Part shown: one piece after another, positions 1-64,000 of the stretch
How positions within the stretch are numbered: the stretch's first letter is position 1
Layout of the letters: every line of letters starts with the position of its first letter
DNA from: Thermoplasmata archaeon
GTDB taxonomy: Archaea; Thermoplasmatota; Thermoplasmata; RBG-16-68-12
Reading direction: 5' to 3'
Assembly (NCBI GenBank): GCA_035557795.1
Contig: DATMDM010000166.1
Span: forward strand, 2,735-66,734
Length of the DNA stretch: 64,000 nucleotides
The notes under the pieces: generated by a model
What the model was told of the DNA's origin: nothing
Databases searched by the model: none
The model's input: the letters and a program-made list of their open reading frames with translations, nothing else
Program-made: the position numbers and the translations under genes

Positions 1-58
1 GGTCACCCGATGGACGACGCGATGAAAGGTTTTTCTCGGTCGCCTCGCATCGCGCCGC

Positions 59-670
59 GTGCTCGTCAAGCGGGGGGCGGAGGCCGAGCTCCGACGGACG
101 GAGTTCCTCGGACGGGCCGCCATCGAGAAGCATCGCGCACCGAAGGCGTATCGTCTCGAGGGACTCGACGATGCCCTGCGCGGGTCTCGCATCCGGTACG
201 AGGCGCGTCTCATGTCGGAAGCCCGAGCGGCCGGAGTCGCGGTGCCGATCCTGTACGACATCAATCTGGTCGAGAACAAGATCATCATGGAGTTCATCGA
301 CGGCCCGACCGCGAAGGACGTCCTCGATCGAGGCGGCCCTGCGGCCATGAAGGTCGCACGGGGAATCGGCCAGGTCGTCGGTCGCCTCCATCGGGCCGGG
401 ATCATCCACGGCGATCTGACGACCTCGAACATGATCGTCCGCGACGGCCGGATCGTGATGATCGACTTCAGCCTGGGTGGAAAGGACGACCGTGTGGAAG
501 CCCGCGGCGTCGACCTCCACCTACTCAAGGAAGGCCTCGGGAGCGCGCACGCACGGGCGGCGTCGTACTATCGGGAGGCGCTCCGAGGGTATCGCGACAC
601 GATGGGGAAAGCGGCCGACGAGGTGATCGCGAAAGTGAAGGAGATCGAGTCGCGAGGTCGGTACACCTGA
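59..670 (+). CDS. bud32: Bud32/PRPK-type serine/threonine kinase, KEOPS complex subunit
   Basis: 203 aa. Atypical small kinase with the catalytic motif IIHGDLTTSNMIV and an N-terminal KRGAEA segment typical of archaeal Bud32. GTG start. Confidence 0.75.
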   Translation: MLVKRGAEAELRRTEFLGRAAIEKHRAPKAYRLEGLDDALRGSRIRYEARLMSEARAAGVAVPILYDINLVENKIIMEFIDGPTAKDVLDRGGPAAMKVARGIGQVVGRLHRAGIIHGDLTTSNMIVRDGRIVMIDFSLGGKDDRVEARGVDLHLLKEGLGSAHARAASYYREALRGYRDTMGKAADEVIAKVKEIESRGRYT

Positions 671-1224
671 TCGCCTTCGTCACGACGAACGAGGGCAAGT
701 TCCGCGAGGTCTCGGCGAAGCTTGGCGAAGCGAATATCAAGCTGGTCCACGAGGATCGTTCCTATCCGGAGATCCAGACAGACCGTCTCGAGAAGGTCGT
801 CCGGTTCGCGGCGACCGTCCTGGACGACCAGATCCGCGGGGACTACCTCATCGATGACTCCGGATTGTTCATCGAAGAGTTCGGCGGCTTCCCGGGCGTG
901 TACTCGTCGTACGTATACAAGCGCCTCGGCTGCGCTGGGATCCTGAAACTGCTCCAAGGGGCCCGAAACCGCGCGGCTCGGTTCGAGACGGTGTTCCTCC
1001 TGCGGACGGCGGACGACCACGAGGTCTTCCACGGGGAATGCCGGGGATCGATTCCGGACCGGGAGCGCGGGAGCGGCGGATTCGGTTTCGATCCGATCTT
1101 CGTCCCGGATGGCGCGACGAAGACGTTCGCGGAGATGACCGTGAGCGAGAAGAACGCGGTATCTCATCGCGCGAAGGCCGTCGAAGCGCTGACCGAACGC
1201 CTCCGGTCGCGGAAGGAACGTTGA
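661..1224 (+). CDS. Non-canonical purine NTP pyrophosphatase (Ham1/RdgB/ITPase family)
   Basis: C-terminal ~188 aa of the 10..1224 frame: IAFVTTNEGKFREV...DDSGLFIEEFGGFPGVYS...SHRAKA is the Ham1 signature. The upstream part of that ORF is GC-frame junk. No ATG, GTG or TTG lies in frame between the Bud32 stop and IAFVTTN, so the start is uncertain. Confidence 0.65.
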   Translation, partial: VHLIAFVTTNEGKFREVSAKLGEANIKLVHEDRSYPEIQTDRLEKVVRFAATVLDDQIRGDYLIDDSGLFIEEFGGFPGVYSSYVYKRLGCAGILKLLQGARNRAARFETVFLLRTADDHEVFHGECRGSIPDRERGSGGFGFDPIFVPDGATKTFAEMTVSEKNAVSHRAKAVEALTERLRSRKER

Positions 1225-1255
1225 TACGTCGTTACGAGTTGCGGCGACGGAGACC

Positions 1256-2224
1256 GTGGTCCGACCCAAAGTCGTCATCACCGGCGGTGCGGGGTTCATC
1301 GGCAGCCACTTCGCGGACGCGCTCGTGGGCGAGGCCGAGGTCGTTGCGATCGATCATCTGAAATCCGGGAAGCGCGCGAACCTCGCGCAGGCCATCAAGG
1401 CGGGGGCGACGCTCGTCAAACGCGATCTCCTCCAGGGCGACTTGCGTCCGATTTTCCGGCGGGCCGATGTCGTCTACCACTTTGCCGCAAACCCGGATGT
1501 CCGCCTGGACCGTCGAGGGACGAAGCCCACGATCGATGAGAACATCGTCGCGACGCATCGAGTCTTGGAAGCGTGCCGGGCGGCCTCGGTCCCGCGCATC
1601 GTGTTCCCCTCCACTTCGACCATCTACGGCGAGGCAAAGGTCGTTCCGACACCGGAGGACTACAGTCCGCTCGAGCCGATCTCCGTGTACGGCGCGTCGA
1701 AGCTCGCGGGCGAGGCGCTCCTTTCCGCGTACGCTCACACGTTCGGCGTTCAGGCGCTCGTCTTCCGTCTCGCCAACGTCGTCGGGCCGAGGAGCGGCCA
1801 TGGTGTGGTCGTCGACCTTGTCCGCAAACTCGCGCGGAATCCCAAACGGCTCGAGATCCTCGGATCCGATCCAGGTACGGCGAAGTCGTATGTCCACCTA
1901 GACGATGTCATGACCGGGATCCGCGCCGGCGAACGGGGCCCGTCGGGACCGTTCTCCGTGTACAATCTGGGGAGTGCGGATGCGATTACGGTGCGAGCCC
2001 TCGCCGACGCGATCTGCGAGGAGCTCGGCCTCGACGGCGTCGAGTACGCGTGGACCGGCGGCGCGGGAGGTGGCCGCGGTTGGACCGGAGACGTGCGGAC
2101 GATGCAACTCGCCGTTGACCGGCTGAAAAGGGCAGGATGGCGGCCGAGGAAGACGAGCGAACAGGCGGTGCGCGCGGCCGCACGGGATGCGTGGACCTCG
2201 ATCCGCGAGCCGCGTGCCACGTAG
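1256..2224 (+). CDS. NAD-dependent epimerase/dehydratase (SDR, UDP-glucose 4-epimerase-like)
   Basis: N-terminal TGGAGFIGSH Rossmann motif and YGASK catalytic motif. 322 aa. Confidence 0.7.
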   Translation: MVRPKVVITGGAGFIGSHFADALVGEAEVVAIDHLKSGKRANLAQAIKAGATLVKRDLLQGDLRPIFRRADVVYHFAANPDVRLDRRGTKPTIDENIVATHRVLEACRAASVPRIVFPSTSTIYGEAKVVPTPEDYSPLEPISVYGASKLAGEALLSAYAHTFGVQALVFRLANVVGPRSGHGVVVDLVRKLARNPKRLEILGSDPGTAKSYVHLDDVMTGIRAGERGPSGPFSVYNLGSADAITVRALADAICEELGLDGVEYAWTGGAGGGRGWTGDVRTMQLAVDRLKRAGWRPRKTSEQAVRAAARDAWTSIREPRAT

Positions 2225-2267
2225 GCGACAACGTATTTATCGCGTGTCCGGGTTCTTCCGCGCATCT

Positions 2268-2362
2268 GGGGCTGTGGGGTAGCTTGGTCTATCCTTCGGG
2301 CTTTGGGACCCCGCATTGGGGCAGAAGAGCCTGCGACGGCAGTTCAAATCTGCCCAGCCCCA
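2268..2362 (+). tRNA. tRNA-Pro(UGG) with a putative 20-nt intron between positions 37 and 38; CCA not encoded
   Basis: Acceptor GGGGCTG/CAGCCCC with discriminator A. T-arm GGCAG-TTCAAAT-CTGCC. Anticodon stem CGGGC/GCCTG is interrupted: loop TTTGGG, then ACCCCGCATTGGGGCAGAAG, then A. Anticodon TGG with G37. The D-arm is slightly irregular (one extra nt). Confidence 0.55.
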
Positions 2363-2364
2363 CT
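2346..2364 (+). repeat. Direct repeat copy 1 (3' end of tRNA-Pro, aaatctgcccagccccact); att-like
   Basis: 18 of 19 nt are identical to 3021..3039. Confidence 0.6.
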
Positions 2365-2371
2365 ACAATTG

Positions 2372-2947
2372 TTATCGCGGCTGATTCTCCCAGACATCTC
2401 CAGACCGCAGGACTGTCCGGATGAGCTCGGCATCCTTGGTTTCGAATGTGAAGAACGCGTCGTGATCGAAACCGATGTACGCCGTGATCAGGTCGAACAG
2501 GGCTGCCCGAAGGGGTTCCGTGCCTGTCGCCTTTTCAACCAAATCCTGGATGCTTTGGAGGCTTAGCCGTTTCTCAGACAAGAGGGCGGCGAACGAGACG
2601 CCAGGCGAAGTCAAGCCGACGTAATCCACCGGCTGGGCACCGCTTTCCGCGATGAAAGCAGCGTATGGCTCGGGGTATTGCGCGATTCTTCCATTGTGTT
2701 CCCCGACTCCGTATCGACTGTCTAGCAGAAGGTGAGAATTCGTGAGCACCTCACTTGGAGGTCTTCCTGATATGAGCAAAAGACATGATGTAAATTCATT
2801 CCGGATGTTTTCGAGGGTTTTCCCCAAAGAGTTCATCTGCCTATCTCGGACGGGTCCGCTATCTCCTGGTTTGAATTCCCCCCATATCGAGTGGATCCCT
2901 CCGGGACTCAACGAATAGCTGTACATAACGAAGGGTTCGAAGTGCAA
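2372..2947 (-). CDS. Hypothetical protein (low-GC orphan ORF between the tRNA-Pro att repeats)
   Basis: 191-aa ORF. Local GC is clearly lower (about 2560-3000) than the flanks. No recognisable motif. Confidence 0.4.
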   Translation of the reverse strand: MHFEPFVMYSYSLSPGGIHSIWGEFKPGDSGPVRDRQMNSLGKTLENIRNEFTSCLLLISGRPPSEVLTNSHLLLDSRYGVGEHNGRIAQYPEPYAAFIAESGAQPVDYVGLTSPGVSFAALLSEKRLSLQSIQDLVEKATGTEPLRAALFDLITAYIGFDHDAFFTFETKDAELIRTVLRSGDVWENQPR

Positions 2948-3020
2948 TCGCGGTCATCCCCGAATTCGTATCTTCCGGAATAAGGATTATCCCTTGGGAA
3001 GCGATCAAGTAGTAAATTCC

Positions 3021-3039
3021 AAGTCTGCCCAGCCCCACT
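3021..3039 (+). repeat. Direct repeat copy 2 of the tRNA-Pro 3' end (aagtctgcccagccccact); att-like
   Basis: Matches 2346..2364. Brackets the 2372..2947 ORF. Confidence 0.6.
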
Positions 3040-3082
3040 CCACGCGGCCTACCGGGAAATCGGATGCGGCGGAGGGAAGTCC

Positions 3083-3556
3083 ATGGCACGGAAACCCACG
3101 ACGGCAGAGCGGAGATGGCATCGGAAGATGGCCGCGGGGCTGTTCAATGAGGTCTGGCGGCTCTTGGAGAAGAAGCGCACGCCCGCCGAAGACGACCGGA
3201 TGATCCACGCGGCGCATGCGTCTCGCTACCATTGGGGTGAGGTCGGGACCGCCGTGAATCGCGCGATCGGAGAGTGGCAGGTGTCTCACGTCTACGCGAT
3301 CCTCGGTCGCCCGGAGCCTGCGACGTATCACGCAGTCCGCTCCCTCGCGATGTGCAAGGAAAACGGCATCAATGATTTCCCGCTCGCCTTCGCCTACGAA
3401 GCCTTGGCACGCGCCGACGCGGTCGCGGGGCGGAAGCGAGACCTCCGGCGGCATCTGGCCCTCGCGCGAGAGGTTGGCTCGAGGATCAAGGACAAGGAGG
3501 ACCGCGACCTTCTGTTCCGAGACCTCAAGTCGATTCGACCCGGTCTGAGCCGTTGA
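3083..3556 (+). CDS. Hypothetical protein
   Basis: 157-aa ORF with normal codon usage. No motif recognised. Confidence 0.35.
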   Translation: MARKPTTAERRWHRKMAAGLFNEVWRLLEKKRTPAEDDRMIHAAHASRYHWGEVGTAVNRAIGEWQVSHVYAILGRPEPATYHAVRSLAMCKENGINDFPLAFAYEALARADAVAGRKRDLRRHLALAREVGSRIKDKEDRDLLFRDLKSIRPGLSR

Positions 3557-4238
3557 GTTCCGCATTCCGTTTCGGCCCGAGTCGGGCCTCGTCGACGCGC
3601 CACACCCCCGCCGTGCCTCTCCAATCCAGCGTCGCACGCACGATCTCGATCGCGCGCTCGAAGGGAGGGGCGTCGAGGACGAGCGTCTCGAACTCCCCGC
3701 CCTCCCCGCATGGGTGGACGCCTCGGGTCTCCTGCATCCGGAGGAGATCCCGGATGACGCGATCGTCCCATCGCTTTCCGAGCCAGCCCGCATCGAGGCC
3801 TTCCGCCGACACGCTGGAAAAGGCGATGTCGAAGCCCGCCTCCAGATAATCGTACACGAGTCGCCTCGGGTCGCGGCGCCACAGCGGTGCGAAGACGCGG
3901 AGTCCGACCTCGTCGGCGATCCGATTCACCCGGGCGTGCTGGTAGTCCGACGCGATGGCCCCGACGATCACGCCATCCACGTCGATCCGGCGGAAGATCC
4001 GTCGCAACGCGTCGAGCTCGCCGTCCTCTCCCCTCGCGGCGGTCTCGTGGATCAGGGGGATTCGCATCGCCTCCGCCTGGAGCGGCGTGAGGTGCAGGTT
4101 CGGCGTGTGGAAAAGCATCGAGTCGCGGTCCTCCGGCAGGATCGAGAGCAGAAGCGTCACCTCCCAACCCCGTTGCATCGCGACGTAGGTCGCGTAGGTG
4201 GAGTCCTTGCCTCCGGAGAACAGGCTGGCCACGCGCAC
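3525..4238 (-). CDS. PP-loop ATPase, MJ0570/Dph6-like (diphthine-ammonia ligase family)
   Basis: N-terminal MRVASLFSGGKDSTYA (SGGxDS PP-loop) and the overall 237-aa architecture match the archaeal Dph6/ATPBD4 family. Confidence 0.6.
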   Translation of the reverse strand: MRVASLFSGGKDSTYATYVAMQRGWEVTLLLSILPEDRDSMLFHTPNLHLTPLQAEAMRIPLIHETAARGEDGELDALRRIFRRIDVDGVIVGAIASDYQHARVNRIADEVGLRVFAPLWRRDPRRLVYDYLEAGFDIAFSSVSAEGLDAGWLGKRWDDRVIRDLLRMQETRGVHPCGEGGEFETLVLDAPPFERAIEIVRATLDWRGTAGVWRVDEARLGPKRNAELNGSDRVEST

Positions 4239-4278
4239 GCGAGTCGGAGGGCCATGGAGGGGAAAAGGCTTCGGGACC

Positions 4279-4300
4279 CGATGTTAACCTTGTTTAAGGT
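4279..4300. promoter_or_regulatory. Palindromic motif GTTAACCTTgtttAAGGTTAAC in a divergent intergenic region; copy 1 of 2 in the window
   Basis: 9-bp inverted arms with a 4-nt spacer. 19 nt are identical to 46845..46863. Lies ~57-78 bp upstream of the 4357 ATG. Confidence 0.45.
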
Positions 4301-4356
4301 TAACCTAGACGCCGATCGTCGCGAACCATTTATGGCCCTCTCGCGGATTCCACCGC

Positions 4357-5064
4357 GTGCGCCTCGACGAGATGACCTCTGAGGAGTTCGCGGCGATCGC
4401 GAAGAAGGATCCCGTGGTCATCATCCCGGTCGGCGCGCTCGAGGAACACGGTCGGCACCTCCCCCTCGGCGCAGATGTGATTCAACCGCTTCACGTGGTC
4501 GACGAGGTCGCGCGGCGCACCCACGCCTACATCGCCCCCCCGATTCCGTACGGGGTCTGCACGACGACGCGGCCGTATCCGGGGACCGTCAGCGTCTCCG
4601 TCGACGCGCTCAAGGCCTTCGTGCGGGATATCCTCGCCGATTTCGTCCGCAACGGTGTGCGACGCGTGATGATCTTGAGCGGTCACGCCGGGCGAGAGCA
4701 CATGATGGCGTTGCGGGCGGCCGCGCAAGAGGTCGTCGACGAAGGGACCGGACTCAAGGCGACCGTCCTGTCGGACTACGACATCATCTACGCCTCGCAG
4801 GGCCTCCTACCGGAGGGCGACGGCCACGCGGGCGCGGGGGAGACGTCCCGGATCCTGACGGCGCGGCCTGATCTCGTGAAGGGCACGAGTCCGGCCGGGA
4901 AGAACGAGATTCCTCCATACGCGGTCGTCGACGACCCGCGGAAGTACTGGTCCGGCGTCACCGGGGATCCGTCGAAAGCCTCGAAGGCTTTGGGACAGAA
5001 GCTCGATGATCTCGTCATCGGGGAGCTCGTGAAGCTCGTCGAGGAACTGCGCCGGAGGGCCTGA
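4357..5064 (+). CDS. Creatininase-family amidohydrolase (ArfB-like)
   Basis: 235 aa. GALEEHGRHLPLG...SGHAG motifs of creatinine amidohydrolase and archaeal ArfB deformylase. Confidence 0.6.
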   Translation: MRLDEMTSEEFAAIAKKDPVVIIPVGALEEHGRHLPLGADVIQPLHVVDEVARRTHAYIAPPIPYGVCTTTRPYPGTVSVSVDALKAFVRDILADFVRNGVRRVMILSGHAGREHMMALRAAAQEVVDEGTGLKATVLSDYDIIYASQGLLPEGDGHAGAGETSRILTARPDLVKGTSPAGKNEIPPYAVVDDPRKYWSGVTGDPSKASKALGQKLDDLVIGELVKLVEELRRRA

Positions 5065-5065
5065 C

Positions 5066-5758
5066 ATGGCATCCCGAGACGAGTTGAAGCGGAACGCCGC
5101 GGAGGCCGCGTTGGCGTATGTCAAGCCAGGAATGGTCCTCGGTCTCGGCACCGGATCGACGGCGCGGCACTTCCTCGCGGGCGTCGCCCGGCTCGTGGCC
5201 GGCGGCATGGACATCAAGGGTGTGCCGACGTCTCTCGCGACTGCGGAGGAGGCGAAGCGGCTCGGGATTCCGCTGACCTCCCTCGAGGAGAGCTTCTGGC
5301 TCGACCTGACCGTGGACGGCGCCGACGAGGTCGACCCCAAGCTCGACCTGATCAAAGGCATGGGCGGCGCCCTGTTCCGCGAGAAGATCGTGGCCGCGGC
5401 GTCGAAGAAGTTCGTCGTGATCATCGACGACTCGAAGCTCGTCCGTCGCCTCGGCACGAAGACGCCGTTGCCCGTCGAGGTCCATCCGTTCGGCTGGAAG
5501 AACGCGGCCGCGGCGCTCGAGGCGCTCGGCGCCAAGATCGAATTGCGGAAGAACGGCGAGGAGCCATTCCGAACCGACAACGGGAACCACATCCTCGATG
5601 CCCACTTCGGCGCGATCCGGGGGCCCGCGAAACTCGCGGGCCGGATCTCGAGCATCCCCGGCGTCGTCGGCCACGGACTGTTCCTGAAGATGGCCCACGC
5701 CGTGCTGGTGGCGTCCCAGATGGGCGTCCGCACGCTCGAGCCTACGCGAACGACTTGA
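5066..5758 (+). CDS. rpiA: Ribose-5-phosphate isomerase A
   Basis: LGLGTGSTA and DGADEVD motifs. 230 aa. Confidence 0.85.
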
Positions 5759-6065
5759 GCTTCTTGCGGTTCGCCTCGATCCGATCGATCTTCGCCTGTT
5801 CTTCCCGGTCGATTTGGGCGAGGATGTCCGCCCACGGGACACTGAGCCGGTACGAATGGACGGGCCGGCCTTTGCCTTCCTTCTTGATGTCCCTCTTGTC
5901 GACCCACTTCCGCCGCCGGAGTTCCTGCATCGCGATGCTGACTTCCGGTTGACGCAGGCCCGTGGCCTTCTCGATCTCCACCGACGTCGTCTCGTCGCGC
6001 TTCGAAAGGAATACGAGGGTCTTCGCGATGTTCCTCGACAAGCCGGTCTCGATCAGCAGGTCCAC
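5742..6065 (-). CDS. Winged-HTH transcriptional regulator
   Basis: 107 aa. The NIAKTLVFL...[29 protein letters not shown] segment looks like a wHTH domain. Confidence 0.5.
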
Positions 6066-6120
6066 CAGCGTTTCGTCCCTCCGACTGAGGCGGACCTCCC
6101 GGCTCGTTGGAATTCCCCGC

Positions 6121-6165
6121 CATTTATTAATTTAGCAATATATATTTGTTGCGATGCAACTGGTG
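6121..6165. promoter_or_regulatory. AT-rich divergent promoter region with TATA-like elements (catttattaatttagcaatatatatttg)
   Basis: The only strongly AT-rich stretch locally. Sits between the wHTH regulator (minus) and L44e (plus). Confidence 0.35.
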
Positions 6166-6318
6166 AACTCTCGTCGCGGAGCGTAGGATCGTGGTGTTCT
6201 GGGACCGCGATGGACCGATTCTCGCCGGCCGACGAAGCCGTTTCGCGGAGATGGACTCGGCGACCCAGGAACCCTCAAATAGCAGTTCTCCTCTGTATCG
6301 ATGCTCGGTCGCCCCTCC

Positions 6319-6606
6319 ATGAAGATGCCCCAGCGTATCCGCGGTTACTGTCCGTTCTGCAACAAGCACGTCGAGCTCGAGGTCGAGCGGGTGAAGAACC
6401 GCCCGCGGTCCGAGCTCCGGGCGGGCCAGCGGCGGTTCCGGCGGGTCACGGCCGGGTACGGCGGCTTCCCCCGTCCGAAGCCCGAGGGTCGCGAGAAGCC
6501 GACGAAGAAGATCCATCTCCGCTTCCGCTGCCGGGAATGCAAGAAGGCCCACCAGCGGCCGGGAATCCGCGCGAAGAAGTTCGAGCTCGTGGAGGTGCAC
6601 AAGTGA
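6319..6606 (+). CDS. rpl44e: 50S ribosomal protein L44e (eL42)
   Basis: CPFCNKHV...RCRECKK zinc-ribbon. Starts at an internal M ([10 protein letters not shown]) of the listed ORF. Confidence 0.85.
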
Positions 6607-6782
6607 TCCCGAAGCCCACGAGTCGGTTCCTCCGGGTCAAGTGCGAGGATTGCGGCAACGAGCAGATCGTCTTCGACCGCGCCGCGAGCATCGTGTTGTG
6701 CCAAGTCTGCGGCGCCACGGTCGCGAAGCCGACGGGCGGGAAGGCCGTGGTCCGAGGCGAGATCCTGGGGGTCCTCGAGTAA
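6603..6782 (+). CDS. rps27e: 30S ribosomal protein S27e
   Basis: [16 protein letters not shown]...CQVCG C4 zinc finger. GTG start overlaps the L44e stop (GTGA). Confidence 0.85.
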
Positions 6783-7582
6783 TGGCCGAAGCGAAGACGG
6801 CCCGGCAAGCGTACGAGTGGCCCGACGAGGGCGAACTCGTCGTCTGCACCGTCGCGAACGTGAAGAACTTCGGGGCCTTCGTCACCCTGGACGAGTACGA
6901 GAACAAGGAAGGCTTCATCCACATCGCCGAGGTCAGCTCGGGCTGGATCAAGTACATCCGAGACTACGTGCGCGAGGGCCAGAAGGTCGTCTGCAAGGTC
7001 CTAAAGGTCGACCAGGACAAAGGCCACATCGACCTCTCGCTCAAGGCGGTCAACGAGCACCAGCGCCGCGAGAAGATCCAGGAATGGAAGAACGAGCAGA
7101 AGGCGGAGAACCTCCTGGGCATCGTCGCGACGCGCCTCGGCAAGACGGTGGAAGTGTGCTGGGAGGAATTCGGGTACGCCCTCCTCGACTCGTTTGGCTC
7201 GCTCTATCGCGCGTTCGAAGAGAGCGTGATGGACGAGCACGCCCTCGAGGATGAGGGCTTCAAAGGACCCTGGGTGAAGACGTTCGTCGAGGTCGCCCGG
7301 GAGAACATCGTCCCGCCGCACGTCACGATCGACGGCTACGTCGAGGCGATGGACTTCTGTCCCGACGGCGCCGTGCACATCCGCGAGGCGCTCACGAAAG
7401 CCGTCCAGGAGAACGACGGCATCACGGTCAAGGTGCAGTACATCGGGGCGCCACGCTATCGGATCGTCGTGCGCGCGCCGGACTACAAGACCGCGGAAGA
7501 GGAGATCGAGAAGGCGGCGAATCGCGTCATCAAGGCGCTGACCGCGAAGGGCGGCGAAGCGAAGTTCCATCGGAAGGACTGA
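6782..7582 (+). CDS. eif2a: Translation initiation factor 2 subunit alpha (aIF2-alpha)
   Basis: S1 domain (GELVVCTVANVKNFGAFVTLDEY) plus helical and C-terminal domains. The ATG overlaps the S27e stop (TAATG). Confidence 0.85.
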   Translation: MAEAKTARQAYEWPDEGELVVCTVANVKNFGAFVTLDEYENKEGFIHIAEVSSGWIKYIRDYVREGQKVVCKVLKVDQDKGHIDLSLKAVNEHQRREKIQEWKNEQKAENLLGIVATRLGKTVEVCWEEFGYALLDSFGSLYRAFEESVMDEHALEDEGFKGPWVKTFVEVARENIVPPHVTIDGYVEAMDFCPDGAVHIREALTKAVQENDGITVKVQYIGAPRYRIVVRAPDYKTAEEEIEKAANRVIKALTAKGGEAKFHRKD

Positions 7583-7586
7583 GGCG

Positions 7587-7757
7587 ATGCGATCCGTCCT
7601 GAAGAAGTGCGGAGCCTGCGGTCGGTATACCCTCAAGGACGTGTGCCCGGCGTGCGGCCACGCCGCCGGAAATCCGATGCCGCCCCGGTACTCCCCGGAG
7701 GACCGCTACGGCGCGTACAGGCGCAAACTTAAGCGGGCCCATCAATTGGAGAGATGA
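7587..7757 (+). CDS. nop10: H/ACA RNP protein Nop10
   Basis: 56 aa, MRSVLKKCGACGRYTLKDVCPACGHAAGNPMPPRYSPEDRY. Not in the ORF track as a separate call. Coordinates were worked out by hand. Confidence 0.8.
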   Translation: MRSVLKKCGACGRYTLKDVCPACGHAAGNPMPPRYSPEDRYGAYRRKLKRAHQLER

Positions 7758-7763
7758 GACACC

Positions 7764-8525
7764 ATGGACAACATCGTGATCCGGTACCTCGACCATCCGA
7801 AGCTGGAAGACCCGATCTTCATCGAAGGCCTCCCCGGCATCGGGAACGTCGGCAAGCTCGCCGCGGAGCATCTGAAGGACGAGCTGAAGGGCGTCAAGTT
7901 CGCGGAGATCTTCTCGAAGTACTTCCCGCCGCAGGTCCTCGTCCAGGACGACGGCCAGGTGAAGCTCGTGAACAACGAGATGCACTATGTCAAGCGGAAC
8001 AACGGGACGGACTTGATTCTCCTCACGGGGGACTACCAAGGGCTCACGCCGGAAGGGCAGTACGAGCTGAGCGACTTCATCTTGAAGGAGCTGAAGAAGC
8101 TCGGCGTGCGCCGCGTCTTCACCCTCGGCGGGTATGGGATGGGCCGCATGGTGACGAAGCCGCGGGTCCTTGGGGCCGCGACGGGCCTGGAGCTCGTGAA
8201 GGAGATGGAGAAGTACGGCGTCGTGTTCTCGCGGGGCGAGCCGGGCGCCGGGATCGTGGGGGCGAGCGGCCTGCTGCTGGGCCTCGGCCGACTATACGAC
8301 ATGAACGCGGTCTGCCTCATGGGCGAGACGTCCGGATATTTCGTCGATCCAAAGTCCGCGCAAGCGGTCCTTGAAGTCCTGACGAAGTATCTCGGGATCG
8401 AGATTTCGTTCAATGAGCTGGAGACGAAGGCGAAGCAGATCGACCAGATCACGTCGAAGCTGAAGGACATCGAGGCTGCGCCGGAGACGCCGGACAAGCG
8501 CGAAGACCTCGGGTACATTGGCTGA
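7764..8525 (+). CDS. PAC2-family protein (proteasome assembly chaperone homologue)
   Basis: 253 aa. GLPGIGNVGKLAAE...LGGYGMG architecture as in archaeal PbaA/PbaB. Confidence 0.55.
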   Translation: MDNIVIRYLDHPKLEDPIFIEGLPGIGNVGKLAAEHLKDELKGVKFAEIFSKYFPPQVLVQDDGQVKLVNNEMHYVKRNNGTDLILLTGDYQGLTPEGQYELSDFILKELKKLGVRRVFTLGGYGMGRMVTKPRVLGAATGLELVKEMEKYGVVFSRGEPGAGIVGASGLLLGLGRLYDMNAVCLMGETSGYFVDPKSAQAVLEVLTKYLGIEISFNELETKAKQIDQITSKLKDIEAAPETPDKREDLGYIG

Positions 8526-9276
8526 GACCGCGAAATCTCTATACGCCCGACGGGGCCTTATCCTCGCCATCGGGATGGGCGACGACGAGACGCGCAAGGC
8601 CTTTTTGAAAGGCTTCGAAGACGGCCTGAAGGCCGCGTGGCGAGAGATTGCCTCCCTGATGAGCCGTGGATATTCGTCGACGGAGCTGATGGTGTTCGCG
8701 AAGTCGAAGATGGCCGTCCTGTACCGCGACGTCGAGGCGATGGAGGCCCGGCTGCTCGACGAAGAGGGCATCCCCGTCGTGGGAGGCGGCGAAATGGTGG
8801 CGAGGAAAGACCTCCGCCGTCGTGGCGCATACCTCGTCCGCGAGCCGAAAGCGGAGCGCGTGTTCGAGTTGTTCGGGGATCTCCTCCGGGGCGAGGCGCG
8901 TGGCCTCTGCATTACCCGGATCCATCCGGACGACGCGCGCACGCGCTACGGCCTCGAGACCGCAGGTTTCATCTGGCTCTCGAAGTCCCCCGGTCAGAAA
9001 GGAAAGGACATGGCCATCGCCGAGCCCACGGCCCTCGTCGACATCGCGTCCGCGATCTCCGAGTTCGCCTCCGACGGCGGGAACGCCGCGGTCCTGCTCG
9101 AGGGGCTCGAGTATCTGATCTCTCAGAACGGCTTCCCGTCCGTGATGCGATTCCTCCAGAACGTCAACGAGAAAATCGTGATCAACGACTCGTACCTCTT
9201 GATTTCCGCGAATCCCGCGGCGATGAAGGAGCAGGAATACACCGTCCTCGCCAAGGAAGTCGCGGGCGAGGTCTGA
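8518..9276 (+). CDS. DUF835-domain protein
   Basis: The C-terminal ~100 aa (LLEGLEYLISQNGFPSVMRFLQNVNEKI) match the archaeal DUF835 pattern. Confidence 0.45.
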   Translation: MAETAKSLYARRGLILAIGMGDDETRKAFLKGFEDGLKAAWREIASLMSRGYSSTELMVFAKSKMAVLYRDVEAMEARLLDEEGIPVVGGGEMVARKDLRRRGAYLVREPKAERVFELFGDLLRGEARGLCITRIHPDDARTRYGLETAGFIWLSKSPGQKGKDMAIAEPTALVDIASAISEFASDGGNAAVLLEGLEYLISQNGFPSVMRFLQNVNEKIVINDSYLLISANPAAMKEQEYTVLAKEVAGEV

Positions 9277-9280
9277 CGGA

Positions 9281-9904
9281 TCAACGGGTCGACACCGCCG
9301 CGACCTTCGCGGTCTTGCGTCGCGCGACGCGCTCCGATTGCATCAAGGAGAGGAGCACGAGCACGGTCAGCACTTCGACGACTTTCGAGATGACACCGAG
9401 CGCATCGAGATCCTCGACGTATCCAATCGGCCACACGGAAACCGTTCGGGTGACGATATATGCCGCGATCAGGAACGCGGTCATTCCGAGCCACGCCCAA
9501 TCCAGATCCTTGTGGGCGTAGGGGATGAGGAAGGCGGCCGCGAGTTGGAGACCCGAGAACACGCCGAAGAACGCTGCCGGGAATGCCTCTCCCAGATGAT
9601 CGTTGAGCGCGTACAGGTGGAGGGACCCGTCGGCGAGGAAGAGGAACGAGACCAGGTACCGCTTCGCCATCTCGCCGTCACTCAGGATCTCCGGGAAGTT
9701 GTCGTACGCGACGCCGATCGTGGCGAAGGCGACGCCGAACATGGTGAGGAAGATGCGCAGCTGAAGGGTTCCCGTGCTGTGTCCGCCCGTGACCGTATTG
9801 AGCTCGAAGACGCCGAGGAGGTCCGCCAACCAGCCGACGATGATGACGAGGAACCCGCACACGAAAAACGACAATTCCGTGATCGTCGGCTTCTCGCGGC
9901 GCAT
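9281..9904 (-). CDS. Integral membrane protein (hypothetical)
   Basis: Multiple hydrophobic helices. The listed ORF runs to 10087 and would overlap tRNA-Glu, so it is trimmed to internal M62 (MRREKPTIT). Confidence 0.4.
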   Translation of the reverse strand: MRREKPTITELSFFVCGFLVIIVGWLADLLGVFELNTVTGGHSTGTLQLRIFLTMFGVAFATIGVAYDNFPEILSDGEMAKRYLVSFLFLADGSLHLYALNDHLGEAFPAAFFGVFSGLQLAAAFLIPYAHKDLDWAWLGMTAFLIAAYIVTRTVSVWPIGYVEDLDALGVISKVVEVLTVLVLLSLMQSERVARRKTAKVAAVSTR

Positions 9905-10011
9905 TCCCGGCCGCCGAAGGTGGTTGCGTCCAAGAAGTTTCCGGTTTTTGCGCCTCCAGTGAGTTTCGTTTCCAAAAGCATTTATGGGATTCGGGACTAA
10001 CCCGGCTTTCC

Positions 10012-10086
10012 GCTCCCGTAGTCTAGTCCGGTCAAGGATCGGGGCCTTTCGAGCCTCAGACGCGGGTTCGAATCCCGCCGGGAGCA
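10012..10086 (+). tRNA. tRNA-Glu(UUC), CCA not encoded
   Basis: GCTCCCG acceptor pairs with CGGGAGC. Anticodon loop CTTTCGA. T-arm GCGGG-TTCGAAT-CCCGC. Discriminator A. Confidence 0.85.
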
Positions 10087-10206
10087 TGCTATTTTATATC
10101 ACGCGGCTGGTCGATGCTTGTTGAGTTGAAACAAGGAGACGGCAGGCTTATGCGGTCACCCTCGGTAGCTCAAGGAAAAGCAAGTCACTAGGGGTAGGGA
10201 ACCGCT

Positions 10207-11100
10207 GTGGATCTTTACGGACCGGGTTTCGAAGAACCCTTCGCGCTGGTCAAACGGCGCATATTCCGAACCGGAGTCCTGCAGGGGCTCCTCTTCGTCG
10301 CTGGAAGTCTTCCAACCGCGGTTGCGGGCGCAATCTACGGACTTTCCCCGGTCTTGGCGATCGGGATCTTGGGACTCGTCCTGAGTCTCTTGCCGTTTTC
10401 GGGCGCCGTTCGCATCTATCGCCGGCTAAGTGACCCGAGGGTAACGTCGGATGGGGTATACCTCCCGCTTCCGAAACGGTTCCTCGAAGGAGGATACCGT
10501 GTGCCTTCGGAAGCAATCGCCGGGGCTGAGCTCCACGAATCCCCGCCTAAGGCGTTTGTGAGCTTCGAGGTGAACACGGCAGAGGGTAGGCGGACGGTTG
10601 CCATCGAGAAGGGCCTGATCGTCAGCTGGCCTGCCTTCGTCCGGGCTCTCCATCTCCTCGGGATCAAGGGCGTCCGCGCACCGCACTCACCGCGGCCAGT
10701 GTCTGTGTTTGAGGACATGTTCAATCGATCGGGACGCCGCCGGTTGACGTACCTTGGTTTCGTCGGAGGCTTGGCCTGCAGCATTGTGGTCGGATTTTCC
10801 CTCAGGGTGAGCTTTACGCTCGTGGCGTTTGCGTTCTCGTCGCTTGTTTCGGTGCTAGTCGTCGCCCTTGCGCTTCTCTTAGCCCGGCGCGTTCCTCTTC
10901 ACGTCCAAGTCGATGGGCAACATGTTTCGATCCGGTTGTTCGGGCGGTCAAAGCCAGTCCGGTTGCAGCTCCCGCAGATTCGAGTTGGGGCCGCTTGGGT
11001 GACAAGGTTGTCCGGTGGTTCACAGGTAACGTACGGTCCCCTGGACTCGGAAATCGTTCGTCGTTTGGAGTCCGTTGCAAGGCCGGAGGGAGACACTTGA
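10207..11100 (+). CDS. Membrane-anchored protein, paralog family A (N-terminal TM helices plus C-terminal soluble domain)
   Basis: 297 aa. Same architecture as the 13202 and 13915 ORFs. Confidence 0.4.
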   Translation: MDLYGPGFEEPFALVKRRIFRTGVLQGLLFVAGSLPTAVAGAIYGLSPVLAIGILGLVLSLLPFSGAVRIYRRLSDPRVTSDGVYLPLPKRFLEGGYRVPSEAIAGAELHESPPKAFVSFEVNTAEGRRTVAIEKGLIVSWPAFVRALHLLGIKGVRAPHSPRPVSVFEDMFNRSGRRRLTYLGFVGGLACSIVVGFSLRVSFTLVAFAFSSLVSVLVVALALLLARRVPLHVQVDGQHVSIRLFGRSKPVRLQLPQIRVGAAWVTRLSGGSQVTYGPLDSEIVRRLESVARPEGDT

Positions 11101-13193
11101 GCCTCTCAGGTGGTTCGCGGTTCATCGCGATCCTTGGCCTCACTGTTTCGATCAGCCGCAACACAGTTGAAGGCGCGTGGCTTGGGCTCGTAATGGCTGG
11201 GATTGGTTTGCTCATCACAGTTGCCAACCAGGACATTTTTGACCTCAGCCCTGTTTCTCCTTTAAACGCCGTTGAAGAGGTTGTGAGTACGGTGGCGGTC
11301 GGAGCCGCCGTCGCGGCGTACTGGTGGACCACGCCGCCGGGGACCCGAAACACCGTGCAGGGGCACTACCTGTCCGTCGACGTGCCGGACGATTCGACGT
11401 CCGTGAACATCACGCTGCAGATGTGGTCCTACGACTCCAGCGGACACAACCAGCACTCGAACATCGCGATTGCCCAGGATTGCGAGACGGTCGGGGGCGT
11501 CCTCGTCTGCTATGATCGGTACGGTCCGGTGACGTTCCAGTACTACCTTCAGGCGCCATACCACTCCACGTGGTACAACTTCTCAGGCCACGACGGCGGC
11601 AGTCTTCAAGCCCTTCCACTCACCGTCATCGTCTCGACGATCGTGCCGTACCGGATCGGCACGTCCCTCATCGTGCCGGCAGACTATTCGGGGATTTACA
11701 ACGTCACCGATTCCCAAGGGAACATCCTCGCGCGGCGCTACACGGGCGAACCGCGGTTCGTCGCGCTCCTGCTTAACGTGACGTCGATTGCGGGCACGGA
11801 TCCGGAGGCGATCCTTGTCCCGCGGTCGTTGTTCTTCTCGACTCTCCTCTACTCATATCTGAACTCGACGAGTCCGCCGACCCTCGTGAGCCAGCTCTCG
11901 TATGGGCAGAACGCTACGACGGCGTCGGCGAACGCGGACGACCTGCAGGAAGTCCTCTACGGCAACGTCACCCTAGACGACTTCCTGACGATCGTCGACG
12001 ACCTCGAGGTCAACGCGTCCGGTGGGACGATCGGCCGATCGTTCGTCTTCTCGATCAACGACGAGGTCGCAGGGAACCCGCTCTTCTACTCCCTCCCCGA
12101 CCGCGTCGTGCGGCTCGTCGGCTACCTCCCGCCCCTGACGGCTTCCTCGTGGTCGTACACGTTCTGCACGTCGTCTTGCGGTCAACCCACGCAGAGGCCG
12201 TGGTGGGAAGCCGTCTGGAATGGCTTCGTGTCGGTCGTCACGGGCGTGGTGCAAGCGGCGATCGTCATCGCCGCGACCGCATTCAAGGCGATCAGTACCG
12301 TCCTCGCGCAGGTCGGCGCGTGGCTCGTGGCCGCCGGGAACGCGGTCAAGAGCGCGGTGCAAGCGGCGGCGAAAGTGCTGGGACAGGTGCTTGAATTCGT
12401 TACGTTGCTCGTTAGGCAGATGGTCCAAAAGCTCATCGGTCCGCTACTCGCCGGGCTGAGCGAATCGACATCTGAGACACGCCTATCGGTCCAGAGCGCG
12501 TACCCCTCAGCCCTACGGCAGTACCAAACCATGGGCTCTCTCGACCCTTCTACGATTCAGGGGCTCGTCAACGTTCTCGCCGGGAAATACATCTGGATCC
12601 TCCTCGGGCTGAGTGCCGCCGTCGTGGCGATAGGAATTGCTCTCTACCCGATCGCACCAATTGGTTTGGCAATCATGACCGTAGCGGGCGCTATCGCGGG
12701 TGCGCTACTCTTCAAGGCAATTACCGGCGTCGACTTCGCGCTGCCGGCGAAGACTCCGTCCGTTGGACTCATGAACCCATTCAGCAGTAGCGTCTCCGAG
12801 ATTGCCTTAGCCTACGCCAACGCGGTGAGTCCGGACCCACAACTTGCCGACGAGCGGAAATCTGAGGCGGCTCTGGCGTCTATCGTTTTCGGTGCCTTCG
12901 CGGGATTCATCGGTCTAGCTGCCCTCTCAGCGGTCGATCCCACCGGTACCACTATCGCCCTCGCCGGAGTGGTCATATCAGCTGCAGGAGCTCTCTTGGC
13001 AGGGGCGGCAGTGCTTCCTGGAGCATCGGGCCTTGCAATTCTCGCTCTAGGGTTCGCGTTTTCTGGTTTCGTGGCCGCCCTCGCGGGCTTGGCGGCCTCA
13101 TACATCGCCGGGAATTCTGGCGCCGTCTTCGCGGGTTGGATCAGCTTCGATTTGTCACTCGGGTCGATTGCTTTCGCGATAGTGGCTTTGTGA
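11097..13193 (+). CDS. Large predicted membrane glycoprotein (N-terminal TM hairpin, sequon-rich ectodomain, C-terminal Ala/Gly-rich multi-TM region)
   Basis: ~698 aa from a TTG overlapping the upstream stop. At least 8 N-x-S/T sequons. The C-terminal ~250 aa are strongly hydrophobic and A/G-rich. No catalytic motifs. Confidence 0.45.
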   Translation: MSLSGGSRFIAILGLTVSISRNTVEGAWLGLVMAGIGLLITVANQDIFDLSPVSPLNAVEEVVSTVAVGAAVAAYWWTTPPGTRNTVQGHYLSVDVPDDSTSVNITLQMWSYDSSGHNQHSNIAIAQDCETVGGVLVCYDRYGPVTFQYYLQAPYHSTWYNFSGHDGGSLQALPLTVIVSTIVPYRIGTSLIVPADYSGIYNVTDSQGNILARRYTGEPRFVALLLNVTSIAGTDPEAILVPRSLFFSTLLYSYLNSTSPPTLVSQLSYGQNATTASANADDLQEVLYGNVTLDDFLTIVDDLEVNASGGTIGRSFVFSINDEVAGNPLFYSLPDRVVRLVGYLPPLTASSWSYTFCTSSCGQPTQRPWWEAVWNGFVSVVTGVVQAAIVIAATAFKAISTVLAQVGAWLVAAGNAVKSAVQAAAKVLGQVLEFVTLLVRQMVQKLIGPLLAGLSESTSETRLSVQSAYPSALRQYQTMGSLDPSTIQGLVNVLAGKYIWILLGLSAAVVAIGIALYPIAPIGLAIMTVAGAIAGALLFKAITGVDFALPAKTPSVGLMNPFSSSVSEIALAYANAVSPDPQLADERKSEAALASIVFGAFAGFIGLAALSAVDPTGTTIALAGVVISAAGALLAGAAVLPGASGLAILALGFAFSGFVAALAGLAASYIAGNSGAVFAGWISFDLSLGSIAFAIVAL

Positions 13194-13201
13194 GGTGAGG
13201 A

Positions 13202-13627
13202 ATGTCGGAGTGGGTGATTCTGACCACGGAGCGGTTTATCCGAAGGCTCCGCTTGATTTACCTCGCGGCCGCCATTGGACTAGTAATCGTCGCCATCCTT
13301 CTGTGGTTGTCCACGCTTAGTAGTCTGGCTGTGATTTCCGGGGCCGCGGCTTGGGCGGTCACGGTTGCGATCGCGGTCGCGAATTACAACGCGAAGCGAG
13401 GAGTCCCATCACGCGTAACTTTCGAGGAATCAGGCATTCGAGTCAGGTACCTGACCGGAAAGGAAAGGGGCATCTCATGGGTCGAAATCGAATCGATTCG
13501 CAAAGTCTCTTCAGGACCGTTGATTCTCAAATTGAGGGGAGGCGCGCCATTAACAATCCGCACTTCCAGAGACGAAGCCGCCATGGCCGTCTCTCTGTTT
13601 CAAGCCCATCAGATTCCAGTTACCTAA
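13202..13627 (+). CDS. Membrane-anchored protein, paralog family A
   Basis: 141 aa. Two N-terminal TM helices, then a ~70-aa soluble domain. Confidence 0.4.
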   Translation: MSEWVILTTERFIRRLRLIYLAAAIGLVIVAILLWLSTLSSLAVISGAAAWAVTVAIAVANYNAKRGVPSRVTFEESGIRVRYLTGKERGISWVEIESIRKVSSGPLILKLRGGAPLTIRTSRDEAAMAVSLFQAHQIPVT

Positions 13628-13899
13628 TGAGTCCGCCAAACTGGCCGGCGATGCCGCGACTTAAGCTCACAGGGTTCACAGTGGCAATCATCGGCCTGTT
13701 CGTTTCTCTGAACAGCAACACAATCGAAGGTGCATGGCCCGGGCTCGTCCTAGCTGGGATTGGTTTGCTCATCACAGTTGCCAACCAGGACATTTTCGAC
13801 CTTAGCCCTGTTTCTCCCTTGAACGCCGTTGAAGAGGTTGTGAGTACGGCGGCGGTCGGAGCCGCCGTCGCGACGTTGGCGGCAGACTATGGGCGGTAA
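13627..13899 (+). CDS. Truncated paralog of the N-terminal TM hairpin of the 11097 glycoprotein
   Basis: MSPPNWPAMPRLKLTGFTVAIIGLFVSLNSNTIEGAWPGLVLAGIGLLITVANQDIFDLSPVSPLNAVEEVV aligns residue for residue with the start of the 11097 ORF. About 121 bp are ~95% identical at nucleotide level. Confidence 0.35.
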   Translation: MSPPNWPAMPRLKLTGFTVAIIGLFVSLNSNTIEGAWPGLVLAGIGLLITVANQDIFDLSPVSPLNAVEEVVSTAAVGAAVATLAADYGR

Positions 13900-13914
13900 C
13901 CAGGGAAGGTCATC

Positions 13915-14472
13915 TTGTTGACAGCGAAGCAAGGTTCGCTTGTCAAGCAGACAGAACGCGCTTTTCGAGGAGGTGGCTTAGGCGTTCTCGTGGCTTCTGC
14001 AATCGTCTTGCTTGTGGCGCTCGGCCTTTTCCCCGGAATTACCCTGCGACCGATTAGCGGGTCAGAGACACCAACGAAAGTCGCCGCGCTCGTCGCGTTC
14101 GCGGCTGGAATTCTCGTCGGCCTCGTGCTTCTCGGGTATTCGTACCGCGGGTTCGAAGAAATGACTCTTGATGCGAACGGTGTAATCTTCCCCATACGCT
14201 CCTTGGGCAGAATGGTTCGAGGGCTTCGACAGGTCGTCCGCTACTCCGACATCAGTGAGGCTCACTTCCTCGTGAACACGAAAGGGGTTCCACTGGTCGA
14301 ACTGAGGGTTCGCTCGCCTGCGGGAAGGACCCGACTCCTTCGGTTCGCCACCAGCTGGTCCTCGAATCCCGACCGTTTCATCGAAACCCTTTCGGCGCAC
14401 GTCCAAGTCAGCAAAGTGGTGGGCTGGGAGCAGCTGTGGTTCGAATGGCGCTCAAAGGCAAAGCGTCAATGA
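13915..14472 (+). CDS. Membrane-anchored protein, paralog family A
   Basis: 185 aa. N-terminal TM helices, then a soluble beta-rich domain. Confidence 0.4.
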   Translation: MLTAKQGSLVKQTERAFRGGGLGVLVASAIVLLVALGLFPGITLRPISGSETPTKVAALVAFAAGILVGLVLLGYSYRGFEEMTLDANGVIFPIRSLGRMVRGLRQVVRYSDISEAHFLVNTKGVPLVELRVRSPAGRTRLLRFATSWSSNPDRFIETLSAHVQVSKVVGWEQLWFEWRSKAKRQ

Positions 14473-14628
14473 CTCCTACGCCTGCCTAGGCCCCGCCAAC
14501 GACTCATGGGAGAAACTCCTGATCCATCACCTAGCGTTGCGAGTGCCACGCCGGCCGCGGAAATCCGGTTTCCTGTTGAACCGGTCGTCGCATGACGCTT
14601 GCCGGAGGGACACGCTAACGCGCTGCCG

Positions 14629-14760
14629 TGGAACCGGCTACAAGTACGGCTTCAGAGCCCAATCGTAGAAACTTTCCACTGGCATATCTCTTGATGGGCT
14701 TGCCGGGTTTGCTTGCCAATAGACCGACTTCCCGCCGGGAGCATGCTATTTCATAGCACG
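14629..14760 (+). repeat. att-like direct repeat copy 2 (conserved ~100-bp leader plus tRNA-Glu 3'-end core)
   Basis: ggaaccggctacaagtacggc...tttccactggcatatctcttgatgggcttgccgggtttgcttgccaatagaccgacttcccgccgggagcatgctattt. Confidence 0.6.
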
Positions 14761-14930
14761 CTTACGGTCGAGTTCAGCGACTCCTTGCTCGGCTTTTTTG
14801 CAACCATCGGCGGCTGACGCATCGCGCAGGAGGAAGCAGACACTGATACCCGGTGCTCTACCTCCTGGCGTAACGTCGGAGAGGATTGATGCGTCCACGC
14901 AACGATGCGGACAATCGCCGATCCGATCGT

Positions 14931-15347
14931 CTAAGATGAGCGGACCACTTCCGGACTGAAGGCCTGGGTGAGCTGCAAGAGCCGGTCGTAGGCGGTTCGG
15001 TGTCGCAGCTTGATTGTAATCGAGTCTCCTTGATCGGGCGTAATCGTCATATGTCCGACCCCCAAACCCGGCTTCTTGAGCTTGATGCGGCGTATTTGGT
15101 CCTTTGCAATATCGAACTCCTTTAACCGGTCGAGGTCCTCGATCACCTTGGCGCTCTCCTCAGGAGATAGGTTTGGCATGAGCTCGCCTTTGATGAAGCC
15201 GGCTAGGGTGCCGCCGAGGGCTCCACCGCCGTGGCTGCCAAGGTCGATGCCGATCACTCTAGTCGTCGTGAAGTACAGCCCGTATCCGACGTGGAATCCC
15301 TTTTCCAGGAAGCCGCCCGCGAATCCTCCAAGAAACGTCTCTCCCAT
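14931..15347 (-). CDS. Hypothetical glycine-rich protein
   Basis: Trimmed to internal M (MGETFLGG). No known motif. Confidence 0.3.
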   Translation of the reverse strand: MGETFLGGFAGGFLEKGFHVGYGLYFTTTRVIGIDLGSHGGGALGGTLAGFIKGELMPNLSPEESAKVIEDLDRLKEFDIAKDQIRRIKLKKPGLGVGHMTITPDQGDSITIKLRHRTAYDRLLQLTQAFSPEVVRSS

Positions 15348-15424
15348 GTTGGCGTCCAGTCGGCTCCACTCGGGTGTCGGCAGAGTCCGCACGGCTACGT
15401 TCGGGCTTGAAGCTTGTGTTTCAA

Positions 15425-15507
15425 GGATTCGAACCTCTTCGCGAGCGGAGCCCGACATCGTACGACGGCGAACCGATGTTCAGCTCCTGGCGTGAGGTTC
15501 GAATCCC
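15425..15507. repeat. Inverted repeat with tRNA T-arm-like arms (ggattcgaacctc ... gaggttcgaatcc); possible tRNA-derived fragment or structured RNA
   Basis: 13-nt perfect inverted arms ~57 nt apart, with extra internal complementarity (ggagc/gctcc). Neither arm folds into a valid T-arm or cloverleaf. Confidence 0.35.
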
Positions 15508-15674
15508 GTGAGGTCCGCACCCCATGGGATGACCGACAGGCAACCGACAGTCCTCGATTTCTGGATGATCCATGCCTCGGGATCCTCTTCCCGGGAAGAT
15601 CCACGAAATTGCGCGACAGTACCCGCGGGCGTTCTCGGTCAAGCGCCATATAATGGACGCGTCGTCTCCTGTCC

Positions 15675-16274
15675 GTGCGCAGAGTCCAGGCCACGACCGG
15701 TCCGATCACGGACCGGGGGACGAAAGGCTCCAGGACAGTACAAGCGGCCTTCGTGGCAGGCGCTACTGGGAAATGGAAGGTCGAGAGACTAGAAGCTATC
15801 CGCGGGCCGCCGTTGGCGAAGGCCAGCCACTTGGAGGTCAGCCTCGGACTCAAGACAACTCCGCAGCACGCTGCGTGGATACTCCGCGGGATCACCAGCC
15901 ACGAGCGTTATGCAACACGGTCCGAGCACGACCGTCTCGCCGCCGTGCAACCCCCTCTTGAACGGGCGGGAGCGACAGGAGCCGCCCTCATCCCCATCGC
16001 CAAGTCAGCGGAATGGTGGGAGCTGCCCCAGGACGAACGACGTGCGATTCTCGAAGAAGACTCGCACCATATCGCGATCGGCCTCGAGTACCTCCCTGCG
16101 ATCGCCCGACGCCTCTACCATTGCCGCGACCTTGGCCAGCCCTTTGACTTCCTGACATGGTTCGAGTACTCACCCTCCGATGCGGCCTCGTTCGAGCAGC
16201 TCGTAACGCGGCTTCGCAGAACGCGAGAATGGGAGTACGTCGAACGCGAAATCGACATCAGGCTCGCCCGCTAG
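15675..16274 (+). CDS. Chlorite dismutase (Cld/HemQ/DyP) family protein, island-borne copy
   Basis: The C-terminal EWWELPQDERRAILEEDSHHIAIGLEYL...FDFLTWFEYSPSDAASFEQLVTRLRRTREWEY matches the Cld/HemQ C-terminal pattern. The start is uncertain; it may lie further upstream. Confidence 0.5.
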   Translation: MRRVQATTGPITDRGTKGSRTVQAAFVAGATGKWKVERLEAIRGPPLAKASHLEVSLGLKTTPQHAAWILRGITSHERYATRSEHDRLAAVQPPLERAGATGAALIPIAKSAEWWELPQDERRAILEEDSHHIAIGLEYLPAIARRLYHCRDLGQPFDFLTWFEYSPSDAASFEQLVTRLRRTREWEYVEREIDIRLAR

Positions 16275-16435
16275 GCACGGTTCAGGCCTTGTCTGTCGGT
16301 GTAGCGCTCGTCACCGGCTGGAAAGGGTACGGGCCTGCTGGGATTCGTCTCAATCCATGTGATCGCACTCGGTCACAGAGGACTAAGTTCCGCCTTCGAT
16401 CGGGTGGCGTTATGGAAAGCGATGATTCCCGTGCC

Positions 16436-16570
16436 GGGAACCGGCCGTAAGTACGGCTTCAAAGCCTGTCGGTAGAAAACTTTCCACTGGCACATCTCTT
16501 GATGGGCTTGCCGGGTTCACTTGCCAATAGACCGACTTCCCGCCGGGAGCATGCTATTTTGTGACACGCC
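16436..16570 (+). repeat. att-like direct repeat copy 3
   Basis: Same leader plus core as copy 2, with about 85-90% identity. Confidence 0.6.
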
Positions 16571-16712
16571 GCATCATTCGCCGCACGCGCGAAATGTTTC
16601 CGACACCCGCTTAATCGACTTCGGTTGCCGACCTACTCGCCCGGTGTGCCGAGTACACGCGGTTTCTGATAAAGCCCAACTTTCGCTCCGGACTCCAGCC
16701 ACCCGGGCTCAG

Positions 16713-18131
16713 CTAGATGGCGCAGCAACTGAGCTTGTCCACGTCCTCGAAGAATGAGAGGGCGGCGAGCTTGATCGCCTCGCTGTGGGTTGGGAACACG
16801 TGGACGGTATCGATGATGTCCTCGAGGGTGAGGCTATGCTTTACCGCGAGGACGCCCTCGTGGATCATGTCCGGCGCCAGGGAGGCCAGAATGTGCACCC
16901 CGAGGATCTTGTGGCTCTTCGCCTCCGCGACAATCTTCACCAGGCCGCGGGTGTCTTCCACGATTAGGGGCTTGGGGACCTGCTTCAACATAATCGTATT
17001 GCAAGCGCACCGGACTCGGCCGCCCGCGTTCGCCTGGGCGTCGGTAGGCCCGACGGAGGCGACGGCGGGATTGGTGAACACGGCGTGAGGCACCGCGCGG
17101 TAATCCATCTTCAGGCCGCGATTGGCCAAGGCGTTCTCCGCAGCGATGTATCCTTCTTTCGCCGCAACAGTCTCGAGCATCGGTTTCCCGATCACGTCGC
17201 CCGCCGCGAAGATGTCTGGCGCGGTCGATCGCATCTCGGAGTCGACCTTCACCCCCTGATCTTGCTTCACCTCGACGCGCGCCGCCTGGAGGTTAAGCCC
17301 CGCGGTGTTGGGGGTTCGACCCGTGGCTAGGAGCAGCTCGTCCGCTTCGATGGTGCGTTTCCGGTCGCCAATGCGAGCGACCATGATCTTCCGCCCGTTT
17401 CGCTGTTCGGCTGAGAGGACTTCCGCGCCGGCATGGATCTCGACTCCATCCTCTTTCAGGTACTGGTTCAAGTACTCAGAAATCTCCGGCTCCTCTTCCG
17501 GAACGATTCGCGGGCTGCGCTGCAGGACCGTCACCTGTGTGCCGAGATGCTGGTACATCTGGGCGAACTCCAAGCCAAGGGCGCGGCCGCCGAGGACGAT
17601 CATGGAATCGGGTCGCTCCTTCAGGGACAAGGCCTCCACGTTTGTGAGGTAGTCCACCTTGTCGATTCCCGGAACCGAAGGAATCGTGGGTGAGGAACCG
17701 GTACCGATGAGGAACTTGTCTCCTTCGTACCGCTCCGTGCCGACCTTGACTTCATGGGATGAGACAAAGGCGGCATGGCCCCGCACGTATTCCACGTCCT
17801 TCAGGGACGCGAGGACATCCGCGTACTTCGCCTTGCGGAGGTCGGCAACCAAGCGTTCCTTCGAGCGCATCACCGCTCGGAATTCCGCCGACCATCCGTC
17901 TTCGAGATGGAGCCCCGGGAACGGACGGTTCGCCACGCGAAAGAACTGGTCCCCGACCGCAAGGAGGCGTTTGCTGGGAACGCAGCCCACGTTCACGCAG
18001 GTGCCGCCGAGGATGCCGCCGTCAATCATCAAGGCCTTCGCTCCGTTTCGATCGGCGCGGATCGCTGCGCTGAAGGCCGCTGCTCCGCCGCCGAGAATGA
18101 TCAGGTCTTGTCGCTTCGCCATCTGTTCCAC
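16713..18131 (-). CDS. merA: Mercuric reductase (core MerA, no NmerA domain)
   Basis: GGTCVNVGCVPSK redox-active disulfide. FAD and NAD Rossmann motifs. C-terminal vicinal Cys pair (LSCCAI) diagnostic for MerA. 472 aa. Confidence 0.85.
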   Translation of the reverse strand: MEQMAKRQDLIILGGGAAAFSAAIRADRNGAKALMIDGGILGGTCVNVGCVPSKRLLAVGDQFFRVANRPFPGLHLEDGWSAEFRAVMRSKERLVADLRKAKYADVLASLKDVEYVRGHAAFVSSHEVKVGTERYEGDKFLIGTGSSPTIPSVPGIDKVDYLTNVEALSLKERPDSMIVLGGRALGLEFAQMYQHLGTQVTVLQRSPRIVPEEEPEISEYLNQYLKEDGVEIHAGAEVLSAEQRNGRKIMVARIGDRKRTIEADELLLATGRTPNTAGLNLQAARVEVKQDQGVKVDSEMRSTAPDIFAAGDVIGKPMLETVAAKEGYIAAENALANRGLKMDYRAVPHAVFTNPAVASVGPTDAQANAGGRVRCACNTIMLKQVPKPLIVEDTRGLVKIVAEAKSHKILGVHILASLAPDMIHEGVLAVKHSLTLEDIIDTVHVFPTHSEAIKLAALSFFEDVDKLSCCAI

Positions 18132-18167
18132 CTTTCCCTCCTCGCTTTCAAATCCATCGGCGCGGAC

Positions 18168-19859
18168 TCATCGAGTAGATTCGCCAACCGAGCGGGACCT
18201 ATGGGAATCTTTGGGCTTCTGCGCAGCCACGACCACGCTCTCCGCCCCGAACGTCTTCGTGATTCGCCTCGTGCTCTCCGAGGATGACTTCGCAAAGTAG
18301 TCGAGCCGCTTCAGGACTCGGACATCGGAGAACCCCGCCGACTTGATCATCTCTAGGTACTCCGGCTCCACCGCCGCCCCGCCGATGCAGTCTGCCCACA
18401 GCTGCGGGTTCAGCCCGCACACGGTGCCCACGTCCTCCTGCACGACAATGTCCGCGAGCTGGAGGCGCCCGCCCGGCTTGAGGACACGGCGAATCTCCGC
18501 GAACGCCGCGACCTTGTCCGGCACGAGGTTCAGGACGCCATTGCTCGTGACGACGTCGACGCTTGAGTCGGGGAGAGGGATCTCCGTGGCGTCCCCCGCT
18601 AGAATCTCGATGTTCTCTGCGCCTATCCGCTCGATGTTCCCGCGCGCCTTCGCGATCATCGCGGGCGTGATGTCGAGCCCGTAGACCTTCCCCGACGGAC
18701 CGGTCTTGAGGCACGCATACAGCACGTCCGTCCCGGAGCCGGACCCGATGTCGAGCACGGTATCGCCGGACCGAATCGCGTTGGCGGCGTGCGGATAGCC
18801 GACGCCTGCGAAGGATTCTGTCGCCGTCGGCGGCAGCTTACGCAGGTCCTCTTCCGGGTAGCCCACGTATAGGAGCGCCTCCAGACCGAGCGGGAAGTGG
18901 TACCCCTTGTCGGGCCGCGTCGCGACCTCCGTGTATAGCGATTGCACCGCCTTCGTGATGATCGGTTTGAGGTCTGAGACCGTCTCGACCTGGACTTCGG
19001 GCGGCACGTGCGAGATCTTCACGATTTCAAGAGGCAGCTTGTCCGCCTTCGTTCCCTTCCACTGCCAGGCTTCGATTCCTTCGAAGTCGTGGTGGGTCAG
19101 GAGCCCGGCTCGCTCCAACTGGGATAGCCGTATTTCGGCGTCTTCCACCCCAATCCGGAAGACGGATGCGATTTCATTCGCGGTCGTCAAGTCCCTGTGG
19201 TGCTCCAAGTATTCCAGGATGTCCGCAGGACTTCGCTTCGGGAGCCCGGGGGCGAGCTTGTCCACCATGTCCTCGAACGGTTTCGCGGTGAACGTCGCGC
19301 CCTTTATTTCCGCCTGTCCTCGACGATTCCGCACGAGGAGGGCGTCAAAGTTCGCATGGGCCCGCGCCATCTCCTGCCGATCTCGCTCGAACGCGTCCTT
19401 CACCGCATCCGAATGGATTTCCTTTCGGAAGCGATCCTTGTCGAGCCCAACCTCCGCCGCCAATTTCACGAGGGTGTCTTCCGTGGCGGGCAGACATTCG
19501 AGCCCGAACGCTTCCATCATCCGTCGGAAGTACTTCGCTGCTAGTTCCCTGGATTGGAGCTCCGCCGCCTTGAACGCTCGGCACGCGGGGAACGAGCTCT
19601 CGACCTTGCTCCGGAAGTAGTAATCGGGCCGCACGGGCATTTTGATGAGCGCGATGGATTCGAGGATCCAGTCAACCGTGCCCCGCTCATCGACCCCGTT
19701 CTCCCGCATCCACTCCGCTAAGGTCTCGAACTCCCCGCCCATCTTGTACGTGACCTCCACGTTATCCCCGTACACCTCCCGCAGGCGTTGCAGAATCGGC
19801 TCAAGGCCCCACGACCACCAGCACCACGGGTCTGCGAAGTGGACTATCTCGATGGGCAC
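18168..19859 (-). CDS. arsM: Three-domain fusion: DsbA-like thioredoxin-fold (CxxS variant), winged-HTH, and arsenite S-adenosylmethionine methyltransferase (ArsM)
   Basis: N-terminus DPWCWWSWG (DsbA/FrnE-like). Middle ILEYLEHHRDLTTANEIASV...LERAGLL (wHTH). C-terminus VLDIGSGSGTDV...GKVYGLDITPAMIAKAR...LKPGGRLQLADIV with conserved Cys (TVCG, DCIGGA) typical of ArsM. Confidence 0.65.
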   Translation of the reverse strand: MPIEIVHFADPWCWWSWGLEPILQRLREVYGDNVEVTYKMGGEFETLAEWMRENGVDERGTVDWILESIALIKMPVRPDYYFRSKVESSFPACRAFKAAELQSRELAAKYFRRMMEAFGLECLPATEDTLVKLAAEVGLDKDRFRKEIHSDAVKDAFERDRQEMARAHANFDALLVRNRRGQAEIKGATFTAKPFEDMVDKLAPGLPKRSPADILEYLEHHRDLTTANEIASVFRIGVEDAEIRLSQLERAGLLTHHDFEGIEAWQWKGTKADKLPLEIVKISHVPPEVQVETVSDLKPIITKAVQSLYTEVATRPDKGYHFPLGLEALLYVGYPEEDLRKLPPTATESFAGVGYPHAANAIRSGDTVLDIGSGSGTDVLYACLKTGPSGKVYGLDITPAMIAKARGNIERIGAENIEILAGDATEIPLPDSSVDVVTSNGVLNLVPDKVAAFAEIRRVLKPGGRLQLADIVVQEDVGTVCGLNPQLWADCIGGAAVEPEYLEMIKSAGFSDVRVLKRLDYFAKSSSESTRRITKTFGAESVVVAAQKPKDSHRSRSVGESTR

Positions 19860-20268
19860 GTCGTCTCTCGACGCTGTATCGCCCCCGCGCCGGCATCCGA
19901 GGGCCTCGACTTAAGTCTTCCCGGACGACGTCGCGACGACTCCTTGCCGGTCCGCATCGCCCGAAATTGCCGCGCATTTCTTGAACGCATCCGTCGGGGC
20001 GTTGACGATTGGTTGGCAGCCTGTCACCACACGTTCCTATCGCCGCTCAGAACCGTGGGAGCGGGGCCAGGAGGTCAAACGCAACGGGCAAAAGCCCACC
20101 AGTATTACGAAGATCAATGCGATCTCATACACACGCGCTCGCACTTGGCGGCATCAAAGGTCAGGTCGTCCGCATCAACAAGAAGACGACCAAGCCAATC
20201 CGACCGTTGGAACCCGAGCAAGTGGAAGCTTGACTGGACGGGGACAACAAGAGCGCTAATTCCCGTAG

Positions 20269-20386
20269 CGGGAACCGGCCGTACGCACAGTTCTAAGGCC
20301 CAACGATAGAAATTTTCCACTGGCATATCTCTCGATGGGCTTGCCGGGTTTGCTTGCCAATGTACCGACTTCCCGCCAGGAGCATC
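20269..20386 (+). repeat. att-like direct repeat copy 4 (degenerate core ttcccgccaggagcat); likely island boundary
   Basis: The leader is conserved. The core diverges after gagcat. Confidence 0.5.
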
Positions 20387-20575
20387 CCCAAACGAGTTCG
20401 CGGAGCCTTCGTCAAGTTCGAGCGCGCCAGTTGCCGTCTATATAGTCCCTGTCAGTCTCGCCTTTATAGACGCGATTCAATCGGGCCCCTCGAAGGTTTT
20501 TGTGTGAACGCCTCATTCGCTCGACACGCCCAACGCGCCGCTCGCGGTTCCGGAAGGCCGCGGCTGCTTCGGCTC

Positions 20576-21349
20576 ATGATCGTCATCGCGGCGGTCCTGA
20601 TCGTTTCGGTCTTGCCGGCGACCGTGCGCGCGAACAATTCCGAGACCAGGCCCACGATCGTCCTCGTCCACGGCGCTTGGGCCTCGGCGCCCGGCTGGGA
20701 CACGGTCGTCGCGGGGCTCCAGAAGGACGGGTTCGCGACCGCGACCCCGACCCTCGGCCTGCTGTCGATCGCCGACGACGTCGCGATCGTCCGTGCGGTG
20801 CTCGACGGCATCTCGGGCCCGAAGATCCTCGTTGGACACTCGTACGGTGGGATCGTGATCTCCAACGCGGCGTACGGCCGGTCCGACGTGCTCGGCCTTG
20901 TCTTCACCGCAGCGTTCGTTCCCGATCAGGGTGACTCGATATTCAGCCTCGGCGCGGGCTTCCATACATCCGAGGCGTTCAACCACTTCATCTGGACGGG
21001 CACGCCCTTCGCTTCACCGGCCTTCATTGACCCGGCCTTTTTCGCGCAGTTCTTCTGTCAGGACCTCAACCCGAACCTCGGGGCGATCCTGAACGATGAG
21101 CAGATCCCGCTCAACTTCCCGATCGCTGTGACCCCGTCCGGGCCGGTCGCGTGGCATACGCTGCCGTCCTGGTACGCCATCTCGGGGAAGGACCTGATGG
21201 TCGATCCTGCGGAGGAACTCTTCATGGCGCAGCGGGCCGGGGCGACGACCGTCTTGTTCCCTGCGGCGAGTCACGCGGGAGGAATCACCCACTATGCGAC
21301 CGGATTCGTGAAGCTCATCGAGGAGGCCGTCCAGGAGACGGCGGATTGA
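20576..21349 (+). CDS. Secreted alpha/beta hydrolase
   Basis: Signal-peptide-like N-terminus, then LVHGAW...GHSYGG nucleophile elbow. The listed ORF start at 20354 overlaps att copy 4, so the true start is probably GTG 20504 or ATG 20576. Confidence 0.55.
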   Translation: MIVIAAVLIVSVLPATVRANNSETRPTIVLVHGAWASAPGWDTVVAGLQKDGFATATPTLGLLSIADDVAIVRAVLDGISGPKILVGHSYGGIVISNAAYGRSDVLGLVFTAAFVPDQGDSIFSLGAGFHTSEAFNHFIWTGTPFASPAFIDPAFFAQFFCQDLNPNLGAILNDEQIPLNFPIAVTPSGPVAWHTLPSWYAISGKDLMVDPAEELFMAQRAGATTVLFPAASHAGGITHYATGFVKLIEEAVQETAD

Positions 21350-21452
21350 CCGGGCCGGGTTCGACCAAAACCCTATACGTCGCCGAAGATGTTAGACGCC
21401 GAGCCAAGCACGCAGCTGACCACTCCTTAACGGTCAGCGATCAAGGTCAAAC

Positions 21453-21959
21453 GTGAAGATGAAAGAGTTTCAGACGAAAAACCAAAAAGTCTCGCCGTTG
21501 AAGCCCGGCACCAAGGCGCCAAACTTCACCCTCAAGACGACGCCGGATCAGCACGTCTCTCTCAGGGATTTTCTCGGAAGGCCCGTGGTACTTTGCTTCT
21601 ATCCTGCGGATTGGAGCCCCGTCTGCAGCGACCAGCTGGGACTCTATGCGCAGTTGATGTCTGAGTTCAGGAAGTTCGACGCCGAACTCCTCGGAGTCTC
21701 CGTCGACGGAGTCTGGAGTCATCTGGCGTTTTCGAAGGATCGCAACCTGAACTTCCCCCTTCTCTCCGACTTCGATCCGAAAGGGGCGATCTCCAGGACC
21801 TACGGGGTCTTCACCGAACGCAACGGCGAATCGGCGCGGGCGCTCTTCGTGATCGATCCGAAGGGGATCATCCGATGGAGCTACCTCTCACCGGACGGGG
21901 TCAATCCGGGGGCTGACGGAATCCTCTCCGCACTGGAGAAACTCAAATCACCCGGCTGA
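21453..21959 (+). CDS. Peroxiredoxin (AhpC/TSA/Bcp family)
   Basis: FYPADWSPVCSDQ peroxidatic Cys motif. 168 aa. Confidence 0.8.
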   Translation: MKMKEFQTKNQKVSPLKPGTKAPNFTLKTTPDQHVSLRDFLGRPVVLCFYPADWSPVCSDQLGLYAQLMSEFRKFDAELLGVSVDGVWSHLAFSKDRNLNFPLLSDFDPKGAISRTYGVFTERNGESARALFVIDPKGIIRWSYLSPDGVNPGADGILSALEKLKSPG

Positions 21960-21964
21960 CGCGA

Positions 21965-22522
21965 GTGATCATGGCGAAGCAGAATTACCAACCGCCGAGA
22001 CTGACTCTGCCCGTCGGAGAACGGGACCACAGTGAAGGGCCGTCCGATGCTCGAATGGTGCTCGTCGAGTACGGGGATTACCAGTGTCCCTACTGCGGCG
22101 CGGCCTACCCGATCGTGAAGAAGGTCCAGAAGGAACTTGGAACGAAGCTGCGGTTCGTCTTCAGAAACTTCCCCATCACGACCTCCCACCCGGAAGCGGA
22201 ATGGGCCGCGGAAACCGCCGAAGCGGCCGCCGACCAAGGGAGGTTCTGGGAGATGCACGATTTTCTCTACGAGAACCAAGCATCGCTCGGCGACCACGGA
22301 TTCTTCAACACTTACGAGAAGAAACTCAAGCTGGATGTGAAGCGGCTCGAGCAGGAGGTGGCTCAGCACGTCCATGCAGGCAGAGTTCGAGAAGACTTCA
22401 TGAGCGGCGTCCGAAGCGGCGTCAACGGGACGCCGACGTTCTTCATCGGGGCCGCTCGATACGATGGCTATCCCGGATTTGGTCCCTTGATCGCCGCGCT
22501 CGAAAAGGCCGAGAAGGGTTGA
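21965..22522 (+). CDS. DsbA-like thiol:disulfide oxidoreductase (thioredoxin fold, CPYC)
   Basis: YGDYQCPYCG active site. 185 aa. Confidence 0.65.
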   Translation: MIMAKQNYQPPRLTLPVGERDHSEGPSDARMVLVEYGDYQCPYCGAAYPIVKKVQKELGTKLRFVFRNFPITTSHPEAEWAAETAEAAADQGRFWEMHDFLYENQASLGDHGFFNTYEKKLKLDVKRLEQEVAQHVHAGRVREDFMSGVRSGVNGTPTFFIGAARYDGYPGFGPLIAALEKAEKG

Positions 22523-22623
22523 CCGTGACCGCTCCGTAGCAGGGTCGCGTTAGTCGGCACCTCGGTGCGATTGCTTGAACTCATAGCAAAGCGATAAATC
22601 CAGCCCTCACTTAGTCCTCGACT

Positions 22624-23079
22624 ATGCCCATGATTGACGTGTACGCGCCGGCAGACCTTTTTCCGGCCGGGACCAACAGTCTGCTTGGCAAGGAGCTCAC
22701 CATGGCCGTTCTCCGCGCGGAGGGCGTGGCAAGCCCCGGGCCCTTCCATCTGAATAACACCGCTGCTTTCATCCACCGAATGGACCCGAACGCGGTCCAC
22801 ACCGCGGCAACCAGCTCCGCCCGCACGGTGCGTGTCCAGGTCATCACGCCTCCCGCGGCGTTGACCCGCGAAGGCCAGAAGCAACTTGTCAAAGAAATCA
22901 CGGAGATCGTGACCAAGGTCTCTGGAGATCCGACACAGGCGAGTCGCACCTGGGTAATACTCACCGAGGCGGCAGAGGGCGGTTGGGGGCTCTCGGGCAC
23001 CGCCTTTGGCCGCGAGGAGTTCGCGGCGCTCGCCGCCAAGGCGGCCGCGGCCCGCGCGAAGAGCGTGACGCCCCAGTAG
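22624..23079 (+). CDS. Tautomerase-superfamily-like protein (tentative)
   Basis: The N-terminal MPMIDVY looks like the Pro1 start of 4-oxalocrotonate tautomerase-like proteins. 151 aa. Weak call. Confidence 0.3.
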   Translation: MPMIDVYAPADLFPAGTNSLLGKELTMAVLRAEGVASPGPFHLNNTAAFIHRMDPNAVHTAATSSARTVRVQVITPPAALTREGQKQLVKEITEIVTKVSGDPTQASRTWVILTEAAEGGWGLSGTAFGREEFAALAAKAAAARAKSVTPQ

Positions 23080-23190
23080 CACCCAGTTGCACCGTCGCTC
23101 TTCATCCGCTTCTCCGGCAAACATTGGACTCGTCGAATTAAGGCAATCGGCTCGCCGCATCTTTATCCGCAAGCCCTCGGTGCCTGAGCC

Positions 23191-23535
23191 ATGGCTACCA
23201 GCACCGCGGCGCCATTCGACCCGATGGAGCCTTTCGCGCGGGACGACGTCCTCCGCGAGGTCCTCGATGGTCTCAAGACGTTCGACTATAAACTCTACGG
23301 ACCGATTCCGTTGCGGTTTCACCGAGGCCAGCCGACGAAATACGAATTCGATCTCAATCTGGGTGTCGTGCATTTCACCGAGCAGGACTTCGCGGGCCTG
23401 AGCGAATTCGTGCGAAGAATCAATGCGAAGTGGGGAACGCAGATGACATTTTGTGTGTATCCCTCGAAGGAGAAGGCGAGGGACATGATCCTCAACGTTC
23501 GCGGTTCACCGATGGCGCCCGCGGAGATTGACTAG
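23191..23535 (+). CDS. Hypothetical protein
   Basis: 114-aa ORF. No motif. Confidence 0.3.
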   Translation: MATSTAAPFDPMEPFARDDVLREVLDGLKTFDYKLYGPIPLRFHRGQPTKYEFDLNLGVVHFTEQDFAGLSEFVRRINAKWGTQMTFCVYPSKEKARDMILNVRGSPMAPAEID

Positions 23536-23549
23536 TCCGAGCTCGCTGT

Positions 23550-23855
23550 TCAAGGCAACTCGACGACGACCTTCCCGTCTTCGATTGCAACCGGATAGGA
23601 CCGAACCGGCTTCCGGGCTGGAGGGCCCACGACGTTCCCGGACGTCACGTCGAACCGCGACCCGTGCCACGGGCACTGGATGATGGAGCCTTGAAGCCGG
23701 CCTTGGCACAGTGGCCCACCCAAGTGGGTGCACGTGTTGTCGAGACAGTACACCTTCCCGGCGACCTTGAACAACGCGTACGGCCTTTGATTAGCCGAAA
23801 CGCATTTCGTACCGCCCTCCGGCACCTCGCTCTCCGTACCCAGGATGGCGCGCAT
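23550..23855 (-). CDS. Rieske [2Fe-2S] domain protein
   Basis: CTHLGGPL...CPWHGSRF cluster-binding boxes. 101 aa. Confidence 0.75.
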   Translation of the reverse strand: MRAILGTESEVPEGGTKCVSANQRPYALFKVAGKVYCLDNTCTHLGGPLCQGRLQGSIIQCPWHGSRFDVTSGNVVGPPARKPVRSYPVAIEDGKVVVELP

Positions 23856-23908
23856 GCCTCATCGAGAGGCGGGACCCGCTAGAAGTCGTTGTCGTTGGTC
23901 GAACCGGT

Positions 23909-25225
23909 CTAGGAGCGGGCGGACAGGGGAAACCGCGGCGTCGCATCGGCGATCTGCTCTCGTTCTGTCGACCCCTTCATCGCGAGGGTCGACGAGGTCC
24001 CGCCGGAGATGACCTGGCTGACCGCATCGAAGAACTCGGTCCCGACAAAGGCCTGGTGTTCCGTCGCTCGGTACCCGCGCTCCCGCGCCGCGAACTCGTC
24101 GTCCTGGAGTTCCGCATAGGCGGTCATCCCGCGGTCCGCGTATCGAGAGGCAAGTTCGAACATCGATAGGTTGAGCGTGTGGAACCCGGCGAGGGTGACG
24201 AACTGGAACCGATACCCCATCCGCCCCAGCTCCTGCTGGAACTCCGCGAGCGCGGAGGGATCCAGCTTCTTCCTCCAGTTGAACGAGGCCGAACAGTTGT
24301 AGGCGAGCAGCTTTCCGGGGAAGCGTGCGTGGATCGAGTCGGCGAACTCGCGAGCCTCCTCCACATCCGGAGAGGATGTCTCGCACCACAGCATGTCCGC
24401 ATACGGGGCGAACGCGAGGCCGCGGGCGATGGCCGCCGGCAGCCCGCCTTCGAACTGGAAGAAGCCTTCCGCTGTGCGCTCGCCTCCGATGAACGGACGG
24501 TCGGACGGATCGGCATCGCTCGTGATGAGGCGTGCGCTGTTCGCATCGGTCCGGGCGACGATCAACGTCCGGACGCCCATCACGTCGGCCGCGAGCCGAG
24601 CCGCGACGAGCTTCTGGATGAACTCCGAGGTCGGGACGACAACCTTCCCTCCGAGATGGCCGCACTTCTTCGCGGCTGCGAGTTGATCCTCGAAGTGGAC
24701 GCCGGCCGCTCCGGCCTCGATCATGGCCTTCATGAGTTCAAACGCGTGGAGGGGCCCACCGAATCCGGCTTCCGCGTCCGCGACGATCGGGACGAACCAG
24801 TCGACGTCGTGATTCCCGGCCATGTGCTGCTTTTCGTCTTCTCGCCGGAGTGCGTTGTTGATTCGCCGGACGACATTGGGGACGCTGTCCGCCGGGTAGA
24901 GGCTCAGATCGGGATACATCTGGCCCGCCCCGTTGCCGTCGGCGGCAACTTGCCAACCGCTCAGGTAGATCGCCCGGAGACCGGCTCGGACCTGCTGGAT
25001 CGCCTGGTTTCCGGTGAGCGCTCCCAGGGCAGGGACGTAGTTCTCCGACTTCAGGAGGCTCCAGAGGCGACCGGCCCCGCGCTCCGCGAGGGTATGCCGA
25101 ATCCGAATCGTTCCCCGAAGCCGGACGACGTCTTCCGGCCCGTAGGGGCGGATGATTCCGGCCCACCGTTCATCCATCTTCCAGTCCGGTTCCAGGTTCC
25201 AGGTCTCATCGATCATTCGGTCCAC
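23909..25225 (-). CDS. aceA: Isocitrate lyase
   Basis: KKCGHLGGK catalytic signature and overall ICL similarity. 438 aa. Confidence 0.85.
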
Positions 25226-25583
25226 AGGCTCCTCCGCGTATCGTGATACGCGACGACGGTCTTCGGAACGGACGGAGAAGGTCCCGGTGCGCGGGGCGCG
25301 ATCTCCGTCGAAATCGGGAGACGTCGGGATGCGCGGGAGCGGGAGAGGGATCGATGCCCGGACCTCGCGATGCCGCCCGCCATCACCGATGGGCTCCTCG
25401 GACCGCCGTCACGAGAGGCCATTCGAGGTGCGGCGTATAAGGGGCAGGAGTTACGTGGACGACGAAGCCGCCAGTCGAAATCATTCCAAACACGACCGAT
25501 GCGGGATTATTCTTCTATTCAATTTCCTGAGAGTATCGTAGCTGTATTCGGAGGACCGTTCACGAAGGCTCCAAGGCGACGCA

Positions 25584-26414
25584 ATGGACGCGGTTCGCCC
25601 GGGTCCGCATGCTTTATGGCGACGGGAGTCGCATCCCTCGCGCGTGCTGGCGTTCGACTCGACCGGCCATGGAAAGGATTCGGTCGTCGTCTTGCTGCAC
25701 GGCTGGCCTCTCAATCGTTCGATCTGGTCCGGCGTCGCGGCTCGGATCGCCGCGGCGGGCTCGCGGGTGCTGGCCCCGGACCTTCCTGGATTCGGGGACA
25801 GCCCTTCGATGGAACTCGGCCGGGCGACGGTCGAAGCGTATGCCGACGAGGTGGCGAAATTCACCCGCCCATTCGGGGCGCGGCGGGTTGCGCTCGCGGG
25901 ACACAGTTTCGGCGGATACGTCGTCTTGGCCCTCGCCGAGCGTCTTCCCGACCAAGTCGCGGGCCTCGGCCTGATCGCCTCGCGGACGACGGCGGATAAC
26001 GAGACCGCACGTCAGGGGAGGCACGACACGATGGAAAAGGTCCGTAAGGGCGGGACGAAGGTCCTGCTCCCCAGTCTCGCGGAGAAACTCGTCGGGCCTC
26101 GGGGAGGATCTACCTGGCGACATCAGGCCGAGCTCTTGATCGAACGGGCTCGCCCAGACGGCGTGATCGCGGCACTCGCTGCGATGGCCGCACGACCGGA
26201 TCGCACGGCGGTCTTCGATTCGTTTGCCGGACCTCGCCTCGTAATCCATGGAACGGAGGACGGCCTCATCCCCGTCTCGGAAGCCGCGCGAATCGAGCGC
26301 GGCCCTCCGGATGTCCGCGCGATCTTGGCAGGGGCGGGGCACACGCCGATGTGGGACGCGTCGGAGGCAACCGCCGAGGCGATCATTGCTTGGACCAAAG
26401 CCCTTCGGGCATGA
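25584..26414 (+). CDS. Alpha/beta hydrolase fold protein
   Basis: LLHGWPLN...GHSFGG nucleophile elbow. Confidence 0.65.
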   Translation: MDAVRPGPHALWRRESHPSRVLAFDSTGHGKDSVVVLLHGWPLNRSIWSGVAARIAAAGSRVLAPDLPGFGDSPSMELGRATVEAYADEVAKFTRPFGARRVALAGHSFGGYVVLALAERLPDQVAGLGLIASRTTADNETARQGRHDTMEKVRKGGTKVLLPSLAEKLVGPRGGSTWRHQAELLIERARPDGVIAALAAMAARPDRTAVFDSFAGPRLVIHGTEDGLIPVSEAARIERGPPDVRAILAGAGHTPMWDASEATAEAIIAWTKALRA

Positions 26415-26541
26415 GCGATTACTATCGGTGTGGTAATTCCTCTAGAAGCACCGTTGGATCGAGCGACCCTTCGATTCTCTGTCTTGGCGATTGAACCACC
26501 GCGAAAAGACTAAACCCTCGGAGAATCCCTCCTTCGAATCG

Positions 26542-27732
26542 ATGCGAGTCGCCATCCTTGGCGTGGGGGGGCTGGGCCGGACCCTGGCCTCGGAACTCCG
26601 GGGGGACCCGCGTGTGACGTCCCTGCTGCTCATTGACCTATTCGGGGAACGGGCGCGCGTGCTCACCGGCATCCGCGGTCGGGTCGCGATTGAGGCGAAG
26701 CAGCTGAACGTCGAGAACCGAATCGCCCTCACGAAGGCGATTGCGGGCTCGGACCTCGTGATCAACACGACCCTTCCGAAATACAACCTCGGGATCATGC
26801 AAGCGGCCCTCGAGGTCCGCGCGAATTACCTCGACCCCTCGGCCGCGGGACCCCGGGATGCCGGCGGACTCGCGGGGATCTTCGAACAGCTCGCGATGGG
26901 GGAGGCGTTCAAAGCCGCCGGCCTGACCGCCCTCGTCTCGATGGGCCTGGACCCCGGCATTTCGAATGTCATGGCGCGGAGCGCCGCCGAACGGCTCGAC
27001 ACGGTCGACGCGATCCGCATTCGCTCCGGCAGCGTCGCGGCGTTGCCCGGGTACACCACTTTCCCGCTTTACTCCCGCGAGGTGTTTCTATCGGACGTCT
27101 TGACGCCGCCGACCGTCTGGCTCGACGGGGTGCTCCAGAACCGGGCACCGCTCAGCGAACCGGAAGAATACCCGTTCCCCCCGCCGGTCGGGTCGCAGCG
27201 CACGTACCTCATTTCCCACGAGGAAGTGAAGACGTTGCCGAGGTACCTCGGCAAGCCGATCGGCCGGGTGGACTTCAAGTACGTCCTGGAGCCGCACCTG
27301 GTGCAGGCGATCCTCTCCCTCGACAAGCTCGGCCTCCTGGCGGATGCCCACCTGATCCGGGTCGGGAATCAGATGGTCTCGTTCCGCCGGGCGTTTCTTG
27401 CGGCGTTCCCGGAGCCGTCCGCCTTGGTCCTGCCGCTCGAAGGGGCCGAGTCGCTCAGCGTCGAGGTGGAAGGTCAGACCGGTGGGAAGCGAGTCGTGCA
27501 CCGAGGCGACGTTACCTTGACGCATCAGGAGGCGAACAGGAGGCGTTCGACGACTGCCGCCTCGTATCTGGGCGCCGTCGGCGTCGCGATCGGGACGGCA
27601 CTCATCGCGGACAAGGCGACGCCCGGGCCGGGCGTCCATCCCGCCGAGAGCCTGGATCCGGCGCGCGTGTTCAAGGAATGGGCCGCGCGGAATCTCCCGA
27701 TGGCTTGGTCCGAACGCGTCCTCGCGGGTTGA
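26542..27732 (+). CDS. Saccharopine dehydrogenase-like NAD(P)-binding oxidoreductase
   Basis: MRVAILGVGGLGRT Rossmann N-terminus followed by a Sacchrp_dh-like region. Trimmed to internal M. Confidence 0.55.
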   Translation: MRVAILGVGGLGRTLASELRGDPRVTSLLLIDLFGERARVLTGIRGRVAIEAKQLNVENRIALTKAIAGSDLVINTTLPKYNLGIMQAALEVRANYLDPSAAGPRDAGGLAGIFEQLAMGEAFKAAGLTALVSMGLDPGISNVMARSAAERLDTVDAIRIRSGSVAALPGYTTFPLYSREVFLSDVLTPPTVWLDGVLQNRAPLSEPEEYPFPPPVGSQRTYLISHEEVKTLPRYLGKPIGRVDFKYVLEPHLVQAILSLDKLGLLADAHLIRVGNQMVSFRRAFLAAFPEPSALVLPLEGAESLSVEVEGQTGGKRVVHRGDVTLTHQEANRRRSTTAASYLGAVGVAIGTALIADKATPGPGVHPAESLDPARVFKEWAARNLPMAWSERVLAG

Positions 27733-27777
27733 CTCGGCCTATCGAGCCGAGCGGGCTGAGGTCCTTCCGAATCCAGC

Positions 27778-29316
27778 TTACGTTGGATCGCCGAAGGTCA
27801 GATAGTGCCACGGCTTCCGGACCTGGTCCGTGAGGTCGATGAACACGTGCTTGATCTGCGTGTAATCCTCGAGGGAGAAGACGCTGAGGTCCTTCCCGAA
27901 GCCGCTCTGCTTGTACCCACCATGGGGCATCTCGCTCACGAGCGGCAGGTGATCGTTGATTTCGACAGCCCCGAAGCGGAGCGCGTTCGCGGTGCGGTGG
28001 GCGCGCTGCACGTCCTTCGTCCAGACGGACGAGTACAGGCCGTACACCGTATCGTTCGCCGCCTCGATCGCCTCGTCCTCGTTGGAGAACTTCTGGACGT
28101 TGACCACGGGTCCAAAGACTTCCTCGCGGGCGATTCGCATGGACGGATCCGTATCGACGAATGCGGTCGGCTCGTAGTACCAGCCTTTCGCGAACGCCTT
28201 GTCTTTCGGCCTCTTCCCGCCCAGCGCGAGCTTCGCGCCCTCGTCCTCGCCGATCTCCACGTACTTCTCGACCTTCTCCCGCTGCTTCTGCGAGACGAGC
28301 GGCCCGAGGTCCGTCGCCCGCATGAGCGGGTCGCCCATCCGGACGGTCTTGAGTCGCTCGAGGAACTTGTCTTCGAACTTCTTGTACGCCTTCTCGTGGA
28401 CGATGAATCGCGCGGCCTGCGTGCAATCCTGGCCGCCGTTCACCATCGACGCGGCGACGGCGCCTTCCGCGGCGGCCGCGATGTTCGCGTCGTCGAAGAC
28501 GATGAACGGTGCCTTGCCGCCGAGCTCGAGATGAAGCTTCTTCACGTTCGACTTCGCCGCTTCCATGATGTCCTTCCCGGTCGCCGTGTCACCGGTCAGG
28601 GAGACCATGTCGACCTTGTCGCTCGACGCGAGCTCATTCCCGACGACAGGGCCTGGACCCGTGATTAGGTTTACGACGCCGGCTGGAATCCCGGATTGTT
28701 CGACGAGCTTCCCCAGTTCGAGGGTCGTGAGCGGCGTGAGGGATGCCGGTTTGAGGACCGCGGTGTTCCCCGCCGCGAGCGCGGGGGCGAGCTTCCAGAT
28801 CGCCATCATGAACGGATAGTTCCACGGGGTGATCTGCCCGATGACGCCGATGGGCTCCCGCCGGATGACGCTCGTCGCGCCGTACGCGTATTCCGTCGAC
28901 GCGAGGCCCGTGAGGGTCCGCGCGGCGCCCGCCATGAACCGCAGGTTGTCGACGGAGAACGGGATGTCGGCGTCCCGCGCCTGCTTGATCGTCTTCCCCT
29001 GGTTCTGGACCTCGATTGGCGCGAGGTGGTCCATGTCCGCCTCGATGAGGTTCGCGAGTTTGAACAAGGCCGCGGAGCGGTCGCCCGGCGTCATGCGCGG
29101 CCACTTCCCCTTGTCGAAGGCGGCTCTCGCCGCGTCGATCGCGGCCCGCGTGTCTTCGACGTCCGCCTGCGGCACCGCGGCGATTTTCCCGCCCGTCGCT
29201 GGGTTGATTACCGTGTACGTCGCTTCCGTGTGGGACGGTACCCACGCACCGTTCACGTAGTTGAGATACTCTGACTTGCCCACTCGATTGCCCCCGGTGG
29301 AGGCGGTTAGAGTCAC
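27778..29316 (-). CDS. Aldehyde dehydrogenase (NAD(P)+) family
   Basis: ELGGKAPFIVFDDA and GQDCTQAARF catalytic Cys region. 512 aa. Confidence 0.85.
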   Translation of the reverse strand: MTLTASTGGNRVGKSEYLNYVNGAWVPSHTEATYTVINPATGGKIAAVPQADVEDTRAAIDAARAAFDKGKWPRMTPGDRSAALFKLANLIEADMDHLAPIEVQNQGKTIKQARDADIPFSVDNLRFMAGAARTLTGLASTEYAYGATSVIRREPIGVIGQITPWNYPFMMAIWKLAPALAAGNTAVLKPASLTPLTTLELGKLVEQSGIPAGVVNLITGPGPVVGNELASSDKVDMVSLTGDTATGKDIMEAAKSNVKKLHLELGGKAPFIVFDDANIAAAAEGAVAASMVNGGQDCTQAARFIVHEKAYKKFEDKFLERLKTVRMGDPLMRATDLGPLVSQKQREKVEKYVEIGEDEGAKLALGGKRPKDKAFAKGWYYEPTAFVDTDPSMRIAREEVFGPVVNVQKFSNEDEAIEAANDTVYGLYSSVWTKDVQRAHRTANALRFGAVEINDHLPLVSEMPHGGYKQSGFGKDLSVFSLEDYTQIKHVFIDLTDQVRKPWHYLTFGDPT

Positions 29317-29451
29317 CGCCCGCTAAGTAGCTTTCGCGCCTCGAGAGAGGGAGGCGAAGCGACGTTCATCCTCGAGCACGCTTGCGCTTCGAAGCCCCCG
29401 CCTTTCTCACCAAACTCGATATTCACTCGGAATACTATAAGTGCGGGAGGC

Positions 29452-29742
29452 ATGAATCGGAAGCCACGGGATGACATGAAGGCCCACAGCATCTACGTCG
29501 AGCAACGAACGATTTACAAATGTTCATGCGACCGTGAGTTCGGCGACATCCAGAAGGCAGAGTTACATCTTCGGAATCCGCCGAACGAGAAGGTCAAGAC
29601 CCTCCGACCGAAGAAACATGCGCCTCGGCGAAGGGAGGCAAAGACCGTGATGGCCGCGGCTGCGGACATGCCGGAGCCCACGGGAAGGCGCGCCTGGCTC
29701 GCTCCCAACCCCGAAGGGGACGAATCGCAAGACGGATCGTAG
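29452..29742 (+). CDS. Hypothetical small basic protein
   Basis: 96-aa ORF with a possible C-x-C element. Weak. Confidence 0.25.
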   Translation: MNRKPRDDMKAHSIYVEQRTIYKCSCDREFGDIQKAELHLRNPPNEKVKTLRPKKHAPRRREAKTVMAAAADMPEPTGRRAWLAPNPEGDESQDGS

Positions 29743-29760
29743 GCGCCGAAAAAAAGGCCG
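29743..29760. terminator. A8/T8 tract between convergent genes (possible archaeal oligo-T terminator for the minus-strand gene)
   Basis: cgaaaaaaaggccgg on plus equals ccggcctttttttcg on minus, immediately downstream of both convergent ORFs. Confidence 0.3.
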
Positions 29761-29804
29761 GATGCGGTGCGTCGACCGATCATGCACGTCCGAGTTCCAG
29801 AGCC

Positions 29805-30011
29805 CTACTTGCGGTTTGGGCCCTTGCGGCTATCTGCCTTCTCGCCGCCCCGTTTCTTCGCTGCCTTTTGCGCATAGCCAATCTCGCGCTCCATGAACAC
29901 TAAGGCACTGGAGAACGTGGCCCCTGCCGTCCGAACGAACGCGTCGGCGAACTTTCCGCCGGCCGCGGCCACTTCCTCCACTCGGCCTGCGAGCTCCTGC
30001 AGAAATCCCAT
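29805..30011 (-). CDS. Hypothetical small protein
   Basis: 68-aa ORF (MGFLQELAGRVEEVAAAGGKF...), the only plausible part of the long 29805..30623 GC-frame ORF. Confidence 0.25.
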   Translation of the reverse strand: MGFLQELAGRVEEVAAAGGKFADAFVRTAGATFSSALVFMEREIGYAQKAAKKRGGEKADSRKGPNRK

Positions 30012-30052
30012 GTCCCCCCCAGACGCGTCGGGCTCTATGAGCCTGTCGGACA

Positions 30053-31150
30053 CTACTTGGCGAGCTTGTCCATGACCACGGGGAACGAGTCCGCGAACCG
30101 CTGGCAATCGGCCTCCGACACCGTGAACGACACGCGGAGGAACTCGCCTCCGTGTTTCTTCGAGAGGTAAGACCCTGCGCGGGTGTGGACGAGGTGGTCG
30201 AACAGTAGGCGTTCCTCGACGACCTCCGGCTTCGCACCGGTCGAAGCGAGGTCGATCACGAACATGTTCGCCTTCGAGGGGTAGACCGGGAGGGAGGCGC
30301 CGTCGACCTTCTCGACGGCGTGCCGGATCGTCTCCTGATTCTTTCCGCAGGTCCGCCGGATTCCCGGCAGCCACTCCTTCTTGCTCTTGAGCGCGGCGAG
30401 CGCGGCTCGCTGCGCGAGGACGTTCACCCCAAGGACGTTCGTGTCGAATCGCCGCAGCGTCTGGATCGCATCCGCCGGTCCAATGATTGCTCCGATCCGA
30501 AGACCCGCGAGGCCCGGCGCCTTGCTGAAAGAATAGGACAAGAGGGTCCTCTCCGGGTAGAAGTCCGTGGCAAGGATGTGGTCCGCGTTGAAGTCTCGAT
30601 AGGTGATGTCGTCGATCAGCCAAAGGCCGTGGTCTCTCGCGATGTCCGCGAGGCCTTTGATCTGCGACCGCGAATATCCCGAGCCGAGCGGATTGTTCGG
30701 GTCGATCGCGAGGAGCATCTTCGTCGCGGGCGTAATCGATTCGAGCGCGAGGTCCGGCGTGAGCACGTACGGCTTGCGGTAGATGTCGACCTCGATCGCG
30801 TGACCTCCCGTCATAGCCACCTGGTCGTGGATCGGGAGGAACGCAGGGTCCGTCGAGAGCGCCTCGTCCCCCGCCTTCAGGAGCGCGCGGGTCGCGATGT
30901 ACTCCCCCTCGATCCCGCCGTTCGTCAGGATCATGTCGGCGTCGTCGAGGCCCAGGTCAGCCTTGATCGCCTCCGAGAGCCCAGAGATCCCGGCCTTCCG
31001 CGGGTAGAGATTGAACTCGCGGTCGTCGGCGCTCGTGCGGATTGCCTCGAGGATCGATGGATGGACGGGGAGGGTGTTCGTATTCTGCGACATCCAGGCG
31101 ACCTCGTGGCGGTGCTCGTGCGCGAATTCGAAGTTGTCCTTGGACGTCAT
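30053..31150 (-). CDS. Pyridoxal-phosphate-dependent aminotransferase, class I/II
   Basis: SFSKAPGLAGLRIG PLP-lysine motif. 365 aa. Confidence 0.75.
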   Translation of the reverse strand: MTSKDNFEFAHEHRHEVAWMSQNTNTLPVHPSILEAIRTSADDREFNLYPRKAGISGLSEAIKADLGLDDADMILTNGGIEGEYIATRALLKAGDEALSTDPAFLPIHDQVAMTGGHAIEVDIYRKPYVLTPDLALESITPATKMLLAIDPNNPLGSGYSRSQIKGLADIARDHGLWLIDDITYRDFNADHILATDFYPERTLLSYSFSKAPGLAGLRIGAIIGPADAIQTLRRFDTNVLGVNVLAQRAALAALKSKKEWLPGIRRTCGKNQETIRHAVEKVDGASLPVYPSKANMFVIDLASTGAKPEVVEERLLFDHLVHTRAGSYLSKKHGGEFLRVSFTVSEADCQRFADSFPVVMDKLAK

Positions 31151-31265
31151 CGAGTCCTCCCTCGGCGCGGACCGAGGCCGTCACCCCTCATATCGATTTT
31201 GGTCGAATCCCCCCGGCCCCGATTCATGCGCAAGAGATTTGACCGCGGTCCGTGATGGCCCACCC

Positions 31266-31787
31266 ATGACGCTGGAAGGAAGAAAAGTCGTCGTGCTCGC
31301 GGAAGATGGATACGAGGATCTCGAACTCTGGGTGCCATACTACCGGCTCGTGGAGGAAGGGGCCGAGGTAGTCCTCGCAGGTCACGAGAAGCGGACTTAC
31401 ACGTCGAAGCACTCGTACCCGTGCGAGGTCGACGTGACGGCCGCCAACCTGAAGGCGAAGGATTTCGACGCCGTCGTGATTCCCGGAGGCGTTGCGGGCC
31501 CGGATCGGATGCGCCAGCACAAGGAAATCCTGTCGTTCGTCCGCTCGATGGACGAAGGCCGCAAAGTCGTTGCAGCGATCTGCCATGCGGCGTGGGTGCC
31601 GATTAGCGCGGGGATCGTCAAAGGCCGCCGGATGACCTCGTATGCAAGCGTGCGAGACGACTGTCTGAACGCGGGCGCGGACTGGGTCGACAAGGAATGT
31701 GTGGTCGACGGGAATCTCATCACGTCGCGTTTCCCAGACGATCTTCCCGCGTTCTGTCGGGCCATCGTCTCCGCTTTGACGAAGTGA
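31266..31787 (+). CDS. DJ-1/PfpI family protein
   Basis: AICHAAW nucleophile-elbow Cys. 174 aa from internal M86 of the listed ORF. Confidence 0.75.
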   Translation: MTLEGRKVVVLAEDGYEDLELWVPYYRLVEEGAEVVLAGHEKRTYTSKHSYPCEVDVTAANLKAKDFDAVVIPGGVAGPDRMRQHKEILSFVRSMDEGRKVVAAICHAAWVPISAGIVKGRRMTSYASVRDDCLNAGADWVDKECVVDGNLITSRFPDDLPAFCRAIVSALTK

Positions 31788-31796
31788 GCGGCGTCG

Positions 31797-32426
31797 ATGG
31801 TCCGCGCACCCGCGGACTGGCGGAGCGTGCTTCGTCGCGCCGAGGTCCTCGTCCGACGCCGTGACATGCGGAGCCTCGAGCTGCTCCTTCCCGCCCTCCG
31901 TTGGCGGTACCTGACGGCCCGCAACCGAGCCGTGGTCCTCCTCGCCCGTTTGGGCCCGATTGCGGTCCCGCCTCTCCTCCAAACCCTGGAAAGCTCGCGG
32001 ACCGCCACCGAGCGCTCGGGAGCGGCCGATGCACTCGGCCGGATTGGGGATTCCCGGGCCGTCTCGCGACTGATCCGCGCGCTCGCGGATCCCGCGATGA
32101 CCGTGCGGCGGGCTGCGATGATCGCATTGCTGCGGCTCGAAGCGATGGACGCCGTGCCAAAGATCGCGCGCCTCCTGGAGGACGAGTCCGGTGGAGTGCG
32201 CTTGACTGCCGCGGGCGTCCTCGGGAAGCTCGAAGACCCTCGAGCCGTTCCGGCTCTCGTCCGCGCGCTCGACGACCCGCAATGGTTTGTGCGTCAGGCG
32301 TCCGCAACGGCGCTCGGAGCGATCGGGGACCGACGGGCCGCACCCGCGCTGCAGAAGGCAACTCACGATCCTCGGAAATCCGTCGCGCGGGCGGCGGCCG
32401 CGGCGCTGCGGGCGTTGCGAGCGTAA
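31797..32426 (+). CDS. HEAT-repeat (PBS-lyase-like) protein
   Basis: Repeated AxxALGxIGDxRAVxxLIxAL units. Confidence 0.6.
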   Translation: MVRAPADWRSVLRRAEVLVRRRDMRSLELLLPALRWRYLTARNRAVVLLARLGPIAVPPLLQTLESSRTATERSGAADALGRIGDSRAVSRLIRALADPAMTVRRAAMIALLRLEAMDAVPKIARLLEDESGGVRLTAAGVLGKLEDPRAVPALVRALDDPQWFVRQASATALGAIGDRRAAPALQKATHDPRKSVARAAAAALRALRA

Positions 32427-32528
32427 CAGATCCCGACGAACCCAAGTCGGACGTCGGGCGAACTTGCTCACGATTCTGTGAGCGCCAAGGAGTAGGCGGA
32501 GAAAGTCTTAAGCGAGCCGCAGGGTTAG

Positions 32529-32601
32529 GCCGCGGCGCGGGCTCGTGGTCTAGTGGCTATGACATCGCCTTGACATGGCGAAGGTCACCGGTTCGAATCC
32601 G
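32529..32601 (+). tRNA. tRNA-Val(GAC), CCA not encoded
   Basis: GGGCTCG acceptor pairs with CGAGCCC. Anticodon loop TTGACAT. T-arm ACCGG-TTCGAAT-CCGGT. Confidence 0.85.
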
Positions 32602-32670
32602 GTCGAGCCCACTGCCATTTCGAGTCGAAACCCGCAAATGATATCTACGCGCGCGGAATTCGGGGTGACG

Positions 32671-32838
32671 ATGAAGCGTCCGAACTGGAAGGCGATCGGG
32701 TTCCTCGCGTTCATCGCGGTGGGCGCCGTGTCCGCGGCGCTGGGATGTCCGTTCTTCCGAAACCCGGAGAACTACATGTCCGCAGGAGGCCTCGTTGGAT
32801 ACGTTCAGCACCTGGTCTCCGTGCACCGCAAGACCTGA
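32671..32838 (+). CDS. Possible small membrane protein
   Basis: 55 aa with one hydrophobic helix. The listed ORF starts inside tRNA-Val, so it is trimmed to internal M. Confidence 0.2.
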   Translation: MKRPNWKAIGFLAFIAVGAVSAALGCPFFRNPENYMSAGGLVGYVQHLVSVHRKT

Positions 32839-32994
32839 CGTGTCGGAGCCGGCGCTGACTTTCGGAACTACGCAGAGAGTCCGATCGATGGGCGGGGCGC
32901 AAGATCCTCGTGGCCCCGGTCGAGGCCGTCGCTCAACCGGTCACGTCAAACCGTTCTGTTCCGCCGAAGTTATCATTATGATGTGAATCGTCTG

Positions 32995-33018
32995 CGCACA
33001 CGTTCTTATAGGCTCGTC
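32995..33018 (+). promoter_or_regulatory. Putative TATA/BRE for the heme operon (cacgttcttataggctcg)
   Basis: AT-rich TATA-like element ~30 bp upstream of the hemA start, in an otherwise GC-rich spacer. Confidence 0.3.
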
Positions 33019-33041
33019 GGGTCGGACCTGTCGCGAGGCCG

Positions 33042-34328
33042 ATGAGTCGCGAGGCGCTTTCATCTCCGGGTCCTTCTGATGGGGTCACCCCCCCGGTCGC
33101 GCTACACCTCCTCGTAATCGGCACAAACCATCGCACCTCGAGCCTCGACGTGCGCGAGCGGCTACTCGGCAAAGCCTCCTATCCGTCGCTTCGGAAGGCC
33201 GGCGGACGCACCAGTCCCTGGTCCGACCTCGTCCTGCTGACGACGTGCAACCGAGTCGAAGTATACATGCTCACGGAGGCCCCTCGACGGGCCTGCGAAG
33301 CCGTTCTGAGAGCCCTCGGCGTCTCCGAGGACGAGCATCTACTGTACGTCCTCGAAGACCGCGATGCCGCGGCGCATCTTCTGCGCGTCGCCAGCGGTCT
33401 GGACTCGCTTGCCGAAGGCGAAGAGCAGGTGGCCGCGCAGGTCCGGAACGCCCCACGACAGCGACCGGCCCGGGCCTCGGCAGGCGGGCCCCTGGCCGAT
33501 TTATTCCTTCACGCCGCCCGGAGCGCTTCCCGGATCCGGAAACTCGCGGGCGTCTCAGTCGCCGACGCGTCCGCGAGTCACGCCGCCGTTCGATTCCTCG
33601 AGGCCGTCGTTCCGGTCGAGAATCGAATCGTCGCACTGATTGGGACAGGGAAGATGGCACGCATCGCGGCGAAGAGTCTCCGGCCGCGCGCCGAGATCCG
33701 CATCCTGAATCGGAATTTCGCGCGGGCCCGCGAGCTGGCAGAAGCCCTTGGCGGGAAGGCCGTCCCGCTGGCGGATCTTCGGAAGGTTCTCACCGAAGCC
33801 GATATCGTCCTCGCCGCGACCGCGGTCCGACACCCGCTCCTCACCGCGCAGACGCTCTGCACTGCAATCCGTCGACGCGAGGGTCGCCCGATCTGGCTCA
33901 TCGACCTTGGGTTTCCCCGGAACGTCGATCCGAGCTGTCGCACCCTCGCGGGCGTTCACGTGGTGGATTTGGATGGACTCGCGCCCTGGGGTCAGCGTCC
34001 TCCGTCACCGAGCGCCCAGGCCCGGGTCGAGCACCGAATCCGGGGGGAGGCGGAACGCATGATCGAATCGTTGCGCCCGGCCGCGTCGGTGGACATTGCC
34101 GTCCTCAGACGCAAGGCGGAAGCGGTCCGGCGGCACGAGGTGGAAACGACGTTGGCCCGACTCCCGGATCTCTCCGAGGGAGATCGCGCCGTCGTGGACA
34201 AGCTCGCGACTCGTTTGGTGAACCGGTTCCTCCACGGTCCCACCGAACGCCTACGCTCCCTCCCCGAGGGGACACGCACGGAAATCGTCCGGCAGATTGT
34301 CGAGAGCCTCCAACGAGGTCCTGGATGA
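33042..34328 (+). CDS. hemA: Glutamyl-tRNA reductase
   Basis: TCNRVE catalytic Cys motif, NADPH-binding GTGKMA, C-terminal dimerisation helix. 428 aa. Confidence 0.85.
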   Translation: MSREALSSPGPSDGVTPPVALHLLVIGTNHRTSSLDVRERLLGKASYPSLRKAGGRTSPWSDLVLLTTCNRVEVYMLTEAPRRACEAVLRALGVSEDEHLLYVLEDRDAAAHLLRVASGLDSLAEGEEQVAAQVRNAPRQRPARASAGGPLADLFLHAARSASRIRKLAGVSVADASASHAAVRFLEAVVPVENRIVALIGTGKMARIAAKSLRPRAEIRILNRNFARARELAEALGGKAVPLADLRKVLTEADIVLAATAVRHPLLTAQTLCTAIRRREGRPIWLIDLGFPRNVDPSCRTLAGVHVVDLDGLAPWGQRPPSPSAQARVEHRIRGEAERMIESLRPAASVDIAVLRRKAEAVRRHEVETTLARLPDLSEGDRAVVDKLATRLVNRFLHGPTERLRSLPEGTRTEIVRQIVESLQRGPG

Positions 34329-35245
34329 CTCCGTCCTTGCGGGCCGGCACTCGGGGGAGCCCGCTCGCGATCGCCCAGGCGGACGAAGTGGTGGTACGAC
34401 TCCGGACGATCCGGCCCGGCCTCCGGACGGAGACCGTCGTGATCCGGACCCATGGGGACGAAGGATATCGAGAGGACTTGGGAACGGCCCTCGACGGCAA
34501 GCGGGCCTTCACGAAACGCATCGAGGACGCTCTCCTGGAGGAGCGCATCGACTTCGCGGTCCACAGCCTGAAGGACTTGCCGACCGAAACCGCGACCGGA
34601 CTCGTCATCGCGGCGATTCCGCCGAGGGAGGATCCGAGAGATGCCCTCGTCGGCCGACGCCTGATGACTCTCGACGACTTGGGTCCGGGCGTCCGCGTCG
34701 GCACGAGCAGCCTCCGTCGGCGCGCGCAGCTCTTGTCGCAACGGCCCGGCCTCGAGGTCATCGCTCTCCACGGGAACGTGAATACCCGTCTGCGCCGACT
34801 CGACTCGAACGACTTCGACGCCGTGGTTGTCGCGGCCGCGGGCATGCGCCGACTCCACATCGATGACCGGTTCGCTCACCCGCTGTCGCCGGACGTGATG
34901 ACCCCCGCCCCCGGTCAGGGCGCGCTCGCCCTGGAGGCGCGAAAGGGCGACCGTCCGGTTCTCGACCTGTTGTCCGCGATTGACGACCCGAGTGCCCGCC
35001 GCACGACCGAGGCGGAGCGGGCCCTCGGCGCCCGTGTTGGCGGCGGATGCAACATCCCCTTCGGAGCGCTCGCCACGGTTGAGGGCGGCATGCGTCTTCG
35101 CGCCGTGCTTGCAGACCCGGAGGGTCGCCGCATCATCCGATCCGAGGATCGAGGCGACGCGTCTCGCTGGAAGGAAATCGTTGACTCCGTGTGGGCAAAA
35201 CTCGTTCAACAAGGAGCGGCCGACCTGGTCGCCGAGGCGGCGTAG
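34325..35245 (+). CDS. hemC: Porphobilinogen deaminase (hydroxymethylbilane synthase)
   Basis: GTRGSPLAIAQA N-terminus and the cofactor-binding Cys region (GGGCNIP). The ATG overlaps the hemA stop (ATGA). Confidence 0.85.
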   Translation: MTPSLRAGTRGSPLAIAQADEVVVRLRTIRPGLRTETVVIRTHGDEGYREDLGTALDGKRAFTKRIEDALLEERIDFAVHSLKDLPTETATGLVIAAIPPREDPRDALVGRRLMTLDDLGPGVRVGTSSLRRRAQLLSQRPGLEVIALHGNVNTRLRRLDSNDFDAVVVAAAGMRRLHIDDRFAHPLSPDVMTPAPGQGALALEARKGDRPVLDLLSAIDDPSARRTTEAERALGARVGGGCNIPFGALATVEGGMRLRAVLADPEGRRIIRSEDRGDASRWKEIVDSVWAKLVQQGAADLVAEAA

Positions 35246-36013
35246 ATGGACGACCTCCCGTTTCGCGGCCAGACGTTCCTCGTCGCAACCTCGGAAGACC
35301 TCGCCGACAAAGTCGCTCGTGCGGTGCGGGAGAGAGGAGGCCGCGCAATTCCATTCCCAACGATTCGCCTGGTTCCACCGGCGGACTACGAGAACCTGGA
35401 CCGCGGGCTTCGCCTCTGGCGGACGTTGGATTGGGTGGTCTTCACGAGTGCCCACGGCGTCGAGGCGGTCGTCGACCGGTCGAGGGCCTTAGGCGTGGAC
35501 TTGGCCGGCTTCCAGGGAAAGGTCGCGGCCGTAGGCCCCGCGACAAAAGCGGCCGCGGAGGCAGCGGGCCTGGCCGTGTCCTTGGTCCCGAACGAATTCC
35601 TGACCGATGCCATCGCGGGTGCGCTCGGCGACGTGTGCGGGCGAACGATCTTCCTGCCCCGCTCCCGGATCGCGCGGAAAAGCCTCGCGGACGAGCTGCG
35701 GGATCGAGGTGCGCAGGTCATCGAGGCGGATGCATACGACGCGATCCCGGCCGCGCCGGACATCGACGTTCTCCGGAAGACGGACCGGATCGATGTCGTG
35801 CTGTTCACGAGCGCGTCCGCGGCGACTCATCTAATGGACCTTCTTCCGAAAGACGTGCGGGACCGGTTGATCAAGGAGGCCGAGGCCGCGTGCATTGGAC
35901 CGGTCACCGCGCAGGCCGCACGTTCTCTCGGGTTCCGAGTTTGCGCGGTCGCGCGCAACCATACGGTCGACGGACTCGTCGAAAGCTTAGAGGAGGTTCG
36001 TGCCAATGGCTGA
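35246..36013 (+). CDS. hemD: Uroporphyrinogen-III synthase
   Basis: HEM4-like two-domain protein of 255 aa. Consistent with its position between hemC and hemB. Confidence 0.7.
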   Translation: MDDLPFRGQTFLVATSEDLADKVARAVRERGGRAIPFPTIRLVPPADYENLDRGLRLWRTLDWVVFTSAHGVEAVVDRSRALGVDLAGFQGKVAAVGPATKAAAEAAGLAVSLVPNEFLTDAIAGALGDVCGRTIFLPRSRIARKSLADELRDRGAQVIEADAYDAIPAAPDIDVLRKTDRIDVVLFTSASAATHLMDLLPKDVRDRLIKEAEAACIGPVTAQAARSLGFRVCAVARNHTVDGLVESLEEVRANG

Positions 36014-36998
36014 GCTCCCGCGTCCCCGCTATCGGCCCCGACGGTTGCGGAGGACCGCCGCCATCCGTGCGCTCGTCCGAGAGACGTCCGTCGACATCGA
36101 TCGTCTCGTGCAACCGCTCTTCATTCGGGAGGATCCCCGCATGGGGTCGGCGATTCCCTCCATGCCGGGCATCTTTCGACTGACGATGGACGAGGCCGCG
36201 TCCGAGGCGGAGCAGCTTGCGGAACTTGGCGTCCCCGCCGTGATCCTCTTCGGCCTCCCGGCGGAGAAGGATTCGCTCGGCCAGGGAGCGTACGACGAAA
36301 GCGGCGTCGTGCAGCAGGCCGTCCGTGCGGTGAAGAGGGCAACCCCGGATCTCATCGCGATGACGGATGTCTGCCTCTGCGAATACACCGACCACGGGCA
36401 TTGCGGCGTGGTCCGGGATGGTCGAATCGACAACGACGCGTCCCTCGAACTGCTCGCCAAGACGGCCGTGAGCCAGGCACGCGCGGGCGCCGACCTCGTG
36501 GCTCCAAGCGCGATGATGGACGGCCAGGTCGGCGCCATCCGCGCGGCCTTGGACCGCGAAGGATTCGAGGAGACGGCGATCCTCGCGTACGCAGCGAAGC
36601 ACGCCTCCGCGTTCTATGGCCCGTTCCGAGACGCCGCCGATTCCGTCCCCCGGTTCGGCGACCGCCGCACCTACCAGAAGGATCCTGCGAACCTGCGCGA
36701 GTCCCTCCGCGAGATCGCTCTCGACCTGGAGGAAGGTGCGGACATCGTGATGGTCAAGCCCGCCCTCGCATACCTGGACGTGATTCGCGCGGCGCGCGAA
36801 CGGTTTGACGCGCCGCTTGCCGCGTATTCCGTGAGCGGAGAGTACAGCCTGATCAAGGCGGCCGCGGAACGGGGATGGGTCGACGAACGCTCCGTGGTCG
36901 AGGAGACGATCACCGCAATCCGTCGCGCGGGCGCGGACCTCATCCTGACCTATTACGCGAAGGACTTCGCACGATGGCGGCGGGAGAGACGCGCATGA
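36000..36998 (+). CDS. hemB: Porphobilinogen synthase (ALA dehydratase)
   Basis: Active-site Lys regions and the CEYTDHGHCG metal-binding Cys cluster. 332 aa. Confidence 0.85.
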   Translation: MPMAELPRPRYRPRRLRRTAAIRALVRETSVDIDRLVQPLFIREDPRMGSAIPSMPGIFRLTMDEAASEAEQLAELGVPAVILFGLPAEKDSLGQGAYDESGVVQQAVRAVKRATPDLIAMTDVCLCEYTDHGHCGVVRDGRIDNDASLELLAKTAVSQARAGADLVAPSAMMDGQVGAIRAALDREGFEETAILAYAAKHASAFYGPFRDAADSVPRFGDRRTYQKDPANLRESLREIALDLEEGADIVMVKPALAYLDVIRAARERFDAPLAAYSVSGEYSLIKAAAERGWVDERSVVEETITAIRRAGADLILTYYAKDFARWRRERRA

Positions 36999-37732
36999 CG
37001 GAGCCGACTCAGGGGCAAGGATCCGACGAAACCGGGGAGGCGGGAGAATCCCGCGAGTTCCTCAAGTACACGTTCTACCAGGTCCGACCCGAATGGCGGC
37101 TGCTCGACTCGGAGCGGAAGAAGAAACAGAAAGCGGAGTTCGCCTCGCTCCTCCATGATCTCGAGGAAGACATCACCCTCTGGTGCTACTCCCTTCAAGG
37201 GATCCGGGCCGACGTGGATTTCATGGTCTGGGCGATCGACCCGCACCTCGAGACGTTACGGGAAATGGCCCGTCGAGTCTCATCGACGGAACTCGGCCAT
37301 TACCTCGAGACGACGTATGCATATCTCGCCGCGAGCAAGCGGTCCCAATACACAGGCGGCCACACCCACAAAGGTCAGGACGGTCTCGCCATGAAATCGG
37401 AGCCGCACGGTAGCCGCTACCTCTTCGTCTATCCGTTCGTGAAGAAGCGGGAGTGGTACTCGATTCCCTTTGAACATCGGCAGGAGATCATGCGGGATCA
37501 CTTCCGCATCGGCCACAAGTATCCCGACGTCAAGATTCACACGGCCTATTCGTTCGGGCTCGACGATCATGAGTTCGTTTTGTCCTTCGAGGCTGACAAT
37601 CCACTCGACTTCCTCGACCTCGTGATGGACCTCCGCTCGAGCGAGGCGAGCAAGTACACGGAGCGGGAGACGCCGATCTTTACGTGCATCCTATCCACGC
37701 CGGAGCAGATGCTCGACGCCCTGGGGATTTGA
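36995..37732 (+). CDS. Chlorite dismutase family protein (HemQ/ChdC-like, putative coproheme decarboxylase), operon copy
   Basis: EWYSIPFEHRQEIMRDHFRIGHKYPDVKIHTAYSFGLDDHEFVLSFEADN fits the Cld/HemQ pattern. The ATG overlaps the hemB stop. Confidence 0.6.
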   Translation: MTEPTQGQGSDETGEAGESREFLKYTFYQVRPEWRLLDSERKKKQKAEFASLLHDLEEDITLWCYSLQGIRADVDFMVWAIDPHLETLREMARRVSSTELGHYLETTYAYLAASKRSQYTGGHTHKGQDGLAMKSEPHGSRYLFVYPFVKKREWYSIPFEHRQEIMRDHFRIGHKYPDVKIHTAYSFGLDDHEFVLSFEADNPLDFLDLVMDLRSSEASKYTERETPIFTCILSTPEQMLDALGI

Positions 37733-37733
37733 C

Positions 37734-39047
37734 ATGGGATTCACAGCCTCCGGGGCGCTGAGCGCGCCGGAGTCGGAGAAGCTTTTCGGGCGGGCCCAAG
37801 AGAGCCTCGTTGGCGGAGTCGACAGTCCGGTCCGTTCGTTTCGATCCGTCGGCGGAACCCCGCGGTTCGTTGTTCGCGGAAACGGCGTAACCCTATGGGA
37901 CGCAGACGGACGCCGGTATCTTGATTTTTGCATGTCGTGGGGCGCTCTTGTACTCGGTCACGCGAATCCCTCCGTCGTCCGCGCCGTCCGCAGTGCCGCG
38001 GGCCGCGGGATGAGCTTCGGGGCCGCGACGGAGTCGGAGGTCCGCCTGGCCGAAGAAGTGAAGCGACGGTTCCCGAGCATCGACCTGCTCCGCTTCGTCA
38101 ATTCGGGAACGGAGGCCACGATGTCCGCCGTCCGCGTGGCTCGCGGCTTCACGGGTCGCGACAAGATCGTCATGTTCGAGGGGGCATACCACGGACATGC
38201 GGACGCCTTGCTCGTGAAAGCCGGTTCCGGGCTGGCCGCCGCGAGTTTGCCGGGTTCCGCGGGCGTCCCCGACAACGCGGTGCGGGACACGTTGTTGGCG
38301 CAGTACAACGACCTCGCTTCCGTGGAGGGTCTCTTCCGCAGCTACGGGGATCAGATTGCGGCCGTCTTGGTCGAGCCCATCGCCGGGAACATGGGCGTTG
38401 TCCCGCCGGATCCCGATTTCCTCGAAGGCCTCCGCCGGATGACTCGGGAGTTCGGCAGCCTGCTCGTCTTCGATGAGGTCATCACGGGCTTTCGGGTTGC
38501 GCCGGGCGGTGCCCAAGAGAAGTACGGCGTCGCGGCGGACGTCACCTGTCTGGGGAAGATCCTCGGCCACGGCATGCCCCTCGGGGCCTACGGAGGGCGG
38601 CGGGACATCCTCGAGATGGTCGCCCCGCTCGGCCCGGTGTACCAGGCGGGGACCCTCGCCGGGAACCCGATGGCGATGGCGGCCGGCCAAGCGACCATGA
38701 GTCAGCTGCGCCCCAGCCTGTACGCGAGTTTGGAGAAGCGCAGCGCTCAACTCGAGACGGGGCTCCGGGATGCGGCCGACGACGCGGACATGGAGGTGCA
38801 GGTGCCGCGCGTCGGATCGATGATGGGCATCTTTTTCCGGCCCGAGCCCGTCCGGAACTACCGCGACGCGCAGGCGATGAACAAGACCACGTATGGGCGC
38901 TTCTTCTGGGCTCTGCTGAAGGGCGGTGTGTACTTTCCGCCCGCTCCGTTCGAGAGCTTCTTCCTATCCTCGTCGCACCGTAAGCCGGAGGTCGAGCGGA
39001 CGATTGAGGCGGCCGCGGCCGCGCTCCGGGAGGTCCGGAATTCTTGA
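37734..39047 (+). CDS. hemL: Glutamate-1-semialdehyde 2,1-aminomutase
   Basis: Class-III aminotransferase with the GSA-AM N-terminus (SPVRSFRSVGGTP) and PLP-Lys region. 437 aa. Confidence 0.85.
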   Translation: MGFTASGALSAPESEKLFGRAQESLVGGVDSPVRSFRSVGGTPRFVVRGNGVTLWDADGRRYLDFCMSWGALVLGHANPSVVRAVRSAAGRGMSFGAATESEVRLAEEVKRRFPSIDLLRFVNSGTEATMSAVRVARGFTGRDKIVMFEGAYHGHADALLVKAGSGLAAASLPGSAGVPDNAVRDTLLAQYNDLASVEGLFRSYGDQIAAVLVEPIAGNMGVVPPDPDFLEGLRRMTREFGSLLVFDEVITGFRVAPGGAQEKYGVAADVTCLGKILGHGMPLGAYGGRRDILEMVAPLGPVYQAGTLAGNPMAMAAGQATMSQLRPSLYASLEKRSAQLETGLRDAADDADMEVQVPRVGSMMGIFFRPEPVRNYRDAQAMNKTTYGRFFWALLKGGVYFPPAPFESFFLSSSHRKPEVERTIEAAAAALREVRNS

Positions 39048-40069
39048 ACGATCGTTTCCTGCGTGCGTGCTGGCGCGAGCCCGTGGACTGCACCCCGGTC
39101 TGGTTCATGCGTCAAGCCGGTCGGTCCTCCCCGGCCTACCGGGCGATCCGCGCGAAGCACGGTATCTTGCAAATCGCAAAGTCGCCGGACCTGGCCGCCG
39201 AGGTGACCCTCCAGCCCCTCCGGGAGCTCGGGGTGGACGCCGCGATCGTGTTCGCGGATCTCCTGTTGCCGGTCGAGGCGATGGGCATCCGGGTGCGGAT
39301 CGACGCCGGCGAGGGTCCGATCCTCGAGCCCCGCATTCGCACCTCCGAAGACGTCGACCGATTGAAGCGGCTCGATCCCGTGAGAGACATGCCGTTTGTC
39401 TTCGAGACGATTCGACGCGTACGAGCCATGGCGGCGGTCCCTTGCATCGGATTCGCCGGCGCGCCGTTTACCCTGGCGAGCTACCTGATCGAAGGCGGGT
39501 CCTCCCGGGATTTCCTCGCGACGAAGTCGTTCATGCATGCGCATCCTGCCGACTGGCGGCGGTTGATGAACTTCCTCGTCGATGGGATGGCCACGTACCT
39601 TCGGGCCCAGGTCGATGCCGGCGCCCAAGCCCTCCAACTGTTCGACAGCTGGGCCGGCGCGCTGAGCCCCCGCGAATATGATGAGAGTGTGTCTCCGTTC
39701 ACGCGCCGCCTCTTTCACGAAATCTGCGAGACGGGAGTCCCGTGCATCCATTTCGGCACGGGCACATCCGGATTTCTCGAATCCTTTGCCGCGGCGGGAG
39801 GGGACGTCGTTGGCGTGGACTGGCGGATTCCGATCGATACCGCTTGGCGGCGGATTGGCGAGGACCGGGGAATTCAAGGCAATCTGGATCCGGCCGCCCT
39901 CCTCGGCCCGGCGGACGTTTGGCGGCCGGCGGCCCAGGACGTGTTAGACCGGATCGGGAACCGTACCGGCCATGTGTTCAATCTGGGCCACGGAGTCTTG
40001 CCGGAGACGCATCAGGACGAGTTGCGAGCGCTCGTGGGGCTCGTCCACGAGTCGACTCGGCGGGGATGA
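39044..40069 (+). CDS. hemE: Uroporphyrinogen decarboxylase
   Basis: PVWFMRQAGR URO-D signature. 341 aa. Confidence 0.85.
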   Translation: MNDRFLRACWREPVDCTPVWFMRQAGRSSPAYRAIRAKHGILQIAKSPDLAAEVTLQPLRELGVDAAIVFADLLLPVEAMGIRVRIDAGEGPILEPRIRTSEDVDRLKRLDPVRDMPFVFETIRRVRAMAAVPCIGFAGAPFTLASYLIEGGSSRDFLATKSFMHAHPADWRRLMNFLVDGMATYLRAQVDAGAQALQLFDSWAGALSPREYDESVSPFTRRLFHEICETGVPCIHFGTGTSGFLESFAAAGGDVVGVDWRIPIDTAWRRIGEDRGIQGNLDPAALLGPADVWRPAAQDVLDRIGNRTGHVFNLGHGVLPETHQDELRALVGLVHESTRRG

Positions 40070-40079
40070 GGAGGCCGTC

Positions 40080-41063
40080 ATGTCGAGAATTTCCGAGGAC
40101 GAACGGACGGCCGTCCTGTTGACGGCCGTAGGGGGACCCAACTCGCTCGATGAGGTCGGTCCGTTCCTTCTCGACGTGCGCGGGGGACGGCCGACGAGCG
40201 AAGAACTCATTGATGAATTCCGCGAGCGGTACCGCCGAATCGGCGGGAAATCACCGCTCCTGGACATTTCGCGGGCCCAGGCCAACGCTCTTGAAGACCG
40301 CCTGAACGGCGACGACCGGGCAACTTACCGGTGCTACGTCGGCATGAGGAACTGGCGACCATACATCCGGGATGTGATCACGGAAGTCGTCGCGGACGGC
40401 GTGGACCGGCTTGTCGTCCTGCCGCTGACGCCGTACTACTCCCGTAGGAGCGTGGGGGCCTATTTCGCCGCCGCCGACGCCGCGCTTTCGACGGTCGCCC
40501 GGCGGCCAGATGTGGCATATGTCGAGAGTTGGAACACGGAGCCTGCGCTAATCGGCATGTTCGCGGCGAAGGTCCGGGAGGGTCTCGAGCTCCTCGCACA
40601 GAGGAGTTTCCACGCCCCAATCGTCGTGTTCACCGCCCACAGCCTCCCAAAGAAACTCATCGACGGAGGGGACCCGTATGAACGGGAACTGTCCGAGACG
40701 ATGGCCCTCGTGCTCCGTCGACTGCCGTCTTTCCGGGCTCGGATGGCGTGGCAGAGTGCGGGCCGAACTGACGAGGCATGGCTCGGACCTCCGCTTGAGG
40801 AAGTCTTGGAGGAGATCGGAAAGACCGGTGAGAAGGCCGTGCTCGTGGTTCCGTTCGGATTCGTCTCGGACCATTTAGAAATCCTGTACGATGTGGACAT
40901 CGAGGCTCGGGCATTCGCTTCGGAGAGAGGTCTTCAACTCGAACGCACGGACTCGCCGAACACGGACCCGGGTTTCATCGACGCGATGGCTGCCGCGGTG
41001 CGGTCCGCCGGCCGTCCTTCCTCGAGGTCGCGTTCTGGCGAATCGCCAGCGCCGGTGCTTTAA
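40080..41063 (+). CDS. hemH: Ferrochelatase (HemH/CpfC type)
   Basis: Ferrochelatase fold motifs (LLTAVGGP, FTAHSLP, PFGFVSDHLE). Starts at internal M37 of the listed ORF. Confidence 0.8.
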   Translation: MSRISEDERTAVLLTAVGGPNSLDEVGPFLLDVRGGRPTSEELIDEFRERYRRIGGKSPLLDISRAQANALEDRLNGDDRATYRCYVGMRNWRPYIRDVITEVVADGVDRLVVLPLTPYYSRRSVGAYFAAADAALSTVARRPDVAYVESWNTEPALIGMFAAKVREGLELLAQRSFHAPIVVFTAHSLPKKLIDGGDPYERELSETMALVLRRLPSFRARMAWQSAGRTDEAWLGPPLEEVLEEIGKTGEKAVLVVPFGFVSDHLEILYDVDIEARAFASERGLQLERTDSPNTDPGFIDAMAAAVRSAGRPSSRSRSGESPAPVL

Positions 41064-41180
41064 GGCTCGGCTCCATGTGGCGGGGTCGGGGCGAGACGGG
41101 CGGACGCACCCAAGCCGAAGGCACACGGGCTCCCGAAGAATCGTCTCGAGACCCTAATCGACGGAGTCTTCGCCATCGCA

Positions 41181-41741
41181 ATGACGATCCTCGTCTTGGA
41201 GCTCCGCGCTCCCGCGACGCTCGGACCGCAGGGCTTGGCGGGAGGTCTGGTCGGGCTGTGGTCTCGGTTCGCGACATTCTTCATCAGTTTCATCGTCCTA
41301 GGGGTCTATTGGTTCGCGAACCACCAGGTGTTCCACTTCGTGTTGCGCGTGAACCGCACCCTGGTGTGGCTGAACGTTCTGTTCCTCATGGGCATCGCCC
41401 TCATCCCGTTCGCCGCCTCCCTGATGGGCACATATCCCCAAGACCCGATTGCCTTGAGCCTCTACGGCGCAGTCCTGGGTCTGCTGGCTGCCCTCGGCTA
41501 TGTGATTTGGTGGTACCTGACCGGAGACCGGGGCCTGATTGAACCGGGCCTCGACCCGGAGCTGGTCCACAAGGTGCGCGTCTGGCTCGCGATCGGCCCC
41601 GTGATCACCCCGGTGGCCATCGCGGTCTCCTTCGTGAACACGACGGTCGCCTTGCTCATCTACCTGGCCCTCCCGGTGGTTTTCATTTTCTTCAATCCCG
41701 TGAGCCGATACCTCGAGCGTCTCCGCGAGACGGAGCCTTGA
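41181..41741 (+). CDS. TMEM175/DUF1211-family membrane protein (putative K+ channel); N-terminus unresolved
   Basis: The conserved first-helix motif RLETLIDGVFAIAMTILVLEL is encoded in frame just upstream (41142..41180), but there is no ATG, GTG or TTG after the stop at 41061. An ATG at 41075 lies in another frame. Confidence 0.5.
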   Translation: MTILVLELRAPATLGPQGLAGGLVGLWSRFATFFISFIVLGVYWFANHQVFHFVLRVNRTLVWLNVLFLMGIALIPFAASLMGTYPQDPIALSLYGAVLGLLAALGYVIWWYLTGDRGLIEPGLDPELVHKVRVWLAIGPVITPVAIAVSFVNTTVALLIYLALPVVFIFFNPVSRYLERLRETEP

Positions 41742-41817
41742 GGCATCGGCCGTTTGATTGAATCCGGATCCAATCGATGCGGTTTTGGATTTCGGATGTC
41801 CAGTCGTCGGTGGGTTG

Positions 41818-42774
41818 TCAGAGGGAGATGGACTTGCCGATTCCCCGGTCGCGTGCGCGCTCGTACACAAGCGCAGCCGCCGCGACATCCTCAATCGCGA
41901 TCCCGTGAGATTTGAACAACGTGATGTCCTCGGCGTTCGTCCGCCCCTGGATTTTTCCCGCGACGACTTCGCTGATTTCGTGGACGCGGTCCCACGTGAT
42001 CAGCCCGCGTTTCATCGGCTCGACGAGGTCGCCGCTCTCCTCTTTGGCCTGTTCAATCGAATCGGTTGCCACGAACGCACATCGACGGACCGCGGCGTCA
42101 TCGAGCTCGCGAGTCTCGAGTCGGTTCGCTCCGATGGCGTTGATGTGACATCCCGCGCGCAGCCAATCTCCGTGGATGACCGGTTGAGGCGCGTTCGTCG
42201 CCGCGATGACAACGTCGGCGTCACGGATCGCCTCTTCGGCCGACCTCGCCCCTTCGACATTCACCCCGAGGACGGAGGACATCTTCTCCGCGAAAGCTTC
42301 GCGATGTGCCCGGTCCCGTCCGGAGCAGCGGATTCGCTGGATGGAGCGGACCGCGCAGACCGCCTCCAGCTGGCTCTCGGCCTGCCATCCCGTACCGACG
42401 ATGCCGACAGTCGATGCATCGGATCGCGCGAGATACCTCGTCGCGACTCCGGAGGCTGCTCCAGTGCGCCGCTGTCCAAGTCGGTCGGCCTGAATCACGG
42501 CGACAAGCTCGCCGGTCGCCAGGTCGAACAGGTGGACCCAAAAGCGAATTCCCGCGCGAGACGCCGTGTAATACTTGAACCCGGCATAGCCCCGCCCCGG
42601 CCAAGACGCGAGCATCACGTTGACCGCGGTCTCTGCTGTTCCGACTCGCTGCCGCGGGCGGTTCGTTGCCTCGCCTCTCCCCAAAGCCCGGAATCCTTCC
42701 TCGACCACCTTCAACGCATCGTCCATCCGGAGGAGGCCATCGACGTCCTGTTCCGCCAGGAGCAACGCAGTCAT
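41818..42774 (-). CDS. Ornithine cyclodeaminase/mu-crystallin family protein
   Basis: 318 aa. GIVGTGWQA Rossmann motif and OCD-family layout. Confidence 0.75.
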   Translation of the reverse strand: MTALLLAEQDVDGLLRMDDALKVVEEGFRALGRGEATNRPRQRVGTAETAVNVMLASWPGRGYAGFKYYTASRAGIRFWVHLFDLATGELVAVIQADRLGQRRTGAASGVATRYLARSDASTVGIVGTGWQAESQLEAVCAVRSIQRIRCSGRDRAHREAFAEKMSSVLGVNVEGARSAEEAIRDADVVIAATNAPQPVIHGDWLRAGCHINAIGANRLETRELDDAAVRRCAFVATDSIEQAKEESGDLVEPMKRGLITWDRVHEISEVVAGKIQGRTNAEDITLFKSHGIAIEDVAAAALVYERARDRGIGKSISL

Positions 42775-42873
42775 CCAACGCCTCGTATCCGGAAGACACT
42801 TATTTCATTACTTGGGCGCTCACTCGCCACGGCGCCGGAAGTTTGCGCAACCGATGGGCCGGCCCACTCTGGC

Positions 42874-44340
42874 TTAGGAGATTCTTACCTTTGCGAAACG
42901 GAGTAAGTCGGCCACCGAGAACTCGCCATCCCGAGGCGCGCCGAATTCCCCGCCCTTCGGCTGCCACATCGGCTGGACGCTCAAGAACGACGACGGATCT
43001 CCTCGGATGAGGCCGATGATGACCTCCGCGACGATGCGGCCACCGACCGGGCCCAGTTTCTTCCCGTGGCTCAGGGCCTCCGCCTCCTTGAGGACGTAGA
43101 AGAACAGTGGGGTGTCCTTTCCGAACGCTTTGATCAGGTCCGGGGGAAGCGGCTTCAAGTCGTCTCCGCGCAAGATGAGGTCGTCCGGGATCCCCATCGC
43201 GCGGGCGACCGATTGGCCGGAAGGGAGGCCGAGCGCTTTGCCGCGCTTCAGATCCCGCTCCGCGAGCGCGGCGATTCCCTTCGCCACGCTCTCCGGAAGT
43301 TCGCTGAGGCCGAACGCGAGCTTCGTGTCAATCCGGCGCGAGGGTTGGACGTCGAGGTTCGCTCCGGAGAACTCAAAGAATCGCGCCCATTGGATCACGT
43401 GTCCCTCGGGCAGCTCGCGGAACCCCCGAAGGTCGGGCTCCGGAGGCTTTGCGAAAATCGGGACGTCCTGCACCTCGGCGTTCAGTTCGTACTCGCCCCG
43501 GACCATGCTGTGCCCGAAGCGATACGCGGCGATGGAGAACTCGACGGGCATGAAGGGGCGGTGCTTCCAGGCGAAGAACTTCAGGACGACCTTGACGGTC
43601 TTCACGGTCTTCTTTCCGCGGTCCGTGGGAACGGTGAATGCATCGGGCTGGAGCACGTCGCGGATGACTTCGTCCCCGACCAGCCGCCTCAGGAAGTCGT
43701 GGACGACAGTCCACTGAAAATGCCATCGGACGATCCGCCGGGCCTCGTCGAATCGCTCCCGCGCGGGCGTCTCGGCCAAGGCGTCGACCACTTGGTTGTG
43801 ATACTTCAAGAACCCGAGCGCTAGCTGCGAGACAATCAGGTTCTCGTCGTTCCTCGGATCGCCGAGGAGTGCCCGCCCGTTCGTGTTCCGGGGCAGGTCG
43901 TCGTCTCCCTCGGCGTTGCGGCCGATGAGGAGATGGACGCCGTCCCGATCGTACACGAAGGGGACATCGTCGGGACCGCGTCCGTACACGGAATCGAGAT
44001 CGAGCCGCGGCGTCCGAAAATCCGTCAGTGCGTCCGGGTCGTTGTCGCGCTGCAGCTGCGACGTCGGGTCGAAGGTGAGGTCGTGGTCCACAAACTGGCC
44101 GAAATAGGTGAACCCCGCCGGAATGTCCGGATTGTCTCCGCTCGCATCCTCCACCCCCGGTTTCGGCTCCGGCTCGACCATCTGCTTCGCGAGCTTGCGG
44201 AGGGCCGCATCCGGTGGAAGGGAAGGCGACAGGTTGCGGAACATCCGCCCGAAGCGACCCTCGAACATCGCGGACCGCACGACGATGCTGAGACCGCGCT
44301 GTTCGGTTCCGTGGAAGTTCTGTTTGGTCACCGAATTCAC
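42874..44340 (-). CDS. Animal-type heme peroxidase (peroxidase-cyclooxygenase superfamily)
   Basis: Distal-His motif GFTYFGQFVDHDLTF and LGDPRNDENLIVSQLALGFLKYHN region characteristic of An_peroxidase domains. 488 aa. Confidence 0.6.
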   Translation of the reverse strand: MNSVTKQNFHGTEQRGLSIVVRSAMFEGRFGRMFRNLSPSLPPDAALRKLAKQMVEPEPKPGVEDASGDNPDIPAGFTYFGQFVDHDLTFDPTSQLQRDNDPDALTDFRTPRLDLDSVYGRGPDDVPFVYDRDGVHLLIGRNAEGDDDLPRNTNGRALLGDPRNDENLIVSQLALGFLKYHNQVVDALAETPARERFDEARRIVRWHFQWTVVHDFLRRLVGDEVIRDVLQPDAFTVPTDRGKKTVKTVKVVLKFFAWKHRPFMPVEFSIAAYRFGHSMVRGEYELNAEVQDVPIFAKPPEPDLRGFRELPEGHVIQWARFFEFSGANLDVQPSRRIDTKLAFGLSELPESVAKGIAALAERDLKRGKALGLPSGQSVARAMGIPDDLILRGDDLKPLPPDLIKAFGKDTPLFFYVLKEAEALSHGKKLGPVGGRIVAEVIIGLIRGDPSSFLSVQPMWQPKGGEFGAPRDGEFSVADLLRFAKVRIS

Positions 44341-44552
44341 CTGCGAGAGAGGGGCGTGATGCTAGTTCCGCGGTGGTGGGGCAAGGACTGGCGTGCTGTT
44401 CGAGGAGAAGCCGATCCAGAGAGGTGCGACGAGCGAGTCGGTCGCCCGTGGGGATGCGCCTCGTACGGCGACGGTCTGAGGGGACATCGCGGCCGTATCC
44501 AGCAACGCCTATTTGATGGCTTTTGACAACCAATCGTCCCGCGGCGGGACTC

Positions 44553-45125
44553 TTACGGCGAAAGTCGTTCGGTCGCACGCCAGCGCACATCGGGTGTCGA
44601 ATTCGGCCTTCGCACGATCGAGGCCGTCACGAACATCGCGCCGCCGAATTCTCGCTCGTCGAGGATCTTGATACGTCTCGGAAGGAACCGGTAGAAGGCG
44701 TAGGATCGGAGGAGTGCGGCTTGCCGACGCTCGGCGAGGCTCAGCCCCTTCATCCACTTCCCGTACGGCGAGAATCTCGCCCCGTACGCGCGTTCCGCTT
44801 CCCTCGCCCCGCGTCCGTGGGTTCGTCGACAGCGGCCGAACAGCTGGAGTCCTCGATCCGGACCTCCCCATTCTTGAGTCGATCGGAAAATCGTCATCGC
44901 CAGGGATGGGTTTTGTTCGAGATTCCGACCATGCCGCGACTCGGGGTCGGAGAGGAAATACAACTCGAGGTCGGGCGTGCAGCAGAAGTACGCCGTGTTG
45001 ATGTGCGCTCGACCGTCCGGCGCGACCGTCGACATCGAACAGAGCACATTTTCCCGAAGGATCCGGAAGATGCTCCGTCGAATCCGGTCGGCCGAGAAAC
45101 GCTTGTCGATGGGTTGGACCGTCAT
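44553..45125 (-). CDS. Pyridoxamine 5'-phosphate oxidase-like FMN-binding protein
   Basis: Only the C-terminal 190 aa of the listed 366-aa ORF (from MTVQPIDKRF) looks protein-like, with a PNPOx split-barrel pattern. The upstream part is GC junk. Confidence 0.55.
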   Translation of the reverse strand: MTVQPIDKRFSADRIRRSIFRILRENVLCSMSTVAPDGRAHINTAYFCCTPDLELYFLSDPESRHGRNLEQNPSLAMTIFRSTQEWGGPDRGLQLFGRCRRTHGRGAREAERAYGARFSPYGKWMKGLSLAERRQAALLRSYAFYRFLPRRIKILDEREFGGAMFVTASIVRRPNSTPDVRWRATERLSP

Positions 45126-46768
45126 CGGCCCTCCCCGTGCCGGAGGACCTGCCCGGACAAAGCGCCCGTCGGCCGGCCCATTTCCACCGCGACGGTCCCG
45201 TTCACCAGGACCCAGTCGATTCCCTCCGGGTATTGATGAGGATAGTTCTCGAACGGATAGGTATGGGGCCACCGGTTCGTCGCGCGGTCCCGAACACGCG
45301 TCAAGTCGAAGACGACGAGATCGGCCCAGAACCCGGGTCGAACGAGGCCGCGGTCCCCGAGTCCAAGCCGCGAGGCCGGCAAGGCCGTCATCTTGCGAAT
45401 GGCCTCTTCGAGCCGAAGCACGCTCTCGTTCACGACGAACCGCTCGATGACGCCGGGGAACTCGCCGTACGTGCACGGCTGGTAGGGCGCGGTGGGCGAG
45501 GTGCGCTCCTCCTTCGGCGCGACCCAGCCGTCGGAACAAATCATCACGAGAGGATGCCGCAAGGTCGACTTGATTTCCTCCGGGTCCATGTAGTCGAACA
45601 GGCCCACCGCCCGGTCTCGCTCCTCGACGATCATGTCGAAGTATGCGGTCCACGGATCAACGCGGCGCTGCTTCGCAAGCTGTGCGATTGTCTTTCCTTC
45701 CTTCGAAGAATCTTCCGGGCAACGTAAGAGCCAGATTCGATCGAATTGTTCGTGAACCAGCAACCCGACGTATCCGGCGCCGGGACGCTTGTCCGCTTGA
45801 ATTTCCGCTTTCAACGCCTCCCGTTTCGCGGGTTGCCGCAGCAATCCGAGGAGTTCGTCCGTCGGGAGCTTCTGGGTCCACTGCGGAAGCGCGTGACTCA
45901 GGGGAGGCCCGAAGTCCGTGTGCACGTCGTTGTCCGCGAGGACGTCCACGCCGCGCGCCCGGGCGGCCTCCCACAGCGCCTGGATTTCCTTCGCCTTCCC
46001 GATGCCGCCGTACTTCGGATTGTTGTGACTGATCTGGACCGGACAGCCGGCCTGCTCGCCGATCTCGATGCATTCCCGGACCGCGTCGACAATCGTCTCC
46101 CGCTCGCCCCGGATGTGAGACGCGTAGAAGCCGTGATGACGCGCGACGACTTTGGCGAGCACGACAATCTCCTCCATCGCCGCGAAGCATCCCGGGGGGT
46201 AGACAAGGCCGGTGCTCATCCCGAAGGCGCCCGCGCGCATCGCCTCATCGACATGATTCTTCATCGTGCGCGTTTCTTCCGGAGTCGGTGGTCTCTCCTC
46301 GAAGCCCATCGTCGCGAGCCGCACGCTCCCGTGGCCGACGAGGCCCGCGATGTTGATGCCGACACCATGGTGGGCCATGAAATCGAGGTATCCCCCGTAC
46401 GTCGACCAATTCCAATCTTTCGCCTGCGCGTAGTACTCGAACCGCCGGACCGCGAGCTCGCGGTATCGCTCACCGATCGGCGCAGGCGAGTCGCCGCAGT
46501 TCCCGATCACATGGGTCGTCACGCCTTGGCGGACCGCGCACTCCGCCGTGGGCTCGACGAGGATTCCGATATCGCTGTGCGTGTGGATGTCGATGAAGCC
46601 GGGGGCGACAAAGGTCCCCGAGGCATCGATTGCGCGGTCGCATTTCGCACGCCCGAGGGGGCCCACGCGTGAGATCTTCCCTCTGCGGATTCCGATATCC
46701 GCGACGCGCCACGCGGAGCCCGTTCCGTCGAGGACGCGCCCTCCCCGGATGACGATGTCAAACGCCAT
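45122..46768 (-). CDS. N-acyl-D-amino-acid deacylase (D-aminoacylase) family amidohydrolase
   Basis: IDIHTHSD metal-binding motif, HVIGNCG, and the composite fold. 548 aa. Confidence 0.75.
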   Translation of the reverse strand: MAFDIVIRGGRVLDGTGSAWRVADIGIRRGKISRVGPLGRAKCDRAIDASGTFVAPGFIDIHTHSDIGILVEPTAECAVRQGVTTHVIGNCGDSPAPIGERYRELAVRRFEYYAQAKDWNWSTYGGYLDFMAHHGVGINIAGLVGHGSVRLATMGFEERPPTPEETRTMKNHVDEAMRAGAFGMSTGLVYPPGCFAAMEEIVVLAKVVARHHGFYASHIRGERETIVDAVRECIEIGEQAGCPVQISHNNPKYGGIGKAKEIQALWEAARARGVDVLADNDVHTDFGPPLSHALPQWTQKLPTDELLGLLRQPAKREALKAEIQADKRPGAGYVGLLVHEQFDRIWLLRCPEDSSKEGKTIAQLAKQRRVDPWTAYFDMIVEERDRAVGLFDYMDPEEIKSTLRHPLVMICSDGWVAPKEERTSPTAPYQPCTYGEFPGVIERFVVNESVLRLEEAIRKMTALPASRLGLGDRGLVRPGFWADLVVFDLTRVRDRATNRWPHTYPFENYPHQYPEGIDWVLVNGTVAVEMGRPTGALSGQVLRHGEGR

Positions 46769-46844
46769 CCCGTGGAGAACGCCCGCGTGCCTTTAACCTC
46801 GTTCGCCGAGACCATGGGGGCGGAGCGTTCTCATGGCGAGAATC

Positions 46845-46863
46845 AACCTTGTTTAAGGTTAAC
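46845..46863. promoter_or_regulatory. Palindromic motif AACCTTgtttAAGGTTAAC, copy 2 (see 4279..4300)
   Basis: 19 nt identical to the 4282..4300 core. Also lies in a divergent intergenic region. Confidence 0.45.
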
Positions 46864-46953
46864 AATTCTGGCGCGGCCATTCTCGTTCCATGGCCTCGTC
46901 TTTCATTGCCGCATCCGAGAACGTTCCATCTGTTGCGCGAAACCGTTTATAGT

Positions 46954-48351
46954 ATGCGAGCGTTCGAGCGCCGACTTATCGATATCATGCAATCGTGGGA
47001 GGAAGAACTCCAAGCGTTTCGCCGGCGGACGAAGAAATCCGCGCAGGCGTGGGAGGCCGCGAAGAAGCGGATCCCCTTCGGGGTCAACAGCAACTACCGT
47101 CTCGTCGATCCGTACCCGCTATACGTTCGCAAGGCGAAAGGCTCGCGGATTTGGGATGCGGACGGAACGGAATACATCGACTTCTGTATGGCCTTCGGCG
47201 CACTGGTCGCAGGTCACAGCCACCCGGTCCTCGCGAAGGCGATGCGGGAGCGGGTGTCCAACGGCACGATCTTTGGTTTCGAGTCGGTCGACGCGGGCCC
47301 ACTCGCGGACCACATCTGCCGGCGGTTCCGGTTGGACCGCCTCAAGTTCTCGATGACGGGCCTCGATGCGACGTTGTTCGCGGTTCGCCTCGCTCGCGCG
47401 GTCACCGGTCGCCGCCGGATCCTGAAATTCGAAGGCTGCTACCACGGATCGCACGACGCTCTCATGGTGTCAATCAAACCGAAGAAAGAGGACTCCGGAG
47501 ATCGAAGGCGGCCGAACCCGGTGCCGTCGTCGAAGGGCCTCCTGCCGGAACTCGTGCAGACCGCGGTCGTCGCGCCGTTCAACGACCTCGCGGCGACGGA
47601 GGCCCTGGCCAACGAGTACGCCGACGACATTGCGGGGATCATCCTCGAGCCTGTGCCGATGAACATGGGCTACGTCCCGCCGAAACCGGGATTCCTCGAA
47701 GGGCTCCGGAAGATCGCGAGTGAGATCGGCGCGCTCCTGATATTCGACGAAGTCAAGACGTGCGGCAAGTGGTACGGCGGGGCGGAGGAGGCGTTCGGCG
47801 TCACCCCGGACCTCAAGGTGCTCGGGAAGGCGATCGGCGGCGGATTCCCGCTCGCCGCCGTCGGCGGATCGAGGTCGATCATGGACCAAGTGGTCCCGGG
47901 TCAGATCGGCCACGCGGGGACGTTCAACGCGAATCCGCTCAGCATTTCCGCGGGGCTCGTGACGATGACGAAGATCCTGACGCGGGCCGGAATGCGTCAC
48001 GCGCAGCAGATTGGCGACGATCTCGCCAAAGGCTACCGCGACATCAGCGGAGACCACGGCCTCGAGATGGTCGTCCAGGCCGGCGGGATCAGCGGGACCG
48101 TGCATTTCGCCCGCCGAGCGGTGACGGATTGGCGGTCGTTCCAAGATGTCGACGTGGGCCGGTGGTGGGGCTACTACACCGCGATGCTGAACCGCGGAAT
48201 CATCCCGATGGCCACGGGCCCGGACGAGCAGTGGACATCCTCCGTCGCGCACACGAAGGCGGACGTCTCGCGGCACCTCGACGCCTTCGAGGACGTCGCG
48301 GAGAGCATGAAACGCGGTCGGGCCGAGATGTCGCTCGTCGAGGCGGTCTGA
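46954..48351 (+). CDS. Class-III aminotransferase (GSA-aminomutase-like paralog)
   Basis: DGTEYIDFCMAFGALVAGHSHP...FEGCYHG...LIFDEVKT. Trimmed to internal M (MRAFERR). Confidence 0.7.
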   Translation: MRAFERRLIDIMQSWEEELQAFRRRTKKSAQAWEAAKKRIPFGVNSNYRLVDPYPLYVRKAKGSRIWDADGTEYIDFCMAFGALVAGHSHPVLAKAMRERVSNGTIFGFESVDAGPLADHICRRFRLDRLKFSMTGLDATLFAVRLARAVTGRRRILKFEGCYHGSHDALMVSIKPKKEDSGDRRRPNPVPSSKGLLPELVQTAVVAPFNDLAATEALANEYADDIAGIILEPVPMNMGYVPPKPGFLEGLRKIASEIGALLIFDEVKTCGKWYGGAEEAFGVTPDLKVLGKAIGGGFPLAAVGGSRSIMDQVVPGQIGHAGTFNANPLSISAGLVTMTKILTRAGMRHAQQIGDDLAKGYRDISGDHGLEMVVQAGGISGTVHFARRAVTDWRSFQDVDVGRWWGYYTAMLNRGIIPMATGPDEQWTSSVAHTKADVSRHLDAFEDVAESMKRGRAEMSLVEAV

Positions 48352-48548
48352 GGCCGCAAGCGAGGCGGTGATCCGAACGCCGCGTCGGAAGTACGGTCGG
48401 ATGATCAAGCCGCTCCCGGTCACGAAGCCGGAGAAGTGTCGATTTTGCAAAGCCGGGAAACCATGTCCGATCCACAAGCAGGAGACGACGGTTTCGCCTC
48501 GATGACAGCCTCAATTGAATCCGCTTTCGAGCGCGACGTGCGGCCCGA

Positions 48549-49136
48549 TTATCGGCGTTCCATCAGGATCGACCAGGCCAGAGGCCGGAAGTCTTCACGG
48601 TCGAGCGTGAACCGGAACTCGTGTGCCTCGAGGATCTTGAAGAGCGGTCCCAGCTCGGTCCGGAATTCCTCCTCGGTCACGACCGGCGGACCGTTGACCA
48701 TCGGCTCTTTGGCGTTCCCCGCGAGGGTCAACCAACGCGTGCCTTTGCGGGTGACGCGTTCGAGCATCTTGAGGAACGCCGTGAGGTTCCCGTTGCGAAT
48801 GCCGTGATAGACGCCTCGGTCGAACACCACTTCGTAGGGTCCGCCGAGATCCATCCGGGTCGCGTCTCCGACGCGAAAGTCAATCTCGATTCCCGCCTTC
48901 CATGCTTTCTCCCGCGCCCGCCGCACCGCCAGCTCGACGTAGTCGACCGCGGTCACCCGATATCCGCGGCGAGCGAATGCGATGGCGTTGGTCCCCGTGC
49001 CACATCCGATCTCGAGAACTGTTTTCCCAGACAACAATCCAGCGTCAGGAACGCGGATTAGTTCCGCGCTCGGCACGCCGGAATCCCATGGGGTGTCGCC
49101 GGTCCGGTATGATTCTTCGAATTCGTCGCCACTCAT
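48549..49136 (-). CDS. Class I SAM-dependent methyltransferase (TPMT/TehB-like)
   Basis: VLEIGCGTGTNA motif I. 195 aa. Confidence 0.65.
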   Translation of the reverse strand: MSGDEFEESYRTGDTPWDSGVPSAELIRVPDAGLLSGKTVLEIGCGTGTNAIAFARRGYRVTAVDYVELAVRRAREKAWKAGIEIDFRVGDATRMDLGGPYEVVFDRGVYHGIRNGNLTAFLKMLERVTRKGTRWLTLAGNAKEPMVNGPPVVTEEEFRTELGPLFKILEAHEFRFTLDREDFRPLAWSILMERR

Positions 49137-49288
49137 CGAATCTCCACCGGCTTTCAGACGCGCATCGACGGATGCCTATTAAGCGCCGAGGGCCGCCGAG
49201 GAAGGCGCGTCCTCGAGGGCCGATAATGAGCGTTGGCTTTTCCCGACCGCGAACGAGAAGGAAGGGCACATCGCGGACAGAGGCACGG

Positions 49289-49690
49289 TCAATGCTCCGC
49301 CGACTCAACCGGTTTGATCTTGCGCCTGTGGTCTGCCACGTAGCGTTGGATCATGTGGCTCTCCAACAGCAGCCGGTCAAAGGTATAGAGCACTGAGCAG
49401 ACAGGGTCCTCGATAGCGCAAGCGACGATCATCGCATCGCAAGGGGTCAGTTCGCGCTCCCGTGAGCGCAATTCCTTCGCCATCGCGAAGACTCGAGTGG
49501 CTTTGTCTCCGAGGCCGTAGGTTACGAGGTTGCCACTCTTGGTCTGCAGTTCGAGGATTCGGGCGACGTCTTGGAGGTCAAGTTTCTTTGGTTCAGTCAG
49601 GACCTCGTTAACGAGTTCCCCGAGGACGATGAATGAGGCGCAGGATTGAAGTTGCTTGCCGCTGTGGAGAAACGGCCGACAGGTTTTCAC
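49289..49690 (-). CDS. PIN-domain nuclease (VapC-like toxin); N-terminus probably extends upstream
   Basis: Conserved PIN acidic motifs DAMIVACAIED and TFDR. The first catalytic Asp motif (LDTDVL) is encoded in frame upstream of the listed GTG start. Confidence 0.5.
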   Translation of the reverse strand: MKTCRPFLHSGKQLQSCASFIVLGELVNEVLTEPKKLDLQDVARILELQTKSGNLVTYGLGDKATRVFAMAKELRSRERELTPCDAMIVACAIEDPVCSVLYTFDRLLLESHMIQRYVADHRRKIKPVESAEH

Positions 49691-49737
49691 GCGGTCGGCG
49701 ACATCGTCCCCCAGGGCGCAGCGCAGGACGTCGGTGT

Positions 49738-50229
49738 CTAGGTGGCACCGGGAACGAGTCCGTGTTTCTTTAGTAATGACAACGCCTCTCTCCCGCGGCC
49801 AACAAGCCAGCCCTTAACCTTGCCGAGGTATGCGATTGCGTCATCTCCTGACGCGTCACGGTTCCTGGTCAAGAACGCGTGCATCGTCGCAGCGGCCTCG
49901 AGCATGTCGTTTCCCGCCTTTATGGCCTCCCGGAGGAATTCGATGGCCGCCGGCGGGAACGCAGGCGGGGGGCCAACAGCAACCTCTTCGGAGTCGAGGC
50001 TCCTGAGGTCGTAATATTGGTTCGCGAGCTTCGGTGAGTACGGACCATGGAAGTAGTCGCCGAACGAGTATTCCTTCGTGGGGCCGTACCCGAATGCCCG
50101 AAGAAAGTAGATTGCCTTCTGAATACGCAGTCGACTCTGAAAAGAGCGTCCGCTGAAATCCTGCGACGTGGCCCTCTTCAGCGCCGCTAGTATTTTGCCA
50201 AGCTCGCGTGTCGGCATTCTCTCGAGCAT
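49738..50229 (-). CDS. Panacea/DUF4065-domain protein (putative antitoxin)
   Basis: RIQKAIYFLRAFGYGPTKEYSFGDYFHGPYSP matches the KLQKLLYF...G...YGP pattern of Panacea/SocA-type proteins. Sits directly upstream of, and overlaps, the PIN gene. Confidence 0.45.
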   Translation of the reverse strand: MLERMPTRELGKILAALKRATSQDFSGRSFQSRLRIQKAIYFLRAFGYGPTKEYSFGDYFHGPYSPKLANQYYDLRSLDSEEVAVGPPPAFPPAAIEFLREAIKAGNDMLEAAATMHAFLTRNRDASGDDAIAYLGKVKGWLVGRGREALSLLKKHGLVPGAT

Positions 50230-50634
50230 CCTCGCGTGCGCGCATACGCGCGCACGCGCAAACAAGTCACCTCGGACCGATATAAAGATATTTACGAGGT
50301 TGCCGAATCCGAACCACCAAGGATCAACCCGATGTCCTCTCCCGAGCAAACGACGCAACACCACACGGTCGCTTACCGCAGGTAAGCCGCGCTAGCATTC
50401 TCTCGCACGCACCGCAGAACGAGCCCCATCACGCGGGGGCGGAAGTGCTTCGGGCTCAGTTGACGGCCGACCGCATCACGGTAACGTCGCAAGCGGCTCG
50501 ACCACGGCGGGCATGAGGGCGTAGGCTGCCTTTGTGCGGGCGCCGTTGTCGGCTCGGCCGAGGACGTGGACATCCCGGATGGCTCTGGTGGTCCACGAAG
50601 AGTATATCGGCCGGACGCAAGATGGCGTCCGGAG

Positions 50635-51957
50635 ATGACCAAGCCCGACTCGGATATCGATCTGGCAGTCAGGGTGAAGGCATCGCACGCGTATGCGGAC
50701 AGGGCCCGACGATCTCTCCCGGGCGGCGTCACGGCTGGCGTGAAATACTTCGATCCGTACCCGATTGCGATGAAGAAGGCGAAAGGATGCCGTCTGTGGG
50801 ACCTCGACGGCAACGAGTACATTGACTACTGCCTGTCCTTCGGCCCCCTCATCCTGGGCCACGGCCACCCGCGCGTCTTGAAAGCGATTCGGGACAGCCT
50901 CGAGTTGGCCGGCACGACAATGTTCGGCACTCCCCACGAACTCGAGGCGACCTATGCGGAACGGCTCCTCCGGATCTTCCGGCCGGACGGGAAGATGCGC
51001 TTCACGATGTCCGGAACTGAAGCGACGGTTCACGCCGTCCGGCTCGCGAGGGCGTACCGGAAGCGTCCGATGATCGCAAAGTTCGAAGGCCACTTCCACG
51101 GCGGTGTCGATGAACTCCTCGTGAGCCACACGCCGTCGAAGGAGGAGGTGAGACGAGGCCTGGTACCGATCTCGGGATCTCGCGGGACGCCTGACTCGGT
51201 CCTGAAGAACACGGTCGTCCTGCCCTTCAACGATCTGGCCGAAACCGAGGCGCGGATTCGGGCCCGCGCGGACCGTCTCGCGTGCGTGATGGTGGAGCCG
51301 GTCGAGCGATCGTACATCGCGCCGGACCCGGACTTCCTGAAAGGGTTGCGGGAAATCACCTCGGACCACGACATCCCTCTCATCTTCGACGAGGTGATGA
51401 GCGGCTTTCGCCTCGGGTTTGGCGGGGCCCAGCACGCGTATCACGTGGCGCCGGACCTCACCTGTCTCGGCAAAATCATCGGAGGAGGCCTGCCTTGCGG
51501 GGCGTTCCTCGGACGTTCGGATATCCTCGACCTCGCGGATCCGGCGAGCGGGGACTTCTTCCAGAGCAGCACGTTTGCCGGGTACCCGATGGCGATGGCC
51601 GCGGGGATCGCGACCATCGATGAACTCGAGAAGCCCGGTGTCTTCGACGCTCTCCTCAAGACGACGCACGCGTTGACCTCCGGACTCGAGGAACTTCTGA
51701 ACGACCACGATGTGCCTGCGGTGGTCCCCGCCGTGGGAACCGTCTTCTCGATCCTGTTTACGAATCGGTTGCCCCGCAACTACCGGGACACGCTCGAAGC
51801 GAACGAAGCACGTCGGAGCGTCCTCGACACCTCCCTGCTGGCCCGAGGGATTTTCGTGAAACCGGGGAAGCCATTCTATCTATCCACGGCCCACGATGAC
51901 GCCGCGATCCGCCAGACCCTCGAAGCGTTCGAGGAGAGCGTGACCGGCCTCGGGTGA
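50635..51957 (+). CDS. Class-III aminotransferase (second GSA-aminomutase-like paralog)
   Basis: DGNEYIDYCLSFGPLILGHGHP...FEGHFHG...LIFDEVMS. Trimmed to M24. Confidence 0.7.
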   Translation: MTKPDSDIDLAVRVKASHAYADRARRSLPGGVTAGVKYFDPYPIAMKKAKGCRLWDLDGNEYIDYCLSFGPLILGHGHPRVLKAIRDSLELAGTTMFGTPHELEATYAERLLRIFRPDGKMRFTMSGTEATVHAVRLARAYRKRPMIAKFEGHFHGGVDELLVSHTPSKEEVRRGLVPISGSRGTPDSVLKNTVVLPFNDLAETEARIRARADRLACVMVEPVERSYIAPDPDFLKGLREITSDHDIPLIFDEVMSGFRLGFGGAQHAYHVAPDLTCLGKIIGGGLPCGAFLGRSDILDLADPASGDFFQSSTFAGYPMAMAAGIATIDELEKPGVFDALLKTTHALTSGLEELLNDHDVPAVVPAVGTVFSILFTNRLPRNYRDTLEANEARRSVLDTSLLARGIFVKPGKPFYLSTAHDDAAIRQTLEAFEESVTGLG

Positions 51958-52788
51958 TCATCGTTGCGGGCCAAGACCCATCATCCCGCGTGCCTCGTCC
52001 GGCGACGCGACCTCCCGTTGGAGATCCTCCGCGAGGTGCCGCGCGCGCGCGACCAACTCCTCGTTTCGGGCGAGGACGCCTTTCTTTAGGTAGAGGTTGT
52101 CCTCGAGGCCCACGCGGACATGGCCGCCCAGGACGATCGCCATCGTCGTCATCGGGAGCTGCATCCGGGACATGCCCGCGACGACGTACGTCGCGGTCGG
52201 CGGGAGCTGATTGCGCATGTGCAGGAGATTCTCCGGGGTCGCGGGGACACCGCCGTCGACGCCCATGACGAGCTGGAAATGGGCCGGTTCCTTCACGAGG
52301 CCCGCATCGATCAGCCGTTTCCCTTGCTGGACGAAGCCGACATCGAAGGCCTCGAGCTCCGGCTTGATGTTCTGATCGAGCATCGTCTTCGCGAGAAACT
52401 GAACCGTCTCCGGTGTGTTCACGTAGACCACGGACGGCTTGCGCCCGACGAAGTTCAGGGTTCCCGTCGTGAGCGAGCCCATCTCCGGGCTCGTCTTCAA
52501 CGGCGTCGCACGATCCTCGTCCGTCTGGCCTGCGATGCCGCTCGTCGAGGTCATGACGACGAGCTTCGTCCGCTTGCGGATCTTGTCGACGCTCTCCCGG
52601 AAAATGTCGAATCGGGATGTGGGACGCTCGTTCTCGTCGCGGCAGTGGACATGGATGATCGCCGCACCTTCTTGCTCGGACAAATACGCGGTCTCTGCGA
52701 TCTCGTCCGGTGTCACGGGCACGTGGGGCGTGTCCTTCTTCCGCGGCACGGAGCCCGTCGGCGCGACCGTGATGATGAGCTTGTCCAT
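51958..52788 (-). CDS. kce: 3-keto-5-aminohexanoate cleavage enzyme family (BKACE/DUF849)
   Basis: N-terminal IITVAPTG and the TIM-barrel motif pattern of BKACE. 276 aa. Confidence 0.7.
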   Translation of the reverse strand: MDKLIITVAPTGSVPRKKDTPHVPVTPDEIAETAYLSEQEGAAIIHVHCRDENERPTSRFDIFRESVDKIRKRTKLVVMTSTSGIAGQTDEDRATPLKTSPEMGSLTTGTLNFVGRKPSVVYVNTPETVQFLAKTMLDQNIKPELEAFDVGFVQQGKRLIDAGLVKEPAHFQLVMGVDGGVPATPENLLHMRNQLPPTATYVVAGMSRMQLPMTTMAIVLGGHVRVGLEDNLYLKKGVLARNEELVARARHLAEDLQREVASPDEARGMMGLGPQR

Positions 52789-52876
52789 GCCTTCCGCCCG
52801 CGCCCGCTACGCGTCGATTCGTAGTAAGGGTTGTGGCTCTTCGAGTGTTTGCCACCGTGCGCGCCGGAACCCTGGC

Positions 52877-54619
52877 CTAGGCGAAGAGGTGGCACGACAC
52901 CTTGACGTCGGGGGCGATGCCCTTCAACTCCGGCTCCGTGAATTCGTGCAATGAAACCCGGATCCCGCCATCCGCACGCTCGATGGTCCGTATCGCCTTC
53001 AGCCCGCGGAACTCCTCCGCCTTCACTTCGATGATTCGACGGATCGACGCCTCGGCGTCCGGAGGCGCGGCCGGCATCGTGAAAACGAGCGGAGAATCCG
53101 CATGAAGGCCCGCGAAGAGTCCCTCCTCCGGCGTACCGGCCGCCAGGTCCTTCAGCTCGTCCACGACCTCCTTGACGGTCCAGCCACATCGTTCGAAGGC
53201 CACGGGGCATCGCGGATGGAACCGGCATCCGGGCGGGATGTCCGAGGGGTCCGGTCGCTCGCCTTTCAGGATGATGCGCTGCCGCCGTCGGTCCGGGTCG
53301 GGGACCGGCACGACGGACACGAGCGCTTTCGTGTACGGGTGCCGCGGATTCTTGATCAGCTCCCGCGTCGGCCCTTCTTCGACGATTTTCCCCAGGTACA
53401 TGACCCCGATGCGGTCCGCGAGGACCCACGCGAGGGAGAGGTCGTGGGTAATGAACAGGTAGGTGAGGCCTTTCTTCTCGCGCAGCTCCAGGAGCAGCTC
53501 GAGGATCTCCGTGCGGATCGACACGTCGAGCATCGAGACGGGCTCGTCGGCCACCAGGAACTCGGGATCCAGGACGAGGGCGCCCGCGATCGACACGCGC
53601 TGTCGCTGGCCTCCGGAGAGCTCGTGCGGATATCGGAACAGGAAGTCCCGCGGCGGTCGCAAGCCTGCGTCGGATAGGGCCTGCTCGACCCGCGCTTCGG
53701 TCTCGGCGCGGTTCCGGCTGAGTCTATTCACGATCAGCGGCTCCGCGACGATGTCGTACACGGAGTGTTTCGGATTCAGCGACTCGTACGGATCCTGGAA
53801 GATGATCTGGAGCTTCTGCCGCAAGCCTTGGATCTTGATCCCCTCGAGGCCCTCCTCCCGCAACCGGTTCCAAATGAGGACCCGGCCGACGAGGACCGCG
53901 ACGACGAACGCGAAGAGAGTGCCACCGAGCATCGCGACGGTCTGAACGCCCCACACCTGGGATTGATACAGCCCGCCCGCGTCGATGTACCCGGAGAACA
54001 CGAGGCCAAGGTACGTGCTCACGTTGAACAAGAGGACCGCAAGGCCCCCGAGGACGGTCGTGGTCCGCGGCGTCGGCCGAGTCGGCGGGATGCTCCCGAA
54101 ATAAGCGACCAGGAGGGCGACAATCAGCCCGTAGCCGATGTAACTCAAGCCGTTCGTGAAGGGGAGATGGAACACCGACGCGGAGACGAGCGCGGGCAAT
54201 GCCGTCGCGATCAGACCTGCGACCGCGATGACGATCCCGAGGAGGACGAAGTGCGGGATGGTCCAGGGCCGGTCTTCTTTCCAGGAGAGGGAGTGCTGCC
54301 GGCGAATCGTCTCCAGGTCCGCGGAGCCGTGGCCCGCTTTCGCGGCCTCGTAGTCGTCGAGGACGTTCTTCGGCACCCCGACGAAGACGTCGCCCCCGGT
54401 CGGCGGGACGAGCCTCAGGATTCCCTTGCCCGTCGTCGTCTTCCCGCATCCGCTCTCTCCCACGAGGCAGAAGATCTCTCCCCTCCCGACGTCGAGGTCG
54501 ACCCCGTCGACCGCGCGCACGTATTCCGGCGTAGTCTTTCGCAACGCCGCGAGGAATCCCCGGCGCTTCTCGAACCATACGCGGAAATCGCGCAGGACGA
54601 GGTACGGCTCGCGGGTCAC
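52877..54619 (-). CDS. oppF: Oligopeptide/dipeptide ABC transporter ATPase (OppF/DppF type) carrying a ~190-aa multi-helix hydrophobic insertion after Walker A
   Basis: Walker A GESGCGKTT, then a long hydrophobic segment, then IFQDPYESLNP Q-loop, LSGGQRQR signature, Walker B and the C-terminal Opp domain. 580 aa. Confidence 0.7.
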   Translation of the reverse strand: MTREPYLVLRDFRVWFEKRRGFLAALRKTTPEYVRAVDGVDLDVGRGEIFCLVGESGCGKTTTGKGILRLVPPTGGDVFVGVPKNVLDDYEAAKAGHGSADLETIRRQHSLSWKEDRPWTIPHFVLLGIVIAVAGLIATALPALVSASVFHLPFTNGLSYIGYGLIVALLVAYFGSIPPTRPTPRTTTVLGGLAVLLFNVSTYLGLVFSGYIDAGGLYQSQVWGVQTVAMLGGTLFAFVVAVLVGRVLIWNRLREEGLEGIKIQGLRQKLQIIFQDPYESLNPKHSVYDIVAEPLIVNRLSRNRAETEARVEQALSDAGLRPPRDFLFRYPHELSGGQRQRVSIAGALVLDPEFLVADEPVSMLDVSIRTEILELLLELREKKGLTYLFITHDLSLAWVLADRIGVMYLGKIVEEGPTRELIKNPRHPYTKALVSVVPVPDPDRRRQRIILKGERPDPSDIPPGCRFHPRCPVAFERCGWTVKEVVDELKDLAAGTPEEGLFAGLHADSPLVFTMPAAPPDAEASIRRIIEVKAEEFRGLKAIRTIERADGGIRVSLHEFTEPELKGIAPDVKVSCHLFA

Positions 54620-54620
54620 C

Positions 54621-55601
54621 TCACGTCGCCTCCCTCGGCGGCGGCGTCGTGGTGTTCAGGTGGCACGCCGCGAAGTGGCCCTCGCCCACCGGGTCGAGTC
54701 CCGGTTCCTGGTCGACGCAGAGCGGCCATGCGTACTTGCATCGCGGGTGGAAGCGGCAGCCGACCGGCGGGTTGATCAACGAGGGCAACAGGCCCGGTAT
54801 GTACGCCGGCAGGGTCTGCGGCCCCTCGATGTCCGGGAACGCGCCGATCAGGTCTTTCGTGTACGGGTGTTTCGCGTCCTTGTAGACGTCCCGCACGCTC
54901 CCGCGCTCGACGATCTTCCCGGCGTACATGATCGCCATCGAGTCGCACGTCTCCGCCATGACGCTGAGGTCGTGGGAGATCAGGATCATCGACAGGTCGA
55001 GTTCGCGCTTGAGTCGCTCGAGGAGTTCCAGGATCTGCGCCTGGATCATGACGTCCAGTGCGGTCACGGGTTCGTCCGCGATGACGATCCTGGGATTGCA
55101 TGCGAGGGCCATCGCGATCATCACGCGTTGCCGCATGCCGCCGGAGAACTCGTGCGGGTACTCCCGGGCGCGCTCGCGGTGGATGCCGACGAGTTCGAGC
55201 AGCTCGCCGACGCGCTTCATCGCGGCTTCCTTGTCCACCTTGTCGTGGATGACGATCGGCTCCGCGATCTGGTCCCCGATCCGCTTCACCGGATTCAGGG
55301 CGTTCATCGCCCCTTGGAAGATGATCGAGATGTGCTTCCATCGGATCCCGCGGAGCTGGCCCTCCGTGACCTTCGCGAGGTCATACCCGACGTAATCGAT
55401 CGTCCCATCGACGATCTTCCCGTTCGACGGGAGGAGACGCATGATCGACAGGGCAGCCGTCGTCTTGCCGCAGCCGCTCTCCCCCGCGAGCCCGAGGCTC
55501 TCGCCCTCGCCCAAGGTGAAGTCGACGCCGTCGACCGCACGGACGGTCCCCTCCTGGGTCTGGAAATGCGTCTTGAGCCCCTTCACCGTCAGGAGCGGCA
55601 T
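54621..55601 (-). CDS. oppD: Oligopeptide/dipeptide ABC transporter ATPase (OppD/DppD type)
   Basis: GESGCGKTT, FQGAMNALNP, FSGGMRQR, Walker B, C-terminal Opp domain. Starts at MPLLTVKG. Confidence 0.8.
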   Translation of the reverse strand: MPLLTVKGLKTHFQTQEGTVRAVDGVDFTLGEGESLGLAGESGCGKTTAALSIMRLLPSNGKIVDGTIDYVGYDLAKVTEGQLRGIRWKHISIIFQGAMNALNPVKRIGDQIAEPIVIHDKVDKEAAMKRVGELLELVGIHRERAREYPHEFSGGMRQRVMIAMALACNPRIVIADEPVTALDVMIQAQILELLERLKRELDLSMILISHDLSVMAETCDSMAIMYAGKIVERGSVRDVYKDAKHPYTKDLIGAFPDIEGPQTLPAYIPGLLPSLINPPVGCRFHPRCKYAWPLCVDQEPGLDPVGEGHFAACHLNTTTPPPREAT

Positions 55602-55731
55602 TGTTACCGCTCCGCGGAATGGGTCGGACGAGCTCGGGAACCCGTTTTTCGGAGCGTATATCGAGGACGCCGGGAAGCGCCTTAACGTTTTCTCAGACGC
55701 GCACCCAGTTCGAGCGCATCGTATAAGGGGA

Positions 55732-57036
55732 ATGGGGCTTTCGCGGTTCACGAAGCCGGTGTCATCCTCCGATTTGCGGACGCGCGTGCGTCGCTTCTAC
55801 GCGTACCAGACCGCATCGTCGTTCGCGATCTGGATCCCGTTCTGGGCGCTGTGGATTCGCGGCCATCTGTCCTCCGACTTCGAATTCACGCTCGTCGACG
55901 TCGCCTTCTGGGTCGGGCTCCTCGTGTTCCAGCTCCCCGTCGGCGTCGTCGCAGACCGCACGCCGCGGAGACGGACGATCGTCCTGAGCGAGTTGTTCCG
56001 CTCGGCGGGCATCCTGGGCTACGGCATCAGCGCAACGTTCTGGGGATTCGTCGCGGCCAACGTTGTCTGGTCGCTCGGAGCGGCGTTCTCGATCGGGACC
56101 TCCGCGTATCTGTACGAGACGTTGCTCGAGGCGGGCCACGAGACGGAGTTCCCGCGGTATATCGGCCGGGTCACGATGATCCAGCTCCTCTCGAACGCGG
56201 CGGGAGCCTTCGTCGGCGGCGTGTTCGTCGGGGTGGTGGGGGACCTGCGACTCACCCTCTTGGTCGGCGCGATCCTGAATCTCGGAGCGATCGGCGTTGC
56301 GGTCACGTTCCGCGAGCCGAAGGTCGAGCGAACTCCCGAATCGACCTACGTGGAGCAACTCGTGCAAGGCCTGCGGGTCGTGCGTCGACGGGAGGGCGTC
56401 GCCTTGTTGATCGGAGTCGAGGTGTTCCTCGGCGTCACGCTTTACGTGATGGCCGTGTTCCGGCCGCTGTACCTCCAGGCGCTCGGCCTCTCCGAATCCG
56501 TGATCGCGATTTCGATCAGCGGCTTCCTCCTCGTCGCGGCGATCTGGTCCGCGTTCGCGGGAACGATCACGCGGGTCCTCGGCGAATTCGGGACGCTCGC
56601 CCTCCTAGTCCTCATGGCGTCCGCCGCGTTTTTCGGCATGTACGGCGCGGGACAATTTCCCGGCGCGGCGCTGGTCCAGGTGCCCCTGTACATCGTCTGG
56701 AGTCTGCAGCCAGCCCTCACGACCGCGTTCCTGAACCGCCGGCTCGAGCCCGGCCAGCGGGCGACCGTGTTGTCGATGGGCGCGTTCGCGTACACGTTGG
56801 GCCTCGTGATCGTCGAGCCGCTCGCGGGCGCGCTCACGACGACGACGGGATTGCTGAACCTCGGACTCTTCCTCGGGGTCGTGACGTTCTTCCCATGCGC
56901 CTACATCCTCGCACGCTGGCGCACGACCGTCGCCGCGTGGCCCGCGGTGACTCCGCTGCCGTCCCGGCTGATCGCAGGCCACCGCGTGTCGCGGTTCCAT
57001 CGCCTCCTGGAGAGGATGAGCCGCCTCAGGCCGTGA
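55732..57036 (+). CDS. MFS transporter
   Basis: 12 predicted TM helices and MFS-like loop motifs. Trimmed to M98 of the listed ORF. Confidence 0.55.
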   Translation: MGLSRFTKPVSSSDLRTRVRRFYAYQTASSFAIWIPFWALWIRGHLSSDFEFTLVDVAFWVGLLVFQLPVGVVADRTPRRRTIVLSELFRSAGILGYGISATFWGFVAANVVWSLGAAFSIGTSAYLYETLLEAGHETEFPRYIGRVTMIQLLSNAAGAFVGGVFVGVVGDLRLTLLVGAILNLGAIGVAVTFREPKVERTPESTYVEQLVQGLRVVRRREGVALLIGVEVFLGVTLYVMAVFRPLYLQALGLSESVIAISISGFLLVAAIWSAFAGTITRVLGEFGTLALLVLMASAAFFGMYGAGQFPGAALVQVPLYIVWSLQPALTTAFLNRRLEPGQRATVLSMGAFAYTLGLVIVEPLAGALTTTTGLLNLGLFLGVVTFFPCAYILARWRTTVAAWPAVTPLPSRLIAGHRVSRFHRLLERMSRLRP

Positions 57037-58824
57037 CGGTCACGTCGGTCGGGGTGGGTGGCGTCACGAGGTGGCACGCCGCGGCGTTCCCGGGCTCGAG
57101 CTCCACGAGCGGCGGCTCGCTCCACGCGTGCATCGAGGCGTAGACGTATCCGGCGCTCACCCGGACCTCGGCGATGCCCTTCAGCGCGAGCCGCGAGGAT
57201 CGGTGTTCCGCTACGAAGGTGCGGAGACCCTCGGCGACGGCCTCGGGGGTCGCACCGGGAGCGAGCGCGATGCCGATCGTCTTCGGATCCTGGGCCTGCA
57301 ACGCCGCGATCCCGGTCAGCATCCCTTTGCCCTGGAGGGATCTCAGCTCGTCGACGGCCTCGTCCGCGGTCCAGCCACATCGCTCGAACGCAACGGGACA
57401 CCGGGGATGGAATCGACAACCGGCCGGAATGTTCACCGGATCCGGCCGCTCGCCCTTCAAGATCACGCGGTCCACTTTCTTCCGGGGGTCCGGACTCGGG
57501 ACGACGGAGATGAGCGCCTGCGTGTACGGATGCTTCGGGTGCCCGATGACCTGTTCCGCCGTCCCGATCTCGACGATCTTCCCCAGGTACATGACCGCGA
57601 TCCGGTCGGCGAGGACCCATGCGAGCCCGAGGTCGTGCGTGATGAACAGGTACGTGAGCCCTTTCTTCTCGCGGAGCTCGAGGAGGAGCTGGAGGATGTC
57701 CGTCCGGATCGACACGTCGAGCATCGACACCGGTTCGTCCGCCACGACGAACTCCGGTTCGAGGGCGAGCGCCGCGGCGATCGAGACGCGCTGCCGCTGC
57801 CCGCCGCTCAGCTCGTGCGGGAACCGGAACATCAGCTCCTCGGCGGGGCGGAGGCCGGCGTCGTTCAGCGCCCTCGTTACCTGAGCCACCGTCTCCTCCT
57901 GGGACGACGTCAATCGGTTCACCCGCACAGGCTCCGAGACGATCTCGAAGACGCTTTGCTTCGGGTTCAGGGACTCGTACGGATCCTGGAAGATCATGTG
58001 GAGGCGCCGCCGCATGCTCCGGATCTTGATCCCGGCGAGCCCTTCCGAGGTCGATCGGAGGTCCAGGATGACGCGGGACAATCCCGCGGCGAGGCCGGGC
58101 GCGAACACCAGTCCGATCAACATCGCGAACGCGGTGTCTGTCCACAGGAATCCGAGTGCGCTCGGGACATCGAACCGCGCCCCCGGCCCTTGGAGGACGA
58201 CCGCGTACAGGTCTAGCGCGAACAGGGGACCGATGTTCATGATTCCGAGGGCGAGGAGCGCGAGGAATGCGGGCGTGCGTCGGGTTGGTCGCGAAGGCGG
58301 CAAGGATCCCACCGTGCCGAGGACGAAGCCGATGAAGATCGATGTGCCGAGGACCATCCACTGGTTCGTGAACGGTTGCTGGAGCAGCGCGACCAACAAG
58401 GCCGGCACCGTCAGCGCGAGAAAGGCCGCGACGACGATCGCGGCGGTCGTCGTGAGGATGTCCCTCGGCGTCCACGGGTCGTTCGGAATCCAAGTGAACG
58501 AGTATCGTCGTCGAAGATCCTCCAGGGTGGCGGCCTGGGCCGGGTCGTCCGGGTGATTCCGAGCCTCCTCGTACCGGCGGTAGTCGGCGTCCGGCATCTC
58601 GAACAAGACATCGCCGTCCGTGGGCTCGGCGAGTCGCAGGAGCGCCTTGCCCGTCGTCGTCTTGCCACAGCCGCTCTCCCCGACGAGGCACAAGATCTCC
58701 CGCCGTCGGACGTCGAGGTCGATCCCGTCGACCGCCTTGACCCAGGCGTCCCCGGAGCCCAGGACGTCCTTGAGCAGGCCCCGTCGCTGCGAGAACCAGA
58801 CTTTCAGGCCGCGGACGCGGATCA
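57026..58824 (-). CDS. oppF: Second OppF-type ABC ATPase with the same post-Walker-A membrane insertion
   Basis: Same architecture as 52877..54619 (GESGCGKTT, TM insert, IFQDPYESLNP, LSGGQRQR). True start is GTG (VIRVRGLKVWF) overlapping the oppD-2 stop. The listed 763-aa ORF N-terminus is antisense GC junk. Confidence 0.65.
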
Positions 58825-59817
58825 CGGCGTCGCTGCGAGCGGACGCGGGGATACCTCCGGGACTTGCGGATACAGGAAACAGGCGGCCCGGCGCCGCGGG
58901 GTGACTTCGGCGAGGGCCGGCTCGGCGGCCGTGCAGCGGTCGAACGCGAACTTGCATCGCGGGTGGAACACGCACCCCGCCGGCGGTGAGATAAGGCTGG
59001 GAACGAGACCCGGAATCGACGACGGCATGACTCGCGGTCCCCGCACGTCCGGGAAGGCGCCGACCAGGCCCTGCGTGTACGGATGCTTCGGATCCGTGAA
59101 CACGTCGACCGTGCTCCCGAGCTCCATGATCTTGCCAGCATACATGATGGCGATTCGTTCGCACGTTTCCGCCATGACGCTGAGGTCGTGGGAAATCAGG
59201 ATCATGGACAGGTGGAGATCCCGCCGGAGTCGCTCGAGGAGGTCTAGGATTTGCGCTTGGATCATCACGTCGAGGGCCGTGACCGGCTCGTCGGCGATCA
59301 CGAGTTTCGGGTTGCACGCGAGGGCCATGGCGATCATCACCCGCTGCCGCATGCCGCCGGAGAACTCATGGGGAAAGTCTCGGACGCGGGCTCGCGGGAT
59401 GCCGACCAGCTCGAGGAGCTCTTCGGCCCGCCGCATCGCCTCCGGCTCTTGCACCTTCTCGTGGAGGACGATCGGTTCGGCGATTTGGCGGCCGATCCGC
59501 CGGACCGGGTTCAAGGAGTTCATCGCGCCTTGGAAGATGATCGAGATGTCTTTCCATCGAACGTTCCGGATCGCGGTCTCCGAGGCGCGGGTGAGGTCTC
59601 GACCGTTGAAGCGGATCCGGCCGCGAACGATCTTCCCGTTGTACGGCAAGAGGCGCATGAGTGCCAACGCAGTCGTGGTCTTGCCGCATCCGCTCTCCCC
59701 GGCGAGGCCGAGCGCCTCGCCCTCCTCCAGGCCGAACGAGACGCCTTCGACCGCGTGGACCGTCCCCTCTTGCGTCGTGTACTCGACGACGAGGTCCTCG
59801 ACCTCGAGGAGCGGAAT
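58822..59817 (-). CDS. oppD: Second OppD-type ABC ATPase; start codon anomalous (ATT where the paralog has ATG)
   Basis: The full N-terminal domain (IPLLEVEDLVVEYTTQEGTVHAVEGVSFGLEEGEALGLAGESGCGKTT) is encoded in frame after a stop. The only ATG, GTG or TTG is far downstream (TTG at ALMRLLP). Confidence 0.55.
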   Translation of the reverse strand: MPLLEVEDLVVEYTTQEGTVHAVEGVSFGLEEGEALGLAGESGCGKTTTALALMRLLPYNGKIVRGRIRFNGRDLTRASETAIRNVRWKDISIIFQGAMNSLNPVRRIGRQIAEPIVLHEKVQEPEAMRRAEELLELVGIPRARVRDFPHEFSGGMRQRVMIAMALACNPKLVIADEPVTALDVMIQAQILDLLERLRRDLHLSMILISHDLSVMAETCERIAIMYAGKIMELGSTVDVFTDPKHPYTQGLVGAFPDVRGPRVMPSSIPGLVPSLISPPAGCVFHPRCKFAFDRCTAAEPALAEVTPRRRAACFLYPQVPEVSPRPLAATP

Positions 59818-59818
59818 C

Positions 59819-60751
59819 CTACCGCCTCCGGAGACGCGGGTTCAGGATTTCATCGAGCGCGTATCCGAAGAGGTAGAACCCGAACACGAGGAAGACGATG
59901 CACAGCCCCGGGACGATTAGCCAGCCCGGATTCCCGATGCCGATTGCGTTGTTGTCGATCGCCTCGTCGATGATCTTCCCCCAGCTCACCGTGTTCGTCG
60001 GCGAGAGACGCAAGAATGCGAGGACGCTCTCCGACAGGATCGAGACCGCGACGGTCAGGATTGTGTTCGCGAAGATGAGCGGGAAGGCGTTCGGGAAGAT
60101 GTGCCGAAGCAGGATCCGCCAACTCGGGACCCCGATCATCCGGGCCCGCTCGATGAACACCCGCTCTTTGATGCTGAGCACCTGGCTGCGGATGACCCGA
60201 GCCGTCACGGACCAACCCGTGAGGCCGATGACAAGGATGAGTCCCGTGAGGTCGATCACCCCCAGCTTGGCGGCGACGATGATCATGAGCACGAGCCAAG
60301 GGATCGACAGGACCACGTCGTTGAAGCGCATCATGACCTCGTCGAGCCAGCCTCCCGCGAAACCGGAGATGAGGCCGACCGCGGTCCCGACGACGCTGGC
60401 CACGACCGCGGACGCGATTCCCACGATGAGGGAGGTCTGGGTCCCCCAGATGATTTGGGAGTAGATGTCGAAGCTGAAGTAGTTCGTCCCGAGCGGATGC
60501 AGGGGATTGGGCCGCTGCAGGAACGACGTCGGGTTGGAGTCGGAGACGGCCTGGCGGGGACCGTACGGCGCGAGCCACGGTGCGGCGAGCGCGAGGAACG
60601 TGAAGAAGATGAGGATGCCCATCCCGGCCATCGCGGTGCGACTATGGTAGATCTGGGTCCACACGTCGCGGAACCGTCGATACGCGACGATCAGCGATGC
60701 GCGGAGGATCGAAACCGACGGCCTCTTGATGATGACTTCCGTCGCGCCCAT
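59819..60751 (-). CDS. oppC: Oligopeptide/dipeptide ABC transporter permease (OppC/DppC)
   Basis: BPD_transp_1 EAA-loop region and 6 TM helices. 310 aa. Confidence 0.8.
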   Translation of the reverse strand: MGATEVIIKRPSVSILRASLIVAYRRFRDVWTQIYHSRTAMAGMGILIFFTFLALAAPWLAPYGPRQAVSDSNPTSFLQRPNPLHPLGTNYFSFDIYSQIIWGTQTSLIVGIASAVVASVVGTAVGLISGFAGGWLDEVMMRFNDVVLSIPWLVLMIIVAAKLGVIDLTGLILVIGLTGWSVTARVIRSQVLSIKERVFIERARMIGVPSWRILLRHIFPNAFPLIFANTILTVAVSILSESVLAFLRLSPTNTVSWGKIIDEAIDNNAIGIGNPGWLIVPGLCIVFLVFGFYLFGYALDEILNPRLRRR

Positions 60752-60760
60752 TTCGACCCC

Positions 60761-61780
60761 CTAGGCGACCTTGATTCGCGGGTCGAGGTAGAGCAGCAGG
60801 AAATCGGAGACGAGGTTGGCGAGGACGATGGCGACGCCGCCCACGACGATGATGAACTGGAGGAGCGGGTAGTCGAGGTTGTGAATCGCCTCGATCGTCC
60901 GCCAGCCGATCCCCCGGTAGTTGAAGACCCACTCGACCTGGTACGCCCCGCCGAGGATGAACGCGATGTCCAGGGCGATGAGGGACACCATCGGCGGCAA
61001 GCCGTTCGGGAAGATATGCCGACGGAGCACTTGTCGATCGCTGAGCCCCTTCGCCTTTGCGGTCGTCACGAAATCCTCCGTCATCACGTCGATGAGGGAG
61101 CTTCGCATGACGAGGGAGATGCCGGCCAGGGTTCCGACGCTCAACGTGAGGGCCGGCAGGATCAGATGGGTGGACACGCTCGCGATATGGGCCCAGTCCC
61201 AGGCCCATTGCTGGGGGAACGGCGGGTCGTCGAGGTAGCCGCCGGACGGCAGCACAGGCCACCACGAGAAATATCCCTTCAGGAAGGAGCTCCTCGAAAA
61301 GGCGACTTGGAGGACGATCCCCAGCCAGAAGATTGGCATGCCGTAGAAGAAGATGCTGAGGCCCGTCGAGGCGAGATCGAACGGTCGTCCGCGCTTCACC
61401 GCGGCATATGAGCCGACGATCATCCCGATCAAGATCGTGAAGATGGTCGACGTCCCGACGAGGAGGAGCGTCCAGCCGAGGTCGTGGAAGAGGAGGTCCG
61501 CCACGGGCGCGCGCCAGAAGTACGAGTAGCCCCAGTTGAGGGTGACCGTGTTCTGCAGGTAGATGACGAACTGTTCGAACGGAGGCTTGTCGAGTCCGAA
61601 CAGTTCGGCGTTTGCTTTCGCGAGGCCGATGAACTGGGTATTCCTCGGTACTAAGGCGAGGTTCGGGTCTCCGGGCATCAGCCGGATCAGCACGTAGTTC
61701 AGGCAGATGATCCCGAAGATCGTGACGACCGCGTTGATCGATCGCCGAATGACGACCCTCAGGACCTTGCCCATGGGCAT
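60761..61780 (-). CDS. oppB: Oligopeptide/dipeptide ABC transporter permease (OppB/DppB)
   Basis: N-terminal VLRVVIRRSINAVVT and the OppB layout. 339 aa. Confidence 0.8.
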   Translation of the reverse strand: MPMGKVLRVVIRRSINAVVTIFGIICLNYVLIRLMPGDPNLALVPRNTQFIGLAKANAELFGLDKPPFEQFVIYLQNTVTLNWGYSYFWRAPVADLLFHDLGWTLLLVGTSTIFTILIGMIVGSYAAVKRGRPFDLASTGLSIFFYGMPIFWLGIVLQVAFSRSSFLKGYFSWWPVLPSGGYLDDPPFPQQWAWDWAHIASVSTHLILPALTLSVGTLAGISLVMRSSLIDVMTEDFVTTAKAKGLSDRQVLRRHIFPNGLPPMVSLIALDIAFILGGAYQVEWVFNYRGIGWRTIEAIHNLDYPLLQFIIVVGGVAIVLANLVSDFLLLYLDPRIKVA

Positions 61781-61820
61781 TCCCTCTTCCCGGGAGGGCT
61801 TCGCGCGAGCCGACTCGCGG

Positions 61821-64000
61821 TCATGGAGGCGGCGCCGGTGGGGGCGGCGGCGGTCCCGGTGGCCCCGCCTGCTCCCGTTCTTCCTGTGACCGCTTCCTCC
61901 GACGCCACAACGTCGCGACGACGGCGAGGGCGATGGCTGCGACGATCACCAACGGAACGCCGTAGTTGATCCACGGATTGACCTCGGGGGTTGGAGTCCC
62001 GCCGCCGGTCGATCGGGCTTGCACGACGATCGTCGCCCTCGCACTGATGGCTGCCGAGACGTTGTCCGTGTAGTTTGCGGTCACCGAGTACGTACCCACC
62101 GTTGCGTATGCGTGCACCAGCTGGACCACCTTCGAGGTCGAGGTCCCGGTGACATAACTCGTGCCGCTACTCCCGTCTCCGAAGCGCCACACGACGTACA
62201 CCGGGTCGCCTTCGGCGTCACTCACCGTGAGGTTGAAGTAGACATTTTCCCCGGGGTAGACGAAGGTCTGGTGGGCCAGTCCCACCTGCAACGTCGCCGC
62301 CGGCGGGTTGTTGGTGCCCGCCGGGCTGATCGTGGCGACCGCGGATTGGCAGACGGGCCACTCCGAGTCCGTCGCTCGAACGCGGATTGGGTACGTTCCC
62401 GCTTGGGCATACGTGTGGGTCACGCTGGCCTGCGCGGTCGTGACGGCTGCGGTACCATCCCCGAAATCGAACGTGTAGGTCAGGGACTGCGCCTCCGGAT
62501 CCACGGCCGAGACCGAGATCGTGGCGGCCGCTCCCGCGACGCCGCCGATATCGGAGAAGCTGGTGATCACCGGCGCCCGGTTGTCGAGCGGATCGACCCG
62601 GAACCACAGGTTGGGCAAGTCGCTATCGGGAGTGTCGCCGATGGCTTGGCTCCAGTTCCCGTAGTTCGTCCATCCCGAGCGTGGGTTCGTCCCAGGTCGG
62701 CCGTTCGTCGCTCCGTACAACGAGAGTTGGTAGTACGGCAGGATGTACGAGGCGTAATGGTACAACATGGCTTGCATCTGGTCCGTGATGGTCCGGCGCG
62801 ATGAGGGATTGATGGTCGTCAGGGACTGGTTGTACAGCGCGTCGTACGTCGCGTTGCTGTAGTAGTTGTCGCTCGTCGGGCCAAGCGCTCCGCTCGTCTC
62901 GACCTGCAAGACGTCGAGGGAGGGGTCCGAGATGGGCGAGAAGATCCAGTCCCAGATCCACAGATCGTAGTCTCCGGAGAACCAGATGCCGACCATCTGG
63001 TTGTACGTGTATACGTGGTATCCGGGATTGCCCCGGGCATCCGTCGTCCGGATGCCCGTCTGCGCGAGCCACGCGGTGATGTTGATGGCCGCGGCTTCGA
63101 ACGCCGCGTACGTATTGGGCATGTAGAGTCGGAACGTGAGCGGGTCGGCCCCGTTCGCCTTGTAAAGCGGCGTCGTGTTCAGGTCCACCGTCCCCGCTGA
63201 ATTGTACTTCCAGCCGGCGGCGTTCAGCATGGCCCTCGCGGCCTTCGGATCGAACACGAAGCGGTCGCTCGCCGGGATCGAGTAGTGCCATGGATTCGCG
63301 GACGGGACCAGGGTGTCCGCCTCGCGGCCGAGCCCGAGCAAGGCATACTTGACGACGGCCGTCTTGTCGATGCTCATGGCAATCGCCTTGCGGACCGTGT
63401 AGTTGAGGAGCAGCTGGTTGTTGTATGCGCCTCCCGTCTGGAATTGCGGATACGCCGCCCGGATCTGCGGGGTCATGACGTTCACGTTGAATTCGGCGAC
63501 GAACCCGGCATCCGCGGCCCACTTCTCGAACCCGTTCGGGTTGTTCCCGGCGGGCAGCGCGTTCAGGTAGTCCGCCGGGCCGACGAAGGCGATCGTGTCG
63601 AGGCCCGAGGTCCCCGAGAGGAAGTCGGAGACCATGCTCGCGGAGCTCGTGTATCCCTTGAAGAAGACCTCGTCCGGCCGGGAGACTTGGCAGTACTGCT
63701 GCGCGCCGAAGTAGTTCGGGTTCCTCCGCAGAACGAAATTCGATCCGAAGGTGGTGTTGGCGACATCGTAGTACATCGCCCCGGAACCGATTGGCACGCC
63801 GTTCGCGTACCGGGTCGGGCTCCTGACCGTCGACCAGACGTACTGCGGGAAGATCGGGATGACGCTCGCCGTCGTGTACATCGCCGCGAACGGGGCGTCC
63901 GTCACGATTTGCACCGTGTGGGGATCCAGCGCGGTCACGTTCTGCCACGGAATTTGAACCATGTAGGCGTTGAAGATGCTCGCCGTCTCGTTTGCATTCA
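61821..64000 (-). CDS. oppA: ABC substrate-binding protein (family 5, OppA-like) with two C-terminal PKD-like domains, a TM anchor and a Pro-rich tail; 5' end outside the window
   Basis: Solute-binding family-5 core. C-terminal FDFGDGT and WRFGDGSSG PKD-like repeats. Hydrophobic anchor VPLVIVAAIALAVVATLW, then RRRKR and a PPGPPPPPPAPPP tail. The reading frame is open to the window end. Confidence 0.65.
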   Translation of the reverse strand, partial: NANETASIFNAYMVQIPWQNVTALDPHTVQIVTDAPFAAMYTTASVIPIFPQYVWSTVRSPTRYANGVPIGSGAMYYDVANTTFGSNFVLRRNPNYFGAQQYCQVSRPDEVFFKGYTSSASMVSDFLSGTSGLDTIAFVGPADYLNALPAGNNPNGFEKWAADAGFVAEFNVNVMTPQIRAAYPQFQTGGAYNNQLLLNYTVRKAIAMSIDKTAVVKYALLGLGREADTLVPSANPWHYSIPASDRFVFDPKAARAMLNAAGWKYNSAGTVDLNTTPLYKANGADPLTFRLYMPNTYAAFEAAAINITAWLAQTGIRTTDARGNPGYHVYTYNQMVGIWFSGDYDLWIWDWIFSPISDPSLDVLQVETSGALGPTSDNYYSNATYDALYNQSLTTINPSSRRTITDQMQAMLYHYASYILPYYQLSLYGATNGRPGTNPRSGWTNYGNWSQAIGDTPDSDLPNLWFRVDPLDNRAPVITSFSDIGGVAGAAATISVSAVDPEAQSLTYTFDFGDGTAAVTTAQASVTHTYAQAGTYPIRVRATDSEWPVCQSAVATISPAGTNNPPAATLQVGLAHQTFVYPGENVYFNLTVSDAEGDPVYVVWRFGDGSSGTSYVTGTSTSKVVQLVHAYATVGTYSVTANYTDNVSAAISARATIVVQARSTGGGTPTPEVNPWINYGVPLVIVAAIALAVVATLWRRRKRSQEEREQAGPPGPPPPPPAPPP

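Follow-up and report, generated by a model that had tools for sequence, protein, structure and literature searches.

A likely cytoplasmic heme peroxidase of the peroxidase-cyclooxygenase superfamily in soil Thermoplasmata, probably of bacterial origin and separable from the adjacent heme operon

The peroxidase-cyclooxygenase superfamily has been studied chiefly for its part in animal innate immunity, and its prokaryotic roots are poorly understood. Few bacterial enzymes of the superfamily have been examined, namely LspPOX of Lyngbya sp. PCC 8106 and CyanoPOX of Cyanobacterium sp. TDX16 (PDB 8S6C; PMC11776367). Iodide is the best substrate of CyanoPOX, which oxidises aromatic compounds too, and its heme is non-covalently bound as purified, yet Asp and Glu are present (PMC11776367). 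The superfamily review (PMC4420034) places short bacterial members with a full peroxidase signature, LspPOX among them, in families 6 and 5 (short peroxidockerins and short peroxicins). Family 5 holds putative proteins only, with a physiological role called 'completely unknown' (PMC4420034). Long peroxicins of the MopA type are very large, multidomain proteins in which the peroxidase domain is repeated and hemolysin-type / PERCAL Ca repeats occur, and family 4 (cyclooxygenases, alpha-dioxygenases and linoleate diol synthases) lacks the peroxidase signature (PMC4420034). None of the members described in that review is archaeal, and our literature search for archaeal PF03098 proteins or peroxicins turned up no relevant paper; a look for peroxidases in the Lutacidiplasmatales paper likewise found nothing relevant.

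We analysed a window of 64,000 nucleotides whose host is archaeal, as had been supposed from the DNA alone: contigs 79-99% identical to it are Thermoplasmata / Methanobacteriota MAGs (L001-L005 among them), and its tRNA-Pro of 96 nt also counts toward an archaeal host. The window carries, on the minus strand at 42874..44340, a GTG-initiated ORF of 488 aa. The sequence-only reading had given these coordinates and this length correctly, and both strings that it quoted are found in the translation. We consider it likely that the product is a heme peroxidase of the superfamily, soluble, cytoplasmic and made of a single domain, and that the gene is of bacterial origin and independent of the heme operon that lies beside it.

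Superfamily membership was supported by several lines of evidence. The ORF matched PF03098 (An_peroxidase) at 66.9 bits (E 1.8e-18), far above chance and above the cut-off of 25; the envelope covered only aa 109-374 (profile positions 150-408 of 530) and left the distal-His motif outside. This was the only Pfam family matched, and no NCBIfam model matched the protein in a scan of that collection. A single-sequence phmmer search of the PDB gave marginal matches only, rice fatty acid alpha-oxidase being the best (E 0.066) amid kinase noise, so that a family profile was required. The profile placed CyanoPOX (8s6c) first (E 2.4e-10), followed by lactoperoxidase (LPO), myeloperoxidase (MPO), EPO and DdPoxA, and aligned the distal, Arg/Glu, proximal-His and Asn/Arg segments to PDB peroxidases, the distal motif contributing a weak 0.7-6.4 bits by itself.

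The structure model pointed the same way. The AF2 model (pLDDT 79.6, pTM 0.83) was of low confidence at residues 1-31, 92-111 and 262-273, beside the Ca loop and the proximal His. Among the best 50 of 51 Foldseek matches to the PDB with E <= 1e-3, all were superfamily members, and 8s6c again came first (E 3.5e-12, TM 0.53 over ~493 columns). TM-scores were ~0.5 over ~500 columns with an rmsd of 8-11 A, and identity to any characterised enzyme was only 16-19%. The model has the superfamily fold, which is common also to the eukaryotic DdPoxA (Dictyostelium, PDB 6ERC) and to the Mn-oxidising long peroxicin MopA. Pfam, profile alignment, fold and conservation agree on homology to the superfamily with an intact catalytic core.

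The catalytic residues could be located one by one. GQFVDHDLTF (44071..44100, minus strand, aa 81-90), previously read as the distal-His motif, is indeed that motif by translation, alignment and conservation: it aligned to GQFLDHDL of 8s6c and GQIVDHDL of LPO and is near-invariant in relatives. By the scheme of the review (PMC4420034), Q82 is assigned as the halide-binding Gln, D85 as the ester-forming Asp, H86 as the distal catalytic His and D87 as a Ca ligand. The signature G81-Q82-F-V-D85-H86-D87 was invariant in 42/42 family members, and its residues were kept in 205-213 of 215 sampled relatives.

Next in the chain is a predicted Ca2+-binding loop, TPRLDLDSVYG (43981..44013, minus strand), with T110, R112 (backbone O), D114 and D116. 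It fits the T-x-W/F-x-D-x-S pattern of CyanoPOX and LPO in a register taken from the motif rather than from a printed alignment, and T110, D114 and D116 were invariant in 42/42 sequences. CyanoPOX holds its Ca2+ at the equivalent loop, with D82, T140, W142(O), D144 and S146 as ligands (PMC11776367), and the distal Ca2+ site is not fully conserved in the ancestral families of the superfamily (PMC4420034). D87 together with the T110/D114/D116 pattern therefore predicts a distal Ca2+ site here.

The other string quoted in the sequence-only reading, RNDENLIV...YHN, had been taken for the proximal-His region. It is instead the distal Arg/Glu helix, RNDENLIVSQLALGFLKYHN (43795..43854, minus strand, aa 163-182), aligned to the CyanoPOX segment with R199/E202 and to its LPO and MPO equivalents; -X-R-X-X-E-X- is a superfamily element that supplies the distal catalytic Arg and an ester-forming Glu (PMC4420034, PMC11776367). 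Within it R163 is the catalytic Arg (214/215 relatives) and E166 the second ester-forming Glu (203/215), N167 stands where MPO has Met, and H181-N182 is conserved. The residues sought for Ca binding (D87, T110, D114, D116) and for heme linkage (D85, E166) are thus all present. The true proximal-His segment is AAYRFGHSMVR (43498..43530, minus strand), aligned to R291/H294 of 8s6c, in which H277 is the predicted heme ligand and R274 the predicted propionate partner; both residues were found in 215/215 relatives.

The segment LAERDLKRGKALGLPSGQ (43213..43266, minus strand) contains the partner that would hydrogen-bond the proximal His, position 363, and R366, the equivalent of CyanoPOX R379, a propionate partner. 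Superfamily families other than 4 and 7 have a proximal His-Asn hydrogen bond; position 363 is Asp here, whereas the family consensus has Asn, as does CyanoPOX (N376). Asp occupied it in 28/30 sequences of the archaeal clade described below, Asn in 172/185 others. Judged by residue chemistry, Asp363 is a conservative variant of Asn that would keep the H-bond acceptor. Apart from this position the set was uniform: Q82, D85, H86, D87, T110, D114, D116, R163, E166, R274, H277 and R366 were invariant in 42/42 sequences and near-invariant in 215.

CyanoPOX is thus the best match by sequence profile and by fold. It resembles the archaeal protein in being a single-domain bacterial protein (about 520-556 aa) and in its motifs: distal GQFxDHD, R-x-x-E, the Y-R-x-G-H proximal segment, the N/R pair and the Ca loop T-x-X-x-D-x-S/D. 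It differs in that structure-based identity is only 19%, in having Asn376 in place of Asp363, and in that the conserved N-terminal FHG...RGL...EGRFGRMF region of the archaeal protein's subfamily did not align to it. LPO and MPO of family 1 share the fold and the catalytic set (distal Gln/Asp/His/Asp, Arg/Glu, proximal His and Ca site), but they are secreted, glycosylated proteins of 595-745 aa that are made with a signal or propeptide, whereas the archaeal peroxidase has no signal peptide and is 16-18% identical to them. The sulfonium-forming Met of MPO is N167 here, and Asp replaces the mammalian Asn by the proximal His. With no hydrophobic N-terminus and with N167 at the Met position, the protein falls outside family 1 (MPO / LPO / EPO / TPO); at 488 aa and with a single Pfam family match, it is no MopA-type long peroxicin either. 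The description of family 5 also suits the archaeal protein's subfamily, a likeness of description. Full-length homologues (85-98% query coverage, 32-42% identity) are encoded by stand-alone genes in cultured bacteria, including Gemmatirosa kalamazoonensis, Rhizobium, Microvirga, Sinorhizobium meliloti (pSymA), Salinibacter ruber and Nostoc. They carry only the generic annotation 'heme peroxidase family protein', are far more distant than the ~60% identical relatives discussed below, and our searches found no characterised enzyme among them.

The rice match raised the question of the alpha-DOX / COX / LDS branch, whose members would oxygenate lipids through a tyrosyl radical instead of acting as peroxidases. 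Structures of alpha-DOX and COX were among the Foldseek matches (E 1e-4 to 1e-6), and one bacterial homologue, in L014, lies near a lipoxygenase gene. The family profile, however, ranked LPO-type enzymes first and alpha-DOX dropped out, and the peroxidase-type G-Q-x-x-D-H-D and R-x-x-E elements are invariant. In COX, Tyr385 lies three residues before the proximal His388; the corresponding residue before H277 is an Arg, the invariant R274, in agreement with LPO and CyanoPOX. Archaeal membranes are moreover isoprenoid-based, which makes fatty-acid substrates unlikely. With peroxidase signatures present and R274 at the Tyr position, assignment to family 4 is highly improbable.

Hydropathy analysis, run as a check for a signal peptide, detected no hydrophobic segment, N-terminal or internal, in any of the 42 family members (42/42, the archaeal protein included). 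The peroxidase is accordingly predicted to be cytoplasmic, with neither signal peptide nor membrane segment. The gene is intact and under purifying selection, with dN/dS of 0.11-0.17 against four orthologues. Its GC3 (0.83) is usual for the window. Composition as a mark of recent transfer was uninformative, the GC3 of the peroxidase and that of the heme genes (0.74-0.82) both lying within the window's range.

These data bear on whether the gene could be a decaying or non-catalytic relic of a horizontally acquired peroxidase gene, a reading we regard as barely credible. It would account for the high divergence of the peroxidase, which ranks second among the genes of its neighbourhood when close genomes are compared, for a 212-bp upstream spacer in which no TATA-like element is evident, and for the replacement of the canonical proximal Asn. 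The divergence is nonetheless due to high dS and not to high dN, as the dN/dS values indicate, and six related contigs keep it as an intact ORF. Each catalytic residue is kept in 28-30 of 30 archaeal sequences, and a change from Asn to Asp that retains the H-bond acceptor is a conservative one.

The proposal made from the sequence alone was that the peroxidase, lying three genes downstream of an apparently acquired heme operon, had been co-acquired with it. The operon, hemA-hemC-hemD-hemB-chdC(hemQ)-hemL-hemE-hemH by Pfam and NCBIfam, occupies 33042..41063 on the plus strand. It is followed by a TMEM175-family channel gene (41181..41741, plus strand; identified by Pfam on the identical protein in L006), an ornithine cyclodeaminase / mu-crystallin family (OCD) gene (41818..42774, minus strand) and the peroxidase gene. 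The statement of position therefore holds, but the peroxidase gene runs in the other direction, convergent to the operon, which makes co-transcription impossible.

Horizontal transfer of the peroxidase and the coproporphyrin-type heme operon as one unit, cofactor supply included, is by now largely refuted, and we consider it very unlikely. A heme enzyme does require heme, the two lie <2 kb apart in the window, L002 and L003, and the variable segment that contains the operon (about 32,896-41,030) begins ~280 bp past a tRNA-Val gene and varies between genomes, as fits a mobile or acquired segment. No direct repeats or integrase were seen, however, when the junctions at the operon boundaries were read. 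The peroxidase is opposite in strand, with the TMEM175 gene between it and the operon. In L005 and L001 the OCD and peroxidase genes are kept while the 8.1-kb operon is absent from the locus, the tRNA-Val gene and a small ORF being joined directly to the TMEM175 flank.

Divergence between close genomes separated the two further. Against L002 and L003, dS was 0.02-0.08 for hemL, hemE and hemH and 0.58-0.77 for the peroxidase, a difference of about ten-fold in synonymous divergence, and nucleotide identity was 96-99% for the heme genes against 81-86% for the peroxidase. The relatives of ChdC form a closely spaced archaeal series that runs from 97% to below 67% identity, those labelled Thermoplasmata reaching 67%, in contrast to the peroxidase, whose archaeal clade is small and whose next relatives include Acidobacteriota-labelled bacterial proteins. 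Archaeal homologues 68-73% identical to the peroxidase (L010, L012 and L013) had no heme genes within 8-10 kb. Aerobic soil Thermoplasmatota require heme in any case for their terminal oxidases (PMC9287336), which also counts against a joint acquisition. Taken together, these results demonstrate that the peroxidase is separable from the heme operon.

The genes on its own strand suggested another context. A PNPOx-like split-barrel protein of 190 aa (44553..45125, minus strand; Pfam PNPOx_N) is encoded 212 bp upstream of the peroxidase, and an Amidohydro_3 (D-aminoacylase-like) amidohydrolase (45122..46768, minus strand) overlaps the PNPOx start by 4 bp. The OCD gene (OCD_Mu_crystall, 246.8 bits; NCBIfam matches all below cut-off) lies 99 bp downstream of the peroxidase. 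Amidohydrolase, PNPOx-like protein, peroxidase and OCD could form a small-molecule pathway cassette in which the peroxidase acts on a dedicated organic substrate, for instance in the oxidation of an amino-acid-derived metabolite or in partnership with the PNPOx-like protein, which would handle heme in the manner of HutZ. In L001-L004 and L006 the four genes keep the same order on a single strand, and they are more divergent than their flanks, as if exchanged as a block, the PNPOx-like gene being the most divergent (dS 0.85-1.33); OCD recurs two genes from the peroxidase homologue in L012.

Wider comparison did not bear the cassette out, and we judge it unlikely. L010, L012 and L013 have no PNPOx gene beside the peroxidase, which limits the association to the closest relatives, and in bacteria the homologues stand alone, in unrelated surroundings. 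The peroxidase is separated from its neighbours by 212 bp on one side and 99 bp on the other, and the OCD gene has an AT-rich promoter-like element of its own upstream. A heme-handling role for the PNPOx-like neighbour draws on its sole PDB sequence match, the heme-binding HutZ (3tgv), which is marginal (E 0.009). Across ten homologue contexts we found no conserved gene partner beyond the closest relatives, and neighbourhoods differed in L007, L008, L010, L012, L013, L014 and L016; operon-based assignment of function was therefore rejected as the main explanation. A link to halides through a TPMT-like methyltransferase gene at 48549-49136 (Pfam TPMT, 48.6 bits) was also considered and proved unsupported: NCBIfam gave only generic methyltransferase matches, all below cut-off, and the gene lies 4 kb off, behind a divergently oriented aminotransferase gene, without the divergence pattern of the block.

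To place the peroxidase among its relatives, we turned to the size and structure of its family. At 50% identity the subfamily alone falls into 7552 clusters with E <= 1e-3, and into 2134 with E <= 1e-30, which contradicts the view that such peroxidases are sporadic in prokaryotes. That they are uncommon in archaea is plausible: the archaeal sequences identified formed one clade of 30 members among the 215 sampled relatives, with 100/100 bootstrap in the neighbour-joining (NJ) tree. The next relatives of this clade are ~60% identical and carry labels that include Blastocatellia, Pyrinomonadaceae and Thermoanaerobaculia (Acidobacteriota). The exact sister group was tried and set aside, its set not being reproduced (1/100 bootstrap), and we therefore say only that the nearest relatives include Acidobacteriota proteins. 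Since the tree is an NJ tree with midpoint rooting and few taxon labels, donor and direction are proposed from diversity alone.

On this basis the peroxidase was probably taken from bacteria long ago, independently of the adjacent heme operon. The gene would have entered the ancestor of the archaeal group once, and afterwards been inherited and recombined within the group separately from the operon. The L010 peroxidase shows 68% identity, and a shared gene unrelated to it 66%, which is consistent with vertical passage of the peroxidase within the archaeal group.

By homology to LPO, CyanoPOX and LspPOX we infer the following mechanism. Heme b would be held through H277, its imidazole polarised by Asp363 in place of the usual Asn, and a structural Ca2+ bound by D87, T110, the R112 carbonyl, D114 and D116 would position the distal His86. 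The H86/R163 pair would cleave H2O2 heterolytically to give Compound I. D85 and E166 appear placed to bond with heme methyl groups through the autocatalytic esters typical of the superfamily. Compound I would then be reduced by a small donor, either iodide, bromide or thiocyanate via Q82, or an aromatic or organic one-electron donor. Because the family as a whole has neither export signals nor a conserved gene partner, stand-alone consumption of H2O2 or oxidation chemistry inside an aerobic soil cell seems most likely, and its physiological role is probably cytoplasmic H2O2-dependent oxidation. A cytoplasmic maker of hypohalous acid would be self-toxic, and halide oxidation may therefore not be the physiological reaction.

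More tentatively, and with real doubt, this may be the first recognised archaeal lineage of 'animal' heme peroxidases, part of a cytoplasmic subfamily of >7000 clusters and made functionally distinct by the archaeal switch to Asp. The subfamily would then be entirely cytoplasmic and uncharacterised, with a conserved N-terminal FHG...EGRFGRMF module of its own. The His-Asp pair fixed in the archaeal branch would resemble that of plant and fungal peroxidases, and the change from Asn to Asp could shift the redox potential and the type of reaction away from halide oxidation, so that the enzyme would be no copy of a bacterial LPO.

No current concept is changed by the locus, and public annotation pipelines already name such proteins 'heme peroxidase family protein'. 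It does place a well-conserved, selected member of the superfamily in soil Thermoplasmata, within a large, signal-less and uncharacterised prokaryotic subfamily, and so gives a definite starting point for finding out how microbes use a cytoplasmic 'LPO-like' enzyme. The natural Asn-to-Asp proximal variant should be useful for structure-function work. The peroxidase also adds to the oxygen-related functions, besides terminal oxidases, that bacteria appear to have contributed to terrestrial Thermoplasmatota.

The heme peroxidase ORF (42874..44340, minus strand, 488 aa, GTG start) has the position and length assigned by the sequence-only reading, and both strings quoted there are present, GQFVDHDLTF at residues 81-90 and RNDENLIVSQLALGFLKYHN at residues 163-182. 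The proposed HMM search bore out the family assignment: the protein matched Pfam An_peroxidase (PF03098) with 66.9 bits (E 1.8e-18; gathering score 25) over residues 109-374, corresponding to profile positions 150-408 of 530. An NCBIfam scan returned no matching model. GC3 of the gene is 0.83, typical for the window. We ran the profile of an alignment of the peroxidase and 41 homologues (54-88% identity) against all PDB sequences. The best match was 8s6c (E 2.4e-10), the CyanoPOX peroxidase of Cyanobacterium TDX16, followed by lactoperoxidases (LPO), myeloperoxidases (MPO), eosinophil peroxidase and Dictyostelium DdPoxA. An AlphaFold2 model built on the same alignment (mean pLDDT 79.6, pTM 0.83; weak at residues 1-31, 92-111 and 262-273) gave 51 Foldseek matches in the PDB at E <= 1e-3, the best 50 of which all belong to the superfamily; CyanoPOX came first (E 3.5e-12, TM 0.53, 19% identity), then MPO, LPO, DdPoxA, DUOX, alpha-dioxygenase and COX. 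Superfamily-level membership is secure, and identity to any characterised enzyme is low (12-19%).

The profile alignment placed four motifs of the peroxidase on 8s6c: GQF(V/I)DHD on G76-Q77-F-L-D80-H81-D82, GDPR163-N-D-E166 on GDVR199-S-N-E202, Y273-R274-F-G-H277 on Y290-R291-V-G-H294, and R-(N/D)363-L-x-R366-G on N376...R379. Residues described for CyanoPOX are the distal His81, the ester-forming Asp80 and Glu202, Arg199, the proximal His294, Asn376, and the propionate partners Arg291 and Arg379 (PMC11776367); the superfamily is defined by the signatures -X-G-Q-X-X-D-H-D-X- and -X-R-X-X-E-X- (PMC4420034). Given these published roles and signatures and the alignment to R199/E202, RNDENLIVSQLALGFLKYHN, earlier taken for the proximal-His region, is the distal Arg/Glu helix, and the true proximal His is H277, within AAYRFGHSMV. 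Among 215 full-length relatives (archaeal-clade and other sequences summed), H277 is kept in 215/215, R163 in 214, Q82 in 213, H86 in 212, D85 in 205 and E166 in 203. The sole deviation in the peroxidase is Asp363, in place of the Asn hydrogen-bonded to the proximal His: Asp is found in 28/30 archaeal-clade sequences and Asn in 172/185 others, Asn being retained in the two most basal members of the archaeal clade, P0024 and P0027. Calcium in CyanoPOX is bound in a loop by T140, W142(O), D144 and S146 (PMC11776367). The loop T110-P-R-L-D114-L-D116-S-V-Y-G fits this T-x-X-x-D-x-S pattern and, with D87, would form a complete predicted Ca site. Candidate residues for heme linkage, the ester-forming D85 and E166, are also in place. 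A conserved N-terminal motif (residues 1-35; window 44236-44340), FHG followed by RGL...EGRFGRMF, had no counterpart in alignments to solved peroxidases; its H10 and G11 are kept in at least 90% of sequences, and the motif falls in a model segment with pLDDT below 50.

The complete LPO-type set (Gln, two ester-forming carboxylates, His/Arg and the predicted Ca site) argues for H2O2-driven Compound I chemistry, possibly with covalently linked heme. CyanoPOX, the closest solved relative, has iodide as its best substrate and oxidises aromatics too, its heme being non-covalent as purified (PMC11776367). A cyclooxygenase or dioxygenase instead is disfavoured by the invariance of the peroxidase signatures, by the Arg, rather than Tyr, at position -3 relative to the proximal His, and by the profile search, in which LPO-type proteins ranked above alpha-DOX. 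Turning to location, Kyte-Doolittle analysis detected no hydrophobic segment, N-terminal or internal, in 42/42 aligned proteins (maximum 15-residue mean <= 1.3 for windows that begin within residues 1-45; maximum 19-residue mean anywhere <= 1.66), and the N-terminus carries no twin-arginine motif. The family therefore appears cytoplasmic, unlike the animal enzymes. With a cytoplasmic location, the peroxidase would more probably remove H2O2 or oxidise a small intracellular donor than produce antimicrobial hypohalite. Comparison of homologue neighbourhoods revealed no partner gene conserved across the family, so context points to no specific substrate. A SAM methyltransferase (48549-49136, minus strand) matches Pfam TPMT (thiopurine/halide-thiol methyltransferase family; 48.6 bits) and also TehB. 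A link between this gene and a putative halide-oxidising peroxidase 4 kb away was rejected as unsupported.

The heme operon, hemA-hemC-hemD-hemB-chdC/hemQ-hemL-hemE-hemH (33042-41063, plus strand; hemA 33042-34328), encodes the coproporphyrin-dependent route, with UroD, ferrochelatase and ChdC/HemQ; no CgoX/HemY gene was seen in it or among the ORFs scanned. For archaea the siroheme (Ahb) route is the one usually described, and the operon departs from it, as it does from Haloferax, which is without uroD, cgoX and cpfC (PMC5746218). The chdC ORF and the end of hemB share 124 bp, so the true chdC start is probably later. Three class III aminotransferase paralogues resembling glutamate-1-semialdehyde aminomutase lie within 14 kb (37734-39047, 46849-48351 and 50566-51957); only the first is within the operon, and the other two score under the hemL equivalog cut-off, one also resembling GntE-type transaminases. 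Elsewhere in the window, a 732-aa ORF (10995-13193, plus strand) has coding-like composition (GC3 0.75) and no Pfam match at E <= 1e-5.

This 8.1-kb operon (~32,896-41,030) is variable among close soil Thermoplasmata. It is present in the window and in relatives L002 and L003; in L005 and L001 the tRNA-Val/small-ORF region (window 32497-32838) runs straight into the TMEM175 flank (41028 onward), as seen at L005 2150-2750 and L001 11500-12000. No repeats or integrase were visible at the junctions. The hemH stop codon, TAA (41061-41063), is part of a CTTTAAGG element (41050-41075) just upstream of TMEM175; the element also occurs in operon-less genomes, so the last ~11 hemH codons are encoded by operon-independent sequence.

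Co-acquisition of the peroxidase with this operon, as proposed from the sequence alone, was not supported. Past the operon come TMEM175 (plus strand), then OCD/mu-crystallin, the peroxidase, a PNPOx-like gene and an Amidohydro_3 amidohydrolase (all minus strand). This makes the peroxidase and the operon convergent; the gene order is kept in L002 and L003. Both L005 and L001 carry the peroxidase without the operon at the site. Against L002/L003, dS is 0.02-0.08 for hemL, hemE and hemH, 0.11-0.21 for the flanks and 0.58-0.77 for the peroxidase. ChdC relatives form a dense series from 97% down to 55% identity, and the three that carry an organism name (67-82%) all come from Thermoplasmata or Methanobacteriota, which points to a heme pathway deeply established in this archaeal group. 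On contigs L010, L012 and L013, which bear more distant archaeal homologues (68-73% identity), heme genes are absent for 8-10 kb around the homologue. Finally, aerobic soil Thermoplasmatota need heme for terminal oxidases anyway (PMC9287336). We conclude that peroxidase and operon are neighbours with different histories.

The peroxidase diverges more than neighbouring genes between close genomes, and its dN/dS of 0.11-0.17 against four orthologues attributes this to high dS (0.58-0.84), not relaxed constraint. At the nucleotide level the window and L003 are 96-99% identical in the heme genes, 94-96% in the flanks (TMEM175, aminotransferase, methyltransferase), 88.6% in OCD, 80.7% in the peroxidase, 69.8% in PNPOx and 80.9% in the amidohydrolase. 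PNPOx, a 190-aa protein encoded upstream of the peroxidase (44553-45125, minus strand), is the fastest-diverging of the region (dS 0.85-1.33 against L002/L003; 58-78% aa identity between close genomes). Its single, marginal PDB sequence match was HutZ 3tgv (E 0.009), a protein that binds and degrades heme. Over the whole OCD-peroxidase-PNPOx-amidohydrolase block (41818-46768) dS is 0.2-1.3 against L002/L003, the heme genes compared being those at 37734-41063. The window peroxidase is nearer to that of L001 (84.9% at the nucleotide level) than to that of L003, and the flanking genes show the reverse order. Such a mosaic suggests that the block has recombined or undergone allelic exchange, and perhaps that the heme operon has spread recently.

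Orthologues at 79-90% identity were found in five species-representative genomes (L001-L005), soil MAGs all named Thermoplasmata or Methanobacteriota archaeon, and an ENA contig (L006) is 99% identical. The window also holds a 96-nt tRNA-Pro(TGG) (2268-2363; ARAGORN), missed by the Rfam tRNA model at gathering score, that fits an intron-containing archaeal tRNA. The family had been called sporadic in prokaryotes. This was contradicted when 1.84 billion cluster representatives were searched exhaustively with HMMER: 7552 clusters were recovered at E <= 1e-3, 5152 at E <= 1e-10 and 2134 at E <= 1e-30. The best 150 of the 7552 had E < 1e-89 throughout, with identities of mostly 45-59%. Named relatives at ~60% identity (Blastocatellia, Pyrinomonadaceae, Thermoanaerobaculia) are all Acidobacteriota; Dehalococcoidia relatives reach 57%. 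Homologues in cultured bacteria (32-42%), annotated 'heme peroxidase family protein', have carriers including Gemmatirosa, Rhizobium, Microvirga, S. meliloti pSymA, Salinibacter and Nostoc. The 62%-identical homologue of bacterial contig L014 has a lipoxygenase gene and another An_peroxidase gene (623 aa) at a distance of 2-5 kb (L014 11310-14713), and IS110- and rve-type transposase genes are nearby.

We placed 215 full-length sequences in a neighbour-joining tree. The peroxidase fell in a 30-sequence clade (bootstrap 100/100) holding every sequence that could be linked to archaea (the orthologues on L001-L006, P0012, P0013, P0017 and P0024). The adjoining group includes the Acidobacteriota-labelled proteins, its exact make-up not being reproducible in bootstrap. 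L010 and the window have in common the peroxidase (68% identity) and also an unrelated fusion of DsbA/Thioredoxin_5 and SAM methyltransferase domains (66%; 563 aa, window 18168-19859, minus strand; L010 5735-7405, 2.6 kb from the peroxidase homologue), so inheritance within the archaeal group looks vertical. We infer a single old transfer from a bacterium to an archaeon, its direction being judged from diversity, which is far greater outside the archaeal clade, where labelled members are bacterial, and not from a rooted tree.

Public annotation pipelines already give these proteins the name 'heme peroxidase family protein [Thermoplasmata archaeon]', and our literature search found no paper on archaeal members; a 2015 review regarded members of the short bacterial families as putative and their role as unknown (PMC4420034). 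The peroxidase is an archaeal, Asp363-bearing new addition to a known kind, inside a large uncharacterised subfamily.

Follow-up and report, generated by a model that had tools for sequence, protein, structure and literature searches.

The nucleotide-binding domain (NBD) that powers ABC transporters is the classic example of a soluble, interchangeable engine, and to our knowledge it is a peripheral subunit in every solved importer. Its Q-loop links the binding of ATP to the transmembrane domains. The ABC fold is interrupted in several proteins, by the Rad50/SMC coiled coil, by the insertion and UvrB-binding domains of UvrA, and by the regulatory insertion of CFTR NBD1; these inserts are a coiled coil, zinc modules, and a disordered loop, respectively. 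Membrane helices and an ABC ATPase share one polypeptide in half-size and full-size transporters with TMD-NBD fusions, such as Sav1866, MsbA, and MacB, as they do in the proteins described here. The nearest solved structures to these proteins are the canonical PepT-family (TC 3.A.1.5) ATPases OppF and DppF of E. coli (8z21_D and 8z1v_D), which are about 330 aa long, compared with 580 aa here. Mollicutes, too, have PepT-family ATPases whose NBD contains hundreds of additional residues, as in the present case. These enlarged OppD and OppF proteins are represented by the NCBIfam models NF043079 (MMSYN1_0167, 561 positions) and NF043078 (MMSYN1_0168, 649 positions), and the OppF of M. synoviae reaches 797 aa (PMC7456371).

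The window (the whole 64-kb stretch of DNA that was analysed, from an uncultured archaeon living in soil) encodes two OppF paralogues, OppF1 and OppF2, which are 50% identical overall. The relevant genes are as follows.

52877..54619, minus strand: oppF2, OppF/DppF-type ABC ATPase of 580 aa with two lineage-specific insertions
54621..55751, minus strand: oppD2, partner ATPase with an uninterrupted ABC_tran domain and a canonical four-cysteine C-terminus
57026..58825, minus strand: oppF1, paralogue of oppF2, 599 aa, with the same two insertions
58822..59667, minus strand: oppD1, partner ATPase lacking the insert
59819..60751, minus strand: oppC, permease of 310 aa (OppC_N and BPD_transp_1)
60761..61780, minus strand: oppB, permease of 339 aa (BPD_transp_1_N and BPD_transp_1)
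61821..63962, minus strand: family-5 substrate-binding protein (SBP) with two PKD domains and a C-terminal membrane anchor

The oppF1 gene is the last of a complete SBP-oppB-oppC-oppD1-oppF1 operon. The oppF2 gene is adjoined by oppD2 only, with no permease nearby, and the whole window holds a single oppB/oppC pair. The listed oppD1 open reading frame is cut at a TTG and its real start lies upstream, the true start of oppD2 is probably internal to its listed frame, and the N-terminus of the substrate-binding protein probably runs past the window edge. A single unbroken 580-aa frame makes up oppF2; it starts at a GTG located 1 nt past the oppD2 stop, with GGAGG about 9 nt upstream. The oppF1 start is a GTG overlapping the oppD1 stop as GTGA, and the interval ends at 58825 rather than at 58824 as first proposed, which was one base out of frame. 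A 763-aa open reading frame at this gene was rejected as its extent, being upstream read-through into oppD1.

Judged from their domains and motifs, OppF1 and OppF2 are intact OppF/DppF-type ABC ATPases. Membership in this type is indicated by the Pfam ABC_tran match (E = 1.9e-24) and by the oligo_HPY domain (PF08352), found at residues 413-478 of OppF2 (E = 1.1e-21) and in OppF1 (E = 6.9e-21). OppF2 keeps Walker A, Q-loop, LSGGQ, Walker B with its catalytic glutamate, and the H-loop histidine. In an alignment of 74 homologues GESGCGKTT (54-62), Q275, SGGQ (335-338), D358-E359, and H392 are invariant, and the oligo_HPY domain and groove-forming regions are fully conserved. Curated NCBIfam equivalog scores are nevertheless not reached: PRK11308 gives 293 bits against a cut-off of 408, OppF 272 against 540, and DppF 270 against 660, with each match broken into two stretches.

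The interruption lies between the post-Walker-A beta-hairpin and the strand leading to the Q-loop, in frame and in both paralogues. Pfam ABC_tran likewise splits in two on each protein, with the profile picking up at position 52 near residue 261/266. After removal of residues 88-257, OppF2 becomes colinear with E. coli DppF (8z1v_D, residues 11-309) except for a lone one-residue gap at the junction, and the net insertion is therefore taken to be about 170 aa, not the roughly 190 aa estimated in the sequence-only reading. That reading had otherwise described the core of the feature correctly, as an in-frame, hydrophobic, multi-helix insert within an OppF-type NBD of both paralogues; the split ABC_tran match, the DppF alignment, and hydropathy all bear this out. 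Walker A and Q-loop are thus about 212 aa apart in OppF2 compared with about 45 aa in DppF. From these alignments the insert is a clean in-frame insertion into a surface loop of the OppF NBD. The elements that define it are listed below.

54434..54460, minus strand: Walker A of OppF2, GESGCGKTT, residues 54-62 (from the sequence; invariant in the homologue alignment)
53849..54358, minus strand: OppF2 insert, residues 88-257, about 170 aa, two linker helices and then a four-helix membrane bundle (deletion alignment, AlphaFold2, hydropathy)
53771..53812, minus strand: strand and Q-loop of OppF2, LQIIFQDPYESLNP, residues 270-283 (Pfam, alignment, AlphaFold2)
58040..58579, minus strand: OppF1 insert, about residues 83-262, with four hydrophobic helices (hydropathy, paralogue comparison)

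Five to six hydrophobic helices had initially been counted in the insert. Kyte-Doolittle analysis finds four hydrophobic segments in each paralogue, with peaks of 1.9-2.8, and AlphaFold2 also gives four for OppF2, modelling long helices at residues 121-149, 157-175, 185-208, and 214-256 (pLDDT 84-94). In this model TM4 extends as a helix into the cytoplasm (to residue 256, then 259-269) and leads directly into the pre-Q-loop strand. The predicted membrane-spanning segments of OppF2 are given here.

54173..54259, minus strand: TM1, residues 121-149 (AlphaFold2 helix; Kyte-Doolittle peak 2.76)
54095..54151, minus strand: TM2, residues 157-175 (AlphaFold2, hydropathy)
53996..54067, minus strand: TM3, residues 185-208 (AlphaFold2, hydropathy)
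53870..53941, minus strand: TM4, residues 227-250 (AlphaFold2)

The number of lysines and arginines per 10 aa, averaged over 74 members, is 3.3, 2.05, and 3.0 in the three segments predicted to be cytoplasmic, whereas the two loops predicted to face outwards average 0.54 and 0.33. By this strong positive-inside pattern both ends of the insert are placed in the cytoplasm (N-in/C-in). Some long variants (P0113, P0133, P0100, and P0132) have six helices where typical members have four, so that the count stays even. In P0132 the additional pair arose when the TM1-TM2 hairpin was duplicated in tandem (z = 7.5, 0/300 shuffles); the same test detects no internal duplication in the six-helix variants P0113 and P0133. 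The even helix count, the charge distribution, and the confidently modelled helices strongly support the original suggestion of a membrane-embedded segment, and the insert is predicted to be an alpha-helical integral membrane domain with N-in/C-in topology.

A search of independent assemblies with the full-length protein gave at least 120 protein clusters sharing this architecture at 52-96% identity. An orthologue search had been proposed as a check: the insert is present in the NBD of each of the 74 full-length homologues that were aligned, which come from NCBI, ENA, JGI, and Logan assemblies, at a length of 183-217 aa, a recurrence far beyond what chance would give. The architecture occurs at ten loci in nine Thermoplasmata/Methanobacteriota MAGs; where hosts are named, they are uncultured members of these groups, mostly from soil, and some homologues of identical architecture sit on contigs longer than 1 Mb. 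Word-indexed searches with the insert alone as query returned only 15 and 1 fragments, and an exhaustive HMM search with a six-sequence insert profile found 16 representatives. The latter figure is an undercount of the family: the insert changes quickly, and the conserved NBD causes members to merge into few 50% clusters. The real breadth of the family came out in the full-length search. OppD partners never carry the insert, either in the window or at the related loci examined.

Divergence of the insert is apparent between the paralogues, which are 33-34% identical within it. For close pairs dN/dS is 0.13-0.24 in the insert versus 0.03-0.06 in the NBD core, values from which the insert is judged to be under purifying selection although its non-synonymous change is about 4-5 times faster than that of the core. 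No part of the protein evolves faster than the transmembrane helices, whose commonest-residue frequency is 0.37-0.48 compared with 0.89 in the core. The best-conserved positions of the insert are cytoplasmic and membrane-adjacent, not within the membrane. They include the invariant R106, S110, and P178, the cytoplasmic linker motif L..YE.A[KR]A...LE..RRR.SL[ST]Y[KR]E, the cytoplasmic loop after TM2, which contains P178 (G[ST][IL]PP.[RK] / G[ST]LP..[KR]), and the basic helix running from TM4 into the Q-loop strand. Such a combination of variable helices and conserved juxtamembrane motifs fits a lipid-facing anchor better than a substrate path. The insert is judged to be ancient and lineage-specific, with length, position, and topology kept across a clade of Thermoplasmata.

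These data bear on whether the insert is real. The unusual length of the proteins, and a related contig (L001/P0016) full of frameshifts, could raise the suspicion of an artefact or mobile element, whether a frameshift fusion, a chimeric assembly, or an intein-like selfish insert. A frameshift or two-gene artefact is rejected given the continuous frame in both paralogues and full-length homologues in many independent assemblies. An intein or mobile insert is rejected as well: Pfam finds no Hint or intein family in the insert at E <= 10, the junction residues L87|D88 and G257|L258 are not those of an intein, which would have Cys/Ser at the N-terminal junction and His-Asn before Cys/Ser/Thr at the C-terminal one, GC content is even along oppF2 (0.62-0.67), and selection is purifying. 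We therefore regard this explanation as scarcely credible, in agreement with the earlier remarks that Hint motifs are absent, that high-GC codon usage is uniform, and, in view of at least 120 clusters and two 50%-identical paralogues, that the feature is conserved rather than a recent artefact.

Another possibility is that the insert is a tolerated, largely neutral passenger, an old in-frame stretch of hydrophobic sequence in a permissive surface loop that contributes no function and is kept only because its removal would disturb folding. Its rapid non-synonymous evolution would suit a passenger, as would the failure of the insert HMM search and Pfam to find recognisable homologues outside the family, and the same loop seems, from NCBIfam profile coordinates, to take large inserts in Mycoplasma OppD. 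However, dN/dS is well under 1, and length, even helix number, positive-inside charge, and the three invariant residues hold down to 52% identity and in both paralogues. Some 100 hydrophobic residues left uninserted or misinserted in a cytoplasmic enzyme would also presumably be costly. We consider the passenger explanation unlikely.

Pfam matched no family to the OppF2 insert at E <= 10 and only a sub-threshold FtsX to the OppF1 insert (E = 0.9). Profile comparison by hhalign with OppC and OppB of the window gave probabilities of 0.3% and 0.2%, on which grounds an origin from the neighbouring permease is rejected. Similarity to BPD_transp_1, ABC_membrane, ABC2_membrane, or FtsX is thus not supported by Pfam or by hhalign against OppB/OppC. 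The earlier idea of a fusion with a small transporter domain did not hold up, given this lack of homology to OppB, OppC, and Pfam membrane families and the fast evolution of the helices, which makes them a misfit with a substrate pathway. Pfam, NCBIfam, and PDB have no entry covering the insert, and no account of an ABC NBD with internal membrane helices came up in the literature searched (a TldR/oppF preprint among the matches was irrelevant). The view that the architecture had gone undescribed is upheld by these searches of family models, solved structures, and literature.

Gene neighborhoods are relevant to a further proposal, namely that the insert is a minimal transmembrane domain and that orphan OppD-OppF pairs work without OppB/OppC as a new transporter or membrane ATPase, using only four (or six) helices, all from OppF. 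The oppD2-oppF2 pair and the orphan pairs that recur in L013 have no adjoining permease or binding-protein genes. Synteny of the D2-F2 arrangement extends to L002-L010, and the genes with which the pair keeps synteny are catabolic, encoding a beta-keto acid cleavage enzyme and class-III aminotransferases. Yet OppF1, with the same insert, ends a complete operon, and in L012 a distance of 3 kb separates the D-F pair from an oppC-oppB-SBP unit. The helices are present in one of the two ATPase subunits only, are poorly conserved, and have no homology to any transporter membrane domain, whereas the oligo_HPY domain and groove-forming regions are conserved in full. This proposal seems very unlikely to us.

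The second insertion of these proteins lies in the Fe-S region.

52895..53185, minus strand: second insertion of OppF2, about 81 extra aa, an alpha/beta domain at residues 479-575

It separates the third and fourth cysteines of the putative C-terminal 4Fe-4S motif (Cys465/471/478 ... Cys576), of which the last lies in a conserved CHL motif. The cluster ligands of E. coli DppF are Cys293/299/306/323 (PMC12136057). The first three cysteines of OppF2 keep the 6- and 7-residue spacing seen in DppF, but Cys576 follows 98 residues on instead of 17. A Pfam scan of this C-terminal insert at E <= 10 gave nothing meaningful. The present proteins therefore differ from canonical OppF/DppF by a four-helix domain of about 170 aa before the Q-loop and by a domain of about 81 aa between the third and fourth putative Fe-S cysteines, and the latter suggests that the family has gathered accessory modules.

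We propose, with a probability of about 0.55, that the insert is a lineage-specific four-TM module for membrane anchoring or docking, through which OppF becomes an integral subunit of the Opp importer. It would consist of two helical hairpins, four predicted transmembrane helices with both ends cytoplasmic, and would place OppF beside the OppB/OppC translocator as an integral membrane subunit. Since DppF is the partner of DppC in the solved DppBCDF complex of E. coli (PMC12136057), its most likely position is on the OppC side. With this module the ATPase pair OppD-OppF would stay tethered to the membrane and the translocator at all times, which would stabilise the complex, and the module would let permease-less pairs such as oppD2-oppF2 find permeases encoded elsewhere. 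Since the conserved parts are cytoplasmic or juxtamembrane, they are thought to pack on the NBD or the coupling region, and a secondary influence of the insert on ATPase coupling is plausible. Several points weigh against this proposal. Four helices with conserved linker motifs are not obviously needed for anchoring alone. The argument from orphan D-F pairs is circumstantial: the separation from permease genes may have other causes, and soluble shared ATPases such as MsiK work without an anchor. The insert's relaxed selection would also be expected of a tolerated, weakly functional segment.

Instead of anchoring OppF passively, the insert may serve in regulation or sensing, gating ATP hydrolysis through the rigid helix from TM4 to the Q-loop in response to lipid state, membrane potential, the C-terminal anchor of the SBP, or another membrane protein. 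It would then resemble the C-terminal regulatory domains of MalK/MetN and the CFTR NBD1 insertion, with the signal read inside the membrane. The modelled TM4 helix entering the Q-loop strand directly, the conservation of cytoplasmic linker and loop motifs over membrane helices, the second lineage-specific domain in the Fe-S region, and the membrane anchor of the SBP as a possible partner all agree with a regulatory role. On the other hand, no ligand-binding or sensor fold was detected in the insert, and fast-evolving helices speak against a specific intramembrane binding site. We hold regulation to be possible but doubtful. A further, rather unlikely reading is that in a clade of Thermoplasmata OppF has become a third membrane-embedded importer subunit active in the transport cycle, its bundle wired to the Q-loop strand by the continuous helix, and that it either passes ATP-dependent movement into the membrane or docks the membrane-anchored binding protein. 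If true, this would be an ABC importer architecture without a solved or described counterpart, to which the enlarged OppD/OppF of the wall-less Mollicutes may be a convergent parallel.

Whichever role applies, the module invites comparison with known interruptions of the fold. As in Rad50/SMC, UvrA, and CFTR, a large module lies between the Walker A lobe and later motifs with catalysis kept, but those inserts are soluble, sit at other fold points, and are not known to span the membrane. In the Mycoplasma OppD model the Q-loop to Walker B block falls at profile positions 303-475, leaving about 210 extra positions between Walker A and Q-loop at roughly the same site, as compared by profile coordinates only; in the Mycoplasma OppF model the surplus seems to lie elsewhere in the fold. 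Mollicutes (Bacteria) and the present family (Archaea) are unrelated groups, and the insert HMM profile search found no Mollicutes-type enlarged OppD/OppF.

A membrane domain threaded into the middle of an NBD implies that the fold can cope with being inserted co-translationally into the membrane when only half of it has been made, and the family offers a natural test of NBD attachment, of asymmetry between D and F subunits, and of Q-loop mechanics in coupling. Its members currently bear the simple annotation 'oligopeptide/dipeptide ABC transporter ATP-binding protein', and an insert-bearing OppF will be misplaced by pipelines that separate soluble from membrane proteins. Peptide uptake is presumably central to heterotrophic soil Thermoplasmata, and the feature therefore probably matters to their physiology.

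The minus strand of the window encodes an operon for a peptide ABC importer, in the order substrate-binding protein, oppB, oppC, oppD1 and oppF1, and a second pair of ATPase genes, oppD2-oppF2 (52877-55751, minus strand), with no permease or binding-protein genes adjoining. A single oppB/oppC pair is present in the whole 64-kb window.

Genes of the two opp units and the gene between them
61821-63962, minus strand: family-5 substrate-binding protein with two PKD domains and a C-terminal membrane anchor
60761-61780, minus strand: oppB
59819-60751, minus strand: oppC
ending at 58822, minus strand: oppD1
57026-58825, minus strand: oppF1, 599 aa
55441-57036, plus strand: MFS transporter gene, between the two opp units
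54621-55751, minus strand: oppD2
52877-54619, minus strand: oppF2, 580 aa

The OppF2 frame is open throughout its 580 aa, and its GTG start lies 1 base past the oppD2 stop, with GGAGG before it. OppF1 (599 aa) also starts with GTG, at 58825, where the overlap with the oppD1 stop reads GTGA; the coordinate of 58824 in the sequence-only reading is out of frame by one base. Synteny of oppD2-oppF2 extends to class-III aminotransferases, an amidohydrolase and a BKACE gene (51958-52788). The arrangement is syntenic in the related loci L002-L010 (7-2715 in L009), and D-F pairs that are likewise "orphan" turn up again among distant relatives (L013 7024-10049). Elsewhere in the window, the C-terminal membrane helix of the binding protein is followed by a proline-rich tail; the match to SBP_bac_5 begins only at profile position 67, so that the N-terminus of the protein probably lies outside the window. 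The MFS gene converges on oppF1, overlapping its stop by ~10 nt, and is divergent from oppD2; its true start is probably further downstream, since the listed ORF start overlaps oppD2. A tRNA-Pro(TGG) at 2268-2363 (plus strand) was called as 96 nt, which leaves room for an intron and would fit an archaeal origin.

Both OppF proteins carry Pfam ABC_tran and oligo_HPY domains, and in both the ABC_tran match is split in two, picking up again at profile position 52 near residue 261/266, whereas the match is unbroken in OppD1 and OppD2. Without residues 88-257, OppF2 is colinear with E. coli DppF (8z1v_D, residues 11-309) with a junction gap of one residue, which makes the insert a clean block of ~170 aa. 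It begins after the beta-hairpin following the Walker A helix (GGDVFVGVPKNVL) and ends before the segment leading into the Q-loop strand (LEGIKIQGLRQKLQIIFQDP). An in-frame segment between Walker A and the Q-loop in both copies had been proposed from the sequence; its presence is borne out by the split match and the DppF alignment, while its size of ~190 aa is reduced to the net ~170 aa. The moderate identity claimed between the copies was measured as 50% overall and 33-34% within the insert. GC content stays level through the insert, which matches neither an intein nor any other family, in agreement with the earlier description; a selfish element or intein was rejected on the absence of any Pfam intein match.

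Kyte-Doolittle analysis gave four peaks in each paralogue instead of the five to six hydrophobic helices first suggested. The helical, membrane-like character holds in an AlphaFold2 model built on an alignment of 74 sequences (mean pLDDT 81, pTM 0.63), which contains two short linker helices (residues 84-94 and 102-109) and four long helices, TM1-TM4 (121-149, 157-175, 185-208 and 214-256; pLDDT 84-94). Because the NBD has to fold, both ends of the insert must be cytoplasmic. Across the 74 members K+R per 10 residues is 3.3 before TM1, 2.05 between TM2 and TM3 and 3.0 after TM4, as against 0.54 and 0.33 in the remaining two loops, a residue pattern that reads as positive-inside, as expected with both ends cytoplasmic. 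In the longer members, 640-682 aa with an enlarged insert, six helices are predicted, again an even number. One of them, P0132 (682 aa; L013 8001-10049), gained its additional two helices by tandem duplication of the TM1-TM2 hairpin (residues ~120-270; local alignment z = 7.5, 0/300 shuffles); no repeat was detectable in the other six-helix members P0113, P0133 and P0100, and a crude predictor gave five helices in P0072 and P0074. The insert thus resembles a membrane domain whose two ends lie inside, in its length and hydrophobicity as well as in how charge is distributed and in the even number of helices.

A full-length search returned 8000 matches, and the best 120 clusters are 52-96% identical, nearly all ~574-682 aa long, with full coverage. 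The insert is 183-217 aa long in 74/74 aligned members, so that relatives do carry it. Insert-derived patterns, run against one genome per GTDB species, hit 10 loci, each in a soil Thermoplasmata/Methanobacteriota MAG and syntenic with the window at 82-99% DNA identity, the closest being isolate EA_12. The homologues come from NCBI, ENA, JGI and Logan assemblies, and full-length relatives in such independent assemblies, contigs >1 Mb among them, led us to reject an artefact. Two short JGI contigs are irregular. L001 (3300024330, Ga0137417_1462351; 5.5 kb) aligns to window 58233-60995 in two places, once in each orientation (98% and 95% identity), and the protein called on it, P0016, is a frameshifted mixture of OppD and OppF frames; it therefore looks like an assembly artefact. 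P0010 (295 aa; 1065-bp contig) has the C-terminal half of the insert and an NBD ~90% identical to OppF2, and ends in a canonical short Fe-S motif (CPQAMPVCAEIEPVLREQAAGHRAACHLYGT) where the family has a 98-residue domain; either the short contig is chimeric or this is a genuine variant without the second insertion.

Since both paralogues and all family members have the insert, it is older than the F1/F2 duplication. Nei-Gojobori dN/dS in close pairs among seven orthologues is 0.13-0.24 for the insert and 0.03-0.06 for the NBD core, so the insert is under constraint, though less tightly than the core. Within the protein, conservation is lowest in the membrane helices (commonest-residue frequency 0.37-0.48 versus 0.89 in the core), and the conserved features of the insert are cytoplasmic: a linker motif L..YE.A[KR]A...LE..RRR.SL[ST]Y[KR]E with invariant R106 and S110, G[ST][IL]PP.[KR] directly after TM2 with invariant P178, and a basic stretch W.RR.G.E.D[KR].R.LR[KR].LQIIFQDP past TM4. 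Judged from these alignments, the pattern fits helices that are mostly lipid-facing and juxtamembrane parts that may pack against a conserved partner, for instance the NBD of OppF or the permease coupling region. That the insert is a neutral passenger is improbable, given that topology, length and motifs are conserved.

We found neither a family model nor a solved structure, nor any publication, for this architecture, which the sequence-only reading did not recognise as a described one. The longest aligned stretch of any PDB chain is 286 residues, and for ABC exporters with fused membrane domains the alignment is confined to the NBD. The nearest NCBIfam models are DppF/OppF, under every curated cut-off and always matching in two stretches; none covers the insert. 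When a narrow profile of the insert was used for an exhaustive HMM search, only 16 representatives came out; apart from a 2983-aa repetitive protein, all of them appear to be fragments or to belong to this family. The suggested fusion with a small transporter domain found no matching family, and hhalign of the insert profile against OppB and OppC of the window gave nothing. Full-text searching turned up no account of an ABC NBD that contains membrane helices, which is absence of evidence and not proof. The nearest possible precedent, a likeness of model lengths and positions, is OppD/OppF of Mollicutes. The Mycoplasma NCBIfam models are long (OppD NF043079, MMSYN1_0167, 561 positions; OppF NF043078, MMSYN1_0168, 649), and since the Q-loop to Walker B block of the OppD model starts at position 303, ~210 extra positions would separate its Walker A from its Q-loop, at about the site of the archaeal insert. 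OppF of M. synoviae has 797 aa (PMC7456371).

OppF is still a complete ATPase, and its OppD partner never carries the insert. We infer that this clade has made OppF an integral membrane subunit. In E. coli DppBCDF it is DppC on which the F subunit docks (PMC12136057), and the helix bundle would therefore most likely sit beside OppC, bringing the complex to 16 helices. We slightly favor anchoring and docking as the role of the insert (probability about 0.55): permanent membrane residence would stabilize the importer complex, and the anchor may let permease-less D-F pairs, such as oppD2-oppF2 and that of L013, find permeases encoded elsewhere. A regulatory or coupling role, to which the conserved cytoplasmic motifs and the continuous path in the AlphaFold2 model from TM4 through a further helix (259-269) directly into strand 270-273 ahead of the Q-loop would lend themselves, is possible though doubtful. 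It is very improbable that the insert is a minimal membrane domain in its own right, as F1 belongs to a complete operon, and only one subunit has the helices, whose conservation is poor.

The original observation is thus confirmed with small corrections: the protein is an OppF-type ATPase, of a known kind, and what appears to be new is the membrane domain within its NBD. Such a domain is structurally surprising, and it is conserved in an uncultured clade, where its functional role is a predicted one.
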